Both the position numbers and the translations under genes were made by a program. A stretch of 64,000 nt of DNA from Rhodospirillaceae bacterium (GTDB taxonomy: Bacteria; Pseudomonadota; Alphaproteobacteria; UBA7887). Below are positions 1-64,000 of this stretch, in pieces. Location of the stretch: NCBI GenBank assembly GCA_002728255.1, contig PBWV01000042.1, positions 4,602 through 68,601 of the forward strand, given 5' to 3'. A model generated the notes under the pieces. The model was given only the letters and a program-made list of their open reading frames with translations, ran no database searches and was not told the DNA's origin. Every line of letters starts with the position of its first letter. Positions within the stretch are counted from its first letter, which is position 1.

Positions 1-558
1 CTCAGCCTTTTTGAAGGTAACTATCCCTGATAAAGAGATGAAAAGCCCACAATCAATTGCCGCTTTAGCCAACTCATGCCCAGATGTAAAACAATGAATC
101 ACCCCTGGAAAACTACCTTTAGCAGACTCTTCTCTTAAGATTTGGATCATATCTTTATCGGCGTCTCTTGTATGAATAATTATTGGTAATCCACTTTCTC
201 TTGCCGCCTCAATATGAGCAATAAAACTCACGCGTTGTTTTTCACGATCACTGTGATCGTAAAAATAATCCAGACCGGTTTCTCCGATACCAATAATTTT
301 TTCATTCAATTCAATTTTTTTCAGGATATCGGAGGGTAAAAAATCAGGCTCCTCCTCAACATTGTGAGGGTGTATACCTATTGAACAATAGATATTATCT
401 TCTTCTATAGTTAACGCTAACACATCTGAAAATCGGCTTAGACGGGTACAAATGGTCTGCATTACGCCCACTCCAGACTCTTTTGCCCTATGCAAAACTA
501 AAGGCATGTCCTCCTTAAATTCGGAAAAGTCTAGATGGCAATGACTATCAACTAACAT
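1..558 (-). CDS. tatD: TatD family metal-dependent hydrolase (partial; C-terminus lies beyond the window start)
   Basis: Manual reverse-complement translation from the ATG at 556-558 gives MLVDSHCHLDFSEF...GIGETGLDYFY...IIHTRDA...VIHCFTSG. These are the classic TatD/YcfH motifs. The position downstream of metG matches conserved alphaproteobacterial synteny. It is absent from the ORF track because it runs off the window edge. Confidence 0.8.
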   Translation of the reverse strand, partial: MLVDSHCHLDFSEFKEDMPLVLHRAKESGVGVMQTICTRLSRFSDVLALTIEEDNIYCSIGIHPHNVEEEPDFLPSDILKKIELNEKIIGIGETGLDYFYDHSDREKQRVSFIAHIEAARESGLPIIIHTRDADKDMIQILREESAKGSFPGVIHCFTSGHELAKAAIDCGLFISLSGIVTFKKAE

Positions 559-592
559 ACTCGCTACTCTGTTTTAACCGATGACCAACTTT

Positions 593-2137
593 TCAAGTAT
601 CAAGGTGCCTTGGAAATACCCCCACTGGTTTTGGCAATAGAGTCTTGGGTTCTACTCTATGATCGTCAACTAGGAATGCAAACTTCCTAGAATCTTCTGG
701 AATATTAAGCTGGTCTAAAATTTTACCTGCGGAAGCAGGCACAAATGGCTGCATCAAAATCGCGATCCGGCGGATTGTCTCTGATAAAACAAACAATACA
801 GTCTCCATTCTCCCTTGATCTATAGACTTTAACTTCCATGGAGCCTGATGATCCACATAAGAGTTTGCCTCACGAATTATTTGCCATATTTTTTCCAATG
901 CCTCGCTTAATGCCTGCCTCTCTACCGAAGAACGCACGTCATTTAGCAAAGCCCCGGCATTACGTAAAAGTTCTAAATCCTCATTTTCATATGTGCCGGG
1001 CGTTGGCATTGCTCCATCACAATTACGATTTATCATAGATAACACACGTTGAGCCAAGTTACCAAGATCATTGGATAAATCACTAGTTATACGATTTTTA
1101 AGTGCAGTAATAGAAAAATCTCCATCGCTCCCAAATGGCACCTCTCTCAACAAAAAATACCTGACCTGATCTAATCCAAAGGTGTCAATCAGTTCGAAAG
1201 GATCCACAACATTACCTGAACTTTTTGACATTTTTTCACCCTCGACTGTCCACCAACCATGAGCAAACACCCTTTTTGGAATAGGTAAACCAGCCGACAT
1301 TAAAAACGCCGGCCAATAAACCGTGTGAAATCGGAGAATATCTTTTCCCACAATATGTACAGCGGACGCGCGGAATTTCTGAAAAGTATTACCGGATTGA
1401 TCAGGATATCCTATCGCTGTTAAATAATTAGTTAACGCATCAAGCCACACGTACATAATATGGGATTCGTTTCCTGGAACCGGCACCCCCCACTTAAAAC
1501 TAGTTCTAGACACTGAAAGATCTTGTAGTCCTCCTTCAACGAAGCTAATTACCTCATTTCTTCTAGAGTTAGGGGCAATAAAATTGGGCTGTTCGGCATA
1601 CAATTTTAAGAGCTTGTCCTGCCAACGGGAAAGACGAAAGAAATAACTAGGCTCTTCTATCCATTCAACTTTGCCACCAGAGGGCGCCAAATACCCCCCC
1701 GCACCATCGCTCTTCAATTCATTCTCCGCAAAATATGCTTCATCCCTCACAGAATACCAACCGGAATAACTGTCTAGATAAATATCCCCCGTATCCACCA
1801 ACGATTCCCAAATTTTCTGGCTAGCTAATATATGTCGTGATTCTGTGGTACGAATAAAATCGTCATTGCTGGCCCCCAACTTGTTAGTTAAATCTCGAAA
1901 CCTTTGGGAAACTCGATCAGTGAAAACTTGAGGGGTTTCCCCAGATTCCAACGCAGATTTTTCTACCTTCTGCCCATGCTCGTCAGTTCCGGTAAGAAAG
2001 AAAACTTCCTTTCCATCAAGGCGCATAAAACGAGCCACAGCATCACAGGCGATCGTGGTATAAGCATGACCAAGGTGCGGGACATCATTAACGTAGTATA
2101 TCGGCGTTGTTATGTAATAATTTTCGAGGTTTTCCAT
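593..2137 (-). CDS. metG: methionine--tRNA ligase (short form, no C-terminal tRNA-binding domain)
   Basis: 514 aa with the HIGH motif (PYVNDVPHLGHAYT) and KMSKS motif (KMSKSSGN). N-terminus is the typical MetRS YITTPIYY. Confidence 0.95.
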   Translation of the reverse strand: MENLENYYITTPIYYVNDVPHLGHAYTTIACDAVARFMRLDGKEVFFLTGTDEHGQKVEKSALESGETPQVFTDRVSQRFRDLTNKLGASNDDFIRTTESRHILASQKIWESLVDTGDIYLDSYSGWYSVRDEAYFAENELKSDGAGGYLAPSGGKVEWIEEPSYFFRLSRWQDKLLKLYAEQPNFIAPNSRRNEVISFVEGGLQDLSVSRTSFKWGVPVPGNESHIMYVWLDALTNYLTAIGYPDQSGNTFQKFRASAVHIVGKDILRFHTVYWPAFLMSAGLPIPKRVFAHGWWTVEGEKMSKSSGNVVDPFELIDTFGLDQVRYFLLREVPFGSDGDFSITALKNRITSDLSNDLGNLAQRVLSMINRNCDGAMPTPGTYENEDLELLRNAGALLNDVRSSVERQALSEALEKIWQIIREANSYVDHQAPWKLKSIDQGRMETVLFVLSETIRRIAILMQPFVPASAGKILDQLNIPEDSRKFAFLVDDHRVEPKTLLPKPVGVFPRHLDT

Positions 2138-2147
2138 CTATAAAATA

Positions 2148-3230
2148 TTAGCTCTCTGATAAATTACCTATAGATAATAATGTCGATAGAAAAACATGTT
2201 TCCGATCTAAATTAATTTTCTTCACTTGCTTGTACAGACGATTCGTTTCTTCCCATAGATGGATCCACTCATCAAGATTCTTTCTCGAAATTAAGCGGCT
2301 GGTCGTGGAAATATCTTGCGATACAATTGGGATTCCTATTTTAGGATCGAATTTGGCTCGTATAGCACTTGATAACCATTTTGCTAAATATTTCATCGCT
2401 AAATCAAATTTCTCCTCTGCGCCTCTGGCGCATAACTGGTCTGACAGACTATGAATTCTGGAATAGTCCAATTGGGGTACCTGGCCAAGCAAATTCTCCA
2501 ACTCATGGAAAAGTGTGATGCCATCATTATGAATTACACTTGTAGCTATACCCGGACTCCCGTCTGATAGATGAAACAATAACTCTAATTCACGAGGCGA
2601 TAAGCCCCCCACTCCACTTGATAATACACTGACAAAATCTTTCATTATCAATGGTTGGAATAAATGGCGCTGACAACGCGATGTTATAGTATTAAATGGA
2701 AGCTCATGAACATGACTAATCAAAATGAGAAGAGTTTGTCTGGGGGGTTCCTCTAGTATCTTAAGAATTGCATTGGCTCCGCTTCTATTCATTTCATCAA
2801 CAGAATCAATTATGGCAACTCGCCACATAGAAGAAACAGCCGTAAGAGAAAAAAACTGCCGTAGTTTTCGAGCTTCATCCACTGTAATTTCTTTTCGCTC
2901 TTTCCCAGTTCTGGGATCATGTCCTTTTTCCAATACAAACAAATCAACGTGGGCCCTTGCGGCTACCTGCGATGCCACACTCTCATCATACTTAAGTGCG
3001 GAGAGTTGATTGCCTTGATCTCCTAAATCAAATGCGAGCGCTTCTCCCACTGTTTGACTCAATAAGTAACGCGCCAAATAGTAGGCCAAAGTTGCCTTTC
3101 CTATACCTTTTGGACCACTCAATAGCAATGCATGGGGCAATTTACCCATAACAAAACTTCGGGTTACACGTTTGAGAATATCCTCATGACCACACAACAA
3201 CGTGGTTCCTCTTGGATGATTAAACTGCAT
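2148..3230 (-). CDS. holB: DNA polymerase III subunit delta prime
   Basis: 360 aa with the AAA+ P-loop LLSGPKGIGKATLA. Located between tmk and metG as in other Alphaproteobacteria. Confidence 0.85.
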   Translation of the reverse strand: MQFNHPRGTTLLCGHEDILKRVTRSFVMGKLPHALLLSGPKGIGKATLAYYLARYLLSQTVGEALAFDLGDQGNQLSALKYDESVASQVAARAHVDLFVLEKGHDPRTGKERKEITVDEARKLRQFFSLTAVSSMWRVAIIDSVDEMNRSGANAILKILEEPPRQTLLILISHVHELPFNTITSRCQRHLFQPLIMKDFVSVLSSGVGGLSPRELELLFHLSDGSPGIATSVIHNDGITLFHELENLLGQVPQLDYSRIHSLSDQLCARGAEEKFDLAMKYLAKWLSSAIRAKFDPKIGIPIVSQDISTTSRLISRKNLDEWIHLWEETNRLYKQVKKINLDRKHVFLSTLLSIGNLSES

Positions 3231-3248
3231 TGAAATAACGTGCGTTTC

Positions 3249-3893
3249 TCAAATTTCGAACCTTTGCTCCACAAGAGCCATAATCTGAGTGCTTATTCTT
3301 TCCACTGATTGCATTGAATCAATAACGACACAACGGTTAGTTTCCTTAGCCGCTATATCAAGAAAGGCCTTCCTCACTTTATCGTGGAAAGTTAAGCCCA
3401 TCGACTCGTATCTATCCTCGCCATCTACCCTTCCTTCTGTTCGCCTAAGCGCTTCCTCAACCTTTAGATCCATGATGAATGTGAGATTAGGGGAAAATTG
3501 TTCGATGAAAAGTTTGCTTAAGGTTTTAATAGTACTTTCACCAACCTCCATGGCCATTCCTTGATAGGCCATACTAGAATCTGTGAAACGGTCACAAATA
3601 ACCCAAGTTCCATCCTGCAAAGCGGGCCATATTTTTTTAACGAGGTGATTGCGACGAGCAGCAAAGTGAAGAAGCGTCTCGGAATATGGGTCACACTTTC
3701 CCCTTTCGCCCCTTACCAAAATATTCCTTATCTCCTCTGCAAGAGCGGTACCCCCTGGTTCTCGCGTACAAAAAGTTTTCAACCCACTTTCATTTAAGCG
3801 CTCGGATAGTATTCTTACCTGGGTTGACTTTCCTGTACCCTCACCCCCCTCAAAAGAAATAAACTTACCGAGTTGCGTGCCGTTTTTACTCAC
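3249..3893 (-). CDS. tmk: thymidylate kinase
   Basis: 214 aa with P-loop FISFEGGEGTGKST and the DRF/DSS region typical of dTMP kinases. Confidence 0.9.
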   Translation of the reverse strand: MSKNGTQLGKFISFEGGEGTGKSTQVRILSERLNESGLKTFCTREPGGTALAEEIRNILVRGERGKCDPYSETLLHFAARRNHLVKKIWPALQDGTWVICDRFTDSSMAYQGMAMEVGESTIKTLSKLFIEQFSPNLTFIMDLKVEEALRRTEGRVDGEDRYESMGLTFHDKVRKAFLDIAAKETNRCVVIDSMQSVERISTQIMALVEQRFEI

Positions 3894-3920
3894 TAATTTG
3901 TTACCATTGCCTAAAATATC

Positions 3921-5084
3921 TTACTCATTGGGTGCGCCAAAAACCATATAACTTACTGCACCCGTTAAGCGGCCTATAGGACCAGAACGGATAACTGCTT
4001 CTTGAGCGACTAAAGGAAGCTCAATTGGTTCGAACCCGGGCGCTTCAACAAACAGACTGCCCAACTCCGCGCCACGTGCAATTGGTGCCGGTATTGGAGA
4101 ATCGTATTTGACTGTTACCCGCAATTTATCCCTTGAATTGCGATACAAGGAAATAGTCAAGTCATCCTCAATAACTAAACCGATTTTTGGCACTTTCCCC
4201 AGCCATACATCCCCATTTGTAACAACCTCCCCTGCCGAGAAAAGATGATAATTCGCAAACTGTCTGAATCCAAAGTTCAAGAGTCTCTCTACTTCTGAGG
4301 CTCTTTGTGCAGGACTTTCCAAACCGGTTACCACTGCTATCAACCTCCTATCATTCCGAAGAGCGGTAGCTGCTAACCCGTAACCAGCTTCTCTTGTGTG
4401 ACCTGTCTTCATACCATCAACACCGATATCTTTATAAAGTAACGGATTACGATTCGCTTGGCGAATTTCATTATAGGTAAATTCTTTTTCAGCAAAGAAA
4501 GGAAAATAATCAGGAAAATCTCTAACAATTTTTTGAGTTATTATGCCAATATCAGCAGCACTCATTTTATGATCAGAGTGGGGCCACCCAGTCGAATTCT
4601 GGAACACGCTGTCCAGAAGACCTACTTCAAAGGCCTTTTCGTTCATCAGATCAGCAAAAGTTGCCTCATCTCCACCTATCGCCTCTGCTAGAACAATGCA
4701 CGCATCATTGCCAGATTGCACAATAACGCCCCGGAGTAAATCTTCTACAGACACCTGCTTGTCTACCTCAACAAACATTTTAGATCCACCCATCCGCCAC
4801 GCTTTTTCACTAACAGTAAGCAAATCGTCTAAAGCTATAATCCCAATCCTCAATGCATCAAACACCATATAAGATGTCATGAGTTTGCTGAGAGACGCGG
4901 GGGGAACCGGAACTCGGCTATTCTTTTCGAATAATACAGTCCCGGTAGTATAATCCATCAAATAGGCATGAGGGGCGACTGTTTCAAATTTAGGAGCCGA
5001 CCAAGCAATCGATATCAAGGACATGAAAACGAAAAGTTTTAATAACAAAAACTTTCCAAAATGATTGACTGAGTAATACCTCAC
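3921..5084 (-). CDS. D-alanyl-D-alanine carboxypeptidase (PBP5/6-type serine peptidase)
   Basis: 387 aa with a signal peptide, the SxxK active-site motif (ASLSKLMT), and SGN and KTG motifs (KTGHT). Confidence 0.85.
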   Translation of the reverse strand: MRYYSVNHFGKFLLLKLFVFMSLISIAWSAPKFETVAPHAYLMDYTTGTVLFEKNSRVPVPPASLSKLMTSYMVFDALRIGIIALDDLLTVSEKAWRMGGSKMFVEVDKQVSVEDLLRGVIVQSGNDACIVLAEAIGGDEATFADLMNEKAFEVGLLDSVFQNSTGWPHSDHKMSAADIGIITQKIVRDFPDYFPFFAEKEFTYNEIRQANRNPLLYKDIGVDGMKTGHTREAGYGLAATALRNDRRLIAVVTGLESPAQRASEVERLLNFGFRQFANYHLFSAGEVVTNGDVWLGKVPKIGLVIEDDLTISLYRNSRDKLRVTVKYDSPIPAPIARGAELGSLFVEAPGFEPIELPLVAQEAVIRSGPIGRLTGAVSYMVFGAPNE

Positions 5085-5168
5085 GTTAATTGTACTCCTA
5101 ATACTGCACCTATCAACTTAGCGATTGTTCTAAATAGCAAATACTACCTCTCCGAGCACTCTAAAAAA

Positions 5169-6206
5169 TTACCTTTCCCCCGCAACGAGATGGGAATCTG
5201 TATATCCAGCCTTTAGCAGTTGTTGGATCAGTGTATCGGCCGAATCCACGTTATTCACCGGCCCAACTCGCACTCTATAAAATGGTTGGCCCTCCAAATA
5301 AATCTCCGTTAAATGTACTGGGACTCCAAAATAGGTTAGTTTACCACTTAGTTGTGATGCATTATCTTTGAGCAAAAAGGCACCTACTTGGACAAAAAAT
5401 TCTTTCCCATCAGAGGTTTTTGCTTCTCTATCCTCCCAACTATGATCGTCTTCGTGTTCCAATGAAATTGGGCTTGCCTCCTCAGACAGTTGTATCGAAG
5501 CTCCATCTGGTAATGGCAACTCATGAACTGCCACCTTTACAGTCGGATTTGGGCCAATTAACGCGCGTTCCTCTTCAGGGGTATTCATTCTCTCAGCAAT
5601 ATAAAGACCACCATCCGGAGAGATACTCTGCACCCGCACCATGGCTAGTCCATCCTTTTCAAAGCCCAGAAGTTGTGCCGCACGTCGAGATAAGTCAATA
5701 ATTCTCCCATTAACAAATGGTCCTCTATCGTTAATATCTAAATTCAACGAACGCCCATTAGATAGATTAGTAACCCGCACCTTACTTGGCATCGGAAGCG
5801 TCTTATGAGCAGCAGTTAAATCGTTCATATCGTAAATGGCACCATTCGCTGTAACTTTTCCATGAAACTGCTCCCCATACCATGAAGCTATGCCTACTTC
5901 GTTATAATATGGATCTTCTTTGGGATAATACCAAAGTCCATTAATTTCATATGGTTTACCTACTTTATAGATTCCCAATCTAATTTTATCTGGTTTAGTT
6001 TCCTCCACGGGCCTAAGGTCGGGCTCTGGTGTAACTTCTGGCTCAGATAGTCGAACCACCTCCTTTATTCCATGCACAGCTAACTGAGTTTCCGCACATG
6101 ATGTGAAAAGGAGGAGAAGCAGGAACGTACCGCCCAGTCTGACAAGAACATCTCGCGCAGCCAAAGCTGATGACAAGACAAAACAACAATCGAGGAGGTA
6201 AATCAT
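5169..6206 (-). CDS. rlpA: septal ring lytic transglycosylase RlpA family protein (DPBB domain plus C-terminal SPOR domain)
   Basis: 345 aa. The ASWYGEQFHGKVTANGAIYD double-psi beta-barrel signature is present, and the C-terminal FFVQVGAF...YRVRVGP region is SPOR-like. Confidence 0.85.
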   Translation of the reverse strand: MIYLLDCCFVLSSALAARDVLVRLGGTFLLLLLFTSCAETQLAVHGIKEVVRLSEPEVTPEPDLRPVEETKPDKIRLGIYKVGKPYEINGLWYYPKEDPYYNEVGIASWYGEQFHGKVTANGAIYDMNDLTAAHKTLPMPSKVRVTNLSNGRSLNLDINDRGPFVNGRIIDLSRRAAQLLGFEKDGLAMVRVQSISPDGGLYIAERMNTPEEERALIGPNPTVKVAVHELPLPDGASIQLSEEASPISLEHEDDHSWEDREAKTSDGKEFFVQVGAFLLKDNASQLSGKLTYFGVPVHLTEIYLEGQPFYRVRVGPVNNVDSADTLIQQLLKAGYTDSHLVAGER

Positions 6207-6224
6207 AGACCTAATACCATGGTT

Positions 6225-7226
6225 CTACTTTCGAAGTTGATCCGACAAAATTCCTACCGCTAAAGCAAAATAAACAGATCGGTTCCATTTCATCAAATTT
6301 CTGAAATTATCGTACACCATATAGGCGTCACTACCATCCCCATCTGGCAAAACAATGGAGGCACTCAATCGACGACCTGGCAGATCACTGCCATCACTCC
6401 TCCTAATCCCCATTTTCTGCCACTCGCCAATGGTCCGAACCTCCTTCAAGCCTATAGCCGAAGTATCAAAACCTTGAGGAAGCAGTACCTTCCTCCCCCA
6501 GGTTTCATCAAACTTCCAACCAGATTGATGGAGATAATTTGCAATAGAGGCGAACACGTCGGGCTGGCTATTCCATATATCCCGTTTGCCGTCATTATCA
6601 TAGTCCTCAGCAAAACTATGGAAACTAGACGGCATAAATTGGCATTGGCCCATTGCTCCTGCCCAGGATCCAAGCATTTCCGCGTTAGTAATCTCACCTA
6701 GATTTAGAATTTTTAGAGCATCGATAAGCTCTGATCTAAAAAACGAACTTCGGCGGCCGTCATAGGCTAAAGTTGCGAGGGAATTGATTACAGAAAACCC
6801 CCCAGTGAATCGTCCAAAATCACTTTCAATACCCCATAAAGCTACTACAAACCTCGATTGAACAAGATAATTCGGTTCCATGCCAATTAGTAAAGTTCGA
6901 TTTTCTTCCAAAAGCCGCTTGCCCACATTCACTCTACTATTTGGTACAACTTTTGTAAGATATTCTTCAAAGGTTAGACGTCCCTCGGGCTGATTTCGAT
7001 CCAGTGCGATAACACGAGGTATCAATTCAATATCTTGTAACACATCGTGCAGTAAATCTGCCCTAATCCCTGCTTCCAGTGCCTCGCTTTGTAGCCCAAC
7101 AAGCCAATCTTCAAAGAGCTCACTAGCATCCGCCCCAAAGATTGTCCCGGCTTGAATAACCACCGTAAGAATAAAGGCCAATAGAAAACTTAAGTATTGG
7201 TTCATATTTGTTTCCTGATGCATCAC
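6225..7226 (-). CDS. lytic murein transglycosylase (MltB-like)
   Basis: 333 aa with a signal peptide. The GQCQFMPSSF block matches the MltB/Slt35-family catalytic region. Confidence 0.8.
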   Translation of the reverse strand: MMHQETNMNQYLSFLLAFILTVVIQAGTIFGADASELFEDWLVGLQSEALEAGIRADLLHDVLQDIELIPRVIALDRNQPEGRLTFEEYLTKVVPNSRVNVGKRLLEENRTLLIGMEPNYLVQSRFVVALWGIESDFGRFTGGFSVINSLATLAYDGRRSSFFRSELIDALKILNLGEITNAEMLGSWAGAMGQCQFMPSSFHSFAEDYDNDGKRDIWNSQPDVFASIANYLHQSGWKFDETWGRKVLLPQGFDTSAIGLKEVRTIGEWQKMGIRRSDGSDLPGRRLSASIVLPDGDGSDAYMVYDNFRNLMKWNRSVYFALAVGILSDQLRK

Positions 7227-7422
7227 CTAACAATTTACCGGAGTGTACAAAATAGCTAGTTGTTAGTAAAACTTTGGTATTATTGTAGGTAGGGTGCCAG
7301 AAAAATGCTGCCAGCGAATATTGGTAACAGAATTAGGTGCCAAAATAGCCCCCCCAGACCTCTACGTGATATGTTTCTTTGATTTTTGAGGACGCATGGG
7401 GCTATAACCAGAGGCGTTTGGA

Positions 7423-7512
7423 GGAGGAGTGGCAGAGTGGTTGAATGCACTGGTCTTGAAAACCAGCGTGCCCTTACGGGTACCGGGAGTTCGAATCTCC
7501 CCTCCTCCGCCA
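7423..7512 (+). tRNA. tRNA-Ser (anticodon UGA)
   Basis: Cloverleaf read by hand. Acceptor stem GGAGGAG pairs with CTCCTCC. Anticodon arm is CTGGT-CTTGAAA-ACCAG, i.e. anticodon TGA. There is an 18-nt variable arm (class II), a TTCGAATC T-loop and an encoded CCA. It aligns almost base-for-base with E. coli tRNA-Ser(UGA). Confidence 0.9.
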
Positions 7513-7562
7513 CTACGGCCAAAGGCAATGCCCAGACCAGATAATTTTATTGCGAGAGAAAA

Positions 7563-7817
7563 ATGACTAAATTTTATGAACCAGATCTCGGAAGCGAACC
7601 AGAGAACCCGTTTGCTCGAGACCAGAGCGGAAAGCTTGTACGAAGGAGTTATTGGTTGGATCTAAGCGACCAATCATTAATATTAGTAATGACAAGAGGG
7701 GTTGGAGCGTCTCTGAAGGCGAGCGAGAAAAGAGTACATTTGCTGGATATAGCTAGAGATCATCTCGTGGATGAATGTTGTCAGGAGATATTAGCACCAG
7801 AGAAAGAAGAAGGTTAA
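7563..7817 (+). CDS. hypothetical small protein (84 aa), family not recognised
   Basis: Complete ORF starting 50 nt after the tRNA, preceded by a weak GAGAGA Shine-Dalgarno and followed by an AT-rich hairpin. No recognisable motif, so it may not be expressed. Confidence 0.25.
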   Translation: MTKFYEPDLGSEPENPFARDQSGKLVRRSYWLDLSDQSLILVMTRGVGASLKASEKRVHLLDIARDHLVDECCQEILAPEKEEG

Positions 7818-7820
7818 TAA

Positions 7821-7845
7821 ATTTCTTTAAGAAATTACTTTTAAT
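7821..7845. terminator. AT-rich hairpin with flanking T-run; possible bidirectional terminator between the small ORF and the Rieske gene
   Basis: AATTTCT-tta-AGAAATT is a perfect 7-bp inverted repeat, followed by ACTTTTAATTTTTT. The stem is AT-only, so it is weak. Confidence 0.3.
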
Positions 7846-7909
7846 TTTTTATTATTAAATATTTATATGATTTATAAGATACTTATTCTTAAAGAATATA
7901 TCCCCATGT

Positions 7910-9184
7910 CTACTCTTCATGAACTTCCAATACGTCCATCCCCAGAGCCTCACGAAAAGTGTTATGAAAATGGTGTAGAGCCGGTTCATTCCTTCCAAAA
8001 AGAAGGTGATCCAACAACCCATTCTCAGCGGCCTTTTGAGTGCTCTCCCCCATCATATAATCTTGCTCTGATACAGTGCTCACAAAAACTTCATTCTGGG
8101 AGACCACGCTAGGTAATGCTCCAGATCGCTTCTCCAAGTTATATATATTTTCTGAAGTAATCTGGGGCCTATCATCATCTTCAACTGATTGGGCTTCGAT
8201 CAACTCTTCGCTAAAGTAATGGCTTACCATTGTACATGATTTACCAGGATTATTCTTGACGGGATATATCCTTATAAGGTTGACGGTACCCCGCCCGATT
8301 ACCAACTGAATATTGGGAAAGAGGTAATAAAGCACCACGGCACCATGAGTTAAACGCCACTCACTCCTGGGCTTAGTTCGAACTCTGTCTATCCCACGAT
8401 TAGGAAACACAAACCGGTGATTACGGCCACTTATTTCGTAGTCTAATGCATCACCATAAAATATGCGGCCAACCGTGTCTTTATGGAGTTTATGAAAATG
8501 GTAAGTCTCACCAAAAGTATCGTTGGCCAATTTCCAATTAAGATTCATATTTATTGGAGTTTGGCCTACCCATTTCATCTCAGATAGACCCCAGCCCTCT
8601 AGCTCTACCTTAAAATCCCCTAGCAATTCATTAATATTTAAGGATGCCCGTGGTTTAGGATGAACCCAAAGTAAGCCATGTTGCTCAGCGGCCTCAAGTT
8701 TAATCAATCCTCTGCAGGATTTATCTATATTGCCAAAATGATGTTCTTGGGGAATTCCAATTAATTCACCATTGTTATTATAAGTCCAGTTATGAAAAGG
8801 ACAGGAAAATTTGGAACGCTTTCCTCTTTTTTCTGATTCGACTTCCACTCCTCTGTGTCTGCAAGCATTTAAGAAAGCATTAAAGCGTCCTTGACTATCC
8901 CGGGTCGCCAAAATGGAGACCCCAAATTCATCAACTGTTAGAAATGCCCCCTTCCCAGGAAGATCTCCGCTCAACCCAATTACTTGTGGATATTTCTCAA
9001 AAAATTCTTCCCACTCCTCCTTAGCCAGTTCCTCTGATGTGTATGCCGCAATCGGGTTCCGGAGAACTACGCCAGCATCAACATTTTCTCGTTCATCGAG
9101 TTGCCGCATTAACTCCAGCAGGATATCTTCTTGCTTGGATTGGTGCATATGTAGTCTACTCCAAATGTAATCATGCCACCACAT
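7910..9184 (-). CDS. Rieske [2Fe-2S] non-haem iron oxygenase, alpha subunit (alpha-only type, GbcA/Stc2/CntA-like)
   Basis: 424 aa with Rieske ligands CRHRG...CPFHNW and a mononuclear-iron region (ETYHFHKLH). No beta-subunit gene is adjacent. Confidence 0.85.
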   Translation of the reverse strand: MWWHDYIWSRLHMHQSKQEDILLELMRQLDERENVDAGVVLRNPIAAYTSEELAKEEWEEFFEKYPQVIGLSGDLPGKGAFLTVDEFGVSILATRDSQGRFNAFLNACRHRGVEVESEKRGKRSKFSCPFHNWTYNNNGELIGIPQEHHFGNIDKSCRGLIKLEAAEQHGLLWVHPKPRASLNINELLGDFKVELEGWGLSEMKWVGQTPINMNLNWKLANDTFGETYHFHKLHKDTVGRIFYGDALDYEISGRNHRFVFPNRGIDRVRTKPRSEWRLTHGAVVLYYLFPNIQLVIGRGTVNLIRIYPVKNNPGKSCTMVSHYFSEELIEAQSVEDDDRPQITSENIYNLEKRSGALPSVVSQNEVFVSTVSEQDYMMGESTQKAAENGLLDHLLFGRNEPALHHFHNTFREALGMDVLEVHEE

Positions 9185-9237
9185 ATGGGGTCACTTGCCC
9201 ACTTTTGATCACTGTATTCTAAGGTAGTTACGAAACT

Positions 9238-10338
9238 ATGCCACAAATAAAAACAATATCGTCAGATCACTTTCAAATACCCCTTCCAGTAACGCTGACT
9301 GATGCCACTCATGGAGAAATGAGCGAATTTGACATTGTGACCGCACGCATACGAGACCAAGAAGGCCATGAAGGGCTAGGTTACACCTATTGCGGGGATC
9401 GAGGCGCCGCCTCGGCCATCAGAACACTTATTGCCGATGGGATTACTCCCCTGCTTATCGACCAGGATGCCAATAGAATAGAAAGCCTCTGGCAAAAGAT
9501 GTGGTGGGGCCTCCATTATACTGGACGAGGTGGCTCCCTCAGCTTTGCCATGTCTGCTATAGACATCGCACTATGGGATTTAAAAGCAAAAAAGCTAGGC
9601 TCTCCGCTATGGCAATTACTGGGTGGCCACAATGATAAAGTGCAGGCTTATGCCGGGGGTATTGATTTATTTTTTCCACTTGAACAACTACTGGAGCAAA
9701 CCCGCCGAAATCTGGACAATGGTTTCCGTGCCATCAAAATGAAAGTAGGTCGACCAAAACTTAGTGATGATGTATCCCGCATCGCTGCAATGCGAAAAGA
9801 ACTTGGCGATGACTTCCCGCTGATGGTAGATGCTAACATGGGGTGGCGCCCCGATCAGGCTATAACCGCTGCCAAAGCACTTTCTCCATTTAATCTGACT
9901 TGGTTAGAAGAGCCTACTATTCCAGATGATTTTCAGGGTTATGCAAAAATTCAAAAAGAAGGAGGCATACCCATAGCTGCTGGTGAAAATTTTCATACGC
10001 TCTACGAATTTCAACATCTACTAAATACTAACGGAGTTTCTTTTCCAGAGCCGGATGTTGCAAATTGTGGCGGTATATCTATTTGGATGAAAGTAGCTCA
10101 CCTAGCTGAAGCGTATAACCTACCTGTAACCTCTCATGGCGTCCACGACCTGACAGTCCATTTGCTTGCTGCAGTACCCAATAAATCTTTTCTTGAGGTT
10201 CATGGGTTTGGTTTAGACAAATATATCCGCAGGCCATTTAAGGTGACGGAAGGTTTTGCCACCGCGCCCGATCAACCCGGTCATGGGGTCGAATTTGACT
10301 GGGATGCCCTAGAGAGGCATCGATCCCCTTCGTCATAA
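9238..10338 (+). CDS. mandelate racemase / muconate lactonizing enzyme (enolase superfamily) protein
   Basis: 366 aa with the KxK motif (AIKMKVGRP) and the metal-ligand blocks VDANMGW, LEEP and AGENF. Placed divergently to the Rieske oxygenase. Confidence 0.85.
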   Translation: MPQIKTISSDHFQIPLPVTLTDATHGEMSEFDIVTARIRDQEGHEGLGYTYCGDRGAASAIRTLIADGITPLLIDQDANRIESLWQKMWWGLHYTGRGGSLSFAMSAIDIALWDLKAKKLGSPLWQLLGGHNDKVQAYAGGIDLFFPLEQLLEQTRRNLDNGFRAIKMKVGRPKLSDDVSRIAAMRKELGDDFPLMVDANMGWRPDQAITAAKALSPFNLTWLEEPTIPDDFQGYAKIQKEGGIPIAAGENFHTLYEFQHLLNTNGVSFPEPDVANCGGISIWMKVAHLAEAYNLPVTSHGVHDLTVHLLAAVPNKSFLEVHGFGLDKYIRRPFKVTEGFATAPDQPGHGVEFDWDALERHRSPSS

Positions 10339-10577
10339 TTTCTAACCAAGACAAGTTAGCTGTAAATCCCTTGGCGCTCCGGATCAGAAAAGTTGGCTTT
10401 AAGCAGATTTTCCAGAGGCGACAATCGCATACCAATTGGATTCCCATGATGTGTGATTTGAACAACGCCGCTTGCTGTAATATTTCGGTAACTATTTCCC
10501 CGCATAAATCGTCATATTTCATAGGTAATCCAAGCTCTACAAACCATACAAATGGCCCCTCAAAGGTCTATTCCTAA

Positions 10578-12029
10578 ATGCGAGAATTTAAAATGAAAAA
10601 ATTAAGGTTATGTACTTTGGCACTGCTGGCCTCCACGGTAGGTTTAATAACTATCCCCACACCGACAGAGGCACAAGATGTGGAAAGTCGCCTGTTAGAG
10701 CTAGAGCAAGAATTGATGTTAATGAAGACCCAACTAACCTCCCAGGTAAAACAGGCGCAGGAAGCCACTGTAAAAGCCGGCGGGGCTAGCGATAAGTTTC
10801 AGATGAAGGGCCCCACCCCTAAGTGGGAGTCAGCAGATGGTCGTTTTAAAATGGAAATCGATGGCCGTATTCATTACGACTTCGGTTTATTTAGCCAAGA
10901 TGATGACCCTACCGGCAACGTTGAATTCCCTGACCTGAACTCCGGGAGCAACTTCCGCAGAGGAAGAATAGGACTGAAAGGCGTCATAGATAAAGAGTGG
11001 GCTTACAGTATCACTTTTGATCTCGGCGAAAGCTCCGACTCTGGAAATGTGGATACCGACGTGGTTTTTCTGCAATACAAAGGGATGAAACCTCTTACCT
11101 TTACGCTAGGGAAACATAAAGTACCAAACATGATGGACATTCAAACGAGTTCCAATGATATCGCTTTTATAGAACGAAGTCAGGTTGCCAATATCATGAC
11201 TACCTCTATTCTCCGCGGACAGGAAATAGGAGAAAAACGGATTGGTTTTAGTATTGGTGCAGGTGGTTCTAATTACAGCACCAGGTTTGGCCTCTTCTCA
11301 GACAACGAAGACTTCAACGACGGGGACGCAGCTTTAAGTGCGCATGGTCGTATAACCTATGCCCCTGTTGCCACTAAAGACACGGTTATGCATATCGGTA
11401 TATCGGGTTGGCACTTATTTGAACCTCCTCAGGACGAAACCACTTCGGCCACCCAGACCGTCCAGTTGCGCGATCGACCAGAATTTCGGGTAGACGGTGA
11501 TCGTCTGATTGATACAGGGGCTATTGGTGGGAACGTGGATGAAGGCGACATGATCGGTCTAGAACTTGCCGGAAAAGTCGGACCCGCTTGGCTAATGGGG
11601 GAGTATGCCGTTGTTGAATATGACATCAACGGTACAAACGGTGGAACATTCACCGGTAGCCCGCGTTTTCATGGCTACTATATTTCAGGCGGTTACTTCC
11701 TAACCGGAGAAAGCCGAAAATACCAGGCTAAAGGTGGTAAGTGGAAAGGTGTAAAGGTTAAGAATCCATTCACCTCAAAAGGTGGCACCGGAGCATGGGA
11801 AGTTCTTGTCCGGCACTCCACCATGGACTTAAACGCTCCAACCTCCAGTATCGAAGGTGGCGAGGAACAGAACTATACACTCGGTCTACGCTGGTGGGCA
11901 AACGACTGGGTTAATTTTGCCTTCAATTACATCCATGCGGACGTTGACAAACAAACTGCTACCAACAGTGGTGTCGAAGAAGGTCAAGCATTCGATATCT
12001 TTGCCTTCCGTACCGCAGTTAAATGGTAG
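10578..12029 (+). CDS. outer-membrane porin, phosphate-selective porin O/P (OprO/OprP-like) family, with N-terminal coiled coil
   Basis: 483 aa. It has a signal peptide ending TEAQD, a heptad-rich LLELEQELMLMKTQL segment, then alternating amphipathic beta-strands, and ends in the aromatic residue ...AVKW. It shares the YFLTGESR and GAWEV blocks with the downstream paralog. Confidence 0.6.
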   Translation: MREFKMKKLRLCTLALLASTVGLITIPTPTEAQDVESRLLELEQELMLMKTQLTSQVKQAQEATVKAGGASDKFQMKGPTPKWESADGRFKMEIDGRIHYDFGLFSQDDDPTGNVEFPDLNSGSNFRRGRIGLKGVIDKEWAYSITFDLGESSDSGNVDTDVVFLQYKGMKPLTFTLGKHKVPNMMDIQTSSNDIAFIERSQVANIMTTSILRGQEIGEKRIGFSIGAGGSNYSTRFGLFSDNEDFNDGDAALSAHGRITYAPVATKDTVMHIGISGWHLFEPPQDETTSATQTVQLRDRPEFRVDGDRLIDTGAIGGNVDEGDMIGLELAGKVGPAWLMGEYAVVEYDINGTNGGTFTGSPRFHGYYISGGYFLTGESRKYQAKGGKWKGVKVKNPFTSKGGTGAWEVLVRHSTMDLNAPTSSIEGGEEQNYTLGLRWWANDWVNFAFNYIHADVDKQTATNSGVEEGQAFDIFAFRTAVKW

Positions 12030-12245
12030 GTCAACCAGCCTCCTCTTACTAAAAGGCCTACAAATGAGCCTCACGGCACACAGTCTGGCGTGGGGCTTTC
12101 TTACACTACAATGCCAGTCGGGCACCTTGTAGATATGCGGCAATAGCATGGCCCCTATGCCATTTGGTGATTGCATAAAGAGCGCTAATCCCTCTATGTT
12201 GCCGTCTTCCAAACTTTCCGTAATACCTAAAGAAGTAGAACTCCT

Positions 12246-13772
12246 ATGATAAAGTACTTTCTCCGCTATACCGTCGCCGGCCTTATATGTGGTCTGACCC
12301 TGCCCATTATTAATAGTAATGCTCAAGATACTGGAACATTAGAAAAGCTTCAGGAGCAAGACTTACTTATCCAGCGTCAAAACCAACGCATTGAAAGGCT
12401 TGAAGAAGCATTGGATAAATTACTGCAAGATCCTCAAGCGGCGACCCCATACAGTGAAGCAGAGAGCAAGGAGAAGGCAGAATCCATCCCCCCCGCAGAT
12501 AAAGGCGAGGCAAAAGGAGCAGACCCGTTTGCTGGCAAAAGAGCCCCAAAAAAGGGGTACGACCCAGAAAAATCCTTTTTTGGGCCGCTCCCCAGATTCA
12601 CCTCTTCTTCAGGATATTCCTTTGGTTTTAGTGGTTTTTTCCAATACGATGGCGCCCTCTACGGCCAAGACAGTGGTGCCAACGTCCCAGATTATAGAGA
12701 CGGCACCCGACTAAAGAATACTGCTATTTTTCTTACTGGAGTATTTCCCAAAGATTGGATTTGGGGACTTTATTACAATCTAGCAGACTCTGGAGACGCC
12801 CCCATTAACGGCCTTTATGGCACTTTCGCCATTTATCGAGGATTCGCCCCCTGGTGGATTATGCTTGGCAACCAAAGAACCGGCGTGGGGCTTGACCCAT
12901 CTGCCTTTTCCTCCTCAAGGCTTTTCATGGAAGAGGCCATGCCTCTTGGCAGCTTTGCATTTGCTCCCGGAGGAACGGCAATAGGAGTTTCAACCTTATA
13001 TAGGGCGGACGGCAAATATTTGCGCGTAGGTCTACTGACTGATGCAGCAAAGGAAGCGAATTCCACCAACGATGGCGCTACTAGTGATGAGCCGTACGGA
13101 ATTCATGCCCGAGCTGCTTGGTCACCCATAGCGGAGCGAACCAAAGCCCTCCACGTTGGCGCCTCTGGTTACTGGCGTACGGGCGGAAGCACAAAATTTA
13201 ACTCGGACCCTGAAGTTACTGTTGATTCAAATAAGCTCATTGATACAGGAAATATAGAGCGTGTAGCGAGCTACTACTTTACCGGTCTTGAGGCGGCCTG
13301 GGTTGAAGGCCCACTTTCTCTTCAAGGCGAATATGGCCTCGTAAATGTACTACGGAAAAACAATAGATCGGGCCAAACAGCACTCCAAGATCTTAATTTC
13401 GAAGGATATTATGCACAAGCTAGCTATTTCCTTACCGGTGAGTCCCGAAATTACTACCCTCGCTTTGCGGGGTTTTGGAGAGTGAATCCAAAGAACGACT
13501 TTGACCTGTCAGAGGGGAAATGGGGAGCTTGGGAGGTGGCCGCTCGATACAGTTATTTGGATTTGGACGATGGCGCATCAAATATTCCTGGTGGCGGAAT
13601 ACGGGGAGGCGTTGCTAACAACTACACTTTCGCTCTCAATTGGCATCTTAACCCATTTGTTAAAGTACTATTGAACTACGTACAGAGTGACGTGGAGAAA
13701 ATCTCAACAACCGGTGCACCCGCCGGCGACACCCTCCATATTGTGGGCTCTCGACTGCAGCTTGAATGGTAA
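12246..13772 (+). CDS. outer-membrane porin, OprO/OprP-like family (paralog of 10578..12029)
   Basis: 508 aa. It has a signal peptide, a coiled coil (IERLEEALDKLLQ), the shared motifs YFLTGESRNYY, GAWEVAARYSYLDL and NYTFALNW, and ends in LQLEW. Confidence 0.6.
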   Translation: MIKYFLRYTVAGLICGLTLPIINSNAQDTGTLEKLQEQDLLIQRQNQRIERLEEALDKLLQDPQAATPYSEAESKEKAESIPPADKGEAKGADPFAGKRAPKKGYDPEKSFFGPLPRFTSSSGYSFGFSGFFQYDGALYGQDSGANVPDYRDGTRLKNTAIFLTGVFPKDWIWGLYYNLADSGDAPINGLYGTFAIYRGFAPWWIMLGNQRTGVGLDPSAFSSSRLFMEEAMPLGSFAFAPGGTAIGVSTLYRADGKYLRVGLLTDAAKEANSTNDGATSDEPYGIHARAAWSPIAERTKALHVGASGYWRTGGSTKFNSDPEVTVDSNKLIDTGNIERVASYYFTGLEAAWVEGPLSLQGEYGLVNVLRKNNRSGQTALQDLNFEGYYAQASYFLTGESRNYYPRFAGFWRVNPKNDFDLSEGKWGAWEVAARYSYLDLDDGASNIPGGGIRGGVANNYTFALNWHLNPFVKVLLNYVQSDVEKISTTGAPAGDTLHIVGSRLQLEW

Positions 13773-13929
13773 TAGCGCTCAAGGGAAGGTCAGACCTCTC
13801 TAATTCCGAGGCTAATCCGAGTAGGATTTGAGAGTACTCTTACAACCTATTGACCAGGAAAGGAAATAGTTCTATAATTTTTTCCTATTTTGATTATTCA
13901 TTTAAACTATTAACATACGGCAACCAACC

Positions 13930-16488
13930 ATGCAAAAGTCATTCTTCTCGCTGACCCTCCTTTCCTCCCTCCTTTCACTGCTCTTCATGGGCAGTCTGCG
14001 TGCGCAGGACCCCTCTATTCAGCTCCCTGACATAGAGATAATCGGAACCACCCCGCTACCAGGAAGTGGTGTCCCAGTTGAAGATGTGCCGTCTAAAGTT
14101 CAAACCTTTGATAGTGAAGAATTGCAAAATTCCTACTCCCTGGATCTCTCTTCAATGTTGGAGAGCAAAGCTGGAGGAGTTTCAACTGTAGAAGTGCAAA
14201 ATAATCCATTCCAGAAAGGCATAAACTACCGCGGCTATACCTCAGCCCCTTTATTGGGAGAGCCACAAGGTCTAGCAGTCTACCAAAATGGTGTCCGGGT
14301 CAACGAGCCATTTGGGGATGTAATGCAGTGGGACTTATTGCCGGAACCTGCCTTGGCAAGAGCTGATATTCTGTCCAGCAATCCAGTGTTTGGACTTAAT
14401 GCCTTGGGCGGGGCAATTGCCCTTCAACTAAAGAATGGATTCGACTTTCAAGGAATCCGCGTCAACACCCACACAGGCTACTTCGGTCGTCATGGGACTG
14501 ATATGGAGTTTGGTTTTAGTGGCGAAACACTAGCGATATACGCTGCACTGGATATTCAACAGGATGCGGGTTGGAGAAATAGATCCCGGTCAGACATACA
14601 AAAATCATATCTGAATCTCGGCTACCGCGGAGATGACCTCAACCTAACCTGGGATTTCATCCAGGCAAATAATAATCTAAATGGGAATGGTCTTGCTCCA
14701 ACCGAATTGCTCGAATCTAATCGACGGGCAGTATTTACGTGGCCAGATAACACCGCAAACGATTTACTCTCGACAGGTTTAAGCGGGAATTATTTCATAA
14801 ACGACATCATATCGGTCCAAGCCAATGCCTACTACCGCCGAATGTTCCGTAAAACCTTAAATGCTGATGAAGTTGAAGCAGAAGCTTGTAGCTTAGACTC
14901 AAATGAAACAGACATAGATGCCGACACTGATGCCGGTAACCAAGCAATCGCCGCGCTTTCACAGACCTTGGCCCGGAGGATAGATACCAACAATGGTATT
15001 ACCAGTGCCGGTGGTGGGGTAAATTTTCTCTGCGAGGAAGAAGAGGAAGACGAGGAAATCGAACTACTGGTTGATAGTAATGGGCTCCCCATCACTGAAT
15101 TTTCTGGCAAGTATGCAGCCGCTAATACCAGTTCAACAATGACCAAAGGTTGGGGATTCGGCGTTCAAACCGAGATAACTGAATCAATTATGGACTTAGA
15201 TAACAAGTTCATCATAGGAGGTAGCGCTGATTATGGTCTAACAAGATTTCACCAAGAATCTTATCTGACAGGCATGAGTGCAGATAGAACTTTACTAGAC
15301 GTAGAGGGCGATTTCCCTTTTGTGAATTTTGCTACGTTGGAAATAGAATTTGATAGCAATTCCGTTGATGAGGTAGCACTTGAAGTTGGGGAAGCTGCTC
15401 CCACCAAAATGCAGGCTCATAACCGATACTATGGGGTTTATTCCACAGACACTATCTACCTTAATGATGACCTTGCTGTGACATTAGGGGGTAGGTTTAA
15501 TATCGCGCGCATTACATTAGATGACGAATTCCAGACCGATATAACAAATGCTACAATAACTCGTAAAGGCGACCTAAATGGCTCTCATAGATTCGCGAGA
15601 TTCAACCCTAGCGCCGGAGCTACCTATGATTTCAGTGATTGGAATATCACTGGTTATGTTAACTATGCCGAATCCAATCGAGCCCCCTCTCCTGTAGAAT
15701 TATCATGTGCGGACCCCGCTGTACCCTGTAGAGTGCCAAATGCTTTTGCAGCAGACCCCCCTCTGGAACAAGTGGTATCACAAGGATGGGAGTTTGGTCT
15801 CCACGGAAACATAGACCGCGCTGCACTAAAGGGCCTGACTCCACTAGACTGGAGTATCACGGGTTTTGCTTTTAACAATAATGACGATATTTATTTTGTA
15901 AGCTCTGGGGTAGGACTTGGCTCAGGCTATTTCAAAAACGTGGGTGGAACCAGGCGTGTTGGCGGGGATATCACACTCTCCGGAAGACTAGGTCTTGTAG
16001 AGTTCGATACTAACTATAGTTTCATAGAGGCCACTTTTGAAAACGCATTTAGCGTTGCATCGGAAAGCCACCCTAATCGGGTTAACAAACAAGTCGCTGT
16101 TGAAGCTGGCGATGAAATACCGGGGATACCCCAGCATACTCTTAAATTGGGATTGAATTATGAACCCAAGAAGGATTGGCTCCTAGGCTTAGACATGATT
16201 TCCCGTTCAGGAATGTATCTAAGAGGAGACGAGGGAAACTTTCTACCCCGAACCTCTGGCCATACCATATTTAATATGCAGACTAGCTACCAAGTGACAG
16301 AATGGGTACAACTATATGGCCTAATTGATAATATATTTGATACACAATACGAAACATTTGGCCAGCTAGGAGAAACTGGGACTGCCGTCCTAATTAGTGA
16401 GTTACCAGAAGGTGTTAAAGAACCACGATTTTTATCACCTGGCCAGCCATTTGGGGCCTTTGTGGGCTTACGTATCAGTCTTAACTAA
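13930..16488 (+). CDS. TonB-dependent outer-membrane receptor
   Basis: 852 aa with a signal peptide, an N-terminal plug region (VEVQNNPFQKGINYRGY...GLAVYQNGVRVNE...ALGGAI) and a long barrel. Odd features are an acidic run CEEEEEDEEIELL and a non-aromatic C-terminus (...LRISLN). Confidence 0.8.
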   Translation: MQKSFFSLTLLSSLLSLLFMGSLRAQDPSIQLPDIEIIGTTPLPGSGVPVEDVPSKVQTFDSEELQNSYSLDLSSMLESKAGGVSTVEVQNNPFQKGINYRGYTSAPLLGEPQGLAVYQNGVRVNEPFGDVMQWDLLPEPALARADILSSNPVFGLNALGGAIALQLKNGFDFQGIRVNTHTGYFGRHGTDMEFGFSGETLAIYAALDIQQDAGWRNRSRSDIQKSYLNLGYRGDDLNLTWDFIQANNNLNGNGLAPTELLESNRRAVFTWPDNTANDLLSTGLSGNYFINDIISVQANAYYRRMFRKTLNADEVEAEACSLDSNETDIDADTDAGNQAIAALSQTLARRIDTNNGITSAGGGVNFLCEEEEEDEEIELLVDSNGLPITEFSGKYAAANTSSTMTKGWGFGVQTEITESIMDLDNKFIIGGSADYGLTRFHQESYLTGMSADRTLLDVEGDFPFVNFATLEIEFDSNSVDEVALEVGEAAPTKMQAHNRYYGVYSTDTIYLNDDLAVTLGGRFNIARITLDDEFQTDITNATITRKGDLNGSHRFARFNPSAGATYDFSDWNITGYVNYAESNRAPSPVELSCADPAVPCRVPNAFAADPPLEQVVSQGWEFGLHGNIDRAALKGLTPLDWSITGFAFNNNDDIYFVSSGVGLGSGYFKNVGGTRRVGGDITLSGRLGLVEFDTNYSFIEATFENAFSVASESHPNRVNKQVAVEAGDEIPGIPQHTLKLGLNYEPKKDWLLGLDMISRSGMYLRGDEGNFLPRTSGHTIFNMQTSYQVTEWVQLYGLIDNIFDTQYETFGQLGETGTAVLISELPEGVKEPRFLSPGQPFGAFVGLRISLN

Positions 16489-16508
16489 GGTCTTACACAG
16501 GTAACTTT

Positions 16509-17174
16509 ATGAACCAAAATGAGTATCTTTTTTCAACCGGGATCGCTCTGATCGACAAGGGTGGCCCGGTGATGCTCATACTGTTGGGCTTTTCCGTAAT
16601 TTCCCTAACCATAATTTTGGCCAAAATTTACCAATTTTGGGCGATAAAGCTGGGCAAAACTAAATTTATTGATAATGCAATTTTGCAACTCAAAGAAAAT
16701 TCTCCTCCTCTGGCATTGGGGGAATTACAAGGCAACCGCCATCCGGCCGCAACCGTTCTAACATCAGTGATCGAAAGCTCAACTAATTCTGCTATGTCTC
16801 AAAGTGACATCGAGACAGAAGTTGGCCGTGTTGGCACCCGGGAGATTAAAAATCTTGAACGTTATCTTAGAGGCTTGGAAGTCATTGCAAATCTTAGCCC
16901 CTTACTTGGACTTCTTGGGACGGTCCTAGGCATGATTAAAGCATTTGCCCGTTTAGAAACTGCGGGAAGCAATGTTGACCCAGCCATATTAGCTGGAGGT
17001 ATTTGGGAAGCACTCCTAACAACGGCCTTCGGTTTAAGTGTTGCAATCCCTACCCTAGCTGCCTTCTACCTTCTCGAGGGAAAGGTAGAAAATTGCCGCT
17101 CTTTACTGGAAGATTCGGCGACCCGCGCTCTGACTATCTTGAATAGGCAAACCCAAAAAAAAACTACGACTTAA
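16509..17174 (+). CDS. exbB: MotA/TolQ/ExbB proton-channel family protein
   Basis: 221 aa with three TM segments and the LSPLLGLLGTVLGMIKAF signature. Confidence 0.85.
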   Translation: MNQNEYLFSTGIALIDKGGPVMLILLGFSVISLTIILAKIYQFWAIKLGKTKFIDNAILQLKENSPPLALGELQGNRHPAATVLTSVIESSTNSAMSQSDIETEVGRVGTREIKNLERYLRGLEVIANLSPLLGLLGTVLGMIKAFARLETAGSNVDPAILAGGIWEALLTTAFGLSVAIPTLAAFYLLEGKVENCRSLLEDSATRALTILNRQTQKKTTT

Positions 17175-17183
17175 GAGCAGCAA

Positions 17184-17576
17184 ATGGATTTTTCCGGGCG
17201 TAGCAAATCTAAAGTTGAGTTAAACGTCGCACCTCTTATCGATATAGTATTCTTGCTGTTGGTTTTCTTTATGTTAGCGAGCACGTTTATTCGACCTGAA
17301 TCAATAAATTTGGCCATTCAGGCCCCAAGCAGCGTGGGTGGGCAATCTGAACAGCATATCCTCGTTGATATAGGTGCAAATGGCGCAATCCGATTGAACG
17401 GATTAGTCTTAACAATACAAGATTTAAAGCAGGAATTACTGGCTCGCAGTAGCCTACCGCAAAATAATCGAACTATAACACTTCGAACACATGATGATGT
17501 TTCCGTTCAGTTTCTAGTTAAAGTGATGGATGAAATAAACGAGGCAGGTTACAGCGATATTGCAATAAGCAACTGA
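17184..17576 (+). CDS. exbD: biopolymer transporter ExbD/TolR
   Basis: 130 aa with the N-terminal ELNVAPLIDIVFLLLVFFM motif. Confidence 0.85.
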   Translation: MDFSGRSKSKVELNVAPLIDIVFLLLVFFMLASTFIRPESINLAIQAPSSVGGQSEQHILVDIGANGAIRLNGLVLTIQDLKQELLARSSLPQNNRTITLRTHDDVSVQFLVKVMDEINEAGYSDIAISN

Positions 17577-17600
17577 TAACACACAAAAAATTAAAATATT

Positions 17601-18005
17601 ATGAAATTTAGTGCGCCAAGAAGAGTGAGCCATGGAATCAATATGGTTCCATTAATTAATATTGTTTTTCTTTTACTAATATTTTTCATGCTTAGCACAA
17701 CCTTGGTTGCTCCTGAAAAAATTCCTATCGAGGCCCCTCAATCAAAAAACAGCCAAGAACAACAAAAACAACAATTTGCCCTAACGATACTTGAAACTGG
17801 AGATATTTTTTACAAAGGAAGTAAAACCTCACTTATTGAAATTTTTGAGATCCTTCAAACAGGTAGCCAACAAACCGGTGAGATTGAACTCCTTATCAAA
17901 GCTGACTCCAACGCGCTCACGAAAGTGGTGCTTTCGGTGCTTGAGGCAGCACGTGCTGCTGGCGTTGGAAAAGTCTCATTAGCAACACAGCGTCCTTCAC
18001 CCTAA
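17601..18005 (+). CDS. exbD: biopolymer transporter ExbD/TolR (second copy)
   Basis: 134 aa with INMVPLINIVFLLLIFFM. Tandem to the first ExbD. Confidence 0.8.
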   Translation: MKFSAPRRVSHGINMVPLINIVFLLLIFFMLSTTLVAPEKIPIEAPQSKNSQEQQKQQFALTILETGDIFYKGSKTSLIEIFEILQTGSQQTGEIELLIKADSNALTKVVLSVLEAARAAGVGKVSLATQRPSP

Positions 18006-19009
18006 TGAACTCGGACGTCACCCCACCACTTTTATGGCCACTTGCCATCTCGATCCTAATCCATACCTCGGTCCTTCCCTTCGCCATTTTCGAGAATAAC
18101 TTGCCTAATAACAAAAGGAATGAGCAACTCGTAAATATTACATTAGAACCAATGGAGCAGAGGAATGACTCAAACCCACCTATAGAACCAATCTCTCGAA
18201 CAAAGGCATCTGAACCGCCAGTCCGTAATGAAGCAATCCCAAATGATATTGTTCTCCCAAAAATAGAGAAACTTTCAGATCTTTCTAATATCGACGACCA
18301 AAGATTCACACTTCCGGATAGCAAACCTATAGTTCATAATTCACCCCAACTCGTAGAAACACCAGCTGAAGCTGAGACTAGTATCGACTTAAGTACGCCG
18401 GATCCACTGCATGGGCCTTTACATCAACAATCCCTAGAACCTGTTTCACCGGTTGAACAAGAACTGATTCAAATCACCCCACCCCCGCAACAACCATCTA
18501 AGACTTCGTTACCAAAAACAATCTACAGAGACAAAAGAGAGACCGAAGCAATAGACACGGTCCAAACCCTCCCGATTATCCAGAACATGCCCCCCGAGGT
18601 TAACAAACCTTTGTCTCAACAATCGGTACCAGTAGAAGAAATAGTAGAATTAGTAGAAGAGGAAACGGATCTAGATCCCTCAGTTAACCTTAACAACAGC
18701 ATTGCAAAAGAATATGCAACGATCGTACACAATACCCTTAATAAACGAGTAAAACGTAAATACCCACGGAAAGCGCGTCAAAATTGTATTGAAGGAACGA
18801 TTTCAGTCCAAATTCAAATAAGCCCAGCTGGCGAGCAACTAGCTTATACGATCCTAAATGCAGATGAAGCCCCTTCAATTCTGAGGGAGGCAACAGAGAA
18901 AATACTCAATCAACGCAGAGAATTCTCCAGATTTAATGAAGGTTTATCGGACCAACCCATGACATTCCAAGTAAACTTGGTTTATCGGCTCCCCCAATGT
19001 GCCAGGTAG
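18005..19009 (+). CDS. tonB: energy transducer TonB
   Basis: 334 aa with an N-terminal TM anchor, a Pro/Glu-rich spacer and a C-terminal TonB domain (YPRKARQNCIEGTISVQIQISPAGE). Start overlaps the exbD stop. Confidence 0.75.
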   Translation: MNSDVTPPLLWPLAISILIHTSVLPFAIFENNLPNNKRNEQLVNITLEPMEQRNDSNPPIEPISRTKASEPPVRNEAIPNDIVLPKIEKLSDLSNIDDQRFTLPDSKPIVHNSPQLVETPAEAETSIDLSTPDPLHGPLHQQSLEPVSPVEQELIQITPPPQQPSKTSLPKTIYRDKRETEAIDTVQTLPIIQNMPPEVNKPLSQQSVPVEEIVELVEEETDLDPSVNLNNSIAKEYATIVHNTLNKRVKRKYPRKARQNCIEGTISVQIQISPAGEQLAYTILNADEAPSILREATEKILNQRREFSRFNEGLSDQPMTFQVNLVYRLPQCAR

Positions 19010-19014
19010 ATGGC

Positions 19015-19773
19015 CTAATTTCTCTCAAGATCATTCAACATTTCTTTAACTTTTTCTTGGACAATTTTTTGGTAAGCATCTGTGGCAGGCAGTTCAGCAG
19101 CTATATTCAGATGCCGCAAAGCCTGTCCTATATTCCTATCATCCAACTTTAAAAGTCCCACGGCATACTGAAAATGTACATTGTTATCATTAGGAGCAAT
19201 TTCGAGGGCCTTGGCGTATGCATCCAAAGACTCACCTTCGTCAGCTCCATACAATAACCACGCCATGAACCCAGCAAAAATAATTTCTGAGTGCCACGCA
19301 CCAAGACTTAAATAAGCTTGATAATTTCTTGGATCTAATTCGATTGCTTTATCGATCGCCGTGCGAATTTGTTCTGCGTACCCCTCGCTTAAAGCAGTCA
19401 TTGTCCCTAAAGTTTGAGCATAACGACCTAAGGTATGTGCTAGTTGTAGGTAGGCCTCACTGGAACCAGGATCCAATTCCACGGCCGTTTTGGCATATTC
19501 GATCGCCTTAACAAATAAAGGTTGCATCTCTGAATCTTCTGCAATCTCATAGCCGTACACTGCCAATGACGCAGCAGCAAAAGCAAACCCTTCTGCATCA
19601 CCAATGCCTGCCGCCACCACGGATGCTTTCTTAAAATTTCCGGCGGCCGCTAATTCCCGCGCCGCTTCCATAGATTGGGAGGCCATGGCTTTGTTCAGAG
19701 GAAGAAATACTAGAATTAAGAAAAAATATACAATAGCTATTCTAAATAGGTTTTGATCTATTGTTCTTTCCAT
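19015..19773 (-). CDS. tetratricopeptide-repeat protein with N-terminal signal/anchor
   Basis: 252 aa with a hydrophobic N-terminus and repeated A/L/Y-rich 34-residue helical pairs (AYLQLAHTLGRYA..., AYLSLGAWH...). Convergent with tonB. Confidence 0.55.
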   Translation of the reverse strand: MERTIDQNLFRIAIVYFFLILVFLPLNKAMASQSMEAARELAAAGNFKKASVVAAGIGDAEGFAFAAASLAVYGYEIAEDSEMQPLFVKAIEYAKTAVELDPGSSEAYLQLAHTLGRYAQTLGTMTALSEGYAEQIRTAIDKAIELDPRNYQAYLSLGAWHSEIIFAGFMAWLLYGADEGESLDAYAKALEIAPNDNNVHFQYAVGLLKLDDRNIGQALRHLNIAAELPATDAYQKIVQEKVKEMLNDLERN

Positions 19774-19987
19774 TTTACCACTGAACCAAGATTTACAATC
19801 GATATAGAAACTCAGAGCTATAAAAACCTAAAGTCACCTCTCTTTGACCAGCCTAGCCCCGGTGGTGCAGAATAACCCGAAACTCCAACTCATCCCATGA
19901 TTTTCTGATACCTTCGCATTAGTATCCCCTTCGATCTGGGCAAATTCAAAGCCCGTTTTACTTGAGAATACCTCGGACCCTATCCTT

Positions 19988-20848
19988 CTAAGCGGGTTTC
20001 ACGATAGATAATATAGAACGAAACAAGTCGCTGTTTTTGTCCTTAAAACCATTCAATATACTAAAATGATGGACATCAGGAACCTCCCTCCACTGACCTA
20101 CTAGGCCGTTCCCAACCCACAAATCAAAATAAGTTTTGCTTTGCCTAATAAATTCCGAAGTTTCATCTCCTCCAACTACCACAGCTAACTCTGGCCCTGT
20201 TTTAGGCAAATGATAGATAGGGCTCAAAGCCCGTATATCACCCAAAGCCAGTTGCAATTTTGGTTGCAAGAAACTGTACGGTAATGGTGCCAGATCAAAA
20301 ATACCGCTTATTGCACATCCACCTTTGATTAAGTCTTCGCTGATCCCGTAATGTTTAGCCCATTTTGTAGCTAATGCCATAGCAACCAGGTGCCCTCCAG
20401 CAGAATGCCCCGAAATGCTAAGCCAATCAAGATTGCACCCGTGTGTAGACTGGTTGGAAACCAACCAATGGATTGCTCCTCTCGTTTGTCGAACAATTTC
20501 CGATAATTTTACTGATGGACAAAGCGAGTAGTTCAGTATAGCAACGCTAACACCACTCTCAACCAACAGTGGTGCTATAAATGAAAAATCCCCGGCGACA
20601 CCTTTTCTCCAATATCCTCCGTGAATGAATATATGGAGAGGCGCATCCCGATTCGTGGCTGGAAATAAATCAATATATTCATCTTTAGTAGGCCCATATC
20701 GCATTCCCAGCCTACCATCAAGCTCCCTTCGAACCCGAGCACTTTCAGTTGCCCATTCTTTCATAATCGATGGAGCGTCCAATGCAGTGAGCAAAGGATT
20801 ATACTCCGCGTCGATTTCTTCTTGAGTACTCAAATCGCGATACAACAT
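19988..20848 (-). CDS. alpha/beta hydrolase (esterase/lipase or arylformamidase-like)
   Basis: 286 aa with the oxyanion HGGYW motif and the nucleophile elbow GHSAGG. Confidence 0.75.
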   Translation of the reverse strand: MLYRDLSTQEEIDAEYNPLLTALDAPSIMKEWATESARVRRELDGRLGMRYGPTKDEYIDLFPATNRDAPLHIFIHGGYWRKGVAGDFSFIAPLLVESGVSVAILNYSLCPSVKLSEIVRQTRGAIHWLVSNQSTHGCNLDWLSISGHSAGGHLVAMALATKWAKHYGISEDLIKGGCAISGIFDLAPLPYSFLQPKLQLALGDIRALSPIYHLPKTGPELAVVVGGDETSEFIRQSKTYFDLWVGNGLVGQWREVPDVHHFSILNGFKDKNSDLFRSILSIVKPA

Positions 20849-21303
20849 TATAGGTCCCCACTCCTACTTTTCCCGTCAGTTATATAAAGGAAACTGCTCC
20901 CGTTATCAAAGATAGAGAAGATATCATAGGCTTGTTGCAATCCCCACAAATCCCATAAGACTTATAGCCTAACCAATTGTATTAGCTTTTCTATCACTAT
21001 ATTCCATAGTGCCCAAAATAGCTTGTTTTACATAGGCCAGATTATACTGGTTCTATCAGGCAAATAACCGCGTTTCTCAATACAAAACCATAGGAGTTTT
21101 GTATGGAAAAATGGCTTAGGGAACTACGTTAACCGGCTAGGATTATAAGGCCCTCATCGACAAATAGAATCCAGTAATTCCTGGAAAATCTTTGACCCAG
21201 GTGTACTATCAAGGACGATTTCAAGTAAACTAAAGACCCTTTATACTCCGTCCCCTCATTCGAGGATGATATAGTTTGTTTCTATGAAAATTTCGAGTAC
21301 AAA

Positions 21304-21975
21304 ATGAAAATTGATGTAGTCTCTGATACAGTTTGCCCATGGTGTTTTATAGGCAAACGACGGTTAGAAAAATCATTGATGGAGCGTCCCAATATAAAAT
21401 TTGAAGTTCATTGGCATCCATTTCAGCTGAATCCTAAGATGCCGTTAGATGGAATAGATCGACAAACTTACTTAAATCTTAAATTTGGAGGATCGGTAAA
21501 CACGCAATCAATTTACAGAGATATAATTACAGCCGGAGCTAGGGAAAACCTAGACTTTAATTTTGACGCAATTAAGCGCATGCCCAACTCCCTGCTATCT
21601 CATCGACTGATATATTTTTTCCGGGAGAGTAAACAACAAGATATGATTACCGAGAATTTATTCCGCTCATATTTCTTCTATGGCCTTGATATAGGAAAAA
21701 TAGAGACCCTTATTCAAATTTCAGAAGAAAGTGGCTTAAGTTCCTTAGAAGTCAAAGAATATCTTTTGTCTGATGCGGACAATAACCTGCTCCAAGAGCA
21801 AGAAAAAAGGGCTCGCGAAATCGGAATCACTGGGGTTCCGTGCTTTATAATTAACGACGAATTTGTCGTCTCAGGGGCGCAAGAACCTGCGGTTTTCCTT
21901 CAAGTATTCGATGCGGCTGAAGCAAGCAACAGAAGGGGGCTGTCAATTAACCCGCCTGAGCCTCCACAAAACTAG
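21304..21975 (+). CDS. DsbA-family thiol:disulfide oxidoreductase (FrnE/HCCA-isomerase-like)
   Basis: 223 aa with the N-terminal DTVCPWCFIGK CxxC thioredoxin-fold motif. Confidence 0.8.
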   Translation: MKIDVVSDTVCPWCFIGKRRLEKSLMERPNIKFEVHWHPFQLNPKMPLDGIDRQTYLNLKFGGSVNTQSIYRDIITAGARENLDFNFDAIKRMPNSLLSHRLIYFFRESKQQDMITENLFRSYFFYGLDIGKIETLIQISEESGLSSLEVKEYLLSDADNNLLQEQEKRAREIGITGVPCFIINDEFVVSGAQEPAVFLQVFDAAEASNRRGLSINPPEPPQN

Positions 21976-24900
21976 CTAGTTTTAGTAAGATATCCTCTAC
22001 CCCCTTAAAACGAGATTCTAAATTTCCCCACGTTTGAGACACCACCAATTTTTGATCTGGCCGTATTCGCCACTGATCATCTCCTTTTGAAATCCATGCA
22101 ATGAGTTTCTCCCCAGCTGGAAAAATATCCTTTAAAAAACTGATCACAAGACCTCTTGGCCCGGCGTCAACTTGTATTACATGAGCGGCCCAGCAAAGCT
22201 GCTTGATAGCCACGACCCATAGCAAATGCTCAGTTTCCTCGGGGATATTGCCAAACCGGTCTACCAATTCCGCTCCAAAGTTATCCAATTCTTGGCGTGA
22301 CCGCATCGCCCCCAGCCGTCTATAAAGTCCTAGCCGCACACTCAAGTCTGGCACATAGGACTCTGGTATAAGCACCGCAGCTCCCATTTCAATTTGTGGT
22401 GACCATAAGTCCTGATCAGCGCTATTAGAAGGGTCCCCATTGGCCTCGCGTACGGCCTCTGTTAGTAATTTCTGATATAATTCGACGCCAACCTCCCTGA
22501 TCTTTCCAGACTGCTCCTCACCAAGAAGATTTCCTGCCCCACGAATGTCTAAATCATGGCTCGCTAGAGAAAACCCAGAACCAACGCTATCTAATTGGTT
22601 AAGCGCCTCTAATCTCTTAAGAGCATCCCCTTGTAAGGAATTAGGAGAATTCACCGTGAAATATGCATAAGCCCGTACCTTTGAGCGTCCCACCCGCCCA
22701 CGGAGCTGATATAGTTGTGCCAAACCAAAACGATCTGAACGATGGACAATTAATGTATTGACAGTCGGGATGTCCAGTCCAGACTCTATAATGGAGGTCG
22801 CAAGCAATAGATCAAATTTGCGTTCATAAAATGAGGTCATAGCGCGGTCCAACTCACTTGGGGACATCTGACCGTGAGCCACTACTACCCTCGTCTCGGG
22901 AACCAGTAACGCTAACGCGCGAGAGATATTATCTAAGTCTTTAATTTGAGGACAAATGTAAAAAATTTGACCTCCCCTTGACTGTTCTCGCAGGATTGCT
23001 TCCTTCACAATAACTCCATCGTAAGGAAGAATGAATGTACGAACAGACAATCTATCAATTGGGGGGGTCGCAATAATACTCATAGAACGAACACCAGACA
23101 GGGCTAGCTGAAGAGTTCTTGGAATGGGTGTTGCCGTAAGTGTTAAAACATGAACACCACTCTTTAAGGATTTGAGTTGTTCTTTCTGTCCCACACCAAA
23201 ATGCTGCTCCTCATCTATTATGAACAACCCTAGACGTTTGAACCTAATACTTTTTGATAATAAAGCGTGTGTTCCAATAACAATATCAATTTCTCCATTC
23301 TGTAAGCCCTCCCGGACCTTTTCCGCCTTTTTCACAGAAACCAAACGCGATAATTGTGCTACAAAAAATCCAAAGCCCTTAAAGCGCTCTGCAAAAGTCT
23401 CATAGTGTTGGCGGGCCAATAAGGTAGTCGGCGTTACTATAGCAACCTGTTTTCCTGATTGAGCAGCCACGAAAGCCGTCCTTAGGGCTACTTCTGTCTT
23501 CCCAAACCCAACATCGCCGCATATGAGACGATCCATGGGAACAGAGCTGGAAATACCGGCCAGACATTCCTCTATACCACTCAACTGATCCGCAGTCTCC
23601 AGGTATGGAAACCTTCCACAAAACTCTTCAAAGGCTACAGGTTCCGCTACCATCGCATCGGCTTTTCTTAAAACTCTGTCAGCGGCGGTATGAATTAATT
23701 CGGCAGCCATATCTCTTATCTGGGCTTTCACCCTAGATTTACGATTTCTCCATACGTGAGATCCTAAGGTGTCCAAACGAGCGTTGTCAGAACCAGAACC
23801 ATATCGTCCCAGCATATCAATATTTTCGACAGGCAGATACAAGTAGTCCCCACCCGAATACAAAATCTGGACACAATCATGAGGAGCTGAAGATGTCTCA
23901 ATGGTCATAAGCCCTTGGAAGCGACCAACACCATGGTCCGTGTGAACCACCAAATCCCCAATGGTTAATTGGGTGGAATCAGAAATAAAATCACGTGCCC
24001 TCTTGATTAAATTCCGACCACGAGTGAGTCTGGCACCCAAAACATCTCCCTCGCTTATAAGCGTCAAACTATCAATCTCAAAACCCGTCTCAAGAGGGAA
24101 TACGATTAAACAAATAGCATCCAATGGAGCTGTGATAATTGTTTTCCACATCTCGCAATTGATTATTTTCGTTATGCCATACTCAGATAACAACTTAGTA
24201 AGGCGATCCCTAGAGCCGTGACTTTGGCAGGCAAGAACCACTCTTTTTTCTGTGGATATCTGTTCTTTTAAGTAGGTTGCAACGGAATCAAATAATTCAA
24301 TTTCGTTACTTCTACGTTCATTCGAAAAATTTCTACCTTTTTTTCCACCAATATCCAATGATACCATACTGCCATCTGCATCATTAAATCCGTTTAGGTA
24401 GGTGATGGAATGTTCGTGGCTTCTTCTATGCCACTCTTCCTTAGAAAGAAACATACTTTTAACTGGGACTGGATTATATTTTTGAACTTTATTTAATTCG
24501 ATTGGCACTTGAGGTTGAACCCGCGCCTCGTAGAAGTCTTTAACATCTGATAGTCGAGCGTCTATGGCTACTTCCAAAAAGCTATCCAATAGAATTGCCG
24601 CATTTGGTAAATAGTCAAATAATGTGCATAAATTATCATGGAAAAATGGTAGCCAATGCTCCATACCTTCAAATTTTCTACCCGCGCTTACCGACTCATA
24701 TAACGGATTATCGTCCGTGATGGCTCCAAAATGACTACGATAATTTTTCCGAAATCGGGCAATTTTATCTGCATCTAGAAGTAATTCAGAAGCGGCTAAA
24801 AACCTCACGCTTTCTAAACTTCCTTCACTTCTCTGGGAAACTGGATCGAATATTTTAATTTCATCAACTTCATCACCAAATAAGTCTAGTCGGACCGGAT

Positions 24901-25447
24901 ATTTTGAGTCCGAAGGATAAACATCAATGATATTTCCCCTAACCGCAAAATCTCCGGGCTCCATTGCCTGACCTAAACGTGTGTAACCATTAGCCACAAG
25001 ATAGTCCGCAAAATCCACGATATTAATAAGATCCCCTTTGTTTAGGACCCACTGGGACTGTTCTTTATTGAGACCACTAGGAATGCGTTGCAACGTCGCA
25101 TTACAAGTGGTTAATAAGATTAATCTAGTACGGGTTCCTCTTTGGGTGAGCTTTGATAATGCATTAATTCTTCGAGCAGCAACTTCTTGTTTTGGAGAAA
25201 GCCTATCGTAGGGCAAACAATCCCAAGCTGGGAACATTACCAATTTCTCATCAGGAGATATGAAAGTTAGAGCCTCTGCCATCACCTCCATCCGTATTTC
25301 ATCTCGGGCAACGAATAGAAAATCACGATTGGGAAATTTTTTAAGAACTTCAGAAATTACAAGGCTTTCACTACCTGCAGGCACTCCCGAAATCGTCGAT
25401 GGTCCGGAATCCATAAATCCCTTGGGAAAATAGATCACACTATGCAC
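21947..25447 (-). CDS. mfd: transcription-repair coupling factor
   Basis: 1166 aa with an UvrB-homology N-terminus, the DEAD/DEAH helicase motifs GDVGFGKTEVA and DEEQHFG, and a C-terminal TRCF domain. The 3' end overlaps the dsbA-like gene by 29 nt (convergent). Confidence 0.95.
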   Translation of the reverse strand: MHSVIYFPKGFMDSGPSTISGVPAGSESLVISEVLKKFPNRDFLFVARDEIRMEVMAEALTFISPDEKLVMFPAWDCLPYDRLSPKQEVAARRINALSKLTQRGTRTRLILLTTCNATLQRIPSGLNKEQSQWVLNKGDLINIVDFADYLVANGYTRLGQAMEPGDFAVRGNIIDVYPSDSKYPVRLDLFGDEVDEIKIFDPVSQRSEGSLESVRFLAASELLLDADKIARFRKNYRSHFGAITDDNPLYESVSAGRKFEGMEHWLPFFHDNLCTLFDYLPNAAILLDSFLEVAIDARLSDVKDFYEARVQPQVPIELNKVQKYNPVPVKSMFLSKEEWHRRSHEHSITYLNGFNDADGSMVSLDIGGKKGRNFSNERRSNEIELFDSVATYLKEQISTEKRVVLACQSHGSRDRLTKLLSEYGITKIINCEMWKTIITAPLDAICLIVFPLETGFEIDSLTLISEGDVLGARLTRGRNLIKRARDFISDSTQLTIGDLVVHTDHGVGRFQGLMTIETSSAPHDCVQILYSGGDYLYLPVENIDMLGRYGSGSDNARLDTLGSHVWRNRKSRVKAQIRDMAAELIHTAADRVLRKADAMVAEPVAFEEFCGRFPYLETADQLSGIEECLAGISSSVPMDRLICGDVGFGKTEVALRTAFVAAQSGKQVAIVTPTTLLARQHYETFAERFKGFGFFVAQLSRLVSVKKAEKVREGLQNGEIDIVIGTHALLSKSIRFKRLGLFIIDEEQHFGVGQKEQLKSLKSGVHVLTLTATPIPRTLQLALSGVRSMSIIATPPIDRLSVRTFILPYDGVIVKEAILREQSRGGQIFYICPQIKDLDNISRALALLVPETRVVVAHGQMSPSELDRAMTSFYERKFDLLLATSIIESGLDIPTVNTLIVHRSDRFGLAQLYQLRGRVGRSKVRAYAYFTVNSPNSLQGDALKRLEALNQLDSVGSGFSLASHDLDIRGAGNLLGEEQSGKIREVGVELYQKLLTEAVREANGDPSNSADQDLWSPQIEMGAAVLIPESYVPDLSVRLGLYRRLGAMRSRQELDNFGAELVDRFGNIPEETEHLLWVVAIKQLCWAAHVIQVDAGPRGLVISFLKDIFPAGEKLIAWISKGDDQWRIRPDQKLVVSQTWGNLESRFKGVEDILLKLASFVEAQAG

Positions 25448-25699
25448 TCAAGAAATAATAGATTGGAGATCGTGAATCATCGTTCGACTGATCCCTTTTG
25501 GGATCTCCGTCACTCCGGTCAGCCAATCCCATATTACCTGATCATCACAATTTACAATGTTCTCCAGTTTAATTACATCAGCAGAACCCATATTTTCCAA
25601 ATAACGGTCGGCGAAGGTGCCAAGCAACAAATCGGCTTCCCTGGACCCTCTGTGCCAACAACGAAATTTTAATCTTTTTTTCCTTGTATTAAGCGCCAT
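25448..25699 (-). CDS. sdhE: succinate dehydrogenase assembly factor 2 (SdhE/YgfY, DUF339)
   Basis: 83 aa with the RCWHRGSREADLLLG (RGxxE) motif. Lies directly upstream of mfd. Confidence 0.8.
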   Translation of the reverse strand: MALNTRKKRLKFRCWHRGSREADLLLGTFADRYLENMGSADVIKLENIVNCDDQVIWDWLTGVTEIPKGISRTMIHDLQSIIS

Positions 25700-25870
25700 A
25701 TCAAAAATTAAATTTTACTATTTCTGGAATTCAGTTTTAAGATGCCGATAAACACGAAAAAGAAGATCTGATTGCCGGATTCTTTTAGTACCATTACGAT
25801 GAAATCTTGGACCAAGAAATAACTAACATTATACAGCTTAAACCCTCAATAATTAATCGCAATATATCTC

Positions 25871-27952
25871 ATGAGACCAGTTCTTCTTTCAAAAATATTC
25901 ACCCCTATTTCCAAAATTCCAGGAGTTTCTTCCAGATTGACTCCCTTGTTAGAACAGGTATGTGGACCAGAAATTGTAGACTTTTTCTGGCATTTTCCAA
26001 GCGGAGTAATTGACAGAACATTTTTTCCAAAAATAACTGAAGCCTCACCTGGACAGATTTCTAGTTTTATAGTTCGTGTAGACAATCATGAAAAACCCCG
26101 CAACAAGAAAATGCCCTATAGAGTTAAATGCACCAATGAGGATGGTGATTTAACTCTTGTCTTTTTTCATTCTCACCCAGAGTACCTCAAGAAGGAATTA
26201 CCAGAAGGTAAACTGAGACTAGTGAGTGGGAGGGTCAACACCTATAAAGGAAAGATTCAAATCAATCATCCTGATCTAATTAGTCCTATTGAAGAGATAG
26301 AGTCACTTCCCTCTCTGGAACCTACCTATCCCCTGACAGAAGGACTTACCCGAAAAACACTGACAAAGGTTATTCAGAAGGCACTACACCTCGCACCTGA
26401 TTTACCAGAATGGATTGACCAGGACCTTCTTCAGGAGAACCAGTGGCCTTCCTGGCACGATGCACTTCAGTCCATCCATGCACCAAAAACAATTAACGAC
26501 CTCGCTCCTGATTCCCGCAACAGAAAGAGGCTCGCCTACGACGAGCTCTTAGCCGACCAACTTGCAGTGGCTTTAATTAGAAAAAATAAGTTTCAGGGAT
26601 CTGGTCGTCCTAGCGGCAAATATGGAGCAGTAGTTAAACAAGCCGAGTCACTTCTACCATTTAAGTTAACGGTGACACAAAAGAAGTGTATTGAGGATAT
26701 TATACACGACATGGTCGCCAACAAACGTATGGTAAGACTAGTGCATGGCGACGTAGGAAGTGGGAAAACGGTCGTAGCATTTCTTTCAATGATTGCCGCT
26801 ATTGCAGCGGGCCATCAGGCGACCTTTATGGCGCCCACAGAAATTTTAGCTCAGCAGCATTTTGAGGCACTAAACACCTGGTGCCAGCCACTTGGAATCA
26901 GCTGTCACCTCCTGACAGGTTCAACCAACGGAAAAACTCGAGCAGCAACGCTAAACTCCATATCAACTGGGAAAGTCAATATAGTAATTGGGACACACGC
27001 TATAATACAACCAGACGTAAAGTTTAAGGATTTGTCTTTAGCTATCATAGACGAACAACATAAATTTGGTGTAGGCCAGCGGCTCGCACTCAGCCAAAAG
27101 GGAATGCACGTTGATCTCCTAGTCTTAAGTGCAACACCTATCCCCCGTACCCTGTTAATGTCTGCTTACGGAGATATGGACGTCTCGCGTTTAACAAGTC
27201 GGCCAAATAATCGTGGAAAAATTCGTACAGCGGTGAAACCGTTGTCACAAATTCGTTCAGTGATCGATGCAATTTCTCGGGCGATTAGTGCGGCTGGAAA
27301 AGTATATTGGGTATGTCCTCTAGTCGAGGAATCTAATTTTATGGATCTTTCTGCAGCCACGACTAGACATACTAATCTAGAGAAAATTTTTGGGAAAAGA
27401 GTTGGGCTAGTGCATGGGCAAATGGACCAAATTACTAAAGATCGTGTAATAAATAATTTTGCCAATGGCTCTACAGACATCTTGGTGGCCACAACAGTAG
27501 TAGAAGTCGGTATTGATGTGCCAGATGCTACCATAATGATTATTGAACAAGCTGAACGTTTTGGTCTTTCTCAACTCCATCAACTTCGAGGAAGGGTGGG
27601 GCGTGGTGAGAAATCAGGCAGTTGTTTGTTACTATATGGAAGTCCTCTTAGTCCCACAGCGCGCGCACGACTGGAGATTCTTAGACAAACCACCGATGGA
27701 TTTCTTATTGCGGAGGAAGATTTACGATTAAGAGGGGCTGGGGAATTACTGGGCAGGAGACAAAGCGGATTACCACAATACAAAATAGCCGAGCTTCCGT
27801 TAGATAATGACTTATTAATAACAGCTCACAAACATGCAAAACTGATCACCAACACTGAAAATTTTCTACACCTATCCTATGGTCCTGCTCTGCGGGTTCT
27901 CTTATACTTGTTTCGACGAGATTCAGCTCTAACTCTGCTTCGCTCAGGGTAG
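25871..27952 (+). CDS. recG: ATP-dependent DNA helicase RecG
   Basis: 693 aa with a wedge domain and the helicase motifs GDVGSGKTVVA and DEQHKFG. Confidence 0.95.
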   Translation: MRPVLLSKIFTPISKIPGVSSRLTPLLEQVCGPEIVDFFWHFPSGVIDRTFFPKITEASPGQISSFIVRVDNHEKPRNKKMPYRVKCTNEDGDLTLVFFHSHPEYLKKELPEGKLRLVSGRVNTYKGKIQINHPDLISPIEEIESLPSLEPTYPLTEGLTRKTLTKVIQKALHLAPDLPEWIDQDLLQENQWPSWHDALQSIHAPKTINDLAPDSRNRKRLAYDELLADQLAVALIRKNKFQGSGRPSGKYGAVVKQAESLLPFKLTVTQKKCIEDIIHDMVANKRMVRLVHGDVGSGKTVVAFLSMIAAIAAGHQATFMAPTEILAQQHFEALNTWCQPLGISCHLLTGSTNGKTRAATLNSISTGKVNIVIGTHAIIQPDVKFKDLSLAIIDEQHKFGVGQRLALSQKGMHVDLLVLSATPIPRTLLMSAYGDMDVSRLTSRPNNRGKIRTAVKPLSQIRSVIDAISRAISAAGKVYWVCPLVEESNFMDLSAATTRHTNLEKIFGKRVGLVHGQMDQITKDRVINNFANGSTDILVATTVVEVGIDVPDATIMIIEQAERFGLSQLHQLRGRVGRGEKSGSCLLLYGSPLSPTARARLEILRQTTDGFLIAEEDLRLRGAGELLGRRQSGLPQYKIAELPLDNDLLITAHKHAKLITNTENFLHLSYGPALRVLLYLFRRDSALTLLRSG

Positions 27953-27958
27953 AGAACT

Positions 27959-28639
27959 CTACTTTGGGCTGGGTGGCGTCACAATACCAGCAGAAACAAT
28001 CATCTTTATCGCCTCCTCAACTCCCATATCCAGGACGACGAGGTCCTTTCGCGGAACAAAAAGTAGGAAGCCGGAAGTTGGATTTGGTGTTGTTGGGAGA
28101 AAAACATTTACCACGTCCTCTTTGATTTCGGATCTTACTTCCCCTGTGGTCTTTGTCGTAATAAAACCAATAGCCCAAATTCCCCGACGGGGATATTCAA
28201 TCAATGCAACCTCCCTGAAAGAACGAGAAGATGATCGAAGTACTGTCTCAAAAATTTGCTTTAATGCTCCATAAACACTACGAATTACAGGCATTCGATT
28301 GAGTAAATTTTCTCCCACACGAACAACAAATCGTCCCAATAGGCCAGCGGCTAAAAAACCTATTACGGTTAAGCCAATCAATACTACTACGAGACCAATT
28401 CCTGGAATATGTAAACCTGTATAGTTCTGAAGAAGAACCTGAGGGTTATAGGGTAAGGGGATTAGGGGCACGACCTTACTATCAATCCAATTGATAACCC
28501 ACATCGCCACTGTAAAAGTGATTGCTATTGGCGCCGTTACAATTATTCCTGTAAGGAAATAATTTCTCACCCGCGAAAGGTGGCTACGCTTCCTTATTGT
28601 TCTGAGGTCTACTTCTTCTTTAAGATGAGGTTCAGGCAC
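27959..28639 (-). CDS. DUF502-domain membrane protein
   Basis: 226 aa with two N-terminal TM helices. Family is unconfirmed. Confidence 0.6.
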   Translation of the reverse strand: MPEPHLKEEVDLRTIRKRSHLSRVRNYFLTGIIVTAPIAITFTVAMWVINWIDSKVVPLIPLPYNPQVLLQNYTGLHIPGIGLVVVLIGLTVIGFLAAGLLGRFVVRVGENLLNRMPVIRSVYGALKQIFETVLRSSSRSFREVALIEYPRRGIWAIGFITTKTTGEVRSEIKEDVVNVFLPTTPNPTSGFLLFVPRKDLVVLDMGVEEAIKMIVSAGIVTPPSPK

Positions 28640-28707
28640 GTTACATCCTTTTGTAAAAATTCAAGTAAATCATAGAGATTAATAAGCATAACAGAAAGTT
28701 TCTCTAT

Positions 28708-29583
28708 TCAGTTCCCCAAAAAGAACTCCGATAGTTGTTCAATTATATCCCCTGGAGCCTCCTCGGGAATAAAATGTCCTGATTTAATCGCTCTACCTTG
28801 TACGTTAAGCGCTCGTTCCCTCCAGATAGCGATAACATCATATCTATTATGCATTGCGCCAAAGGCGCCCCATAAAGCGAGCACTGGACAGGAAATTTTT
28901 TTCGCCAAGTCGACCTTATCATGTACTAGATCGATGGAAGCACCTGCCCTATAATCCTCGCAAGTGGCATACAAAACACCGGGACGCTTAAAACATCTCA
29001 GATACTCGCCAAACGCCTCCTCGGTAATTGTATCCACTCCGTGACCCCAGGAACCGAACTGGGTACGCAAATAAAATTCTAGACTATTAGCTATCATTGT
29101 TTCGGGGACCGGGTGTCGTTGAATTAGGAAAAACCAATGCCAGTATTTTGTGGCTAAATCTTTATCAGCATCTTCAAAAATACGATATGTAGGCACAATA
29201 TCTAACACGCACAGCTTCAAAATTTTTTCTGGGTAATCTAAGGCCATTCGGTGGGCAACTCGTCCACCTCTGTCGTGACCGCAGACCATAAATTCAGAAT
29301 AGCCAAGAGCCTCCATCACTTCAGTCTGATCCCTAGCAGTGGCCCGTTTCGAATAGTTATAGTGCTGATCATCAGGCTGTGGAAGACCGCTATCTCCGTA
29401 ACCACGCAAATCAGGCATAACTAAGGTAAAACTCTCTGCTAAACTTGGCGCCACTTTGTGCCACATTACATGGCTCTGGGGGTATCCATGCATGAGGAGA
29501 AGTGGCGGCCCATTTCCACCAGTAACCAGATTTATCTCAGTCTCCGAAACCTTAATTTTTTGTTTAGCAAATCCTTCAAACAT
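28708..29583 (-). CDS. haloacetate (fluoroacetate) dehalogenase-like alpha/beta hydrolase
   Basis: Start moved to the internal Met (MFEGFAKQ...), which shortens the 389-aa ORF to 292 aa. The N-terminus MFEGF...GGNGPPLLLMHGYPQSHVMWHKVAP and the GHDRGGRVAHRMA block (Asp nucleophile plus two Arg) closely resemble DehH1/FAcD-type enzymes. YWHWFFL is a halide-pocket-like region. The 98 upstream codons do not look like coding sequence. Confidence 0.7.
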   Translation of the reverse strand: MFEGFAKQKIKVSETEINLVTGGNGPPLLLMHGYPQSHVMWHKVAPSLAESFTLVMPDLRGYGDSGLPQPDDQHYNYSKRATARDQTEVMEALGYSEFMVCGHDRGGRVAHRMALDYPEKILKLCVLDIVPTYRIFEDADKDLATKYWHWFFLIQRHPVPETMIANSLEFYLRTQFGSWGHGVDTITEEAFGEYLRCFKRPGVLYATCEDYRAGASIDLVHDKVDLAKKISCPVLALWGAFGAMHNRYDVIAIWRERALNVQGRAIKSGHFIPEEAPGDIIEQLSEFFLGN

Positions 29584-29665
29584 AGCTATATCCACCTTTT
29601 CATTGTTTTTCCTCAATGCTTTAAGCGATAATAAATACTGTAAATTTTTAACCGAAGGGTCTCCT

Positions 29666-30655
29666 ATGCATTTCTCAACCCAGGATTTGGAAGAAGCGGC
29701 TTCCTTAGTACATAAAGTTGTACCGCCCACCCCGCAACACTCTTGGCCACTCCTAGCACACCACACCGGTTGTGAAGTTTGGATTAAACATGAAAACCAT
29801 ACACCGACAGGTGCCTTCAAAGTCCGCGGTGGTGTAATATACATGGAGTCTCTTAAAACTGAAAATCCATCCTGCACAGGAGTAATTGCAGCTACTACAG
29901 GAAATCATGGACAGTCTATTGCAGTTGCTGCAACTAACGCAGGATTAAACAGCGTAATTGTTGTGCCACGTAATAATAGTTTAGCGAAGAATCGCGCTAT
30001 GACTGCCCAAGGGGCCAGACTGATAGTACACGGAGAGGACTTTCAAGAAGCATTTGAACATGCTGAAGAACTTTCAGAGAAATTATCATTGCATATGGTT
30101 CCATCCTTCCACTTAAATCTCATACAGGGAGTGGCATCTTATGGTCTCGAACTATTTCGTTCCATCAACGATCTCCACACAATTTATGTGCCAATTGGAC
30201 TTGGATCAGGAATTTGCGGAGTGATTGCCGCCAGAGAGGCCCTGGGGATCACCACCAGAATAGTAGGCGTTCAAGCAGAAGGAGCTCCCTCCTACGCGTT
30301 GTCCTTTGAGGCAAGAAGACCAGTTTCTACTAATGGCGCTAATACTTTTGCTGCTGGCCTAGCAACTCGTATTCCAATTCCTGAAGCAGTTGCTTTTATT
30401 AACCGCTATGCGGAACGAATCATTACTGTCAACGACACCCAAATATTGGAAGCTCAAGCACTCCTGATGCGAGATACCCATAACATAGCAGAACCCGCCG
30501 GAGCCGCTGCATACGCCGCTCTAATCAAAGAAAAACATAAAATGCTAAATAAAAAAGTCGGCGTTATCTTATCAGGCGGTAACGCTGAACCAGATAACTT
30601 ACTAAGAATACTTTCCTCAGCTGTATTTGAAGAAAATGGAGATTATAGTCAGTGA
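29666..30655 (+). CDS. PLP-dependent threonine/serine dehydratase family enzyme (fold-type II)
   Basis: Start moved to MHFSTQDL (ATG at 29666). PLP-lysine motif TGAFKVRGG and a glycine-rich loop GLGSGICG. 329 aa. Confidence 0.8.
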   Translation: MHFSTQDLEEAASLVHKVVPPTPQHSWPLLAHHTGCEVWIKHENHTPTGAFKVRGGVIYMESLKTENPSCTGVIAATTGNHGQSIAVAATNAGLNSVIVVPRNNSLAKNRAMTAQGARLIVHGEDFQEAFEHAEELSEKLSLHMVPSFHLNLIQGVASYGLELFRSINDLHTIYVPIGLGSGICGVIAAREALGITTRIVGVQAEGAPSYALSFEARRPVSTNGANTFAAGLATRIPIPEAVAFINRYAERIITVNDTQILEAQALLMRDTHNIAEPAGAAAYAALIKEKHKMLNKKVGVILSGGNAEPDNLLRILSSAVFEENGDYSQ

Positions 30656-30696
30656 ATATTTTAAGGTATGTAATAGCTCTCTTCAGGACTCATAAT

Positions 30697-31650
30697 ATGA
30701 ATTATAAATTTCTTAAAGTTTTTCTGGTTCTCACTATATTCTTCTTAGGCAGTAATGAATCGAAATCCGAACGCCTAACCTTTATGACTGGCCCTGCTGG
30801 AGGGACCTGGTATCCATTGGGAGGGGCTGTGAAGCAGCTTCTTGAGCAGGAAATTCCTGACTTGGAGATCACTGTACGTCCTGGAGCAGGCCTTATAAAT
30901 ATTAAAGGAATTTCAAAGAATAAAGCAGAGCTTGCCTGGGGAAACGTAATATCCACGGTGGACGCTCTTAGTGGCCGCCCTCCCTTCAACACCCCAGTCG
31001 AGAATCTTTGCAACCTAGCCGCATTTTACTATCAATACGCTCAAATTCCTGTGACAGACCCAGAGATATCCAGCATTGCAGACTTACGAGGAAAATCCAT
31101 TGGCACCCTTCCGAGAGGGAATACCACGGAAGTAGCAGCGCGCAGCATTCTTAGTCTTTACGACATCTTATACGAGAATCTCAAAAAAATTAATTTTGTT
31201 TCTATTACGGATCAAGTCAACATGATGAAGGATGGTCAGATTGATGCTGCCATCCTTATAACATCAGTTCCGGCTGCTGGTATTATAGATCTAACATCGT
31301 CCCGTAAAATTTCGCTCCTACCGATTAGTGATGAGAAATTCGGGATTTTAGAACGTAAGAACCCCGGATGGAGCCGGGCTGTTATCCCCGCCTCTACCTA
31401 TCCTGGACAAAATACAGATATACCCACAGCGCGCTTCCAAATGCACCTGATAGCAAGTTGTTCTGAGATATCCCAAATGACTGCCTACAAAATAGTTGAG
31501 GCTCTCGCCCGCAGAGGCAGCGAACTTAGCGCAGTCACCGCTATGCTAGAGGGATATGATATTAATATGATGTCAAAATATATTGGAGTACCCTTTCATC
31601 CTGGTGCAAAGTTATTTTATATGGAAAGTGGGATAACCTACTCCCACTGA
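30697..31650 (+). CDS. TAXI-family TRAP transporter solute-binding protein
   Basis: Start moved to MNYKFLKVFLVL (signal peptide). The GPAGGTWYPLGGA motif is typical of TAXI binding proteins. It is followed by the fused permease. Confidence 0.8.
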   Translation: MNYKFLKVFLVLTIFFLGSNESKSERLTFMTGPAGGTWYPLGGAVKQLLEQEIPDLEITVRPGAGLINIKGISKNKAELAWGNVISTVDALSGRPPFNTPVENLCNLAAFYYQYAQIPVTDPEISSIADLRGKSIGTLPRGNTTEVAARSILSLYDILYENLKKINFVSITDQVNMMKDGQIDAAILITSVPAAGIIDLTSSRKISLLPISDEKFGILERKNPGWSRAVIPASTYPGQNTDIPTARFQMHLIASCSEISQMTAYKIVEALARRGSELSAVTAMLEGYDINMMSKYIGVPFHPGAKLFYMESGITYSH

Positions 31651-31666
31651 TGCACCTTCCACAAAA

Positions 31667-33526
31667 GTGTCGCACATGAAAATGAGTTATCTAGTCAACC
31701 GAGCAGTATCAGCTATTGCGTTATCGATGGCCGCCTACCATTTATACGTCGTGATTTTTGGAGTGCCATCAGTATTTTTCTTTCGTGGCACTCACCTTTT
31801 ATTCTCTCTAGTTTTAATTTTTTTAATACATCCTTTTGGAAAAAGCCAATCTAGAACAACCGCCATAAGAGCATTGGATGCAATATTCATATTATGCTCT
31901 GTTGCATGCCTTGCACACATTTTTATAAACCATGACTATATTTTAAGTCGCTTTGCGTATGTCGATGACCTATCTGCTCTGGATTTGACATTAGGAACGG
32001 GGCTAATTTTCCTCACATTGGAGGCAACTAGAAGGGTGATTGGACTTGCCCTGCCGCTAACGGCAACTATCTTCGTAGGATATGCATTAATCGTCGATCA
32101 AATCGGCGTTGAGCAACTAATAGATCAGATGTACCTAACTACGGAGGGAATTTTTGGGATTCCCTTAAACGTTTCAGCAACTTATATGGTCTTATTTATA
32201 TTGTTTGGGGCACTTGTGGAACGCTCAGGAACAGGGAAACTTTTCCGAGACTTTTCTCTAGCTTTAGCGGGCTCATCGGCTGGGGGCCCAGCAAAAGTAG
32301 CGTGTGTCACAAGTGCAATGTTTGGAACTGTATCCGGCAGTTCAACGGCTAATGTCATGACAACCGGAACATTCACTATCCCGCTCATGAAAAAAATTGG
32401 ATATCGTCCTGCTTTTTCTGGGGCAGTTGAGGCTGTAGCCTCAACTGGAGGTCAAATACTTCCGCCGATAATGGGGGCTGCTGCGTTCGTAATGGCTGAG
32501 ATGATGGCTGTAAGTTACATGACAGTCATCTCCATGGCGATTGTACCAGCTCTACTATATTTCATTGCAGTATTTCTAGCCGTTCATTTTGAGGCAAAAC
32601 GCACGGGTTTGAGGGGGATTCCCAAGCCAGATCTTCCGAGACTAAACAACGTTCTTAAAACACGTGGGCATCAATTTCTGCCTTTACTAATAATTGTTGG
32701 TGTCTTACTTGCTGGCTTCAGCCCGCCCTATGCCGCTTTATGTGGATTGGCATCGGTGCTTCCGGTAGCTCTACTTGGTAAAACTACCAGAAGGGAAATT
32801 TCATGGAAAACTTTCACAGATGCAATGGTCGTAGGAATACGCAATACTCTTGTTGTCAGCAGCGCATGTGCTAGTGCAGGAATCGTTATCGGTGTCATAT
32901 CACAAACTGGTATTGGAATCGAATTTACCCAATTAGTTGCTGGGGGCTTCAGTGAAAATTACCTTATCTTGGCCCTCATTCTGACGGCTGTTGCAGGCAT
33001 CTTGTTGGGGATGGGCTTACCGACAACCCCTGCGTACATCGTGCAAGCTGCTTTACTAGCACCGGCCTTGATTAACCTAGGGATACCCCGTGAATCAGCC
33101 CATTTATTTGTTTTCTACTTTGCCATACTCTCTGTGATTACTCCGCCCGTCGCAATTTCACTATATGCTGCTAATGGTCTCTCGGGGGCAGGTCTATGGG
33201 CATCCGGATTGGCGGCAGTAAAATTGGCAGCAACCGGCTACATCATACCATTCATGTTTGTCTTTGCTCCCTCGCTCTTATTAATTGGTACTTGGGATGA
33301 TATTCTTTGGTCGGTGGGCACCGCATTAATTGGGGTCATCTGCCTAGCTGCCTCATTGCACGGTTACCTGCTAAGGAATCTCAATTTCTGGTCTAGAGTT
33401 ATACTATTTGTGGGTGCTCTTGGACTTCTTAGTCCTGGGTTAGTGAATGATGGAATAGGACTGGCTTGCTTATTACTCATTGTTGGACAGCAAACTATCC
33501 ATAACCCAAAGAAAAATCTCCCATGA
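31667..33526 (+). CDS. TRAP transporter fused permease (TAXI-type DctQ-DctM fusion)
   Basis: 619 aa, hydrophobic over its whole length with many TM helices. Its size and its position after a TAXI binding protein are characteristic. Confidence 0.85.
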   Translation: MSHMKMSYLVNRAVSAIALSMAAYHLYVVIFGVPSVFFFRGTHLLFSLVLIFLIHPFGKSQSRTTAIRALDAIFILCSVACLAHIFINHDYILSRFAYVDDLSALDLTLGTGLIFLTLEATRRVIGLALPLTATIFVGYALIVDQIGVEQLIDQMYLTTEGIFGIPLNVSATYMVLFILFGALVERSGTGKLFRDFSLALAGSSAGGPAKVACVTSAMFGTVSGSSTANVMTTGTFTIPLMKKIGYRPAFSGAVEAVASTGGQILPPIMGAAAFVMAEMMAVSYMTVISMAIVPALLYFIAVFLAVHFEAKRTGLRGIPKPDLPRLNNVLKTRGHQFLPLLIIVGVLLAGFSPPYAALCGLASVLPVALLGKTTRREISWKTFTDAMVVGIRNTLVVSSACASAGIVIGVISQTGIGIEFTQLVAGGFSENYLILALILTAVAGILLGMGLPTTPAYIVQAALLAPALINLGIPRESAHLFVFYFAILSVITPPVAISLYAANGLSGAGLWASGLAAVKLAATGYIIPFMFVFAPSLLLIGTWDDILWSVGTALIGVICLAASLHGYLLRNLNFWSRVILFVGALGLLSPGLVNDGIGLACLLLIVGQQTIHNPKKNLP

Positions 33527-33549
33527 CTGTGACTTCGTTTTAATTACCA

Positions 33550-34293
33550 ATGAGCCCACCAAAAATTATACATAGACCATCTCCCAACTTCGACCTCAGA
33601 GCGAAGGGTCAACGGCCTAAGATGCTTGTTCTTCATTACACAGGTATGGAAAGTAATGCAAAAGCTATTAGCCGGCTTTGCGATGCGAGATCTTTTGTCA
33701 GTGCGCACTACGTTATTGAGGAAAATGGGACATGCTCCCAACTCGTGCATGAGGCTTATCGCGCTTGGCATGCTGGCGAGAGTAATTGGGCTGGAAACGA
33801 AGATATCAATAGTTCCTCTATAGGCATTGAACTTTGCAATCCTGGTCATGATTGGGGATATAGAAAATTCCCGGAGCAACAGATGAAAACCTTAATTAGT
33901 CTGTGTAGAGATATCATAGCACGGAATTCTATTTCCTCCCATCTTGTGCTCGGTCACTCAGACGTAGCACCACACAGAAAAACGGATCCTGGGGAACTTT
34001 TCAATTGGCGACGCCTTGCTGAAGAAGGAATCGGAGTGTGGCCCAACAAATCTATCTTGTTTGATAAAAAAATATGGCCTGAAACAATTCAACTTAGTGC
34101 ATCAGATATCCGGAGGATTCAGGAAAAACTAGATAGGTTTGGCTACAAAATAAGAGCTACGGGCGCACACGATCACGAAACAGTGGCTGTGACTAAGGCG
34201 TTCCAGCGACACTTTCGAACAAATAAAATCGATGGGAAACTAGACAAGGAGATTGAAATCATTCTAGATAACTTGCTACTGCAAATAATTTAG
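33550..34293 (+). CDS. N-acetylmuramoyl-L-alanine amidase (AmpD/AmiD-like amidase_2) with C-terminal peptidoglycan-binding domain
   Basis: 247 aa. The HYTGMES...AHYVI...WHAG...LGHSDVAP block carries the zinc ligands of amidase_2. The C-terminal DIRRIQEKLDRFGY...DG.D..T..AV region is PG_binding_1-like. Confidence 0.8.
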   Translation: MSPPKIIHRPSPNFDLRAKGQRPKMLVLHYTGMESNAKAISRLCDARSFVSAHYVIEENGTCSQLVHEAYRAWHAGESNWAGNEDINSSSIGIELCNPGHDWGYRKFPEQQMKTLISLCRDIIARNSISSHLVLGHSDVAPHRKTDPGELFNWRRLAEEGIGVWPNKSILFDKKIWPETIQLSASDIRRIQEKLDRFGYKIRATGAHDHETVAVTKAFQRHFRTNKIDGKLDKEIEIILDNLLLQII

Positions 34294-34444
34294 TCTGAGA
34301 TCGTCTCATAGATGCTTGCCCTAGGCCCCAGAAGCGCGCTAAATGTTAGGGTTGGCTACGATCAAGGTCAGAGCCAGCATCCTAAATTATTTTTTCAGAG
34401 AGTCGAATGATGCGTGGTACTGCTAATCCGGGAGAGAGGTACAG

Positions 34445-35545
34445 ATGAAAGGATCCACTGTTATAGTTGGTGTAATTGGCCTTATTGCAGGCTTAATTAT
34501 AGGAAATTTTCTCCTAAACCCAGGTGAAGATATTACCAACAACAAAGTTAATATAACTCCGACCGAACGGGCCGCGGAGCCCATACGCTGGAAAATGGCA
34601 AGTAGCTTTTCTAGTGAGATGGTCCAATTGGGAAGCCAAGGAAAAATGTTGGAAGAAAGGCTCCTAGTCCTCTCCGGTGGAACCATGGAACTAAAATTCT
34701 TTGAGCCAAATGCACTAGTACCAGCCCTGGAAATATTTGATGCTGTCTCGACGGGAGCGGTAGATGCTGGATGGTCCGTTAGTGGCTACTGGGCAGGAAA
34801 AGTGCCCGCTCTACAATTTTTTACAGCTGTCCCGTTTGGCCCAAATGCTGGTGAAGGTATTGCCTGGATGTACCATGGTGGCGGCCTAGAACTAATGCAA
34901 GAGATTTACGCCAGACATAACATATATTCCCAACCCTGTAATCTTATATCTCCGGAAGGCTCAGGGTGGTTCACAAAAGAAATTAAAACAGTAGATGACT
35001 TAAAGGGCCTTAAAATGAGATTTTTTGGTCTTGGCGCCAAAGTGATGGAAAAATTCGGTGTATCGACGCAATTAATAGCGGGAGGAGATATCTTTCCTGC
35101 TCTAGAGTTAGGAACTATTGACGCCACAGAATTTTCTATGCCTGCCATTGATTTAGACCTCGGATTTCACCAAGTGGCCAAGCAGTATTACTTCCCAGGA
35201 TGGCATCAGCCAATTAGTATGGGAGAGTTAATGATCAACTTGGAAAAGTGGAATGGTCTAAGCGCTCAACAACAAGAACTAATCAATGCTGCCTGCAAAG
35301 AAAGTATGCTCCGGGGCTTAGCTGAAGGAGAGGCTCTACAATATCCAGCACTTCAAGAGTTAGAGGCAAAGGGCGTAACTTTTCATAGATGGTCCCCTGA
35401 AATACTCGAAGCCCTGGAAGCTGCATGGCTTGAAGTAGTAGATGAGGAAGCTGCGACTGACGAGGATTTCAAACGCGTTTGGAATTCTCTGCAAAAATTT
35501 CGAGCAGATTGGAAAATATGGGGTGATCTTGGATATCTGGACTGA
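34445..35545 (+). CDS. DctP-type TRAP transporter solute-binding protein (COG4663-like), orphan
   Basis: 366 aa with an N-terminal hydrophobic anchor or signal. IRWKMASSF...GYWAGKVPALQFFTAVPFG matches the DctP-family pattern. No DctQ/M genes are adjacent. Confidence 0.65.
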   Translation: MKGSTVIVGVIGLIAGLIIGNFLLNPGEDITNNKVNITPTERAAEPIRWKMASSFSSEMVQLGSQGKMLEERLLVLSGGTMELKFFEPNALVPALEIFDAVSTGAVDAGWSVSGYWAGKVPALQFFTAVPFGPNAGEGIAWMYHGGGLELMQEIYARHNIYSQPCNLISPEGSGWFTKEIKTVDDLKGLKMRFFGLGAKVMEKFGVSTQLIAGGDIFPALELGTIDATEFSMPAIDLDLGFHQVAKQYYFPGWHQPISMGELMINLEKWNGLSAQQQELINAACKESMLRGLAEGEALQYPALQELEAKGVTFHRWSPEILEALEAAWLEVVDEEAATDEDFKRVWNSLQKFRADWKIWGDLGYLD

Positions 35546-35568
35546 GTAAAATCAAAAATATTTGTAAA

Positions 35569-35600
35569 CGGCCCGACGTAAATGTCGGGCCTCCTTATTT
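35569..35600. terminator. bidirectional rho-independent terminator
   Basis: GGCCCGAC-gtaaat-GTCGGGCC is an 8-bp GC-rich stem, with T-runs on both strands. It sits in the 64-bp gap between the convergent DctP-like and EamA genes. Confidence 0.6.
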
Positions 35601-35609
35601 ACATCGTCC

Positions 35610-36467
35610 CTATTTTCTATCTATATTTTTACTTGAGGAAGGGAGCGTAACATTTGCAGGAATGGACCTGACGTTCCAATAATTCCCTAAAACAATAAGT
35701 GATACTCCAGCCAGAAGCCAAGAATCTATATTCTCCGAATACAGAAGATAACCTAACACCATAATTATAGGTAATCGTAAGAAATCAATTGGGATTACCA
35801 AAGAGGCCTCACTCCGACTTAATGCTTCAGCCATGCAAAAGTGTGCGCTTAATCCAAAAGCTCCTACAAAGAGTACCCATATCCATAGAGTAAAGCTGGG
35901 AGCACCCCAATTCAGTAGGATACCAATGAAGGATAAGAGCAATTGCACGTACGTCATATAAAACATAATGCACAAAGGCGTATCAGTTCGGGCCAAACTT
36001 TTAACCATCACATAAGTAATTGCATAAAGTCCGGCACTTCCCAATACTACTATAGAGGCCGTATCTATGACATCGACCCCGGGGCGCAAGATTAATAATA
36101 CGCCAACAAACCCGAATCCTACACTCGCTACCCGCCGGAATGAAAACTTTTCACTTAAAAAAACCGACGCCAAAATAAGTGTCCAAATCGGGGTAGTAAA
36201 TTCTAGCGCAAACACCTCTGCCAAAGGAATCATCGTAATCCCAAATAGCCAACCATATTGAGCTAAACAGTGCAAAGCACCTCTGGAAATCTGCATCTTA
36301 TAGCGCGATGACTTGACCTGTGACCAACCATAATATGATAAGAGGATAGGCATCAACAATGCCCCAACAAAACTTCTCCAAAATAAAATTTGTAAAGCCG
36401 TTAATTCGACAGAGAGTTCCCGTGCAGCTATAGCCATACCCACGAATGACAAAACAGCGCCCAACAT
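35610..36467 (-). CDS. EamA/DMT-family transporter
   Basis: 285 aa with ten predicted TM helices in two EamA-like repeats. Confidence 0.8.
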   Translation of the reverse strand: MLGAVLSFVGMAIAARELSVELTALQILFWRSFVGALLMPILLSYYGWSQVKSSRYKMQISRGALHCLAQYGWLFGITMIPLAEVFALEFTTPIWTLILASVFLSEKFSFRRVASVGFGFVGVLLILRPGVDVIDTASIVVLGSAGLYAITYVMVKSLARTDTPLCIMFYMTYVQLLLSFIGILLNWGAPSFTLWIWVLFVGAFGLSAHFCMAEALSRSEASLVIPIDFLRLPIIMVLGYLLYSENIDSWLLAGVSLIVLGNYWNVRSIPANVTLPSSSKNIDRK

Positions 36468-36505
36468 CCAACAAACGCCTGGGGGAATTCTGAAACGCTT
36501 TTTGA

Positions 36506-37522
36506 CTATAGCTGGCCTCCAATATCAATAACAATCTTCCCGAAATGTTGCTTTGTACGCATCATACGATAAGCTTTTTTAGCCTCTTCGAAAGGAAAAA
36601 TGTGATGGACCACTGGATGGAGTTTATTTGCCTGTATGGCTCTATTCATCCGCTCAAACATCGCTCGACTTCCTACATATATTCCATACAAATTAAGAGA
36701 TTTTCTCATTAAGAAAGTAGGATTTACCTGGCCATCAGCCAAGATACCAATCAAATATATACTACCCCCAATCTTCGTAGATTGGATAGATTGAGTTAAG
36801 GTTCCAGCACCTCCAACTTCTACCACATGATCTACTCCTGCCCCACTAGTCAAGGCCAAAACTTCATCGTGCCAGTCTGGATTATCAAGATAATTAATTG
36901 TCTTCCACGCACCTAATGCCTTCGCTTTTTCCAACTTTTCATCGTTACTGGAAGTAATAATAGGAAGTGCACCATGCATTACGGCAAACTGAAGAGCAAA
37001 AAGTGAAACTCCACCGGTTCCCAGCAACAACACCGTATCCCCGGCAATAACACGACCCCTTTCAACCAAGGCGTGCCAAGCTGTTAGAGCGGCACATGGG
37101 AGAGTAGCTGCCTCTATATACGATAGGGATCCAGGAATTTTAATGATACCCTCCTTCTTAAATATTCCCGTCTCCCTAAGAACTCCTTCTGCAGCACCCC
37201 CTAGTGCACTATTCATAGCCGAAGAGGTAATTGGTCCATCTAGCCAATCCTGAAAAAAACAAGTCATTACCCGATCACCAACAGCAAAATCTTCAACATC
37301 TCTTCCCACGGCCACTACTTCCCCCGCACCATCAGAATTTGGGATAAATGGGTGAACCAAGCCCCTCGCCTCCGGTTTCTCAACTGTCACAAGGTCCCTA
37401 TAGTTAACTGAGGATGCTCGCAACCTAACCCTGACATCACTCGGACCTAGATTGCCACATTCAATATCGGAAACTTGAAGGGAGTCGATGCCCTTGTTAC
37501 TTGTTACCTGATAAGCCTTCAA
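36506..37522 (-). CDS. zinc-binding alcohol dehydrogenase / quinone oxidoreductase (MDR superfamily)
   Basis: 338 aa with the NAD(P)-binding motif LLLGTGGVSLFALQ and a GroES-like N-terminal domain. Confidence 0.85.
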   Translation of the reverse strand: MKAYQVTSNKGIDSLQVSDIECGNLGPSDVRVRLRASSVNYRDLVTVEKPEARGLVHPFIPNSDGAGEVVAVGRDVEDFAVGDRVMTCFFQDWLDGPITSSAMNSALGGAAEGVLRETGIFKKEGIIKIPGSLSYIEAATLPCAALTAWHALVERGRVIAGDTVLLLGTGGVSLFALQFAVMHGALPIITSSNDEKLEKAKALGAWKTINYLDNPDWHDEVLALTSGAGVDHVVEVGGAGTLTQSIQSTKIGGSIYLIGILADGQVNPTFLMRKSLNLYGIYVGSRAMFERMNRAIQANKLHPVVHHIFPFEEAKKAYRMMRTKQHFGKIVIDIGGQL

Positions 37523-37655
37523 TGTAACCTCCTAGTTTTGTTCAACTGAAATTCTCTAACTTGGATATCTCTAATTTTAAAATGGTTTTTGACATATTTT
37601 ATAGATGTTTATTTATATTAGTTGATAGATCAGTATAATTGAATGGCAGTTCAGT

Positions 37656-38300
37656 ATGTGTGGAAGATATAGCCTGACCTCGAATACGGAAGCTTTGGCT
37701 GCGCATTTTGAACTCCAAACAACCTACACACTGAAACCACGTTATAATATTTCGCCCTCACAAAATTGCCCCATCATTACGCAAAATAAAGATAATGCCA
37801 GACAACTTCAAAATATGAGGTGGGGACTTGTACCACATTGGTCTAAGAGCTTAGACCCAAAATTCACATTGTTTAACGCGCGGAGTGAAACAATTGATAG
37901 CAAACCTTCCTTTAAGTACTCCTTCCGACATCGACATTGTCTAGTACCAGCAAACGGATATTATGAGTGGACTACTGACCCTTCCGGTAAAACTGCCCAC
38001 AGAATCACTATTAAAAATGAACCCATCTTTGCGTTTGCCGGTCTGTGGGATATCTGGCAAGAGCAAAACCACACAATATATTCCTTTACTATTGTAACAA
38101 TCCCTGCCTGCTCCCAACTGGAGACCCTTCATCATCGAATGCCTGCCATAATTAAACCCAAATACTACTCTGCATGGTTGGCAAATAAGGAAAATGGCCT
38201 ATCCGAAGAGAATGATTCTGTTTTTACTACAACCAAACTGGGAACTAGGGTCAATGATCCACGAAACGATGGACCCGACCTGTGGTTGCCGCAATCCTGA
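37656..38300 (+). CDS. SOS response-associated peptidase (SRAP/YedK, DUF159); abasic-site processing protein
   Basis: 214 aa with the invariant N-terminus MCGRYSL (catalytic Cys2) and the motifs ARSET and PANGYYEW. Confidence 0.85.
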   Translation: MCGRYSLTSNTEALAAHFELQTTYTLKPRYNISPSQNCPIITQNKDNARQLQNMRWGLVPHWSKSLDPKFTLFNARSETIDSKPSFKYSFRHRHCLVPANGYYEWTTDPSGKTAHRITIKNEPIFAFAGLWDIWQEQNHTIYSFTIVTIPACSQLETLHHRMPAIIKPKYYSAWLANKENGLSEENDSVFTTTKLGTRVNDPRNDGPDLWLPQS

Positions 38301-38344
38301 TCCCAATCCACTTATAAGGGTGCAACAACAAGAAAGAACTAAAA

Positions 38345-39334
38345 ATGAAAACGAGAAAGTTGGGGAAAACGGGAATTAATGTCTCTGAACTTGTTCTTGG
38401 AGGTGGATACGTAGGTGGAATACTCCTCCAATCGGATGAAGAAGAAAAACTCCGCGCAGTCCAACACGCCATGGACTCGGGTATAAATTTAATTGACACA
38501 GCGCCTTCCTATGGCAACGGAGAATCTGAGAAATCCGTGGGCAACCTTCTTCCCCACGTTAGCCCTAAACCCTATCTGGCAACAAAGGTTCAGATAGATC
38601 CTCTGATCAGGAAAGATCTCGCAGGACAAGTCGAAAAAAGTATCAACGCGAGCCTAACTCGATTAAAGACTTCTTCAGTAGATCTTGTTCAACTGCATAA
38701 TCCTCTAAGTAAAGAGGATGATATTAAACACCTAGGAATTGATCATCTGCTTGGAGAGAATGGAGTTATCAACGCCTTACAAAAAGCAAAGGACAGCGGC
38801 CTCACTAAATATATTGGGATGACAGCACTCGGAAACCCCGCTTCCTGCCAAATTGCCATAAAGACAGCCGCATTTGATACCGCACAGGTATACTACAATA
38901 TGCTTAATCCAAGTGCTGATATGACAGTACCCAGTAATTGGACTCAGCTAAACTTCTTAAAACTAATGAACACATGTGAAGACTACCAGATAGGGATAAT
39001 GAATATCCGAGTTTTTGCTGCTGGAATACTTGCCTCAACCAAAAGAAGCGGGAGAGAAATCGCTATTACCGGATCAGGTGATTTTAAATTTGAAGAAGAT
39101 GAACAGCGAGCAGAGAAACTTTTTAGATACCTCCCAAAGAGCAAATACACTATGGCCCAACAAGCTCTCCGTTTTTCACTAGCGAACCAAAAGATATCCT
39201 GCGTTGTCTTAGGGCTAGCCAGTTTGTCCGAGCTAAAGGAATCCCTTTACGTTGCCTCAGCGGCACCTATGGACAACCCATCCTTGGAAAAATTAAAGCA
39301 AGTATATAACTCAAACTATACCCTCGCCGTTTAG
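38345..39334 (+). CDS. aldo/keto reductase
   Basis: 329 aa with GxxxxG...IDTAxxYG and an SLxRLxxDYVDL-like block (SLTRLKTSSVDLVQLH). Confidence 0.85.
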   Translation: MKTRKLGKTGINVSELVLGGGYVGGILLQSDEEEKLRAVQHAMDSGINLIDTAPSYGNGESEKSVGNLLPHVSPKPYLATKVQIDPLIRKDLAGQVEKSINASLTRLKTSSVDLVQLHNPLSKEDDIKHLGIDHLLGENGVINALQKAKDSGLTKYIGMTALGNPASCQIAIKTAAFDTAQVYYNMLNPSADMTVPSNWTQLNFLKLMNTCEDYQIGIMNIRVFAAGILASTKRSGREIAITGSGDFKFEEDEQRAEKLFRYLPKSKYTMAQQALRFSLANQKISCVVLGLASLSELKESLYVASAAPMDNPSLEKLKQVYNSNYTLAV

Positions 39335-39345
39335 TATTAGATTCC

Positions 39346-42252
39346 TTACAACTCGGCCAGACAATCGCGAATAAATCGGATTGGATGTACGGCATTTCTA
39401 CCCGTTTTATTCTTAATTTGATGCCGACACGAGGTTCCAGAAGCGGAAACAGCACATTCTTGATCCATAGATCGTATTGCCGGCGCCAATTCTAATTCAA
39501 CTATTTTGTCCGCCACATGGCTGCTTTTCTTCTGATACCCAAACGACCCCGCCATACCACAACATCCGGATTTTATAACTTCTACATCTACACCCGGTAC
39601 TTGCGCCAAAGACCAAATAGTAGCACTCATTGCACCGGAAGCTTTCTGATGGCAATGACCATGGAGAAATACCTTGGGGTTCGCGGGAGATTTGAAATTC
39701 AGCTTACTCGTGTTTTCATCCTTGGTCCTCTCCAAGTACTCCTCTATCAGCAGAATCTTACTTTTGAATTCTGGACTAATAGATAGAAGTTCTGCCATCT
39801 CCTCTCTCAAACTCAAAATACATGATGGCTCCAAACCAACAATCGGAATTCCAAGCTCTATGTATTTGCTAGCTGATGCAACAAATCTTTGAGCCTCCGT
39901 CATAGCTTGATCAACTAGCCCCATTGATAGAAACGTCCTTCCACAGCATAATGGTCGTTGACTCCCATCTTTTTGGGATAGAATGTTAAACGAATGATTT
40001 CCGGCCTTGAGAACCTCCATGGCTGCATGAACGTTATCGGATTCAAAATAGGTATTAAAACAATCTGCAAAAATAACGACAGATGGCTTTGATACAGAAT
40101 TCTTTTGACTCCGCAAGCGACTTATAGATTTAGGAGAAACCCATTGCGGAAGGGGCTGTTTTGCATCTAAACCAAACAGCCACTCGCCTATTTTACCCAT
40201 TCCTGGTATTTTTCTTCCTTGGTTAGCCAAAAACCATAGACGGGAAACCATTGGAGCATAACGAGGAAAATACGCAATTACTTGATCATAGAATTCTGGT
40301 CGCTCACTTAGATATTTTTGAGCCAACATCTCTATCTTCATCCGCGCCATGTCGACGCCCGTGGGGCACTCCGAACCGCAGGCCTTGCACCCTAAACAGT
40401 ATTTGAGACTATCCTGAACGCCAACGTCGCATAAAGCGTCTTGCCCAAATTTCCCTGACATTGCTAATCTTAGGGTGTTCGCACGCCCTCTAGTTGAGTG
40501 CTCTTCGTCCCGAGTTGCGCGAAAAGACGGACACATAACCCCGCCACTTAACTTTCGACAGGCCCCATTATTGTTACACATTTCCACCGCACCCCCGAGC
40601 CCTCCCCACGAACTCCAGTTAAACCTCGTTTCAGGGCTCTTAATTTCGTAGGTTTCGTCGTATCGCATTAATTTTCGATCATCCATAGATGGTGGCCAAA
40701 CAATCCGCCCAGGATTCATAACATTATGAGGGTCTAAAAATTTTTTAAGCTCTTGGAAACCGCAAACCAGATCTCGACCAAACATTCGCTCATGGAACTC
40801 ACTTCGCACGATTCCATCTCCATGTTCACCAGAATGCGAACCTTTATATTCCCGCACCATTTCAAAAGCTTCTTCCGCTATCTCACGCATTTTCTTTACT
40901 TCGGAATCCAGCTTCAAATTCAATATTGGTCTAACGTGGAGCGTTCCAACGGAGGCATGCGCATACCATGTGCCAGTAGTTCCAAATTTTTCAAAAATTT
41001 CATTCAAACGCCGCGTATATTCCGGAAGATCATTTAAATCTACGGCACAATCTTCAACAAAAGAGATGGGTTTTCCATCTCCCTTCATCGACATAACTAT
41101 ATTTAACGCCTGCTTTCTGACGTTCCACACAGCTTGTTGCGATTTAGAATCGGTTACCGCAGCCACAACACCAGGATATCCAAGATCCCCCATTAATTCA
41201 GTAAGAGAATCCAATCTCTTCTCATTTTCAGTTGCACAATCACCTGCAAACTCTACTAAAAGCACAGATTTTGGGTTACCTATCACCACATTGTCTACAA
41301 CGGCTCTAAAGGCAGGAATTTTTGCAGCTAAATTAATCATTGTTTCGTCAATAAGTTCAACTGCTGTTGGCCCCAGTGAAACAATGTTTTTTGTGGCACG
41401 CATAGCATCATCAAACTTAGCAAAATGACACACTCCTAAAGTACTATATTTAGGCAAATTAGCTAGCTTGAGTTTAATTGATGAGGAAAACGCAAGAGTT
41501 CCCTCAGAACCTACCAAAATATGTGAAAAATTCGGTGAACAACCTCCTTCTTTTAGCAGTGCATCAAGATTATAACCACCTACCCGTCTCATCACTTTTG
41601 GGAAGTTATTTTTGATTACTCCACTGTATTCTTCACCCAACTTTAGCAAAGATTCCGTTATATCTTGAGGTAAACCATTTTTATAGACCTTATCACTAGG
41701 ACCAAACCAGCTCTCCCTTCCATCAGGAAGTATTGCTTTTATTTCCAGCACATTATCACGCATAGTTCCATATTTTATGGAACGGGCCCCACATGAATTG
41801 TTACCTACCATTCCCCCAATCGTAGCTTGAGCAGAGGTAGAAATATCAACAGGGAACCACAAGCCCAAAGGTTTCAGAAAAATGTTCAATTGATCCAGAA
41901 TCATGCCTGGTTGCACAGTTACCGTTAATTCCTCAATGTTTAAGTCGATCAAAGAGTTTAAGTACTTAGAAGTATCGATGACTAAAGAAGTATTTACGGT
42001 TTGCCCACATTGAGAGGTCCCAGCCCCCCTTGCCAACAGAGAAAAACCTTCTTTGGAGGCCAGAGACATCGCAGTCTTAACATCTTGGATGGATTTTGGA
42101 ACTACTATTCCAACCGGATTTATTTGGTATATCGACGCATCCGTTGCATAACGTCCGCGGGTAAAAGTATCAAAATATACATCTCCCTCCACTTCACTCC
42201 TTATGCTTTTCTCCAGCAAGCTAAAATCTCCCTTTGCCACCCGTACCGACAA
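39346..42252 (-). CDS. FAD-binding oxidase fused to an Fe-S (CCG-domain) oxidoreductase; YdiJ / GlcD-GlcF fusion type (2-hydroxyacid dehydrogenase-like)
   Basis: 968 aa. The N-terminus has an FAD_binding_4 domain (GAGTSQCGQ). The middle has 4Fe-4S ferredoxin cysteines (CLGCKACGSECP, CNNNGACRKLSGGVMCP). The C-terminus has CCG repeats (CCGMAGSFGY). Confidence 0.85.
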   Translation of the reverse strand: MSVRVAKGDFSLLEKSIRSEVEGDVYFDTFTRGRYATDASIYQINPVGIVVPKSIQDVKTAMSLASKEGFSLLARGAGTSQCGQTVNTSLVIDTSKYLNSLIDLNIEELTVTVQPGMILDQLNIFLKPLGLWFPVDISTSAQATIGGMVGNNSCGARSIKYGTMRDNVLEIKAILPDGRESWFGPSDKVYKNGLPQDITESLLKLGEEYSGVIKNNFPKVMRRVGGYNLDALLKEGGCSPNFSHILVGSEGTLAFSSSIKLKLANLPKYSTLGVCHFAKFDDAMRATKNIVSLGPTAVELIDETMINLAAKIPAFRAVVDNVVIGNPKSVLLVEFAGDCATENEKRLDSLTELMGDLGYPGVVAAVTDSKSQQAVWNVRKQALNIVMSMKGDGKPISFVEDCAVDLNDLPEYTRRLNEIFEKFGTTGTWYAHASVGTLHVRPILNLKLDSEVKKMREIAEEAFEMVREYKGSHSGEHGDGIVRSEFHERMFGRDLVCGFQELKKFLDPHNVMNPGRIVWPPSMDDRKLMRYDETYEIKSPETRFNWSSWGGLGGAVEMCNNNGACRKLSGGVMCPSFRATRDEEHSTRGRANTLRLAMSGKFGQDALCDVGVQDSLKYCLGCKACGSECPTGVDMARMKIEMLAQKYLSERPEFYDQVIAYFPRYAPMVSRLWFLANQGRKIPGMGKIGEWLFGLDAKQPLPQWVSPKSISRLRSQKNSVSKPSVVIFADCFNTYFESDNVHAAMEVLKAGNHSFNILSQKDGSQRPLCCGRTFLSMGLVDQAMTEAQRFVASASKYIELGIPIVGLEPSCILSLREEMAELLSISPEFKSKILLIEEYLERTKDENTSKLNFKSPANPKVFLHGHCHQKASGAMSATIWSLAQVPGVDVEVIKSGCCGMAGSFGYQKKSSHVADKIVELELAPAIRSMDQECAVSASGTSCRHQIKNKTGRNAVHPIRFIRDCLAEL

Positions 42253-42932
42253 GAGCCGCCCCCCTTCTTTCTCAAATCTTAAACCTGTTGGTCCGCAACA
42301 AACTATCTTACAAGATTTCCGTTTCTCTATTATTAACCTACCATCTTTTCACAAGCAGGATAGTTTGAGCTCTGTTCAATTAAGGACACTCATAGAGAAA
42401 ATATTGGCTCAAACCTCCCCCCATCGCTTCATAACTTTAATATTTTACCAACTTATGATTTGATATTTTCCCTCTTATTTCTATTTATACTATATTTTGC
42501 AGTAGTTTATAGATGTTTTCTAAGTTTTTAATAAGATTAGACGTTGACATAAAATCAGCAAATAGTACTTGGCTTCGATTATTCACCAACGATATAGTTA
42601 AATTGCTTAGGACCTGTGGGGGAATAGCTTGAACTCGCCGGCAATAAGCATGAGGATTATATAAACTTCGCAACACTTTATACTTAAAGAGACTTTAGTT
42701 CGAGGGCACAAATAGTTAGAGATTAAACTAAAAGATTTGGCAATTGCTAATCACCAACTACTGTTTCCAACTATTACTTCGTTGATAACGATGGAATGAT
42801 CGGATGCTGTAGCGAATGTATGACCATGGCGCCCATGGAAACCATTTCCTAAGAACGAGATGGTACTATTGTGCGCCACGGGAGACGTATATTGCTTAAA
42901 GGACTTCGAATGGAGGGAAAGGACTTAGAGTT

Positions 42933-43142
42933 ATGGCTTCAGGTACGGTAAAATGGTTTAATCCCAACAAGGGATATGGATTTATAGAGTCGGCAGACGG
43001 AACCGGGGATGTCTTTGTGCATATTTCGGCAGTAGAGCAAGCAGGCCTAAGCACCTTAAATGAAGGGCAAAAGCTTGAATTTGAAGTTGTCACGGGACGT
43101 AACGGGAAGTCTGCGGCTGAAAACTTAGTGGTGTCTGACTAA
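42933..43142 (+). CDS. cspA: cold-shock protein (CspA family)
   Basis: 69 aa with GTVKWFN and the RNP motifs GYGFI and VFVHISA. Confidence 0.9.
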
Positions 43143-43238
43143 TTCCCCGACGTTTAGCTACCTCAACGACCGATCCCCGCGGCCATGGCTATCTTAAATA
43201 ATGCCAAATGCGGAACGTAGTGCAGATCCCTCGGAGTA

Positions 43239-44144
43239 GTGGTTAAGATGAGACTAGGCATAAATTTGCCTATTGTGGATATTGGTGGAGACCCCTTAGT
43301 CGTCAAGGACTTTTCCCAGACGGCAGAGGCGTTAGGCTACGACCATTTGGCGTTAGCAGATCATGTGTTGGGCGTAAATGCCGCCAACATACCAAATTGG
43401 GGAAACCGAAATACATCCGCTGATTATTTTCATGATCCATTTCTCCTTTTTTCCTACCTTTCGGCCTGTACCACCCAAATAGAGTTTAGTACGCAGGTCT
43501 TGATACTACCGCAGCGTCAAACTGCCCTAGTTGCCAAACAGGCTGCATGCCTAGATATACTATCCGGCGGGCGCCTCCGCTTTGGAATAGGAATAGGATG
43601 GAACAAAGCTGAATATATTGCCTTAAACGAAAGCTTTAATAACAGAGGCAGGCGTTCGGTGGAACAGATTAGTATTCTTAAGGAGCTTTGGTCAAAACGA
43701 CATGTAAATATTGATGGAGAATGGCACAAAATAACTGACGCAGGAATAAACCCGTTGCCATCTGCGCGATCCATTCCTCTCTGGATTGGCGGGCACGAAG
43801 ATGTGACCCTGCAACGTATCGCTCGATATGGAGATGGTTGGATCATGTTACAGTATCCTCCAGGACAGGAAGCCCAAGAGAAATTTGATCTCTTACGGGC
43901 CTATACCCGAGAAGCGGATAGACCTGAGAGTGAAGTCGGAATAGAGGTATGGACATCCGCTGTAGGAACTCCTGAGGACTGGAGAAAAGAAATTGAATTT
44001 TGGAAAAAGGCCGGAGTAACCCACATTTGTTTGAACAATTCTTTTTCACGCTATCACCACCAAGCTATAGACGACCGCTCCATCAATAGCCACACATCGG
44101 CAATGAAGTTATATAAAGAATCTGTCGAAGATCTTATTTTATAA
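43239..44144 (+). CDS. LLM-class (luciferase-like) flavin/F420-dependent oxidoreductase
   Basis: 301 aa with the TIM-barrel LLM pattern DHL..G and a GGRLRFGIGIGW block. Confidence 0.75.
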   Translation: MVKMRLGINLPIVDIGGDPLVVKDFSQTAEALGYDHLALADHVLGVNAANIPNWGNRNTSADYFHDPFLLFSYLSACTTQIEFSTQVLILPQRQTALVAKQAACLDILSGGRLRFGIGIGWNKAEYIALNESFNNRGRRSVEQISILKELWSKRHVNIDGEWHKITDAGINPLPSARSIPLWIGGHEDVTLQRIARYGDGWIMLQYPPGQEAQEKFDLLRAYTREADRPESEVGIEVWTSAVGTPEDWRKEIEFWKKAGVTHICLNNSFSRYHHQAIDDRSINSHTSAMKLYKESVEDLIL

Positions 44145-44171
44145 TTCCAGCGTTATTGGTTCAATTTCGGC

Positions 44172-45230
44172 ATGGATACTCCTGAAATAATGGAAATTAG
44201 GCCTCTAGCCAACTTTAGGGAAATATTTTTTCTAGTACTGGCCCTGTTTTTACTACTTATTCCTAGATGGACATGTGCTCATTCACCAACACTCCAAGAA
44301 CCCAAGAAATTCTCTACAGACCACTTCCTACCCTCCAATCAAATTACGGAAAAATTTTTGTGCCTGGAAGAGACAACTTTGAGCTCTCAATGTCTCTTAT
44401 CTCTAGCTAAAAGGTCTGCAAGAGAGATCATAAACGTTGATAGCCAAAATTTTGCGAATCTTTTCATTGCAATATCGCAATCTGATCTGGATTCGCCAAA
44501 TTCAGTTAACCAAACCATTGCAAAAATTACAAATCCGCCTCTTCGCGGTATAGCTCTTACCTATCTGGCACAATTACATCTACGCCAAGAAAATAGACGT
44601 GGCAGCATATATATTATGACTAAAGCCCAAAATTTTTCAAACACAAGCCCACAAGCATATGTGAATGCTTGGCTAAATATTTTGATCGGCGACCTTCTTG
44701 CAATCTTAGGAAGAAGCACCGATTCCCAAAACTTTGTTGAACAGGCGCTACAGACTATCCCGTTAATAAAAGAGCATAATACCCGCTCCGAACTCTATGC
44801 TTTGGCCGCACAAGCAAGATTAAAAAATGGGCAGAGAACTGAAGCTAAGGAAATAATTAGAACGGCAATGATGGAAGCAAAGAAAGTACGCGACCCTTAC
44901 TTGAAATCATTAGCGTTTAGTTTTAATGCTCTTGCATACCATAGACTTGGGTTACTCCCTTATTCCATTTCCACCCAAGCGATAGCAGAAGAATACGCCC
45001 AAAGTTCATCTCTCCCCTCGAAGGTGGTGGCTCTAGCTTTCCTCTCTTCTATCCAAGCCAAGACAGAACAAGTTGAATCTGCTTCGAGATCCCTAAAGAA
45101 AACAATAGAAATATTATCAGTAATCCGGAGTCCCTACCACCGAGCCCTATCCTTTGCTTTCCTCGCGCAGACCATTTACTTTGCGGAAAAGGAACTCCAT
45201 GGTACAAAAAGGCAAGTTCCTACTCACTAA
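44172..45230 (+). CDS. hypothetical exported/membrane-anchored protein, helical-repeat-like
   Basis: 352 aa with an N-terminal hydrophobic segment (FFLVLALFLLLIP) followed by alpha-helical repeat-like sequence. No catalytic motif recognised. Confidence 0.4.
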   Translation: MDTPEIMEIRPLANFREIFFLVLALFLLLIPRWTCAHSPTLQEPKKFSTDHFLPSNQITEKFLCLEETTLSSQCLLSLAKRSAREIINVDSQNFANLFIAISQSDLDSPNSVNQTIAKITNPPLRGIALTYLAQLHLRQENRRGSIYIMTKAQNFSNTSPQAYVNAWLNILIGDLLAILGRSTDSQNFVEQALQTIPLIKEHNTRSELYALAAQARLKNGQRTEAKEIIRTAMMEAKKVRDPYLKSLAFSFNALAYHRLGLLPYSISTQAIAEEYAQSSSLPSKVVALAFLSSIQAKTEQVESASRSLKKTIEILSVIRSPYHRALSFAFLAQTIYFAEKELHGTKRQVPTH

Positions 45231-46122
45231 TTTTTCCAGAAACAATCTGCTCTACGTAATACCGGTAATGCGGACTTCTTATTGCCGACGCGGTTTTCTC
45301 AAGTTGTTCCTCATCAATAAATCCCATCCGAAAGGCGGCCTCCTCTGGGCAACAAATTTTTAACCCCTGTCGTTTCTCCAACGTCTGTACAAAATTACTG
45401 GCTTCAAGAAGTGAGTCCGCCGTCCCTGCATCAAACCATGAAAATCCACGTCCAAGTTGAATGACCTGTAATTTATTTTTGCGCAGGTAACAATTATTTA
45501 TATCAGTGATCTCCAATTCTCCCCGCTCCGAAGGCTTTAAGCTCTGCGCTATATGACAGACCTCGGCATCATAAAAATATAAGCCGGTAAGTGCCCAACG
45601 AGAACGAGGTTTATTGGGCTTTTCTTCAATAGTGAGGGGTTGGGCATTAATATCAAAACTAATGACACCATATTCGCCCGGATTCTCAACGGGATGAGCG
45701 AAACCCATGGCACCTGACGACAATGACGCCGCTTTGGTTAAGTAATTGATCAAGCCATGCCCATAAAAAATATTATCACCAAGTATCAGACTACACGGCG
45801 CGTTATCTACAAAGTTCCGGCCAATAATAAATGCGTCCGCCAGACCTCGTGGTTGGGCCTGTTCACAATAATTAAGATTAACTCCCCACTGCGAACCATC
45901 ACCAAGTAAAACTTGGAAATTAGGTATATCCGAAGGCTTGGCTATGAGTAGAATGTCTCTAATCCCTGCAAACATTAATGTCGACAATGGATAGTAAATC
46001 ATCGGCTTATCGTATATCGGAAGCAACTGCTTTGACGTCGCCAGAGTCGACGGATAGAGTCTAGAACCGGAACCACCAGCTAAAATAAGTCCTCTCATTA
46101 AATCAAATTTCCTTTTGGCCAT
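45220..46122 (-). CDS. rfbA: glucose-1-phosphate thymidylyltransferase
   Basis: 300 aa starting GLILAGGSGSRLYPST, which is the classic RmlA motif. Confidence 0.9.
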   Translation of the reverse strand: MAKRKFDLMRGLILAGGSGSRLYPSTLATSKQLLPIYDKPMIYYPLSTLMFAGIRDILLIAKPSDIPNFQVLLGDGSQWGVNLNYCEQAQPRGLADAFIIGRNFVDNAPCSLILGDNIFYGHGLINYLTKAASLSSGAMGFAHPVENPGEYGVISFDINAQPLTIEEKPNKPRSRWALTGLYFYDAEVCHIAQSLKPSERGELEITDINNCYLRKNKLQVIQLGRGFSWFDAGTADSLLEASNFVQTLEKRQGLKICCPEEAAFRMGFIDEEQLEKTASAIRSPHYRYYVEQIVSGKISE

Positions 46123-46988
46123 TTCATTTCCAAAAATTCGTCCACCTTAGGCCGCCAATCCGGTTGCTCTATACCCCATATATCTTTAATTTTTGAGCAC
46201 TCCATAACCACATGCGGAGGTCTATCCACCATACTTTCGTATTCACCAGTGGATATCTCCGTCAATTTGGGAACTTTAATTCCCCTTTTCTCAGCATATG
46301 AAAATATTGTCTTAGCAAATCCATACCAACTGGTTTGTGGGTTTCCGCAGTAGTGATATAATCCCCACTCATTTCTGCCCTCCAAAATTCCTTCGCTAAT
46401 TCTCAACAAAACTTGCGCGATAGAAACTGCTGGAGTTGGACAGCCGATTTGATCGGCAACCACCTTAACCTCCCGATGAACCGATAGGGAGGATAGTATT
46501 TTATTAAGAAAATTAGTTCCTTCCGCACTGAAAACCCATGAGGTTCTTATAATAATGTAACGATCAATAAGCTTTTGAATCCTTCTTTCGCCAGAAAACT
46601 TACTGGCACCATATACATTTTTTGGCTTCGGCAAATCTAATTCATTATACTTGCGACTTTGACCGCCATCAAAAACATAGTCTGTTGAAAGATGCAGCAT
46701 CGGCAAATTATACGCCGCTGCCGCTATCGCTATATTGGCAGGCCCATCCCTGTTAACAGCATAGCATTCATCCTCAGAAACTTCTGATTTTTCCACATTA
46801 GTAAAAGCGGCGGCATTGATTATAATCGAACACTGTTCTTTTTCCACAACAGTCCTAACCGATTCCACACTTCGAATATCCACCATTGAGTGCGGCACCA
46901 ATACCACTTTCCACTTGGGCATCCCTACCCGATAAACTGCTCGAGCCACCTGACCAGAGCCAAATACCAAAGCAGCCTTAGAATCCAT
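46098..46988 (-). CDS. rfbD: dTDP-4-dehydrorhamnose reductase
   Basis: RmlD-like with the YxxxK catalytic motif (YGASK). Start moved to the internal Met (MDSKAALVFGSGQ) to remove a 64-nt overlap with rfbB. The upstream ATG at 47057 is an alternative. Confidence 0.8.
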   Translation of the reverse strand: MDSKAALVFGSGQVARAVYRVGMPKWKVVLVPHSMVDIRSVESVRTVVEKEQCSIIINAAAFTNVEKSEVSEDECYAVNRDGPANIAIAAAAYNLPMLHLSTDYVFDGGQSRKYNELDLPKPKNVYGASKFSGERRIQKLIDRYIIIRTSWVFSAEGTNFLNKILSSLSVHREVKVVADQIGCPTPAVSIAQVLLRISEGILEGRNEWGLYHYCGNPQTSWYGFAKTIFSYAEKRGIKVPKLTEISTGEYESMVDRPPHVVMECSKIKDIWGIEQPDWRPKVDEFLEMKWPKGNLI

Positions 46989-46993
46989 ACTAC

Positions 46994-48052
46994 TCACCGA
47001 CTTACCAACCCACGGCGCGCATGAGAATAGGAATTTACTTTTACTTTTTCCATCCAACCACGATTATTCAGATACCACAACACTGTTTTCTCCAACCCCA
47101 TCTCAAAGTTCCATTTTGGCTTCCATTGAAGTTCTTTCCTAATCTTGGAATCATCCACGGAATACCGCAAATCATGTCCGGGTCGATCCTCAACAAATGA
47201 AATTAATTTAGAATAAGAGCGAATGCTGGAACTGGGGCATAAACGATCCAAAATGTTACAAAGCTCTTTAACTAAATCTAAATTTTTTCGTTCCGACCCC
47301 CCTCCTATATTATAAGTCTCACCCACCCTCCCTTTTTGGGTTACCATCAATAGAGCCCGGGCATGATCTTCCACATACAGCCAATCGCGAATATTCTGGC
47401 CACTCCCATACACGGGTAAGGGCCTCCCTTCTAATGCATTCCCAATCATCAAGGGTATGAGTTTTTCGGGAAACTGGTAGGGTCCAAAATTATTAGAACA
47501 ATTTGTAATAAGAACGGGTAAACCATAGGTCTGATGCCAAGCGCGCGCGAGATGGTTAGACGCCGCTTTGGAAGCTGCATACGGGGAATTAGGTCTGTAC
47601 GGACTATCTTCTCTAAATTTACCTTCCTCTCCAAGGGAACCAAAGACCTCATCCGTAGACACATGAAGGAATCGAAACACCTTTTGCTCTTCAAAATCTA
47701 GTTTCTTCCAATACCCCAGAACAGAGTCTAACAAAATTTGAGTTCCTAAAATATTAGTGCTAATAAAGTCCGAGCTATCATCAATAGATCGATCGACATG
47801 ACTTTCCGCAGCCAAATGTATTATGGCGGTTGGTAAAAACATCTCTATTAATGCTGTTATCTTAGAAGCATCACGGACATCGCCCGTTTCAAAGGTATAC
47901 CTGTCGTTGACAGAAAGATCCCTGATCCCATCCAAATTAGCAGCATATGACAAACAATCTACATTTAAGATATGTACATCGGGCTGGGAAAGCAGAAGGC
48001 GGCAAAGTTCAGTCCCAATAAAACCCGCCCCGCCAGTTACTAAAATTTTCAT
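46994..48052 (-). CDS. rfbB: dTDP-glucose 4,6-dehydratase
   Basis: Start moved to MKILVTGGAGFIG (the NAD motif), which gives an ATGA start/stop overlap with the upstream GT2 gene. YAASKAASNHL is the catalytic YxxxK motif. Confidence 0.9.
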   Translation of the reverse strand: MKILVTGGAGFIGTELCRLLLSQPDVHILNVDCLSYAANLDGIRDLSVNDRYTFETGDVRDASKITALIEMFLPTAIIHLAAESHVDRSIDDSSDFISTNILGTQILLDSVLGYWKKLDFEEQKVFRFLHVSTDEVFGSLGEEGKFREDSPYRPNSPYAASKAASNHLARAWHQTYGLPVLITNCSNNFGPYQFPEKLIPLMIGNALEGRPLPVYGSGQNIRDWLYVEDHARALLMVTQKGRVGETYNIGGGSERKNLDLVKELCNILDRLCPSSSIRSYSKLISFVEDRPGHDLRYSVDDSKIRKELQWKPKWNFEMGLEKTVLWYLNNRGWMEKVKVNSYSHARRGLVSR

Positions 48053-48993
48053 TTTTTGCTCTCTTTTGACCTGCATGAAGAAAAACCGCATAAAAAGTCG
48101 AAAGTTCCCTCCACCCTTGCCATATCCCGTGTTATTTTTGTACGATTCAATGTAATCAATGCAGAGAATAACTTTCCCAAAAACAAAATAAAATTTGTAA
48201 TTCCTAAAACAAACCCTCTGCTTCTTCCTCTGTACTTAGCTTCTAGGTATAGCCTAGACCAAGCCATATGATAATAACGACGGCGTATTAGCAAAGCCCG
48301 GCTTAAATTAGAAGAGGTTCCAGACAAATGAATAGCAAGTAGATTTGGGGCAAGCACGAGTGACCACCCATCTCGTCTTAGGCGAATACAAAGATCATCA
48401 TCCTCATAAAAGAGGAAAATATTTTCGTCGAATAAACCTGTTTTCTTAAGCGCCTTCATTCGTAATAGGCTAACAGCATTCTGCACAAATCCAGCACATA
48501 AGTCTCCCGAAGGGAAAGGTTCATCTTTCCTGCTACGGGATATTTCCTCCCTAGAAAATAAATCTTGGTCATGGCATCGAGTTTTATTTCCGTCTTCTTC
48601 GACTAGGATAGGAGAAATAATTGCCGCACTGTCCCAACGATCAGCTAATATTATCAATTGTTCTATCGTGCTCTGTTCAACTAAACAGTCTGGAGACACT
48701 AAAATAGCGAACTCCGTTTCAACTTCATGAAGAGCTCTATTTGCCGCTTTGCCAAAACCCTCGTTAAACCCGTTCACTAAAATACTTGCATGCGGGGCTA
48801 CCTCACGAATTTTTGATACAGACTTATCCTTACTAGCATTGTCAACAATTAGCGTAGATACACCTCCCCTAAGACGTTCAAAACAGCGGTCTAGTAAATG
48901 GGCTGAGTTATACGTGACCATCACCACAGTATAGCGGTCACTGGCGTCCAATTTAGCGTCTGACGTCAGAGCGTTTTGTTTATCTGCATGCAT
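48049..48993 (-). CDS. glycosyltransferase family 2
   Basis: 314 aa with the N-terminal VVMVTYN GT-A fold start and a DxD-like region (EDDD). Confidence 0.8.
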   Translation of the reverse strand: MHADKQNALTSDAKLDASDRYTVVMVTYNSAHLLDRCFERLRGGVSTLIVDNASKDKSVSKIREVAPHASILVNGFNEGFGKAANRALHEVETEFAILVSPDCLVEQSTIEQLIILADRWDSAAIISPILVEEDGNKTRCHDQDLFSREEISRSRKDEPFPSGDLCAGFVQNAVSLLRMKALKKTGLFDENIFLFYEDDDLCIRLRRDGWSLVLAPNLLAIHLSGTSSNLSRALLIRRRYYHMAWSRLYLEAKYRGRSRGFVLGITNFILFLGKLFSALITLNRTKITRDMARVEGTFDFLCGFSSCRSKESKK

Positions 48994-49145
48994 AACCTGG
49001 GACCAATACTATTTAAGTTCGCAATAATCAGTTATTAAGAGTTAAACTTTGGACAAGATTTCATACCAACGATATAATTTCACCTGTGCACTTCAATATA
49101 ATCCAATCTCATATTCACCAAACCAGATAACTATTAAAATATCAA

Positions 49146-50369
49146 ATGACCAATTGTCGCTCATGTGAAACACCAATAAAAGCCTTCATGTCTTTTGGCC
49201 AGCAACCGCTAGCTAACGCCCTACAACAACCTGGTCGACAGGAATCTGTGGAAAAATTCTATGAATTAGCACCCGCTGTCTGCCCTAATTGCCAGTTGTT
49301 TCAATTGATAAACCAACCCCCGCCAAAAACCATGTTTACTGAGCGTTATCCCTTTCTTACCTCTTCCTCTCGCAGCATGACTAAACATTTTGAAGAATTT
49401 GCGCTAAATCTCATGACCAATCTCCCTGAAATGGAAAACGCTAGTTTTGTGGTAGAGATTGGATCAAATGACGGCACCCTACTCCAACCATTTGCTAGGT
49501 CAAAAATTAAACATCTCGGAATTGAACCATCCCCCAATGTAGCCGATGTAGCGATCAAGCGTAACTTAAATACAAAAGTCGCTTTTTTTAACAGTGATAC
49601 TGCTTCGGAAATATATGAGCAATATGGACCCGCAGACCTAATAATAGCTGCCAATGTTATTGGCCACATTCCGGATATTATTGATCTTGGAAGAGGAGTT
49701 GCAAAACTGCTAGGCCCGGATGGTAAATTTGTTTTTGAAGCAGTGTACTTAAGTGATGTTTTACGAAACGTGGCATTTGATCAATTATATGATGAACATG
49801 TCTTTACCTTCTCAGCCACATCTGTTCTCAACGTTTTCAAGCAACATGGTTTAGAATTAGTAAAATTAGAACATCAAAATGTACATGGAGGCTCCATGCG
49901 CTTCTACCTAGCCCACAGGGGCCGCCATCCCGTTGATCATTCAGTCCCCTTAATTCTTCACGCTGAAGAAAAGCAAGGCCTGGATTCCTTGGAGACTTAT
50001 TATGCTTTTAAGTTAGCTACAGAAAAAATTCGTCATCAGCTTACAAGTAAAATAATAGAGCTAAATGACCATGGAGCCAGCGTAACCGGATATGGTGCCA
50101 CCGCAAAAAGTACCACAATTTTAAATTACTGCGATTTAGGACCAGACCACATTGAGTGGATACAAGATTCAACCAAAGAAAAACAAGGTTTGTTAACTCC
50201 TGGTAGCCATATACCGATAGTGTCGCAAGAAGTTTTCCGTCATTCCAACCCAGACTATGCTGTCTTATTCGCCTGGAACCATAGAGCCGAAATTGAAGAA
50301 AAGGAGAAAAAATGGCGCGCCAGCGGAGGAAAATGGATCACTTATGTCCCAAAGGTCAACATTGAATAG
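49146..50369 (+). CDS. class I SAM-dependent sugar C-methyltransferase with N-terminal zinc ribbon (TylC3/TcaB9-like architecture)
   Basis: 407 aa with an N-terminal CRSC...CPNC zinc ribbon (4 Cys), a SAM-binding motif VVEIGSNDG, and a C-terminal domain typical of NDP-hexose C-methyltransferases. Divergent from the rml/GT2 cluster. Confidence 0.7.
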   Translation: MTNCRSCETPIKAFMSFGQQPLANALQQPGRQESVEKFYELAPAVCPNCQLFQLINQPPPKTMFTERYPFLTSSSRSMTKHFEEFALNLMTNLPEMENASFVVEIGSNDGTLLQPFARSKIKHLGIEPSPNVADVAIKRNLNTKVAFFNSDTASEIYEQYGPADLIIAANVIGHIPDIIDLGRGVAKLLGPDGKFVFEAVYLSDVLRNVAFDQLYDEHVFTFSATSVLNVFKQHGLELVKLEHQNVHGGSMRFYLAHRGRHPVDHSVPLILHAEEKQGLDSLETYYAFKLATEKIRHQLTSKIIELNDHGASVTGYGATAKSTTILNYCDLGPDHIEWIQDSTKEKQGLLTPGSHIPIVSQEVFRHSNPDYAVLFAWNHRAEIEEKEKKWRASGGKWITYVPKVNIE

Positions 50370-50383
50370 AGATATTGTCATGT

Positions 50384-51421
50384 TTAGATCTCTGCTGGGC
50401 ACTCGTGGGCCATCATAGACTCAATACCCAAACGCGCAAACATATCTCTATCTTGAGCTAACTCCGGATTTGGAGTAGTTAACAATTCCTCACCAATAAA
50501 TATGGAATTAGCTCCAGCTACAAAGCACAACGCTTGGAATTCTTCATTCATATCTTCCCGGCCAGCGGATAACCGAACGACAGACTTTGGCATAAGAATC
50601 CTAGCTACTGCAATTGTCTTTACAAAATCAAATGAGTCCAGATCATTGGATCCACTGAGCGGCGTACCTTCTACTCGAACGAGCCTGTTGATGGGTACGC
50701 TCTGGGGATGTGAAGGCATGGTAGCAAGAGCATGCAGCATATCTATTCTATCGTCCCGCGACTCACCCATTCCAATAATCCCGCCACAACATACATTCAA
50801 GCCAGCACCCCTAACGTGATCTAAGGTCTCAATACGATCGTCCATAGTCCTGGTTGAAATAATCTCCTTATAGTAGCGGCGAGAAGTATCGATATTATGA
50901 TTATAGTAGTTTAAGCCCGCTGTTTTAAGCTGCTTCGCTTGATCCGCGGTCAGCATACCTAAGGTTGCGCATGACTCCATTCCCAAGGAATTAACTCCCT
51001 CAATCATTGCACAGATAGCACCCATATCGCGGTCTTTCGGATTTCTCCATGCAGCACCCATACAAAATCTAGTGGCCCCACCCTCTTTCGCCTGTCGGGC
51101 AGCTCTAAGCACCTCTTCAACCTTCATTAGAGAACTTGCATCAAGACCGGTATCAAATTTGATACTCTGACTACAGTACCCACAATCCTCTGGACATCCG
51201 CCCGTTTTTATCGATAAAAGGGTGCTCATTTGCACCTTATTGGGATTAAACCAAATCCTATGGATTTTTTGGGCCTTAAATAGAAGATCATTAAATGGAA
51301 GATCAAAAAGTGAACCCACCTCGTCTAAAACCCAGTCGTTCCTTACTTCCCCGTCTAAATTATCTTGATGACCAGTTTCCCCAGGCCGGTATCTCCTGTT
51401 GTCCATCGTGGGCTCAAGCAT
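50384..51421 (-). CDS. bioB: biotin synthase
   Basis: 345 aa with the radical-SAM motif [11 protein letters not shown] and the BioB-specific YNHNIDTS block. Confidence 0.9.
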
Positions 51422-51559
51422 CCTTCAATCCTTTTTAATTCAAAACACCAAGCTAGTTCTTTTAACATGAATAGTACTTATGCCGCTTGCAAGCATCGTA
51501 ATATTTTTCGCTCTCATGTGGATACGCGTATAGCACCCTCAGAATCACAGTACCAGGCC

Positions 51560-52048
51560 TCAAGAGTGTCGTCGACGAACAACCCACGGAGATTCGTCGG
51601 TAGCAGGTTGAAAAAAAACACTAACCTCCTCCGCCGCATTACGCCACTCGTCTAGATCTATCTTATGGTTGACCTCAAAAGAATCAAATCCGCATCGTAG
51701 GAGAAATAAATACTGGTCTCTGCGGATATCTCCGACTGCCCGTAATTCATTTTGGTAGCCATATCGTTCTCGTAGCACCCTAGCTGAGCTAAGCCCTCTG
51801 CCATCCGAGAAAACCGGGAAATCCACTGCTATGAGACTAAAATGGCTTGTGGAATCGCCTATCTCTTCAGGAAGTTCCTCAGCCTGCAGGCGGATCCCTA
51901 GAGGTTTATTGCAGTCCGCCAAACTAATCCTGTTGGCTTTCCATGTATCTAAACTAAGTAAAGGGTAGTCTACTCTCAAGGGGTCCTCCCCCTCCTCTAA
52001 TATCCTCCATAAGTCCTTTACAAGTTGTCCATTTTTAAGCAGTGCCAT
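51560..52048 (-). CDS. DUF934-family protein (sulfite-reductase-associated)
   Basis: 162 aa. Its start overlaps the stop of the sulfite reductase gene. DUF934 proteins are characteristically found beside cysI in Alphaproteobacteria. Confidence 0.65.
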   Translation of the reverse strand: MALLKNGQLVKDLWRILEEGEDPLRVDYPLLSLDTWKANRISLADCNKPLGIRLQAEELPEEIGDSTSHFSLIAVDFPVFSDGRGLSSARVLRERYGYQNELRAVGDIRRDQYLFLLRCGFDSFEVNHKIDLDEWRNAAEEVSVFFQPATDESPWVVRRRHS

Positions 52049-53690
52049 AAAGAGATTCCTTAAATGGTTTCATGCCCACCCGGCGATAAGTATCCAAGAA
52101 TCGTTCTCCACTTTCACGCTGTTCAACGTAGGTATCAACTATCGTCTCGACCGCATCCACCACCTCATCATAAGCAAAGGCCCGTCCCACAATTTTTCCC
52201 AACGAAGCATCTTCAGCTCCGCTGCCTCCGAGTGTTATTTGATAGAACTCTTCACCTTTTTTATCGACGCCGAGTACTCCAATATGTCCCACATGATGAT
52301 GGCCACATGCGTTTATGCACCCTGATATCTTTATCTTAAACTCACCAATATCATGCTGCTGTTCAATATCGGAAAATCGCTTCGCAATATCTTGGGCAAC
52401 TGGTATGGAACGAGCATTAGCTAAATTACAATAGTCAAGACCCGGGCAGGTTATCATGTCCGTTATGAGCCCCGCATTAGCCGTAGCTAGACCGCCGTCC
52501 ATCAATTCTTTCCACACAAGATAAACCTCATCAGTTCGGACGTGAGGCAGCACTAGATTTTGCTCATGCGTAACTCGGATTTCATCGTGACTAAATCGTT
52601 CTGCTAGGTCAGCAACCAAATCCATTTGCTCCGCCGAAGCGTCGCCTGGAGGTGCCCCAATTGGTTTTAGTGAAATAGTTATAATAGAGTAGCCCGCTTG
52701 CTTATGGTCACTTACATTTGTCGCGCACCACTGAGCAAAATCAAAATTATCTCTCTTCTCTAGTTCAAATCTTTCCGGTTGGAGCCCAGTAACCGCATAT
52801 TGTGGAGGAGCAAAATAAGATAAAATCCGCGTGAACTCCTCCTTGGGAACAGTTAAAGGACCATCCTTTATCTTTTCCCACTCATTTTCGACAAGAGTTC
52901 GAAACCTCTCAATTCCTACGCTATCAACAAGAATCTTTATGCGCGCCTTATAAAGATTGTCCCGCCTTCCCAACTGATTGTATACTCGAAGTATTGCCTC
53001 TAAGTAGCTTAAAAGATGTTCTTTTTTGAGGAAATCCTTAACCGTAGGGGCGATATAAGGTGTTCGACCTAGCCCTCCCCCAGCGAGCACCTCAAAACCT
53101 GTTTCGCCTGAAGAGCCAACCTTAATCCTTAAGCCGATATCATGAACACGCATTGCAGCACGATCTTCTTCAGTTCCTATAACGGCTATCTTAAATTTTC
53201 GAGGCAGCCACGAAATTTCAGGATGTAAAGTCGACCACTGCCTAACAAGTTCAGCATAGACACGAGGGTCTTCCACTTCACCGGATGCGACTCCCGCAAG
53301 GTGATCTGCAGTAACATTTCTAATACAATTTCCACTTGTCTGAATAGCATGCATTTCAACTTCAGCTAGTTCAGAAAGGATCTCCGGTACATCAACCAAT
53401 TTTGGCCAATTATATTGAATATTTTGGCGTGTAGTAAAATGTCCATAGCTGCGATCATATTTTCTTGCAATGTGTGCCAATTTTCTCATCTGTTTGGATG
53501 CAAGAGTTCCGTATGGAATTGCAACCCTTAGCATATAAGCATGAAGCTGCAAATATAGTCCATTTCGGAGACGTAACTGCTTAAACTCTTCTTCATCAAG
53601 GTCTCCGTTAAGTCTCCGGGTTACCTGTCCACGGAACTGCTGCACTCTTTCCTGGACCAAAGTGTGGTCAAACTCGTCATATCTGTACAT
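52035..53690 (-). CDS. cysI: assimilatory sulfite reductase hemoprotein (nitrite/sulfite reductase family)
   Basis: 551 aa. Sirohaem-Fe4S4 cysteines are in CPGLDYC and CINACGHHHVGHIG. Located in the cys operon. Confidence 0.85.
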   Translation of the reverse strand: MYRYDEFDHTLVQERVQQFRGQVTRRLNGDLDEEEFKQLRLRNGLYLQLHAYMLRVAIPYGTLASKQMRKLAHIARKYDRSYGHFTTRQNIQYNWPKLVDVPEILSELAEVEMHAIQTSGNCIRNVTADHLAGVASGEVEDPRVYAELVRQWSTLHPEISWLPRKFKIAVIGTEEDRAAMRVHDIGLRIKVGSSGETGFEVLAGGGLGRTPYIAPTVKDFLKKEHLLSYLEAILRVYNQLGRRDNLYKARIKILVDSVGIERFRTLVENEWEKIKDGPLTVPKEEFTRILSYFAPPQYAVTGLQPERFELEKRDNFDFAQWCATNVSDHKQAGYSIITISLKPIGAPPGDASAEQMDLVADLAERFSHDEIRVTHEQNLVLPHVRTDEVYLVWKELMDGGLATANAGLITDMITCPGLDYCNLANARSIPVAQDIAKRFSDIEQQHDIGEFKIKISGCINACGHHHVGHIGVLGVDKKGEEFYQITLGGSGAEDASLGKIVGRAFAYDEVVDAVETIVDTYVEQRESGERFLDTYRRVGMKPFKESLYGTA

Positions 53691-53729
53691 CAGTCTAGCC
53701 TCTCATCTTAGCTAAATATATGCTTATGG

Positions 53730-53990
53730 TTATACGGTAGGCCCCATAGCTCGAATTCTCTCCCGCTGGCTTAAAACCTTTAAGCCATCCTTAGTATCTT
53801 CGACATCTATTAAATACAAAGAAACCACTATCTGTGCTTGTTCTCCCAAAGATGCCGAACGGAGTAGTTCAGATCCATCATCAAAAGCTACCAGTGCATC
53901 TTCTAAGTCATGCGACCATTGGTGAGATGCTGTGAAATACACAATTTCACCACCTCTAAGATAATTTGCTGTAGCAACTTTTCCCATCAC
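53730..53990 (-). CDS. DUF2849-family small protein
   Basis: 86 aa. Lies between cysG and cysI. Its stop overlaps the cysG stop region. Confidence 0.55.
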   Translation of the reverse strand: MMGKVATANYLRGGEIVYFTASHQWSHDLEDALVAFDDGSELLRSASLGEQAQIVVSLYLIDVEDTKDGLKVLSQRERIRAMGPTV

Positions 53991-55513
53991 AACACTCCCC
54001 TCCGCGTGCTAACTTGTTGTGGTAAATTTTGCTTCTGCGAAATATTATTTGGGAGACCTCGGACCTTCTCTGCCAACTCCATTACTTCTAATCGAGATTG
54101 CCCTACCACTTCACCAATTACAATTATTGCTGGTGCAATTATATCACTTTCACTAATTAGGAGTGGAAGTGATCCCAACTTTCCAATCACCAATTTTTGT
54201 TCCGGTGTAGTTCCATTCGCAATTACTGCGATTGGCACCTCAGCCGACATGCCATTAGCTATCAAGTTCTGAGAAATATCTTTAGCAACTCCTATTCCCA
54301 TGTAAACCACTAGTGTATGACCTAAATTTGCCAAGGCTTTCCAATTTAGCGCTAATTCTCCATCCCCATGACCTGTGATAAAGGTGACTGCTTGAGAGGT
54401 CTCCCTTAAGGTCATAGGAATACCCGAAACAGCACCGCATCCAAGCGCCGCTGTAATTCCTGGAACTATTTCCACCTCTACCCCATGGCTCATTAAAAAA
54501 GCTCTCTCTTCTCCACCACGACCAAAAACAAATGGATCACCTCCTTTAAGACGAACCACATTTCGGCCAGGTTTGGCCTCCTCAAGAAGAGTGGTATTTA
54601 TTTCATTCTGGCCACATGAGTGGCGTCCTTTGGATTTCCCTACGAAAATCTTTTTCGCTTCTTTGCGAGCCCGTTTTAAGATATCCACACCGACCAGCCG
54701 ATCATAAACTAAAACATCTGCCTCTTGTATTTTTCTGAGCGCCTTCACTGTAAGTAGCTCCGGATCTCCTGGGCCAGACCCCACGATAGTTACCAAACGA
54801 GTAACACTTCCTTCAGACATAATCTGTTTAACTAAATTAGCTACGTCTTTACGTTCTAAACCATTTTTTCTTGAGAGAAATAAACCTGCACTTTCATCTT
54901 TAAGAAGCCTTCGCCAAAATTTTCGACGGAGCTCTAATGTCGGTAAAATTTCTTTTACCGCCGGACGCATTTGAAAAATAAGATCAGCTATAGAGCCAAG
55001 ATCCTGAGGCAAGGATAACTCTAACTCATCCTTTAATTTCGTAACAAGACCGGGAGACCTGCCATTGCTACCAATACCTACTTGAATACTTCCCCTATCC
55101 ACTACTGCCGGAAAAGTGAATGTGGATAATGCTATATTATCAACAACATTTACAGGTATTCTTGCCGCGATCGCAGTCTCTCCAATCAGAATATCATCTT
55201 CAGAACTCTCTGTGGCACTCACAATCAATGTAACCCCTGACAGATCATAGTCACTAAAATTGGCATTAACTATCGAGCATCCACTATATAGCCCTTGTAG
55301 AACCCTCAACTCTTTTGAATGCATTGAGCCCAAAATCGTTACAAAAGCTCCAAAATCTAGAAGCAACCTTGCTTTTTCAATCGCGAGGCTTCCAGACCCT
55401 ACTACTAGGCATTCTTTACGAACCAAATCAACAAACAGCGGCAAATGTCGTCTTATTTCATTTGACCTCACTCCTCTGGCTCGCCTGCCTGAATCAGATG
55501 ATGCCGTAGTCAT
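53987..55513 (-). CDS. cysG: sirohaem synthase (precorrin-2 dehydrogenase / sirohydrochlorin ferrochelatase plus uroporphyrinogen-III C-methyltransferase)
   Basis: 508 aa. The N-terminus has a Rossmann motif VVGSGSLA. The C-terminus has the SUMT motifs VGSGPGDPELLTVKA and VVRLKGGDPFVFGRGGEE. Confidence 0.85.
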   Translation of the reverse strand: MTTASSDSGRRARGVRSNEIRRHLPLFVDLVRKECLVVGSGSLAIEKARLLLDFGAFVTILGSMHSKELRVLQGLYSGCSIVNANFSDYDLSGVTLIVSATESSEDDILIGETAIAARIPVNVVDNIALSTFTFPAVVDRGSIQVGIGSNGRSPGLVTKLKDELELSLPQDLGSIADLIFQMRPAVKEILPTLELRRKFWRRLLKDESAGLFLSRKNGLERKDVANLVKQIMSEGSVTRLVTIVGSGPGDPELLTVKALRKIQEADVLVYDRLVGVDILKRARKEAKKIFVGKSKGRHSCGQNEINTTLLEEAKPGRNVVRLKGGDPFVFGRGGEERAFLMSHGVEVEIVPGITAALGCGAVSGIPMTLRETSQAVTFITGHGDGELALNWKALANLGHTLVVYMGIGVAKDISQNLIANGMSAEVPIAVIANGTTPEQKLVIGKLGSLPLLISESDIIAPAIIVIGEVVGQSRLEVMELAEKVRGLPNNISQKQNLPQQVSTRRGVL

Positions 55514-57354
55514 GCGACATCTCTATGCCAGGTTGATCCGTTGCCGAATTTTTCATTCACATACTTAGCTAACACCTGAATGCACTCTTCAATCGAAAGT
55601 ACCCCTGTATCAATAACAAGATCCGGGTTATCTGGAGCCTCATAGGGAGCATCGATCCCAGTAAATCCGCGAATTTCGCCTCGCCTAGCCTTCGCATAAA
55701 GCCCTTTGGGATCTCGTTCTTCGCACGTTTCAATATTAGCCTTGATGTAGATTTCATGAAAACCAGTCTCCGCTATTTGCCGAGCTCGTTCTCTGTCTGC
55801 CCGATATGGCGAAATAAAAGCACTAATAACTATATTACCAGAATCAGCCACCAGTCGGGCAACCTCCGCAACCCTACGAATATTTTCACCTCTATCTTCG
55901 GGAGAAAAACCCAAATCGCTATTAAGACGATCTCTCACATTATCCCCATCAAGAACATACGACTGCCAACCTCGACGAAACAGCTCATATTCTAGAGCCA
56001 TTGCCAAAGTAGACTTTCCAGAGCCTGATAAACCAGTAAACCACAAAACTCCGCTGTTGTGACCATTTGCTTCAGCACGTTGTTCCAAACTTACTCGGTG
56101 CCCTGTCGGATAGATGTGCCTTTCATCCTTTTCAACAACTCCATCCAGGACGACGCATCCACCAACAACATTATAGCTATCAAAAAGAACCCCCCTAGCA
56201 GTGGGTTCCAGTCTATCGATTGGGTCGACTGCGAACGGAGTTCTACTATGAAGGACAATCTCCGCTACTGAATTTTTCTCAATAGTTGGAGCACTCTCCA
56301 ACGACAAATTGTCTAGGTCTATAACTGCCTTGATCTCACTTACTACTACTTGATGAGTAGCTGTTTGAAATTTTACCTGAAGTTTTGCACCTACTTTTAG
56401 TGGCGTTTTAGCAAACCAAATCAGCCGAACCGTTATATCATGCCCGACACTTGGTCCATTGCCGTGACTATGCACAACATGACCTCTTTCGATGAATAAC
56501 TCCCTATCAAGGGTTAAGGCAACAGATTCACCAGCCCCTGCGGAAACCTTCAAGTCACTATTCCACGCCTCAAGACTGGTAATGACCGCTGTCTTCTCAG
56601 TAGGAGAAAAACAAATTTCATCTCCCACTCTCACACGTCCACTTTCTATTTTTCCCACAATAATACGACGATGATCAAATCGGTAGATATCTTGCACTGG
56701 AATTCGAAGAGGCTCCTCAATAAGCACACTACTAGACTTAAAGGCATGCATAGAAGAAAGAACATCCGAACCAACGTACCACGACATTTTACTAGATGTT
56801 TTACTTAGGTTATCTCCAGTCCGCGCCGAAGCTGGAATAATTCCCTGATATTTGATATTTAATTCATCTAAGTAAGAACTGATTTTTTGTTTTATAAGAC
56901 TAAAGTTCTCCTCCTTATACTCCACTAGGTCCATCTTATTTACTACGACAACAACCTCTTTAACCCCCAATAATTTAAGTAGATAGGTATGACGTTGTGT
57001 CTGTTCCCGCACGCCCTCGGTAACATCTATTAACAACAGTGCTGCGGTTGCATTAGCGGCACCCGTGATCATATTCTTTAAGAATTCCTCATGTCCCGGA
57101 GCATCTATCAAAAGATAATCACGCTTTTTAGTCCGAAGCTCAATCTGAGTAGTGTCTATGGTTATTCCCTGATCCCTCTCGGCCTTAAACGCGTCTAGCA
57201 CAAAAGACCACTCAAACTGCGTTCCGCGCCGGTCTCTCATTGTTTCAATCGCCTCAACCTTGCCGTCAGGTAGATTATCGGTCTCGTACAGCAAGCGCCC
57301 CAAAAGGGTTGATTTTCCGTGGTCAACGTGACCAACTACAACGATCGGCAGCAT
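55510..57354 (-). CDS. cysNC: bifunctional sulfate adenylyltransferase subunit 1 / adenylylsulfate kinase (CysN-CysC fusion)
   Basis: 614 aa. The N-terminus has a GTPase motif GHVDHGKSTL and DAPGH. The C-terminus has an APS kinase P-loop WFTGLSGSGKST. Confidence 0.9.
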   Translation of the reverse strand: MLPIVVVGHVDHGKSTLLGRLLYETDNLPDGKVEAIETMRDRRGTQFEWSFVLDAFKAERDQGITIDTTQIELRTKKRDYLLIDAPGHEEFLKNMITGAANATAALLLIDVTEGVREQTQRHTYLLKLLGVKEVVVVVNKMDLVEYKEENFSLIKQKISSYLDELNIKYQGIIPASARTGDNLSKTSSKMSWYVGSDVLSSMHAFKSSSVLIEEPLRIPVQDIYRFDHRRIIVGKIESGRVRVGDEICFSPTEKTAVITSLEAWNSDLKVSAGAGESVALTLDRELFIERGHVVHSHGNGPSVGHDITVRLIWFAKTPLKVGAKLQVKFQTATHQVVVSEIKAVIDLDNLSLESAPTIEKNSVAEIVLHSRTPFAVDPIDRLEPTARGVLFDSYNVVGGCVVLDGVVEKDERHIYPTGHRVSLEQRAEANGHNSGVLWFTGLSGSGKSTLAMALEYELFRRGWQSYVLDGDNVRDRLNSDLGFSPEDRGENIRRVAEVARLVADSGNIVISAFISPYRADRERARQIAETGFHEIYIKANIETCEERDPKGLYAKARRGEIRGFTGIDAPYEAPDNPDLVIDTGVLSIEECIQVLAKYVNEKFGNGSTWHRDVA

Positions 57355-57393
57355 ATTTTTTTCTTTCCCAGAAACTATTCTTTGATCTTCGGC

Positions 57394-58188
57394 CTACATA
57401 TATCCGTCTTGCCGAAGGCGCTCAAAAGCGTCCTCCGCCTCATGATCCATGGCGCGCCCAGCTCTTTCTGCAATTTTTGTGGTCTGTAATTCTTCTATGA
57501 CCTCGTCAATATCAGAAGCATTACTTTCAACAGGATTCGTAATATCTTGGTCCCCCAGAGACCGATACCGCTGACCCGAGCGAGAAAAGTACAAATCAAT
57601 AATAGGAATGTTCTCCCTTTTGGTATATCTCCAAATGTCTATCTCCCGCCATTGCAAAATTGGATGAATCCTTATGTGGCTGCCAGGAGGCATACGCGTC
57701 GTGTATTGTCCCCAAAATTCAGCTGGTTGATCATGTTGATCCCATTCAGCATTCATCCCTCGTGGACTAAAAACTCTTTCCTTCGCGCGAACCGCCTGTT
57801 CATCTCGTCGAATACCAGCAAAGACACCTGAAAACCTATGCTTGTCCATTATTTTTTTTAGTCCATCTGTTTTGCGAGCGGCAGACCGTGCAGCTGGAGG
57901 AAGACTTGGGTCAACAGAACTTATGGGTGGACATTCTCCTCTAATCAGATCCAAGTTCCATTCCTTCTCAAACTTATCCCGAAACGCATACATCTCGGGG
58001 AACTTTTTTCCGGTATCGACATGCACCACAGGAAACGGAACCCTTCCGAGAAATGCCTTGCGGGCCAACCACAGCATAACATTAGAATCCTTACCTAATG
58101 ACCATAACATCCCCAAAGGATGCATTGTCCTATAGGCTTCCCTAATTATGTAGATGCTCTCATTTTCAAGATGATCCAAATAATCCAT
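57394..58188 (-). CDS. cysD: sulfate adenylyltransferase subunit 2
   Basis: 264 aa with the PAPS-reductase-fold motif SLGKDS and a CysD-like N-terminus (LDHLENESIYIIRE). Confidence 0.9.
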   Translation of the reverse strand: MDYLDHLENESIYIIREAYRTMHPLGMLWSLGKDSNVMLWLARKAFLGRVPFPVVHVDTGKKFPEMYAFRDKFEKEWNLDLIRGECPPISSVDPSLPPAARSAARKTDGLKKIMDKHRFSGVFAGIRRDEQAVRAKERVFSPRGMNAEWDQHDQPAEFWGQYTTRMPPGSHIRIHPILQWREIDIWRYTKRENIPIIDLYFSRSGQRYRSLGDQDITNPVESNASDIDEVIEELQTTKIAERAGRAMDHEAEDAFERLRQDGYM

Positions 58189-58196
58189 TTATAGTC

Positions 58197-59015
58197 TCAC
58201 GTCGCCCGGTGAATCCCGCACTCTGTTTTCCCGCTATCAGCCCACCTTCCGGACCTCTGCTCTCCTCCTACTTCAACAGGCTTAGTGCAAGGAGCACAAC
58301 CTATGGAAAAATAATTTTTGAGAGTTAATGGATGCCTTGGCAAGTTGCGCGCAATGAAATACTCCTTCAATTGCACTGTATCCCAATTAGCAAGTGGATT
58401 TATCTTTATATGTTTTCCAACCAATTCAATGCTTTGAAGTTGCCCTCGCGATTTACTCTGAAAGCGCTTCCTACCTGTAATCCACGCGTCAAATGGATCT
58501 ATGCTCCTCTCTAATGGCACAACCTTTCTGATATGACAACAGTAATCGGCATTAATGCGCCAAAGTTTCCCCTCAGGATCATCGTCAATAATTTCCGCAG
58601 TAGATGGCTTTACGGACCGGACATTGGTTAAACCCAAGTGTGATGCAAGATGATCACGATACTCTAGCGTCTCTCGAAAATGTTTACCGGTTTCTAAAAA
58701 TATTATTGGAATTTCCTTAGAAACCTCTGCAATCAAGCTCAACAATACTGCTGACTCTGCACCGAAAGAGCAAACCGCAGCGATTTTCCCGGGAAACTCC
58801 TCCTTTATCATAGACCTCAGAAGAGCTGCCGCATCCTTTTCCCCATGCAATTTCCTCAGGCGCTCCTCCAACCCTGCTCGGCGAATAGATGCAAGATCAA
58901 CATGGTCATCCTGTTCTAATTTAGGAATTGTATTTTCATTCATTACTAAAAGCCTGTATGGATTTGGTATTCCTTGTAGTGCACAATCTAATTGTCTATG
59001 GCCAATCTGAAACAA
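58197..59015 (-). CDS. cysH: adenylyl-sulfate (APS)/PAPS reductase, Fe-S cluster-containing type
   Basis: 272 aa with the CC...CxxC cluster cysteines (DYCCH, CAPCT) and a C-terminal ECGIH motif, which is typical of APS-type CysH. Confidence 0.85.
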   Translation of the reverse strand: MFQIGHRQLDCALQGIPNPYRLLVMNENTIPKLEQDDHVDLASIRRAGLEERLRKLHGEKDAAALLRSMIKEEFPGKIAAVCSFGAESAVLLSLIAEVSKEIPIIFLETGKHFRETLEYRDHLASHLGLTNVRSVKPSTAEIIDDDPEGKLWRINADYCCHIRKVVPLERSIDPFDAWITGRKRFQSKSRGQLQSIELVGKHIKINPLANWDTVQLKEYFIARNLPRHPLTLKNYFSIGCAPCTKPVEVGGEQRSGRWADSGKTECGIHRAT

Positions 59016-59170
59016 TAGTACCAGGAAATCTCTGGGACCAGCCAGTTATTAGAGCGCACCTATTAGTAAAAATTATTGTTTCTAGCAATAGTTATGGATT
59101 ATTTTGGTATAATTTTTTTTATTATGGCATATAATAAGTAAAATTTACCATATTTTCTTAAGGAGTTGGA

Positions 59171-59620
59171 ATGGATGAAATTGACGTTAAGATTCTGAAA
59201 CTATTACAGCGCAATTGTAATCTTCCAGCATCAGAGATAGCCGAGAAAGTCGGTCTATCAACCTCCCCTTGTTGGAAAAGGATCGCCAGACTTCGTGAAA
59301 CAGGGATAATCAAAAACCAACTTTCCATACTAGATGCCAATAAACTTGGCTTTGGCCTAACCGCTTATGTGAGCATAAAAACTGGGGAACATTCGGGTAG
59401 CTGGTTAGATGAGTTTTCTAAAACTGTAACCAATATGCCTGAGGTAATGGAGTTTCACCGAATGGCTGGAGATGTTGATTACATGCTTAAAGTAATAGTA
59501 GCTGACATTGACTCCTTTGATAAGTTTTATAAACGCCTCATAGCCTCTTCAGCACTAAGCGAAGTTACCACTCGGTTTTCGATGGAAAAAATAAAGGAAA
59601 CAACAGAATTACCAATATAA
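59171..59620 (+). CDS. Lrp/AsnC-family transcriptional regulator
   Basis: 149 aa. The N-terminal HTH is DEIDVKILKLLQRNCNLPASEIAEKVGLS and the C-terminus is a RAM domain. Divergent from cysH. Confidence 0.85.
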   Translation: MDEIDVKILKLLQRNCNLPASEIAEKVGLSTSPCWKRIARLRETGIIKNQLSILDANKLGFGLTAYVSIKTGEHSGSWLDEFSKTVTNMPEVMEFHRMAGDVDYMLKVIVADIDSFDKFYKRLIASSALSEVTTRFSMEKIKETTELPI

Positions 59621-59644
59621 TGCCACTTACTCTAATACTCACAT

Positions 59645-60742
59645 CTACAACTTTGCTATAATTTCCCTAGCAAAAACTTTAAAATTTGTGCGCATTGAAT
59701 TCCTGGGTGGCATCAATACTATCTCTTTTAATCCGGCTTCCTCGAGTTCCTGAATTCGTGCAACAAGTTCATCTGGTTCGCCCACAAGTCCACCAGATAC
59801 CTTTATCATGGAAGGAGTAACAAATCGCCGCTCTTTATCCGGCAAATTAGCGCAATGCCCTTGATGAACCAATAAATGTCTTCGCTCCAGGGGCATTTCT
59901 TTTTCGACATAAATTTTATATGAATTCCAGACATCACGCACTGAGTCTATCACGAAATTATCGTGCCCTTTTTGCCGAAAAAGTTCATACCAAAAGTGCA
60001 AACTCGCCACGACCTGCGCTCCGGTTTCCTCAATCACTCTTTCCGAATTTAATTTCTCCCCAGGCCGTAAAACACATGCAAAAGTCATTACTGTTGAATG
60101 AAAATCTTCTGGTAAGACACGACCTACCTCAGCGGCACCACAATTAATTCGTTTTGAATTCCGAAGAAAAACTGATTTTGGCTCATTCCCGGCACCAATT
60201 CGACCATCCCCGTATACACCAGCCGCCCGAAGAGCCTTTGGACCATTCGCCGCTACATAGAGTGGAATTTTATTTTCAATATCAACACAGCTAAGGTCAC
60301 GCTCTAAAAATTTTATAGGTTGGGTCTTTCCTTTGTAGCAATAATCTACCTCGTCTCCAGCCAATAAACCACGAACAATCCTCAAGTACTCGCTAAATTC
60401 AGTTGGTGAAACTGGATTTTGGCCCATAATCCTCATTGCCGTATGTCCACTCCCAATACCAAGAAACACTCTACCCGGAGCTAATTTGTTAATAGAAGCG
60501 ATGGAGTGCGCCGTAACCGGGGCTAATCTTGTTCCCGCTATTGCTACTCCAGTACCAATCCGAAGACGATGTGTGTTTTGAGCCGCTAGACTCAAAGTAG
60601 CATAGCAATCCGACCAAATCATTTGACTATCAGGCACCCACCCACTATCAAACTTTAGCTCCTCCGGATATGGAAAAATCCCCCAATCATCAATTTTAGT
60701 TGCCACCATCCCACCAAACTTCACCCTACTCTCCCTATTCAC
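59645..60742 (-). CDS. LLM-class flavin-dependent oxidoreductase (luciferase-like monooxygenase)
   Basis: 365 aa with a TIM-barrel LLM pattern (GIGSGHT, LRIG). Confidence 0.75.
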   Translation of the reverse strand: MNRESRVKFGGMVATKIDDWGIFPYPEELKFDSGWVPDSQMIWSDCYATLSLAAQNTHRLRIGTGVAIAGTRLAPVTAHSIASINKLAPGRVFLGIGSGHTAMRIMGQNPVSPTEFSEYLRIVRGLLAGDEVDYCYKGKTQPIKFLERDLSCVDIENKIPLYVAANGPKALRAAGVYGDGRIGAGNEPKSVFLRNSKRINCGAAEVGRVLPEDFHSTVMTFACVLRPGEKLNSERVIEETGAQVVASLHFWYELFRQKGHDNFVIDSVRDVWNSYKIYVEKEMPLERRHLLVHQGHCANLPDKERRFVTPSMIKVSGGLVGEPDELVARIQELEEAGLKEIVLMPPRNSMRTNFKVFAREIIAKL

Positions 60743-60800
60743 TCTTTAAGCAATCAGCATTGTATTTCCAAAGGTAAGTAATACAAACTGACGATGACCC

Positions 60801-61988
60801 TCAGCCATTGATAATTAGAGCTATCTCTTCCTCAGAATAACCAATTTCACTAAGAATTTTACGACTATGCTCGCCAAGGATTGGTTGATGCTCCCTGACT
60901 GGTAATGATTGTCCGTCAAATTGATAAGCTGTATCTGGAACCTTTAATGGCCCCTCTGATGGATGATCGTACTCCCTAAAAAAATCTATATCTCGAAGAT
61001 GCTTATCCAATGTCAAATCAGACAAAGTGTTTACCGGAGTTGCTGGTATATCCGCCTTGGTGAACAAAGACAACCATTCCTCAGTATCTCTTACCACTAA
61101 TAACTCGGCTAATTTTTCATACAAGAGATCGATATTGTCACTGCGGCTAGCCATCGAGAAAAATCGTTCATCGGCCGCATTTTCAGGGGAATCTACGACA
61201 TCCCAAAAATCCACCCAATGTTTATCAGTGTATGGAAGCACCGCAATAAACCCATTCTTAGTTTTATGGGGCAGCCGATACTTTGATAAAACCCTGTCGT
61301 AGCCCATACGTCCTACTGATGGTGAAAAAGTACCCCCTGACTGATGTTCCACGAGGTTAAAACTAACTAATGCTTCGAACATTGAGCACTCTACGTAAGT
61401 TCCCTTCCCTGTGCGCAGGCGCTTTACATAAGCAGCAATAAGCCCGTTAGCAGCCATTAACGCCGCCGTTTTATCTGCAACAATAGAAGGCACCATCTGC
61501 GGCACCCCATCCCTTTCTGCAAAGATACCCGCTAAACCAGAGTTGCATTGAATAATGTCATCGTAAGCGGGCCTGCCCCCATAAGGTCCTGAAGCCCTAT
61601 AACCATGGAGGCCACCATATATGATTCCTGGATTTCGCTCGCAGACCGTTTTTGGATCAAATCCAAGAGTCTTAATTTTTTGAGGTCTAACATTATGAAC
61701 AAACATGTCACTTACGGCTATTAGCCGCCACAAAACATCACGACCTTTCTCTGTTTTCAAATCCAGAACTAGGCTACGTTTATTTCGATTAGACCCCAAG
61801 AAAATGGAACTCATCCCTTTATTTCGGGACGGACCAATCCGCCGCATAGGATCCCCACCGGGAGCTTCTATTTTTATGACATCAGCCCCAAAGTCACCCA
61901 ATAGTTGGGTTGTGTAAGGCCCAAAAACGACCGTGGTAAGATCTAATACTTTAACACCAGAAAGAGGTAAGTTTTCCTCAGAAATCAT
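60801..61988 (-). CDS. CoA-transferase family III (CaiB/BaiF) protein
   Basis: 395 aa with the canonical N-terminus GVKVLDLTTVVFGPYTTQLLGDFGADVIKIE and the catalytic-Asp region IVADKTAALMAANGLIAAY. Confidence 0.85.
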   Translation of the reverse strand: MISEENLPLSGVKVLDLTTVVFGPYTTQLLGDFGADVIKIEAPGGDPMRRIGPSRNKGMSSIFLGSNRNKRSLVLDLKTEKGRDVLWRLIAVSDMFVHNVRPQKIKTLGFDPKTVCERNPGIIYGGLHGYRASGPYGGRPAYDDIIQCNSGLAGIFAERDGVPQMVPSIVADKTAALMAANGLIAAYVKRLRTGKGTYVECSMFEALVSFNLVEHQSGGTFSPSVGRMGYDRVLSKYRLPHKTKNGFIAVLPYTDKHWVDFWDVVDSPENAADERFFSMASRSDNIDLLYEKLAELLVVRDTEEWLSLFTKADIPATPVNTLSDLTLDKHLRDIDFFREYDHPSEGPLKVPDTAYQFDGQSLPVREHQPILGEHSRKILSEIGYSEEEIALIING

Positions 61989-62028
61989 GCTGCGATTCCC
62001 TAATTGAGTTGAAGAGCTCCTCAGATGA

Positions 62029-64000
62029 CTATAATGGTAGGTAATGCTTTAGCACTTTCCAACCCTCTAAGGCAGCGCCCTCTCTTAGAACATCCTCCTC
62101 CGATTCGAAGTTGCTCCGACTTATTTCCTTCAAGATCTCCAGAGTATGTTGTCCGGGCCGTGGTGCAGGACGTAACTCAGCAATAGAGAAACGTTCCGGC
62201 CGCACCCATGTTGGCTCACAGATAGTTGCCTGATATCCAGAGGGATGATCTCCACGTTTTAATCTAAATGAACCACTGTTCATCCAATTTGATTTCGGTT
62301 CCCCTTTATCACGAGTCCTCTTACTACGTATTTGTGCTAAAGTTTCAGTCTTAATAATGCTGGCACCTGCAAGGTGACTAATCTTCCTCTGTACCTCGTC
62401 AAACCTCATTTCTGCAAGAAGTTTAGAGAAAGAATAAATTGTTGCCCCTTCGACACTAAGTGAAGAAGCAAGCCTTCCTTCCTCTTCTGGACGACAACCT
62501 AAATACGCCCACCCGTCGGCCAACCTATAAATCCGTTGCCCAATGCTTACTCCCTGCGCCTCCTGACCTGAGACCTCATTTCCAGGCTTAAAGTTGGAAT
62601 GTGTTACCATAAATGGGAACTGAACTAACTGAGCTCCCATTGCGAGAGAGGTCTGAACAAAAGCGCCGCCCTTACCCCTATTTTTTGCAAGCAATGATTG
62701 AACAATTCCGTTAACAGCCAAAAATCCTGTCATATAGTCAACACAAGAAGCAATCCCATGAAGAGCCGGTCGCTCGGGGCTTCCGTATCTTGCCATTATT
62801 CCACTTGCAGCTTGCAAAACTGGATCAAAGGATGGATCATCCTTATAAGCGCCCCCGTCTACTCCACCCCATGCGCTGATTTGGCACGAAATTATATCTG
62901 GTTTTATTTCTCTCAGTTGCTCGTAACTAATCCCAATTCTCTCAGCTGAAGAGTCTAGAAAATTGTGCAACACAACATCTGACTGCTTCACCAATGAAGA
63001 AAGAATTTTCTTACCTTTCTCTGTTTTCAGGTCAAGGATAATTGCTCGCTTACCCTGATTAACGTCGACACCAAACCACATAGTTGCGTACGGACCTGCG
63101 AACGGTGTTGGAGCATCTATCCTAATCACATCCGCTCCAAATTCTGCCAAGGTTCGCCCAGCCGCAGGACCCGCTATGATATTTGAAAGATCAAGAACCT
63201 TAACACCAGTGAGAATTGGCTTTGAGCTCAGGTTAGCAGATAGTTTTGGGGGTTCTTTTTTTTCAGATAGCCAGTCAACCTCACCTTCAATCCACGATGC
63301 TGAACTCAAGTCCGGAGAACAAATCTTACTCCCATGGATATTTAAATAGCGGTTTGGCTGCCGTATTACTCCCAACCCTGAAGTCTCGAGATCAAGAGTT
63401 ACACCAGCCTCTAATAAAACCGGATCTTGCAACCACTCATGCGTGGTTTGAACAACGCTGGCAGGGACATTCGCATCCCTCAACAAATGCTCCCACTCCT
63501 TAGCTGATTTATGTCGAATTCTTTCCGCAATTAGGGTGATCATCCGACTCCTCCAAAATGTTGTCATCGAATGTGCCGAATTAAGATTATTACCAGCTTT
63601 AGACTCACTATAAGGACTTCCCGCAGTCATGCCCTCTGCGAGCAGTAAATCATAAACACCAACGACCTGCAAAAATGATCGCGTATGGGCAATGTGATCA
63701 GAAGCAACAACGAACAACAACTTTCCATCTTTGCAGACATAAGTGTTAAAACCTGGACGAGCATTAGAATTTAGATACTCTTGAATCCGAACGACGTGCT
63801 CTTTTGAGAGATTTTCGCGGACATCTCGTAGTATAGGCATCATTATTTTACTGATAGATTTGTCTAGCGCTGGAAAATCATAGTGAGATGGAGCGCCGTC
63901 TAATTCCGCTATTAACAAAGCCATAGCAGACATGACTGCATCAGCAAGCGGAACCTCAAATTTCTGACCTAAACCAGTCTTTAAGTATCCAAGATAACCA
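62029..64000 (-). CDS. CoA-transferase family III protein, apparently two tandem domains (partial; N-terminus beyond the window end)
   Basis: Residues ~233-634 of the ORF form a complete family III domain (GVKVLDLSNIIAGPAAGRTLAEFGADVIRID ... VDYMTGFLAVNGIV). The first ~230 residues resemble the C-terminal lobe of the same family (ANVPASVVQTTHEWLQDPVLLEAGV). The frame stays open from the annotated Met at 63933 through the window edge (...GYLGYLKTGLGQKFEVPLADAV-M...), so the true start is upstream. Confidence 0.7.
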   Translation of the reverse strand, partial: GYLGYLKTGLGQKFEVPLADAVMSAMALLIAELDGAPSHYDFPALDKSISKIMMPILRDVRENLSKEHVVRIQEYLNSNARPGFNTYVCKDGKLLFVVASDHIAHTRSFLQVVGVYDLLLAEGMTAGSPYSESKAGNNLNSAHSMTTFWRSRMITLIAERIRHKSAKEWEHLLRDANVPASVVQTTHEWLQDPVLLEAGVTLDLETSGLGVIRQPNRYLNIHGSKICSPDLSSASWIEGEVDWLSEKKEPPKLSANLSSKPILTGVKVLDLSNIIAGPAAGRTLAEFGADVIRIDAPTPFAGPYATMWFGVDVNQGKRAIILDLKTEKGKKILSSLVKQSDVVLHNFLDSSAERIGISYEQLREIKPDIISCQISAWGGVDGGAYKDDPSFDPVLQAASGIMARYGSPERPALHGIASCVDYMTGFLAVNGIVQSLLAKNRGKGGAFVQTSLAMGAQLVQFPFMVTHSNFKPGNEVSGQEAQGVSIGQRIYRLADGWAYLGCRPEEEGRLASSLSVEGATIYSFSKLLAEMRFDEVQRKISHLAGASIIKTETLAQIRSKRTRDKGEPKSNWMNSGSFRLKRGDHPSGYQATICEPTWVRPERFSIAELRPAPRPGQHTLEILKEISRSNFESEEDVLREGAALEGWKVLKHYLPL

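Follow-up and report, generated by a model that had tools for sequence, protein, structure and literature searches.

TonB-dependent transporters (TBDTs) rank among the most abundant proteins in the outer membrane of marine bacteria, and substrates are known for a minority of them. Current models of 5:2 motors assume that both ExbD, TolR or MotB chains are identical and that each has an essential aspartate. The Escherichia coli Ton motor has the composition ExbB5–ExbD2–TonB (PDB 6tyi, 9ddo). In Sphingobium sp. SYK-6, disruption of the tonB1-exbB1-exbD1-exbD2 operon was not possible, the operon serves many TBDTs, and both ExbD proteins keep Asp25 (PMC8599685). The TonB2-type Ton operon of Vibrio is laid out as TtpB/TtpC–ExbB–ExbD–TonB2–TtpD, and in Myxococcus a secretion system that depends on a TBDT has exbB and exbD genes next to it (PMC11658791).

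The locus analysed here lies in a 64-kb stretch of DNA (the window), which derives from a marine, Rhodospirillaceae-like genome. It consists of seven genes on the plus strand, encoding two porins, a TBDT, ExbB, two ExbD proteins and TonB, together with a convergent tetratricopeptide repeat (TPR) gene; a preliminary description had placed these eight open reading frames and assigned their families, and Pfam searches uphold all of it. The start of tonB and the stop of exbD2 have one base in common (TGATG), and the TPR gene converges on tonB across a 5-nt gap. The short gaps ascribed to the whole block are found among the last five genes (20, 9, 24 and −1 nt), but porin1 and porin2 are separated by 216 nt and porin2 and the TBDT gene by 157 nt, and both of these wide spacers contain regulatory signals. 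The gene set is real and old, and mostly ordinary apart from its second ExbD, which is without the usual proton-carrying aspartate. The new point is that this protein has an asparagine at the essential Asp25 position across all readable cassettes. The reading we favour, with somewhat more belief than doubt, is that of an old, vertically inherited uptake neighbourhood in an alphaproteobacterial clade, with three separately controlled parts: a TBDT–Ton operon, porin1 and porin2.

The TBDT (13930..16488, plus strand) contains a Pfam Plug domain (37 bits) and a TonB_dep_Rec barrel (112 bits), both above cut-off. Its AlphaFold2 model (pLDDT 77) is a plugged β-barrel that matches solved TBDTs at probability 1.0, the best Foldseek matches being PqqU, Fiu, YncD and FhuA at 13–15% identity. 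A single-sequence search of the PDB gave no match; a profile search gave PqqU/YncD as best (E 1e-25), over the C-terminal half only. The subfamily profile search that had been proposed earlier returned no NCBIfam subfamily at its cut-off: scores against the named subfamilies (siderophore, haem/transferrin, B12 and PqqU) are all below the curated values, the best being 61, 53.5, 53 and 24 bits against cut-offs of 223, 324, 1200 and 600. Profile and fold matches are to generic TBDTs only, at 12–16% identity, and we therefore make no substrate call, in keeping with the earlier view that the substrate is unreadable from the sequence. As a rough split, an organic solute of some other kind comes out first, a little short of an even chance, with a phosphorus compound clearly less likely and a metal or metal chelate slightly less likely still. 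Following the signal peptide, an LPDIEVIGxTP motif is conserved in 22 homologues; it falls in a low-confidence part of the AlphaFold2 model, and LPDIEVIG is read as a putative TonB box. Of the cysteines, two pairs are invariant or almost so. On its sequence, the TBDT belongs to an uncharacterised clade. A homologue in Magnetospirillum (36% identity) is located in a PQQ-dehydrogenase cluster.

Porin1 (10578..12029, plus strand; Pfam Porin_O_P, E 1e-58) belongs to the OprO/OprP family of channels and retains their arginine-rich filter; it carries a signal peptide and is extended by a coiled coil at its N terminus, and it matches OprO (E 3e-22) and OprP (E 2.5e-20) across the whole barrel. We take the binding site and ladder of OprP to comprise R34, R59, R60, D94, K121, S124, S125, R133 and R218–226. 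In an alignment at about 20% identity, on which the residue map rests, porin1 retains OprO R34, R59, R60, D94, S124, S125 and R133 and part of the arginine ladder, with I/E at the K121 position in its type and most of the lysine cluster absent. Porin2 (12246..13772, plus strand; Porin_O_P E 1e-42, OprO E 3e-20) is 32% identical to porin1 by BLASTP, and its type is without R34, D94, S124 and R133 and has a different constriction. Both had been called anion-type porins, a label that suits porin1, with its OprO filter residues, and not porin2. Orthologues of both adjoin the TBDT in related loci, the porin1 type in L008–L010 (38–42% identity) and the porin2 type in L010, L011 and L012 (39–46%); in L015 and L018 a porin occupies the same divergent position as the porin2-type gene. 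The alignments indicate that the two are ancient paralogues, of which only porin1 keeps the arginine-lined OprO/OprP filter. No pst or pho genes lie next to either porin in the window. The lead that a Mn2+ channel, MnoP, might belong to Porin_O_P was dropped, as the MnoP paper does not state its family.

The preliminary description treated the block as a single unit, which does not agree with the signals found between its genes. A terminator after porin1, an upstream region proper to porin2 and a promoter proper to the TBDT gene argue against one unit, and we infer three transcription units (porin1; porin2; TBDT–exbB–exbD1–exbD2–tonB), predicted from sequence to be separate transcripts that are probably differently regulated, an outcome that the preliminary description had itself named as telling against its view. 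After porin1, an intrinsic-terminator-like hairpin (12066..12098, plus strand) is followed by UUUCUU. Its folding energy is −19 kcal/mol (z −3.9) in the window and −33 kcal/mol (z −6.2) in L005, no shuffled sequence folded equally well, and the stem is retained in L005 and L014 despite a different stem sequence. The spacer upstream of porin2 is 83% identical to that of L005, compared with 48–67% for the other spacers, and carries an inverted repeat, ATGCCAT-N6-ATTGCAT (12157..12176, no strand assigned), which is invariant in the window, L005 and L014 and is a candidate operator. This conserved leader gives no RNA-structure signal (z −0.46), and Rfam gave no match at E up to 1 over 10–20 kb. 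No strong hairpin follows porin2 (z −0.3), so transcripts may read through from porin2 into the TBDT gene. Upstream of the latter lies a sigma-70-like, near-consensus promoter, TTGACC-17-TATAAT (13850..13878, plus strand; 11 of 12 positions match), the best in a 12.5-kb scan. TTGAC-17-TATnnT is retained in L005 and L014, and the T-run and CCTAT that follow the promoter have counterparts upstream of the TBDT in most lineages.

The Pho box consists of two 7-bp direct repeats with an 11-bp period, at the −35 position. A Pho-box-like direct repeat, CTGTAAT-ATTT-CGGTAAC, is found 86 nt upstream of porin1 (10475..10492, plus strand), with a conserved CATAAA about 10 nt past it. With up to two mismatches allowed, nothing else in the 64-kb window matches CTGTMAYWWWWCTGTMAY, for which 0.33 matches are expected; the pattern was partly chosen or relaxed after the site was seen, and at least one match occurs in 30% of shuffled windows at the same threshold. 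Measured against the strict E. coli consensus, the site has four mismatches, which is chance level. The site is conserved in L005, and in L005, L008 and L009 the best or only pattern matches also fall, on the coding strand, ahead of a porin1-type gene; in L010, allowing up to three mismatches gave none. Neither porin2 nor the TBDT gene has a Pho-like site in front of it, and the search for other regulatory boxes, covering the classical Fur box, the Irr ICE and the RirA box, found no match in the three spacers. Matches to the sigma-54 site TGGCAC-N5-TTGC are at chance level in the window, with none in the spacers and none in the window at up to one mismatch; in the relatives scanned, the one good site lies upstream of a kinase gene in L008.

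A check of co-occurrence in relatives bears out the linkage. In 14 loci with TBDT relatives at 39% identity or more, exbB and one or more exbD genes come after the TBDT, and 10 of the 12 with enough upstream DNA (30–66% GC) carry a Porin_O_P gene beside it. The arrangement is found again in contigs that are unrelated and range from 30% to 66% GC; it is not a chance juxtaposition, and the porin–TBDT–Ton linkage of the preliminary description is real and evolutionarily conserved; to judge by this distribution, the adjacency is old. In loci with a TBDT below 38% identity, no porin or exbBD adjoins it; one of these, L064, has an unrelated exbB–exbD pair on the other strand. The upstream MR_MLE dehydratase and Rieske oxygenase genes and the downstream hydrolase gene were rejected as members of the module because they are shared only with the near relatives L005–L007.

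The TPR protein (19015..19773, minus strand) matches Pfam TPR families and has an N-terminal hydrophobic signal or anchor; its orthologues match PF21033 (RMD1-3). They stand tail-to-tail with the end of the Ton cassette in L005, L014, L031, L094 and L095, after a tonB-less second set in L001, and one gene further away in L008, which points to a conserved companion of the cassette. L094 (a 3.26-Mb contig) and L095 (a 1.8-Mb contig) have an exbB–exbD–exbD–tonB set of the same kind and a convergent TPR gene without a TBDT or porin. Since the cassette also stands alone with its TPR gene in other genomes, the motor looks like a lineage-typical general Ton system and is probably not a specialised one, contrary to what had been read from its doubled ExbD. 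A core Ton operon with two exbD genes is also known from Sphingobium (PMC8599685).

These stand-alone cassettes count against the explanation first proposed for the locus, in which porins, TBDT and a specialised, private Ton motor form one dedicated, co-expressed system for the same substrate. That the adjacency survives deep divergence and changed gene order and orientation speaks for it, as do the lack of a strong terminator between porin2 and the TBDT gene and the divergence of a porin2-type gene and TBDT from one short shared spacer in L011, L012, L015 and L018. Against this, porin1 ends in a terminator and the promoter regions are separate, the Pho-like site precedes porin1 only, the filters of the two porins differ, and TBDT–Ton units occur with no porin within about 10 kb (L001 and L019); we regard such a dedicated system as unlikely.

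An explanation that we rate no higher is that the linkage is an inherited order of envelope genes in a stable part of the chromosome and functionally meaningless. The housekeeping genes yjeF and those for malonyl-CoA decarboxylase and enoyl-CoA hydratase do recur around the module in L008–L010 (yjeF also in L011 and L012), TAXI-TRAP genes occur close to it in the window, L011 and L012, and there is no consistent association with an inner-membrane transporter or binding protein. However, a porin still adjoins the TBDT where the flanks differ wholly (the window compared with L008 and L011) or the orientation is inverted, and insertion of a two-component system between porin and TBDT has left the set unbroken.

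If the locus is instead an uptake neighbourhood of three separately controlled parts, TBDT–exbB–exbD1–exbD2–tonB would be one operon under the sigma-70-like promoter. The TBDT would bind a scarce or bulky solute, and TonB, driven by the ExbB/ExbD proton channel, would pull its plug and admit the solute. The cassette (ExbB, Asp-type ExbD, Asn-type ExbD, TonB and the convergent TPR protein) would probably be the general Ton motor of the cell, with this TBDT as its closest client. Porin1 would be an OprO/OprP-like anion channel with its own Pho-box-like promoter and terminator, probably a phosphate-starvation channel, and porin2 an ancient paralogue whose constriction has been rebuilt and which has a conserved control region of its own. 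Pho control and any substrate shared by these parts are likewise conjectural.

ExbB (16509..17174, plus strand; Pfam MotA_ExbB) aligns to TolQ/ExbB across GLLGTVLGM and WEALLTTAFGL, motifs that we take to hold the equivalents of E. coli ExbB T148, E176 and T181. Directly upstream of exbB is the TBDT gene, and exbB encodes the only MotA_ExbB protein found in the window. ExbD1 (17184..17576, plus strand; Pfam ExbD) is canonical, with the motif APLIDIV, and its Asp20 occupies the position of E. coli Asp25 (alignment to 6tyi_Y); every first ExbD with a readable N terminus has this aspartate. ExbD2 (17601..18005, plus strand; Pfam ExbD) reads VPLINIV, and alignment to E. coli ExbD (6tyi_Y and 7ajq_F) places Asn20 at the same essential position. 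The second ExbD has asparagine in 12 of 12 readable cassettes (10 loci, one with two cassettes, plus L094 and L095). PLIN also occurs in 28 of the best 150 ExbD representatives at 50% identity in an index-free search, which we prefer to a first ExbD2 homologue search (Asn in 117 of 120) considered biased by its word index. Asp and Asn chains occur as a pair from 30% to 71% GC, in at least 28 representative clusters. A search of a plasmid collection with the Ton genes gave no match, and a limited literature search found no description of natural ExbD variants without Asp25 or of a combination of porin, TBDT and ExbD.

TonB (18005..19009, plus strand) is made up of a single N-terminal membrane helix, a long linker rich in Pro and Glu and, at residues 251–329, a divergent TonB_C domain (PF03544, 36.2 bits against a cut-off of 24.6), which falls just below the NCBIfam tonB_Cterm cut-off (26.6 against 27.1). 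Its similarity to E. coli TonB in the PDB is weak (E 0.14–0.44), and within the block its gene is conserved least, with 58% amino-acid identity to L005. It is highly improbable that the Asn-type cassette powers secretion, as in the Oar system of Myxococcus, or Tol-like envelope maintenance with the TBDT-like barrel as partner: ExbB and both ExbDs do score higher against NCBIfam TolQ/TolR than ExbB/ExbD (all below cut-off), the Myxococcus secretion system has its exbB/exbD adjacent (PMC11658791) and a TPR partner is always present, but the third protein has a TonB_C domain and not TolA domain III, the annotated neighbours include no TolB or Pal domain (tonB, TPR, hydrolase and dsbA lie downstream), and the barrel protein has an ordinary plug along with the conserved N-terminal stretch interpreted above as a putative TonB box.

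For the general Ton motor that we favour, the asparagine of ExbD2 at the Asp25 position in 12 of 12 cassettes suggests a mixed ExbD1–ExbD2 pair with a single protonatable site: inside the ExbB pentamer, such a dimer would leave one protonatable aspartate per motor. Alternatively, ExbD2 might act in inactive or regulatory complexes, or form homodimers. More tentatively, the Asp- and Asn-type chains may form an obligate mixed dimer that defines a single-carboxylate motor class, with the TPR protein as a subunit or assembly factor and the TBDT and Porin_O_P paralogues as ancestral clients for one nutrient, possibly phosphorus.

A natural pair of Asp and Asn chains would test whether one proton site is sufficient and could reveal whether some motors are inherently asymmetric; if the mixed dimer is true, the locus is a natural experiment on the number of proton sites that a 5:2 motor needs. 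Should ExbD2 turn out to be inactive or to have only a regulatory role, the region would be an ordinary Ton locus. The analysis also defines a TBDT clade that travels with its own motor and OprO/OprP-like channels, a concrete target for work on phosphate or metal limitation in oligotrophic Alphaproteobacteria.

Set beside known systems, the TBDT has its best solved relative in PqqU/YncD (PDB 9c4o, 6v81; profile E 1e-25, Foldseek E 2e-33, TM 0.65/0.82), from which it differs by an identity of only about 15%, a score of 53 bits against the NCBIfam PqqU cut-off of 1200, some 150 additional residues and an acidic, low-confidence loop at 323–364. Both porins are full-length homologues of Pseudomonas aeruginosa OprP/OprO (PDB 2o4v, 4rjw; E 1e-16 to 1e-22, Pfam PF07396) at about 20% identity. 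Porin1 resembles these channels in seven filter residues, part of the arginine ladder and a Pho-box-like site, but K121 and most of the lysine cluster are missing from it; in porin2, most filter residues are absent, and the N-terminal coiled-coil extension of both has no counterpart in the aligned OprO. The Vibrio TonB2-type operon likewise combines Ton genes with additional conserved accessory genes (PMC6957404), whereas the window has no TtpC-like large MotA/ExbB protein and two ExbDs instead of one. The Xanthomonas campestris operon tonB-exbB-exbD1-exbD2, compared by gene order, also has two exbD genes but places tonB first. The same is true of the Sphingobium sp. SYK-6 operon, which is alphaproteobacterial like the window and for which the text used here mentions no TPR partner (PMC8599685). 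With the E. coli Ton motor, the cassette has in common the equivalents of ExbB T148, E176 and T181, the Asp25 of ExbD1 and a TonB in which a linker joins one membrane helix to a TonB_C domain; it differs in its very divergent TonB C-terminal domain, its attached convergent TPR gene and its two different exbD genes, the second with asparagine at the Asp25 position.

The block at 10578–19009 consists of seven genes on one strand, which encode two Porin_O_P proteins (porin1, Pfam E 1e-58; porin2, E 1e-42), a TonB-dependent transporter (TBDT; Plug and barrel domains), ExbB (MotA_ExbB), two ExbD proteins (ExbD1 and ExbD2, both matching ExbD) and TonB (TonB_C domain; 18005–19009). A TPR gene on the opposite strand (19015–19773) converges on the block. 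ORF calling and Pfam thus confirm the genes and families named in the preliminary description. The last five genes, from the TBDT to tonB, are separated by 20, 9, 24 and −1 nt, with the exbD2 stop codon overlapping the tonB start codon by one base; the gaps between porin1 and porin2 (216 nt) and between porin2 and the TBDT (157 nt) are wider. A metagenome-assembled genome of a marine ‘Rhodospirillaceae bacterium’ encodes a protein with 100% identity to the TBDT. The GC content of the window is approximately 43%, and the block is flanked by ordinary chromosomal genes (metG, holB, tmk, dacC, mltB, tRNA-Ser, mfd and recG). HMMs made from the module proteins (the Ton cassette exbB–exbD1–exbD2–tonB with its TBDT and, often, Porin_O_P) detected no further porin, ExbB or ExbD genes in the 64-kb window. 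Elsewhere in the window, a dTDP-sugar synthesis cluster (45220–50369; RmlA, RmlD, RmlB-like), which also encodes a C-methyltransferase and a GT2 glycosyltransferase, probably specifies a surface polysaccharide and has no relation to the block.

Contexts of TBDT homologues were gathered by an exact-protein look-up, a species-genome scan and a metagenome scan (80 loci returned), and every fetched locus, denoted by an L-number, was annotated with the same HMMs. A TBDT at least 39% identical to that of the window, with exbB and one or more exbD genes after it, is present at 14 loci (the window, L005, L014, L001, L008–L012, L015, L016, L018, L019 and L031), which range from 30% to 66% GC. The second exbD and tonB come next wherever the contig extends. 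A Porin_O_P gene adjoins the TBDT at 10 of the 12 loci with enough upstream DNA, the exceptions being L001 and L019. Three orders are seen: porin–porin–TBDT (window, L005 and L014); porin, histidine kinase, NtrC-type regulator and TBDT (L008, L009 and L010); and a porin divergent from the TBDT (L011, L012, L015 and L018). Where TBDT identity falls below 38%, neither a porin nor the Ton cassette lies beside the TBDT at any locus; one of these, L064, carries an unrelated exbB–exbD pair on the opposite strand. The linkage of porin, TBDT and Ton genes proposed in the preliminary description is therefore real and conserved among relatives, and the arrangement is more than chance. TAXI-type TRAP genes (NMT1_3 and a long DctM fusion) are also found near the module, at 30652–33526 in the window and at about 17800–20800 in the 30%-GC relatives L011 and L012, which points to a conserved gene order wider than the block.

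The block is not predicted to be the single unit that it had been taken for; its sequence features describe a composite with three control units. Folding identifies a terminator-like hairpin followed by a U-rich run directly 3′ of porin1 (−19 kcal/mol, z −3.9, in the window; −33 kcal/mol, z −6.2, in L005). Between the window and L005, identity is 83% in the porin1–porin2 spacer (12030–12245), 48–67% in the remaining spacers and 75% in the TBDT coding DNA. An inverted repeat within the porin1–porin2 spacer, ATGCCAT-N6-ATTGCAT (12157–12176), is invariant, and, because neither an RNA-structure signal nor an Rfam match was found in this spacer, the repeat region is likely to be a protein-binding site. 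The TBDT has a predicted promoter of its own, a σ70-like TTGACC-17-TATAAT located 52 nt upstream that is the best such site in the 12.5 kb scanned and is retained in L005 and L014. A T-run followed by CCTAT also lies upstream of the TBDT (13879–13889). This motif or a close variant recurs across most lineages, over a GC range of 30–66% (L005, L014, L011, L012 and L015), with looser variants in L008, L018, L001 and L009; it lies immediately downstream of the −10 element in the window, L005 and L014, and may represent an operator or an alphaproteobacterial −10-like element.

Of the regulatory boxes suggested for these spacers, a Pho-box-like site upstream of porin1 was found, but classical Fur sites were not: no classical Fur, ICE, RirA or σ54 element occurs in any spacer of the block. 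A relaxed Pho-box pattern matches the window once, at CTGTAAT-ATTT-CGGTAAC upstream of porin1; in L005, L008 and L009, too, its best or sole match lies on the coding strand ahead of the porin1-type gene. The repeat is suggestive of a Pho-box-like site and falls short of proof, because the pattern was relaxed post hoc, after the site was seen, the strict Escherichia coli consensus matches at chance level, and L010 contains no match to the relaxed pattern.

Repeated palindromes of the form TGGYTGATATCARCCA precede the TBDT in L001 (about 9730–9790) and, within approximately 220 nt upstream of it, in L008, L009, L010 and L031. Four of these five loci (all except L001) carry an NtrC-family kinase and regulator pair directly upstream. 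Both regulators in which the motif could be located have an altered GAFTGA loop (GAFTSA in L008 and GAYTGA in L010), hinting at σ54-independent activation. The lineage of the window lacks the palindromes as well as the kinase–regulator pair.

The two porins share only 32% identity, but TBDT-adjacent orthologues of each occur in distant lineages (porin1 type in L008–L010, 38–42% identity; porin2 type in L010–L012, 39–46%), and L010 carries both types. Sequence comparison therefore indicates that they are ancient paralogues, both bound to the TBDT neighbourhood. For both, the alignment to OprO/OprP spans the whole barrel, and a coiled-coil extension without counterpart in the aligned OprO sequence follows the signal peptide. 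OprO filter residues, following the OprP structure papers, were mapped on an alignment of 12 orthologues. The porin1 type retains R34, R59, R60, D94, S124, S125, E132, R133 and a single arginine of the ladder, with R62 and K114 in addition; K121 is missing, as is most of the lysine cluster on the periplasmic side. In the porin2 type, the positions of R34, S124 and R133 are occupied by hydrophobic or acidic residues, and that of D94 by Y or R. The description of both as anion-type porins would thus fit porin1 but not porin2, and only porin1 is plausibly a phosphate-like anion channel.

Assignment of the TBDT to a subfamily by profile search, as had been proposed, yielded none at the curated cut-off, and the module loci share no consistently linked inner-membrane transporter or binding protein. 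Both results agree with the earlier view that the substrate cannot be inferred from sequence. A PDB search with the single TBDT sequence gave no match; a profile of 22 homologues matched PqqU/YncD over the C-terminal half (E 1e-25). PqqU, a PQQ importer, is the best solved relative of the family. In Magnetospirillum magnetotacticum MS-1 (L013, JXSL01000023.1), a 36% identical homologue lies inside a PQQ-dehydrogenase cluster, the members of which include a PQQ-dependent dehydrogenase, a cytochrome c, an SBP_bac_3 protein and an aldehyde dehydrogenase; PQQ or a cofactor of enzymes of this sort is a possible substrate of that branch. The AlphaFold2 model of the window TBDT (pLDDT 77) is a normal plugged barrel with closest fold matches at 12–16% identity. 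An N-terminal motif, LPDIEVIG, and two cysteine pairs are conserved. The nearly invariant C320 and C368 bracket an acidic, low-confidence insertion (residues 323–364; 14896–15021), which is therefore probably a surface loop closed by a disulfide. Its sequence and length differ among relatives, and a CEEEEEDEE run follows it at residues 368–376.

In the Ton motor, ExbB retains the conserved pore motifs. At the position of E. coli Asp25, ExbD1 has Asp (APLID) and ExbD2 has Asn (VPLIN), and this order, APLID first and VPLIN second, holds in every case in which both ExbDs are readable (ten module loci, L001 with both copies, plus L094 and L095). A word-indexed search with ExbD2 returned Asn in 117 of 120 homologues, a result judged to be biased. 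Because HMMER, run without an index against 1.84 billion representatives, gave Asn in 28 of the best 150, interspersed with Asp types, the Asn form is, by sequence, a recurrent minority class. Given the known ExbB5–ExbD2 stoichiometry of the motor, ExbD1 and ExbD2 would form a mixed dimer. TonB evolves by far the fastest in the block (58% amino-acid identity to L005 versus 83–96% for its neighbours), with a length change and most of the divergence in the linker. In L001, from a high-GC Rhodospirillaceae, a second exbB–exbD(Asp)–exbD(Asn) set without tonB (7272–9828), divergent from the TBDT and tail-to-tail with a TPR gene at its end, is a local motor duplication.

In L094 and L095, the entire cassette and its convergent TPR gene occur with no TBDT or porin close by. 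This argues for a general Ton system, typical of the lineage, and against a private motor; the doubled ExbD is accordingly no sign of specialization. In L094, the cassette is preceded by an NtrC-type kinase and regulator pair of the same kind as those upstream of the TBDT in other lineages. No description of a natural ExbD lacking Asp25 was found in the limited literature searched. The region is made up of known kinds of component, namely a TBDT, a Ton motor and OprO/P-family porins, and the variant worth pursuing lies in the pairing of an Asp-type with an Asn-type ExbD, together with the TPR partner. In Sphingobium SYK-6, the tonB1–exbB1–exbD1–exbD2 operon resisted disruption (PMC8599685); both of its ExbDs keep Asp25 (PMC8599685), unlike ExbD2 of the window.

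Follow-up and report, generated by a model that had tools for sequence, protein, structure and literature searches.

The window, i.e., the whole stretch of 64,000 nt that was analysed, ends in a group of genes encoding an Lrp/AsnC-family regulator, an LLM-class (luciferase-like) oxidoreductase (LLM365), a single-domain family III CoA-transferase (CoAT395) and a protein composed of two fused CoA-transferase domains (Table 1). The reading frame of the latter is still open at the window edge. Translation of positions 62029-63999 (-) gave 656 codons without a stop, including the peptides GYLGYLKTGLGQKFEVPLADAV-MSAM, ANVPASVVQTTHEWLQDPVLLEAGV and VDYMTG. Residues 1-175, which are absent from the window, were supplied by a Tara Oceans contig (ERZ908549 k127_956706; 17.6-kb locus L001) that reaches 5.6 kb beyond the window on the upstream side and is 99.77% identical to window positions 52029-64000 (27 mismatches and 0 gaps over 11,972 nt). 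The full protein (P0001, L001:5082-7577) has 831 aa and, apart from two substitutions, is identical to the in-window part. Among the matches listed there were at least 120 homologues of P0001, nearly all of them 800-865 aa in length with identities of 49-100%, and a length of ~830 aa recurs in over 100 homologues whose assemblies are unrelated, complete chromosomes included. Thus, the covalent tandem of two family III domains that the initial annotation had proposed is real, and the gene encodes one polypeptide of 831 residues.

Table 1. Genes and features at the end of the window.
Feature	Position	Strand	Basis or remark
Lrp/AsnC-family regulator, 149 aa	59171..59620	(+)	AsnC_trans_reg 5e-19, HTH_24 2e-18, NCBIfam
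LLM-class (luciferase-like) oxidoreductase, 365 aa	59645..60742	(-)	Bac_luciferase 7e-34
Single-domain CoA_transf_3 protein, 395 aa	60801..61988	(-)	Pfam 1.1e-104, profile positions 1-366 of 366
Tandem CoA-transferase gene	62029..64000	(-)	Frame open to window edge; 5' 525 nt (residues 1-175) outside window
C-terminal, predicted catalytically competent CoA-transferase domain, residues 437-831	62032..63216	(-)	Pfam, phmmer
Predicted catalytic Asp596, GAC codon, motif C-V-D-Y-M-T-G-F	62737..62739	(-)	Sequence read and SUGCT alignment
Inter-domain linker, residues about 401-436	63217..63324	(-)	Poor conservation and DSSP
N-terminal, pseudo-catalytic CoA-transferase domain, in-window residues 176-418	63271..63999	(-)	Alignment to SUGCT and Brucella Frc

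The regulator, the LLM oxidoreductase and the stand-alone CoA-transferase described beforehand were all recovered by Pfam. CoAT395 follows the tandem gene on the same strand after 40 nt. Its best PDB relatives were the Brucella formyl-CoA transferase and human SUGCT (about 1e-55), and it remained under all NCBIfam equivalog cut-offs. LLM365, with 365 aa when counted from a GTG start and 359 aa as called in L001, gave its best NCBIfam and PDB matches with the F420-dependent Mer (methylene-H4MPT reductase), far under the cut-offs, so that only the term LLM-class oxidoreductase is justified; the initial annotation had the class right, while "monooxygenase" was over-specific. The Lrp gene converges with LLM365 (24-nt gap between the stop codons), is divergent from cysH, and is found at the same place and in the same direction in L010 (70% identity) and L042 (66%).

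Together with a further LLM gene (LLM322), the tandem gene, CoAT395 and LLM365 form a run on one strand with gaps of about 40-105 nt, from which we infer that the four genes are probably co-transcribed in the marine subclade. This run is kept in L004, L005, L009, L010, L011 and L042, in each of which CoAT395 (62-84% identity) directly follows the tandem gene; LLM365 retains its position in L004 and L010 and is missing in L042. A longer block comprising LLM, tandem, CoAT, (LLM), Lrp, cysH, cysD, cysNC, cysG, DUF2849 and sir was found in the window/L001, L010 and L042, three marine alphaproteobacterial lineages whose proteins are about 50-84% identical. Related genomes thus retain the linkage of CoA-transferase, LLM and Lrp genes on which the idea of a pathway had been founded, and "uncharacterised acyl-CoA pathway" is still a fair label for what may be encoded here. 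In relatives beyond the marine subclade, the tandem gene is isolated, or accompanied by genes for enoyl-CoA hydratases, SDRs and an acyl-CoA synthetase, or adjacent to an acetoacetyl-CoA-synthetase-like gene. Since the neighbours differ there, pathway inference from the operon holds for the close relatives only.

Pfam CoA_transf_3 (PF02515) matched the tandem ORF in two stretches with 249.7 bits (gathering cut-off 23.3), the best of which covered in-window residues 263-507, and this assigns the protein to the superfamily. Each half matched solved family III structures, and self-BLAST of one half against the other disclosed 29% identity over the first ~140 residues (E = 2e-14). Residues 1-205, known from L001, align with the large domains of family III enzymes, and residues 320-390 with SUGCT 288-358 and Brucella Frc 289-354. 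The upstream portion is therefore CoA-transferase-like and yields a complete first domain, as anticipated; the Asp of its own that had been expected there is replaced by Ser162, which stands opposite the catalytic Asp in the alignments to Brucella Frc and SUGCT. The equivalent of Frc Asp169 is present in the C-terminal domain, where phmmer (3.5e-33 against SUGCT 9br6) aligned D596 with the SUGCT catalytic Asp, in keeping with the early assignment of VDYMTG as the catalytic region. Position 596 is Asp in 116/116 sequences of the window clade and 119/119 of the DddD clade, and position 162 is Ser in all 235 sequences of both clades. Within the linker, mean identity to the own clade dropped to 24% vs 59% and 72% in the domain cores, and DSSP on the AF2 model assigned no helix and a single two-residue strand (410-411) to it, which agrees with the poorly conserved linker of the two-domain class (PMC6006322). 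Homologous halves, a variable linker and a conserved C-domain Asp, the features of this class, are thus all found in the window protein.

The AF2 model of the 831 residues (pLDDT 83.7) had a pTM of 0.90, which is compatible with one compact assembly. Foldseek retrieved SUGCT, Frc, YfdW, Mct and BbsEF monomers at a TMt of about 0.65-0.76, and neither sequence nor fold searches of our PDB copy found a tandem type III CoA-transferase. The protein is probably a single-chain asymmetric pseudo-dimer with one catalytic site, its interlocked arrangement being deduced from pTM and homology. Each tandem half shares the family III fold with Frc/YfdW, SUGCT, CaiB and Mct, and an Asp-based class III mechanism is expected for the C-terminal half. 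The BbsEF heterodimer illustrates that an interlocked pair can arise from non-identical partners. Single-domain enzymes, however, are dimers of separate ~400 aa chains, the homodimers having two equivalent sites, whereas the tandem joins the partners in one chain, with Ser for Asp at one of the sites (cf. the engineered Frc variant Asp169Ser, PDB 1t3z). Because of Ser162, the fusion is no simple mimic of a symmetric two-site homodimer; the supposition of a covalent dimer mimic survives as a likely pseudo-dimer, albeit an asymmetric one with probably one site. The Ser motif is invariant in both clades even though they share only 30% identity, which suggests that the N-domain site is under selection and maybe not purely a structural relic.

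The architecture itself, initially regarded as uncommon, is not an unrecognised oddity. A network of all 2401 two-domain bacterial members has been published, of which DddD and PtmU4 are characterised (PMC6006322), and the fusion has the same architecture as the DMSP lyase DddD, whose two CaiB domains span residues 1-416 and 439-821 (PMC7174347). The DddD proteins of, among others, Marinomonas sp. MWYL1, Halomonas HTNK1 and Sinorhizobium fredii NGR234 resemble the window protein (domains at about 1-418 and 437-831) in their size of about 830-837 aa, two CaiB-like domains and a variable linker, so that the DddD size criterion (at least 800 aa, two such domains) applies to it as well. The N-domain P-x-A-S-A-Y-G and the C-terminal YLP motifs are common to both (PMC7174347). 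Likewise, both have the catalytic Asp in the C-terminal domain only. Alcolombri et al. reportedly identified Asp602 as the catalytic residue of Marinomonas DddD in 2014. The residues flanking this Asp differ, reading HVGTIDVMCG in DddD and ASCVDY[MI]TG in the window clade.

For sequence comparison, the NGR234 protein (Table S9, PMC9327192) served as the only ratified DddD. The window protein was collinear with it over the full length at 30.4% identity, and 30-31% identical to other DddD-clade proteins. Identity between the clades was 30-32% and within the DddD clade at least 70%, across Alpha-, Beta- and Gammaproteobacteria; in an NJ tree the two clades part at the root. In the field, a protein is assigned to DddD when it is at least 40% identical to a ratified member and also groups with ratified sequences phylogenetically (PMC9327192), and the window protein falls outside on both counts. 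Typical ddd clusters contain dddT (BCCT transporter), dddB/dddC or dddA/dddC and a LysR/IclR regulator (PMC10746254), whereas the window gene adjoins LLM oxidoreductases, a second CoA-transferase and Lrp; the neighbours in L001 and the window encode an RTX-like repeat protein, DUF169, LLM, CoAT, LLM, Lrp and Cys proteins. Among the called genes of the L001 locus there was no BCCT transporter (dddT), dddB/dddC or LysR gene. From these comparisons it appears that the window protein and DddD derive from one ancestral tandem, and that the window clade, known mainly from uncultured Proteobacteria and also from Candidatus Entotheonella, represents a separate, uncharacterised deep branch.

We consider it likely that the gene product is a two-domain type III (CaiB/BaiF/Frc-type) CoA-transferase which goes back to the same ancestral tandem as DddD and belongs to a separate clade. 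Class III enzymes operate through acyl-aspartyl anhydride and aspartyl-CoA thioester intermediates. In the window protein, both would be formed by D596 of the C-terminal half, with the two halves packed as a single-chain counterpart of the family III dimer. The N-terminal half with its invariant Ser would probably be an obligatory structural partner completing the single active site and not a second catalytic centre. CoA would be passed on to a small carboxylate, with an acyl-CoA as the donor, and a further reaction on the bound thioester may follow by analogy with DddD. The association of the CoA-transferases with two LLM-class flavin/deazaflavin oxidoreductases suggests a short carboxylate activation/oxidation pathway in the marine alphaproteobacterial subclade. 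DMSP as the substrate of the tandem protein appears to be contradicted by every criterion applied (identity, tree, neighbourhood).

Several other explanations were weighed. The initial annotation had cautioned that a frameshift from an assembly or sequencing error near 63930-63940 might have joined two adjacent single-domain CoA-transferase genes, an idea to which a TGA in the -1 frame at 63940-63942 and the size of stand-alone family III enzymes (about 400 aa) lend themselves. It is practically impossible, however: the suspected junction falls halfway through the N-terminal domain and not between the domains, and the ATG at 63933 (codon 63931-63933), correctly regarded as internal, specifies M198 within the motif P192-L193-A194-D195-x-V197, which is invariant in all homologues. 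The separate metagenome contig, free of indels, and the homologue lengths effectively refute this artefact. A true DddD orthologue, i.e., an acetyl-CoA-using DMSP CoA-transferase/lyase releasing DMS and 3-hydroxypropionyl-CoA, would accord with the marine origin of the Tara Oceans contig, with the adjoining sulfur-assimilation genes, and with the length, two-domain layout, C-domain Asp and N-domain ASAYG shared with the NGR234 enzyme, yet we regard it as very unlikely in view of the low identity to ratified and annotated DddDs, which places the protein under the rule cited above, and of the lack of dddT, dddB/dddC and LysR among the called L001 genes. Moreover, E. coli expressing a DddD-like protein (35.6% similarity to the DddD of Marinomonas) showed no DMSP cleavage by it (PMC6309047). 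Extremely improbable, too, is a PtmU4-type thioacid synthase. PtmU4, the other characterised two-domain member, and its homologues likewise conserve the Asp in the C-terminal domain only, and PtmU4 is monomeric in solution (PMC6006322), which by analogy would be compatible with a single-chain pseudo-dimer; a distant homologue of the window protein (P0044, L006) adjoins an AMP-binding acyl-CoA synthetase gene. According to its published description, on which the distinction was based, PtmU4 has about 600 aa (619 with tag), a much shorter N-terminal part and its Asp at 430, and it is paired with the acyl-CoA synthetase PtmA3 and sulfur-carrier proteins. Members of the thioacid group were reported in Actinobacteria as well as Beta- and Gammaproteobacteria, where a PtmA3 homologue is encoded in genetic proximity. 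In contrast, the window protein has 831 aa with D596 and no PtmA3-type gene nearby, and the called L001 genes included neither an AMP-binding ligase nor a ThiS/MoaD-like carrier.

The cys genes raise the question of organosulfur-carboxylate salvage. The CoA-transferases might activate a sulfur-containing acid (e.g., sulfino-, sulfo- or sulfonio-propionate), LLM-aided C-S cleavage on the thioester would free sulfite, sulfide or a volatile sulfur compound, and sulfite or sulfide would enter cysH-cysD-cysNC-cysG-sir under a shared Lrp regulator. In favour of this proposal, the block from the cluster over Lrp to the cys genes is syntenic in the three lineages despite the divergence of their proteins, with Lrp divergent from cysH in 3/3. 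In Advenella and Variovorax, 3-sulfinopropionate is desulfinated after activation by class III CoA-transferases, and SsuD, SfnG and DmoA are members of the LLM family. For the paralogue DddD, cleavage of a C-S bond on a CoA thioester has been described (PMC4437653). We nevertheless deem salvage unlikely: the synteny may simply reflect vertical descent in related genomes, neither LLM protein reaches any of the sulfonate-monooxygenase models (SsuD E = 1e-5 or weaker vs 1e-31 Mer-like), no transporter lies in the block, and more distant family members are not beside cys genes. A joint reading, which is doubtful, would make the window clade a second functional DddD-type CoA-transferase/lyase branch acting on a non-DMSP organosulfur, onium or leaving-group carboxylate and tied via the shared Lrp to the adjacent sulfate/sulfite assimilation operon, serving sulfur salvage in uncultured marine Alphaproteobacteria. 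As a corollary for the whole class including DddD, the N-domain P-x-A-S-A-Y-G Ser motif (235/235) may mark a second, non-transferase site (lyase/hydratase) and not a dead one.

Among the bacterial routes that lead from DMSP to DMS, a climate-active gas, DddD is one of the main ones. As a two-domain CoA-transferase of a clade of its own, the window protein would exemplify a sister clade that has this asymmetric design but different neighbours and is widely distributed among uncultured Proteobacteria from the sea or associated with sponges or soil. Counts of dddD in metagenomes based on HMMs or architecture may therefore include non-DddD proteins unless the hits are filtered by identity or by their position in a tree. 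The gain for genome annotation is modest; the clade also offers a comparative handle for separating architecture-wide from DMSP-specific residues. A further full-length tandem of 826 aa, annotated merely as "CoA transferase", is encoded on plasmid pDSHI01 of Dinoroseobacter shibae (WP_012187170.1). Unlike the window protein, to which it is 31% identical, it falls on the DddD side of the tree, with 45% identity to NGR234 DddD.

The tandem reading frame is open through 656 sense codons up to the edge of the window, contains all peptides that the initial annotation had listed and scored 249.7 bits with Pfam in two separate CoA_transf_3 stretches. A search of a metagenome protein collection yielded the full-length product P0001 (831 aa), which differs from the in-window fragment by two substitutions. 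Its gene resides on a Tara Oceans contig of 22 kb (locus L001), which matches window positions 52029-64000 at 99.77% identity, gapless over 11,972 nt with 27 mismatches, and runs 5.6 kb past the window edge. Thus, the window lacks residues 1-175 only. The ATG at 63933, which had been suspected to be internal, is indeed the codon of Met198 and lies within the first-domain motif P192-L193-A194-D195-x-V197, invariant in 31 aligned homologues. The 120 homologues among the matches listed were nearly all 800-865 aa long; most of them came from unrelated assemblies, some from complete chromosomes. Two separate genes joined by a frameshift, with the junction at the -1-frame TGA near 63940, had been considered as an alternative. 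This position falls into the middle of the first domain, and the independent assembly does not contain an indel there. We rejected such an artefact because of the invariant motif at the site, the gapless independent contig and the length of the homologues. The tandem is one gene, and the fusion of two family III domains is real.

Coordinates of the tandem gene, its neighbours and related features
Feature	Location	Strand	Details
Lrp/AsnC regulator	window 59171-59620	+	Pfam
LLM-class (luciferase-like) oxidoreductase	window 59645-60742	-	Pfam
Single-domain family III CoA-transferase, complete	window 60801-61988	-	Pfam profile 1-366/366, E = 1e-104
Tandem CoA-transferase, long frame ending at 62029	window 62029-63999	-	Pfam, two CoA_transf_3 stretches
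Asp596 codon	window 62737-62739		C-terminal domain
Ser162 codon	L001:5565-5567		N-terminal domain, outside the window
Sulfate-assimilation block	window 52035-59015	-	cysH-like PAPS_reduct, cysD-like, cysN-cysC fusion (614 aa: GTP_EFTU + APS_kinase), cysG-type sirohaem synthase, DUF2849, NIR_SIR sulfite reductase
Sulfate-assimilation block	L010:8519-15400		
Sulfate-assimilation block	L042:2845-9744		
DUF169 protein	L001:3257-3991	+	PF02596, 244 aa, outside the window
RTX-like repeat protein	L001:53-3136	+	>1,000 aa, beyond the window edge
Comparable repeat protein	L010:38-1480		
Further LLM-class gene	window 43239-44144	+	301 aa
Two further LLM-class genes	L004:1650-3529		upstream
FAD-oxidase fusion	window 39346-42252	-	968 aa
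Tandem family member and flanks	L006:8971-17069		Betaproteobacteria MAG, CP070643.1

P0001 divides into two homologous halves (residues 1-418 and 419-831), whose first 140 residues are 29% identical (E = 2e-14), and each half matched solved family III structures (SUGCT, Frc, YfdW/YfdE, MCR, Mct, BbsEF, CaiB). The protein carries two family III domains, joined by a linker (~401-436) that is the least conserved region, with a mean identity of 24% in the window clade, the protein's own clade, versus 59% and 72% in the domain cores. An AlphaFold2 model calculated from 31 homologues was confident (mean pLDDT 83.7, pTM 0.90) and predicts a compact fold. The PDB chains that Foldseek retrieved were all single-domain family III proteins and aligned with roughly half of the query each (TMq ~0.36, TMt 0.65-0.76); a solved tandem structure was found there neither by sequence nor by fold search.

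Asp596 in the C-terminal half (motif C-V-D-Y-M-T-G-F) aligns with the catalytic Asp of SUGCT. The catalytic aspartate of DddD, the DMSP lyase, is reportedly Asp602, as described by Alcolombri et al. in 2014. By comparison with Brucella Frc and human SUGCT, the catalytic position of the N-terminal half is occupied by Ser162 (motif P-M-A-S-A-Y-G-G). When 235 full-length tandem proteins (116 of the window clade, 119 of the DddD clade) were aligned with MAFFT, position 596 was Asp and position 162 Ser without exception, and the motif P-x-A-S-A-Y-G was invariant in both clades. Hence, the first domain is complete as predicted, but the Asp of its own that had been expected there is replaced by Ser. 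Since Asp is restricted to the second domain and Ser to the first, the fusion is not a covalent copy of the symmetric two-site homodimer, and the initial view of a simple homodimer mimic had to be given up in light of all 235 proteins. The tandem is most probably an asymmetric pseudo-dimer with one transferase site, as judged from the alignment. Because the Ser motif is strictly kept across clades sharing only 30% identity, beyond what would be expected for a merely inactivated site, its conservation suggests that the N-domain site is constrained for some role. An engineered Asp169Ser variant of Frc is present in the PDB (1t3z). Two unequal sites are typical of the two-domain CoA-transferase class.

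According to the mechanism we propose, the two halves would form a family III dimer-like pair within one chain, in which Asp596 would hold the anhydride and thioester intermediates of the class III mechanism and the N-terminal half would supply the partner surface for this single site. The tandem may use a small carboxylate as CoA acceptor and perhaps, like DddD, catalyse a second reaction afterwards. Preceding or following steps might fall to the single-domain transferase encoded next to it and to the two LLM oxidoreductases.

The architecture had been thought uncommon, but it is a known one: the two-domain class, with its poorly conserved linker, has already been described, with reference to a network of all 2401 bacterial members (PMC6006322). 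DddD was the only member characterised earlier, to which the thioacid-forming PtmU4 was added; the Asp of the C-terminal domain is conserved in PtmU4 and its homologues (PMC6006322), and PtmU4 (~600 aa) is monomeric in solution (PMC6006322 supplement). By length and context, the window tandem is unlikely to be of the PtmU4 type. DddD itself consists of two CaiB domains (1-416 and 439-821; PMC7174347), whose boundaries almost match those of the window tandem, and needs 'a catalytic aspartate' (PMC4437653). As DddD reference we used the tandem gene of Sinorhizobium fredii NGR234 pNGR234b, which is among the ratified DddDs (Table S9, PMC9327192). The DddD family turned out to be tight in a database search with this reference, with proteins of Rhizobiales, Halomonadaceae, Rhodoferax and Granulosicoccus at least 70% identical to NGR234 DddD, one Halomonadaceae protein being annotated as 'dimethylsulfoniopropionate cleavage enzyme DddD'. 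The window tandem is collinear with these proteins over residues 6-830, at an identity of only 30-31%. In a neighbour-joining tree the window group and the DddD group split at the root; a Dinoroseobacter plasmid homologue (45% identical to DddD, 31% to the window protein) fell on the DddD side. By sequence comparison, the two groups evidently share a common ancestry.

To be called a DddD, a protein should be at least 800 aa long, share at least 40% identity with a ratified one and cluster with ratified sequences (PMC9327192). The window tandem has the required length; its identity lies below 40% and it clusters apart from the ratified sequences. Expressed in E. coli, a DddD-like protein whose similarity to Marinomonas DddD is 35.6% did not cleave DMSP (PMC6309047). 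The ddd neighbourhood comprises the BCCT transporter gene dddT, dddB/dddC and LysR/IclR genes (PMC10746254), none of which was found around the tandem gene in L001 and the window. DddD orthology was therefore rejected on the grounds of identity, tree position and gene context. We concluded that the tandem probably functions in the manner of DddD-type two-domain CoA-transferases, with which it has a common origin, without being a DddD. With the architecture already known, novelty is limited; the new element is a sister clade of DddD that is as yet unstudied and has a conserved gene cluster in its marine members. This clade calls for caution in dddD metagenome surveys and offers comparative material for the DddD mechanism, though it will not surprise a specialist.

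The four genes named in the initial annotation were all recovered with Pfam. On L001 a same-strand run encodes a DUF169 protein, an LLM protein (322 aa), the tandem, the single-domain CoA-transferase (395 aa) and a second LLM protein (365 aa), with intergenic gaps of ~16 to 105 nt, followed by the convergent Lrp gene. The core from the 322-aa LLM gene to the single-domain transferase gene, then the second LLM gene, recurs wholly or partially, up to the contig ends, in L004/L005 (77% identity), L009, L010 and L011 (61-63%) and L042 (56%), while members at 55% or below lack the partner CoA-transferase and lie among unrelated genes. By gene order, this putative operon is conserved in the marine subclade. 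Neighbour clustering of 36 family loci, with crude ORF calling and shadow ORFs in high-GC loci, revealed no universal partner gene and confined the single-domain partner to this subclade. The association of Lrp with the block is conserved, because its position and orientation are the same in L010 and L042; its target is ambiguous, since the gene is convergent with the CoA-transferase/LLM genes and divergent from cysH. None of the four proteins reached an NCBIfam equivalog cut-off (succinate-glutarate CoA-transferase, Frc, Mct, CaiB, Mer and SsuD included), and therefore no specific function can be transferred to them. The best-scoring models were of the F420-dependent Mer type for one LLM gene and of the FMN-dependent luciferase/MupA type for the other, with scores far under the cut-offs throughout, and neither gene could be given a function. 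Rfam disclosed no riboswitch or other ligand hint in the window and L001, tRNA-Ser being the only match, and promoter or terminator sites within 58800-64000 were not in excess over shuffled sequence.

The sulfate-assimilation block, which is complete, directly adjoins the cluster, divergent from the Lrp gene. The window, L010 and L042 have the gene order LLM, tandem, CoA-transferase, (LLM), Lrp, cysH, cysD, cysNC, cysG, DUF2849, sir in common, the shared proteins being only ~50-84% identical. Such synteny may reflect inherited gene order or indicate a link to sulfur metabolism, the latter of which we consider improbable.

Full-length relatives with 61-63% identity were detected by genome scan in MAGs labelled Alphaproteobacteria MarineAlpha9_Bin6, uncultured Alphaproteobacteria and Rhodospirillaceae from Tara runs, those with 44-56% in Candidatus Entotheonella, Hyphomicrobiales, Burkholderiales, unclassified Gammaproteobacteria, sponge-associated Rhodospirillaceae and cultured Bradyrhizobium. 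The GTDB representatives do not include the window's own species. The window has a G+C content of ~43% and an ordinary chromosomal gene content (mfd, rhamnose-biosynthesis-type genes, a biotin-synthase-like radical SAM gene, sulfate-assimilation genes).

A gap of 16 nt separates the DUF169 gene from the first LLM gene, which follows it on the same strand; the DUF169 product had no tblastn counterpart in the other family loci examined and no NCBIfam match. Upstream of the cluster, L001 encodes an acidic, Gly/Asp/Thr/Ser-rich protein with RTX-like GGxGxD-type repeats; the comparable protein of L010 occupies the same place, where L004 has a 1,395-aa FecR-domain protein. The 53% identical family member of L006 is flanked by genes for two enoyl-CoA hydratases, a 670-aa acetyl-CoA-synthetase-like ligase, two SDRs and a class II aldolase, an acyl-CoA context quite unlike the marine cluster. 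The further LLM-class genes suggest that this family is expanded in the window lineage alongside CaiB-type transferases; SAR202 genomes likewise combine expanded FMN/F420-dependent monooxygenases with CaiB/BaiF transferases (PMC5395668). Elsewhere in the window, a fusion of FAD_binding_4 and FAD-oxidase_C with a 4Fe-4S dicluster domain resembles, by its domains, a glycolate or D-lactate dehydrogenase-like enzyme.
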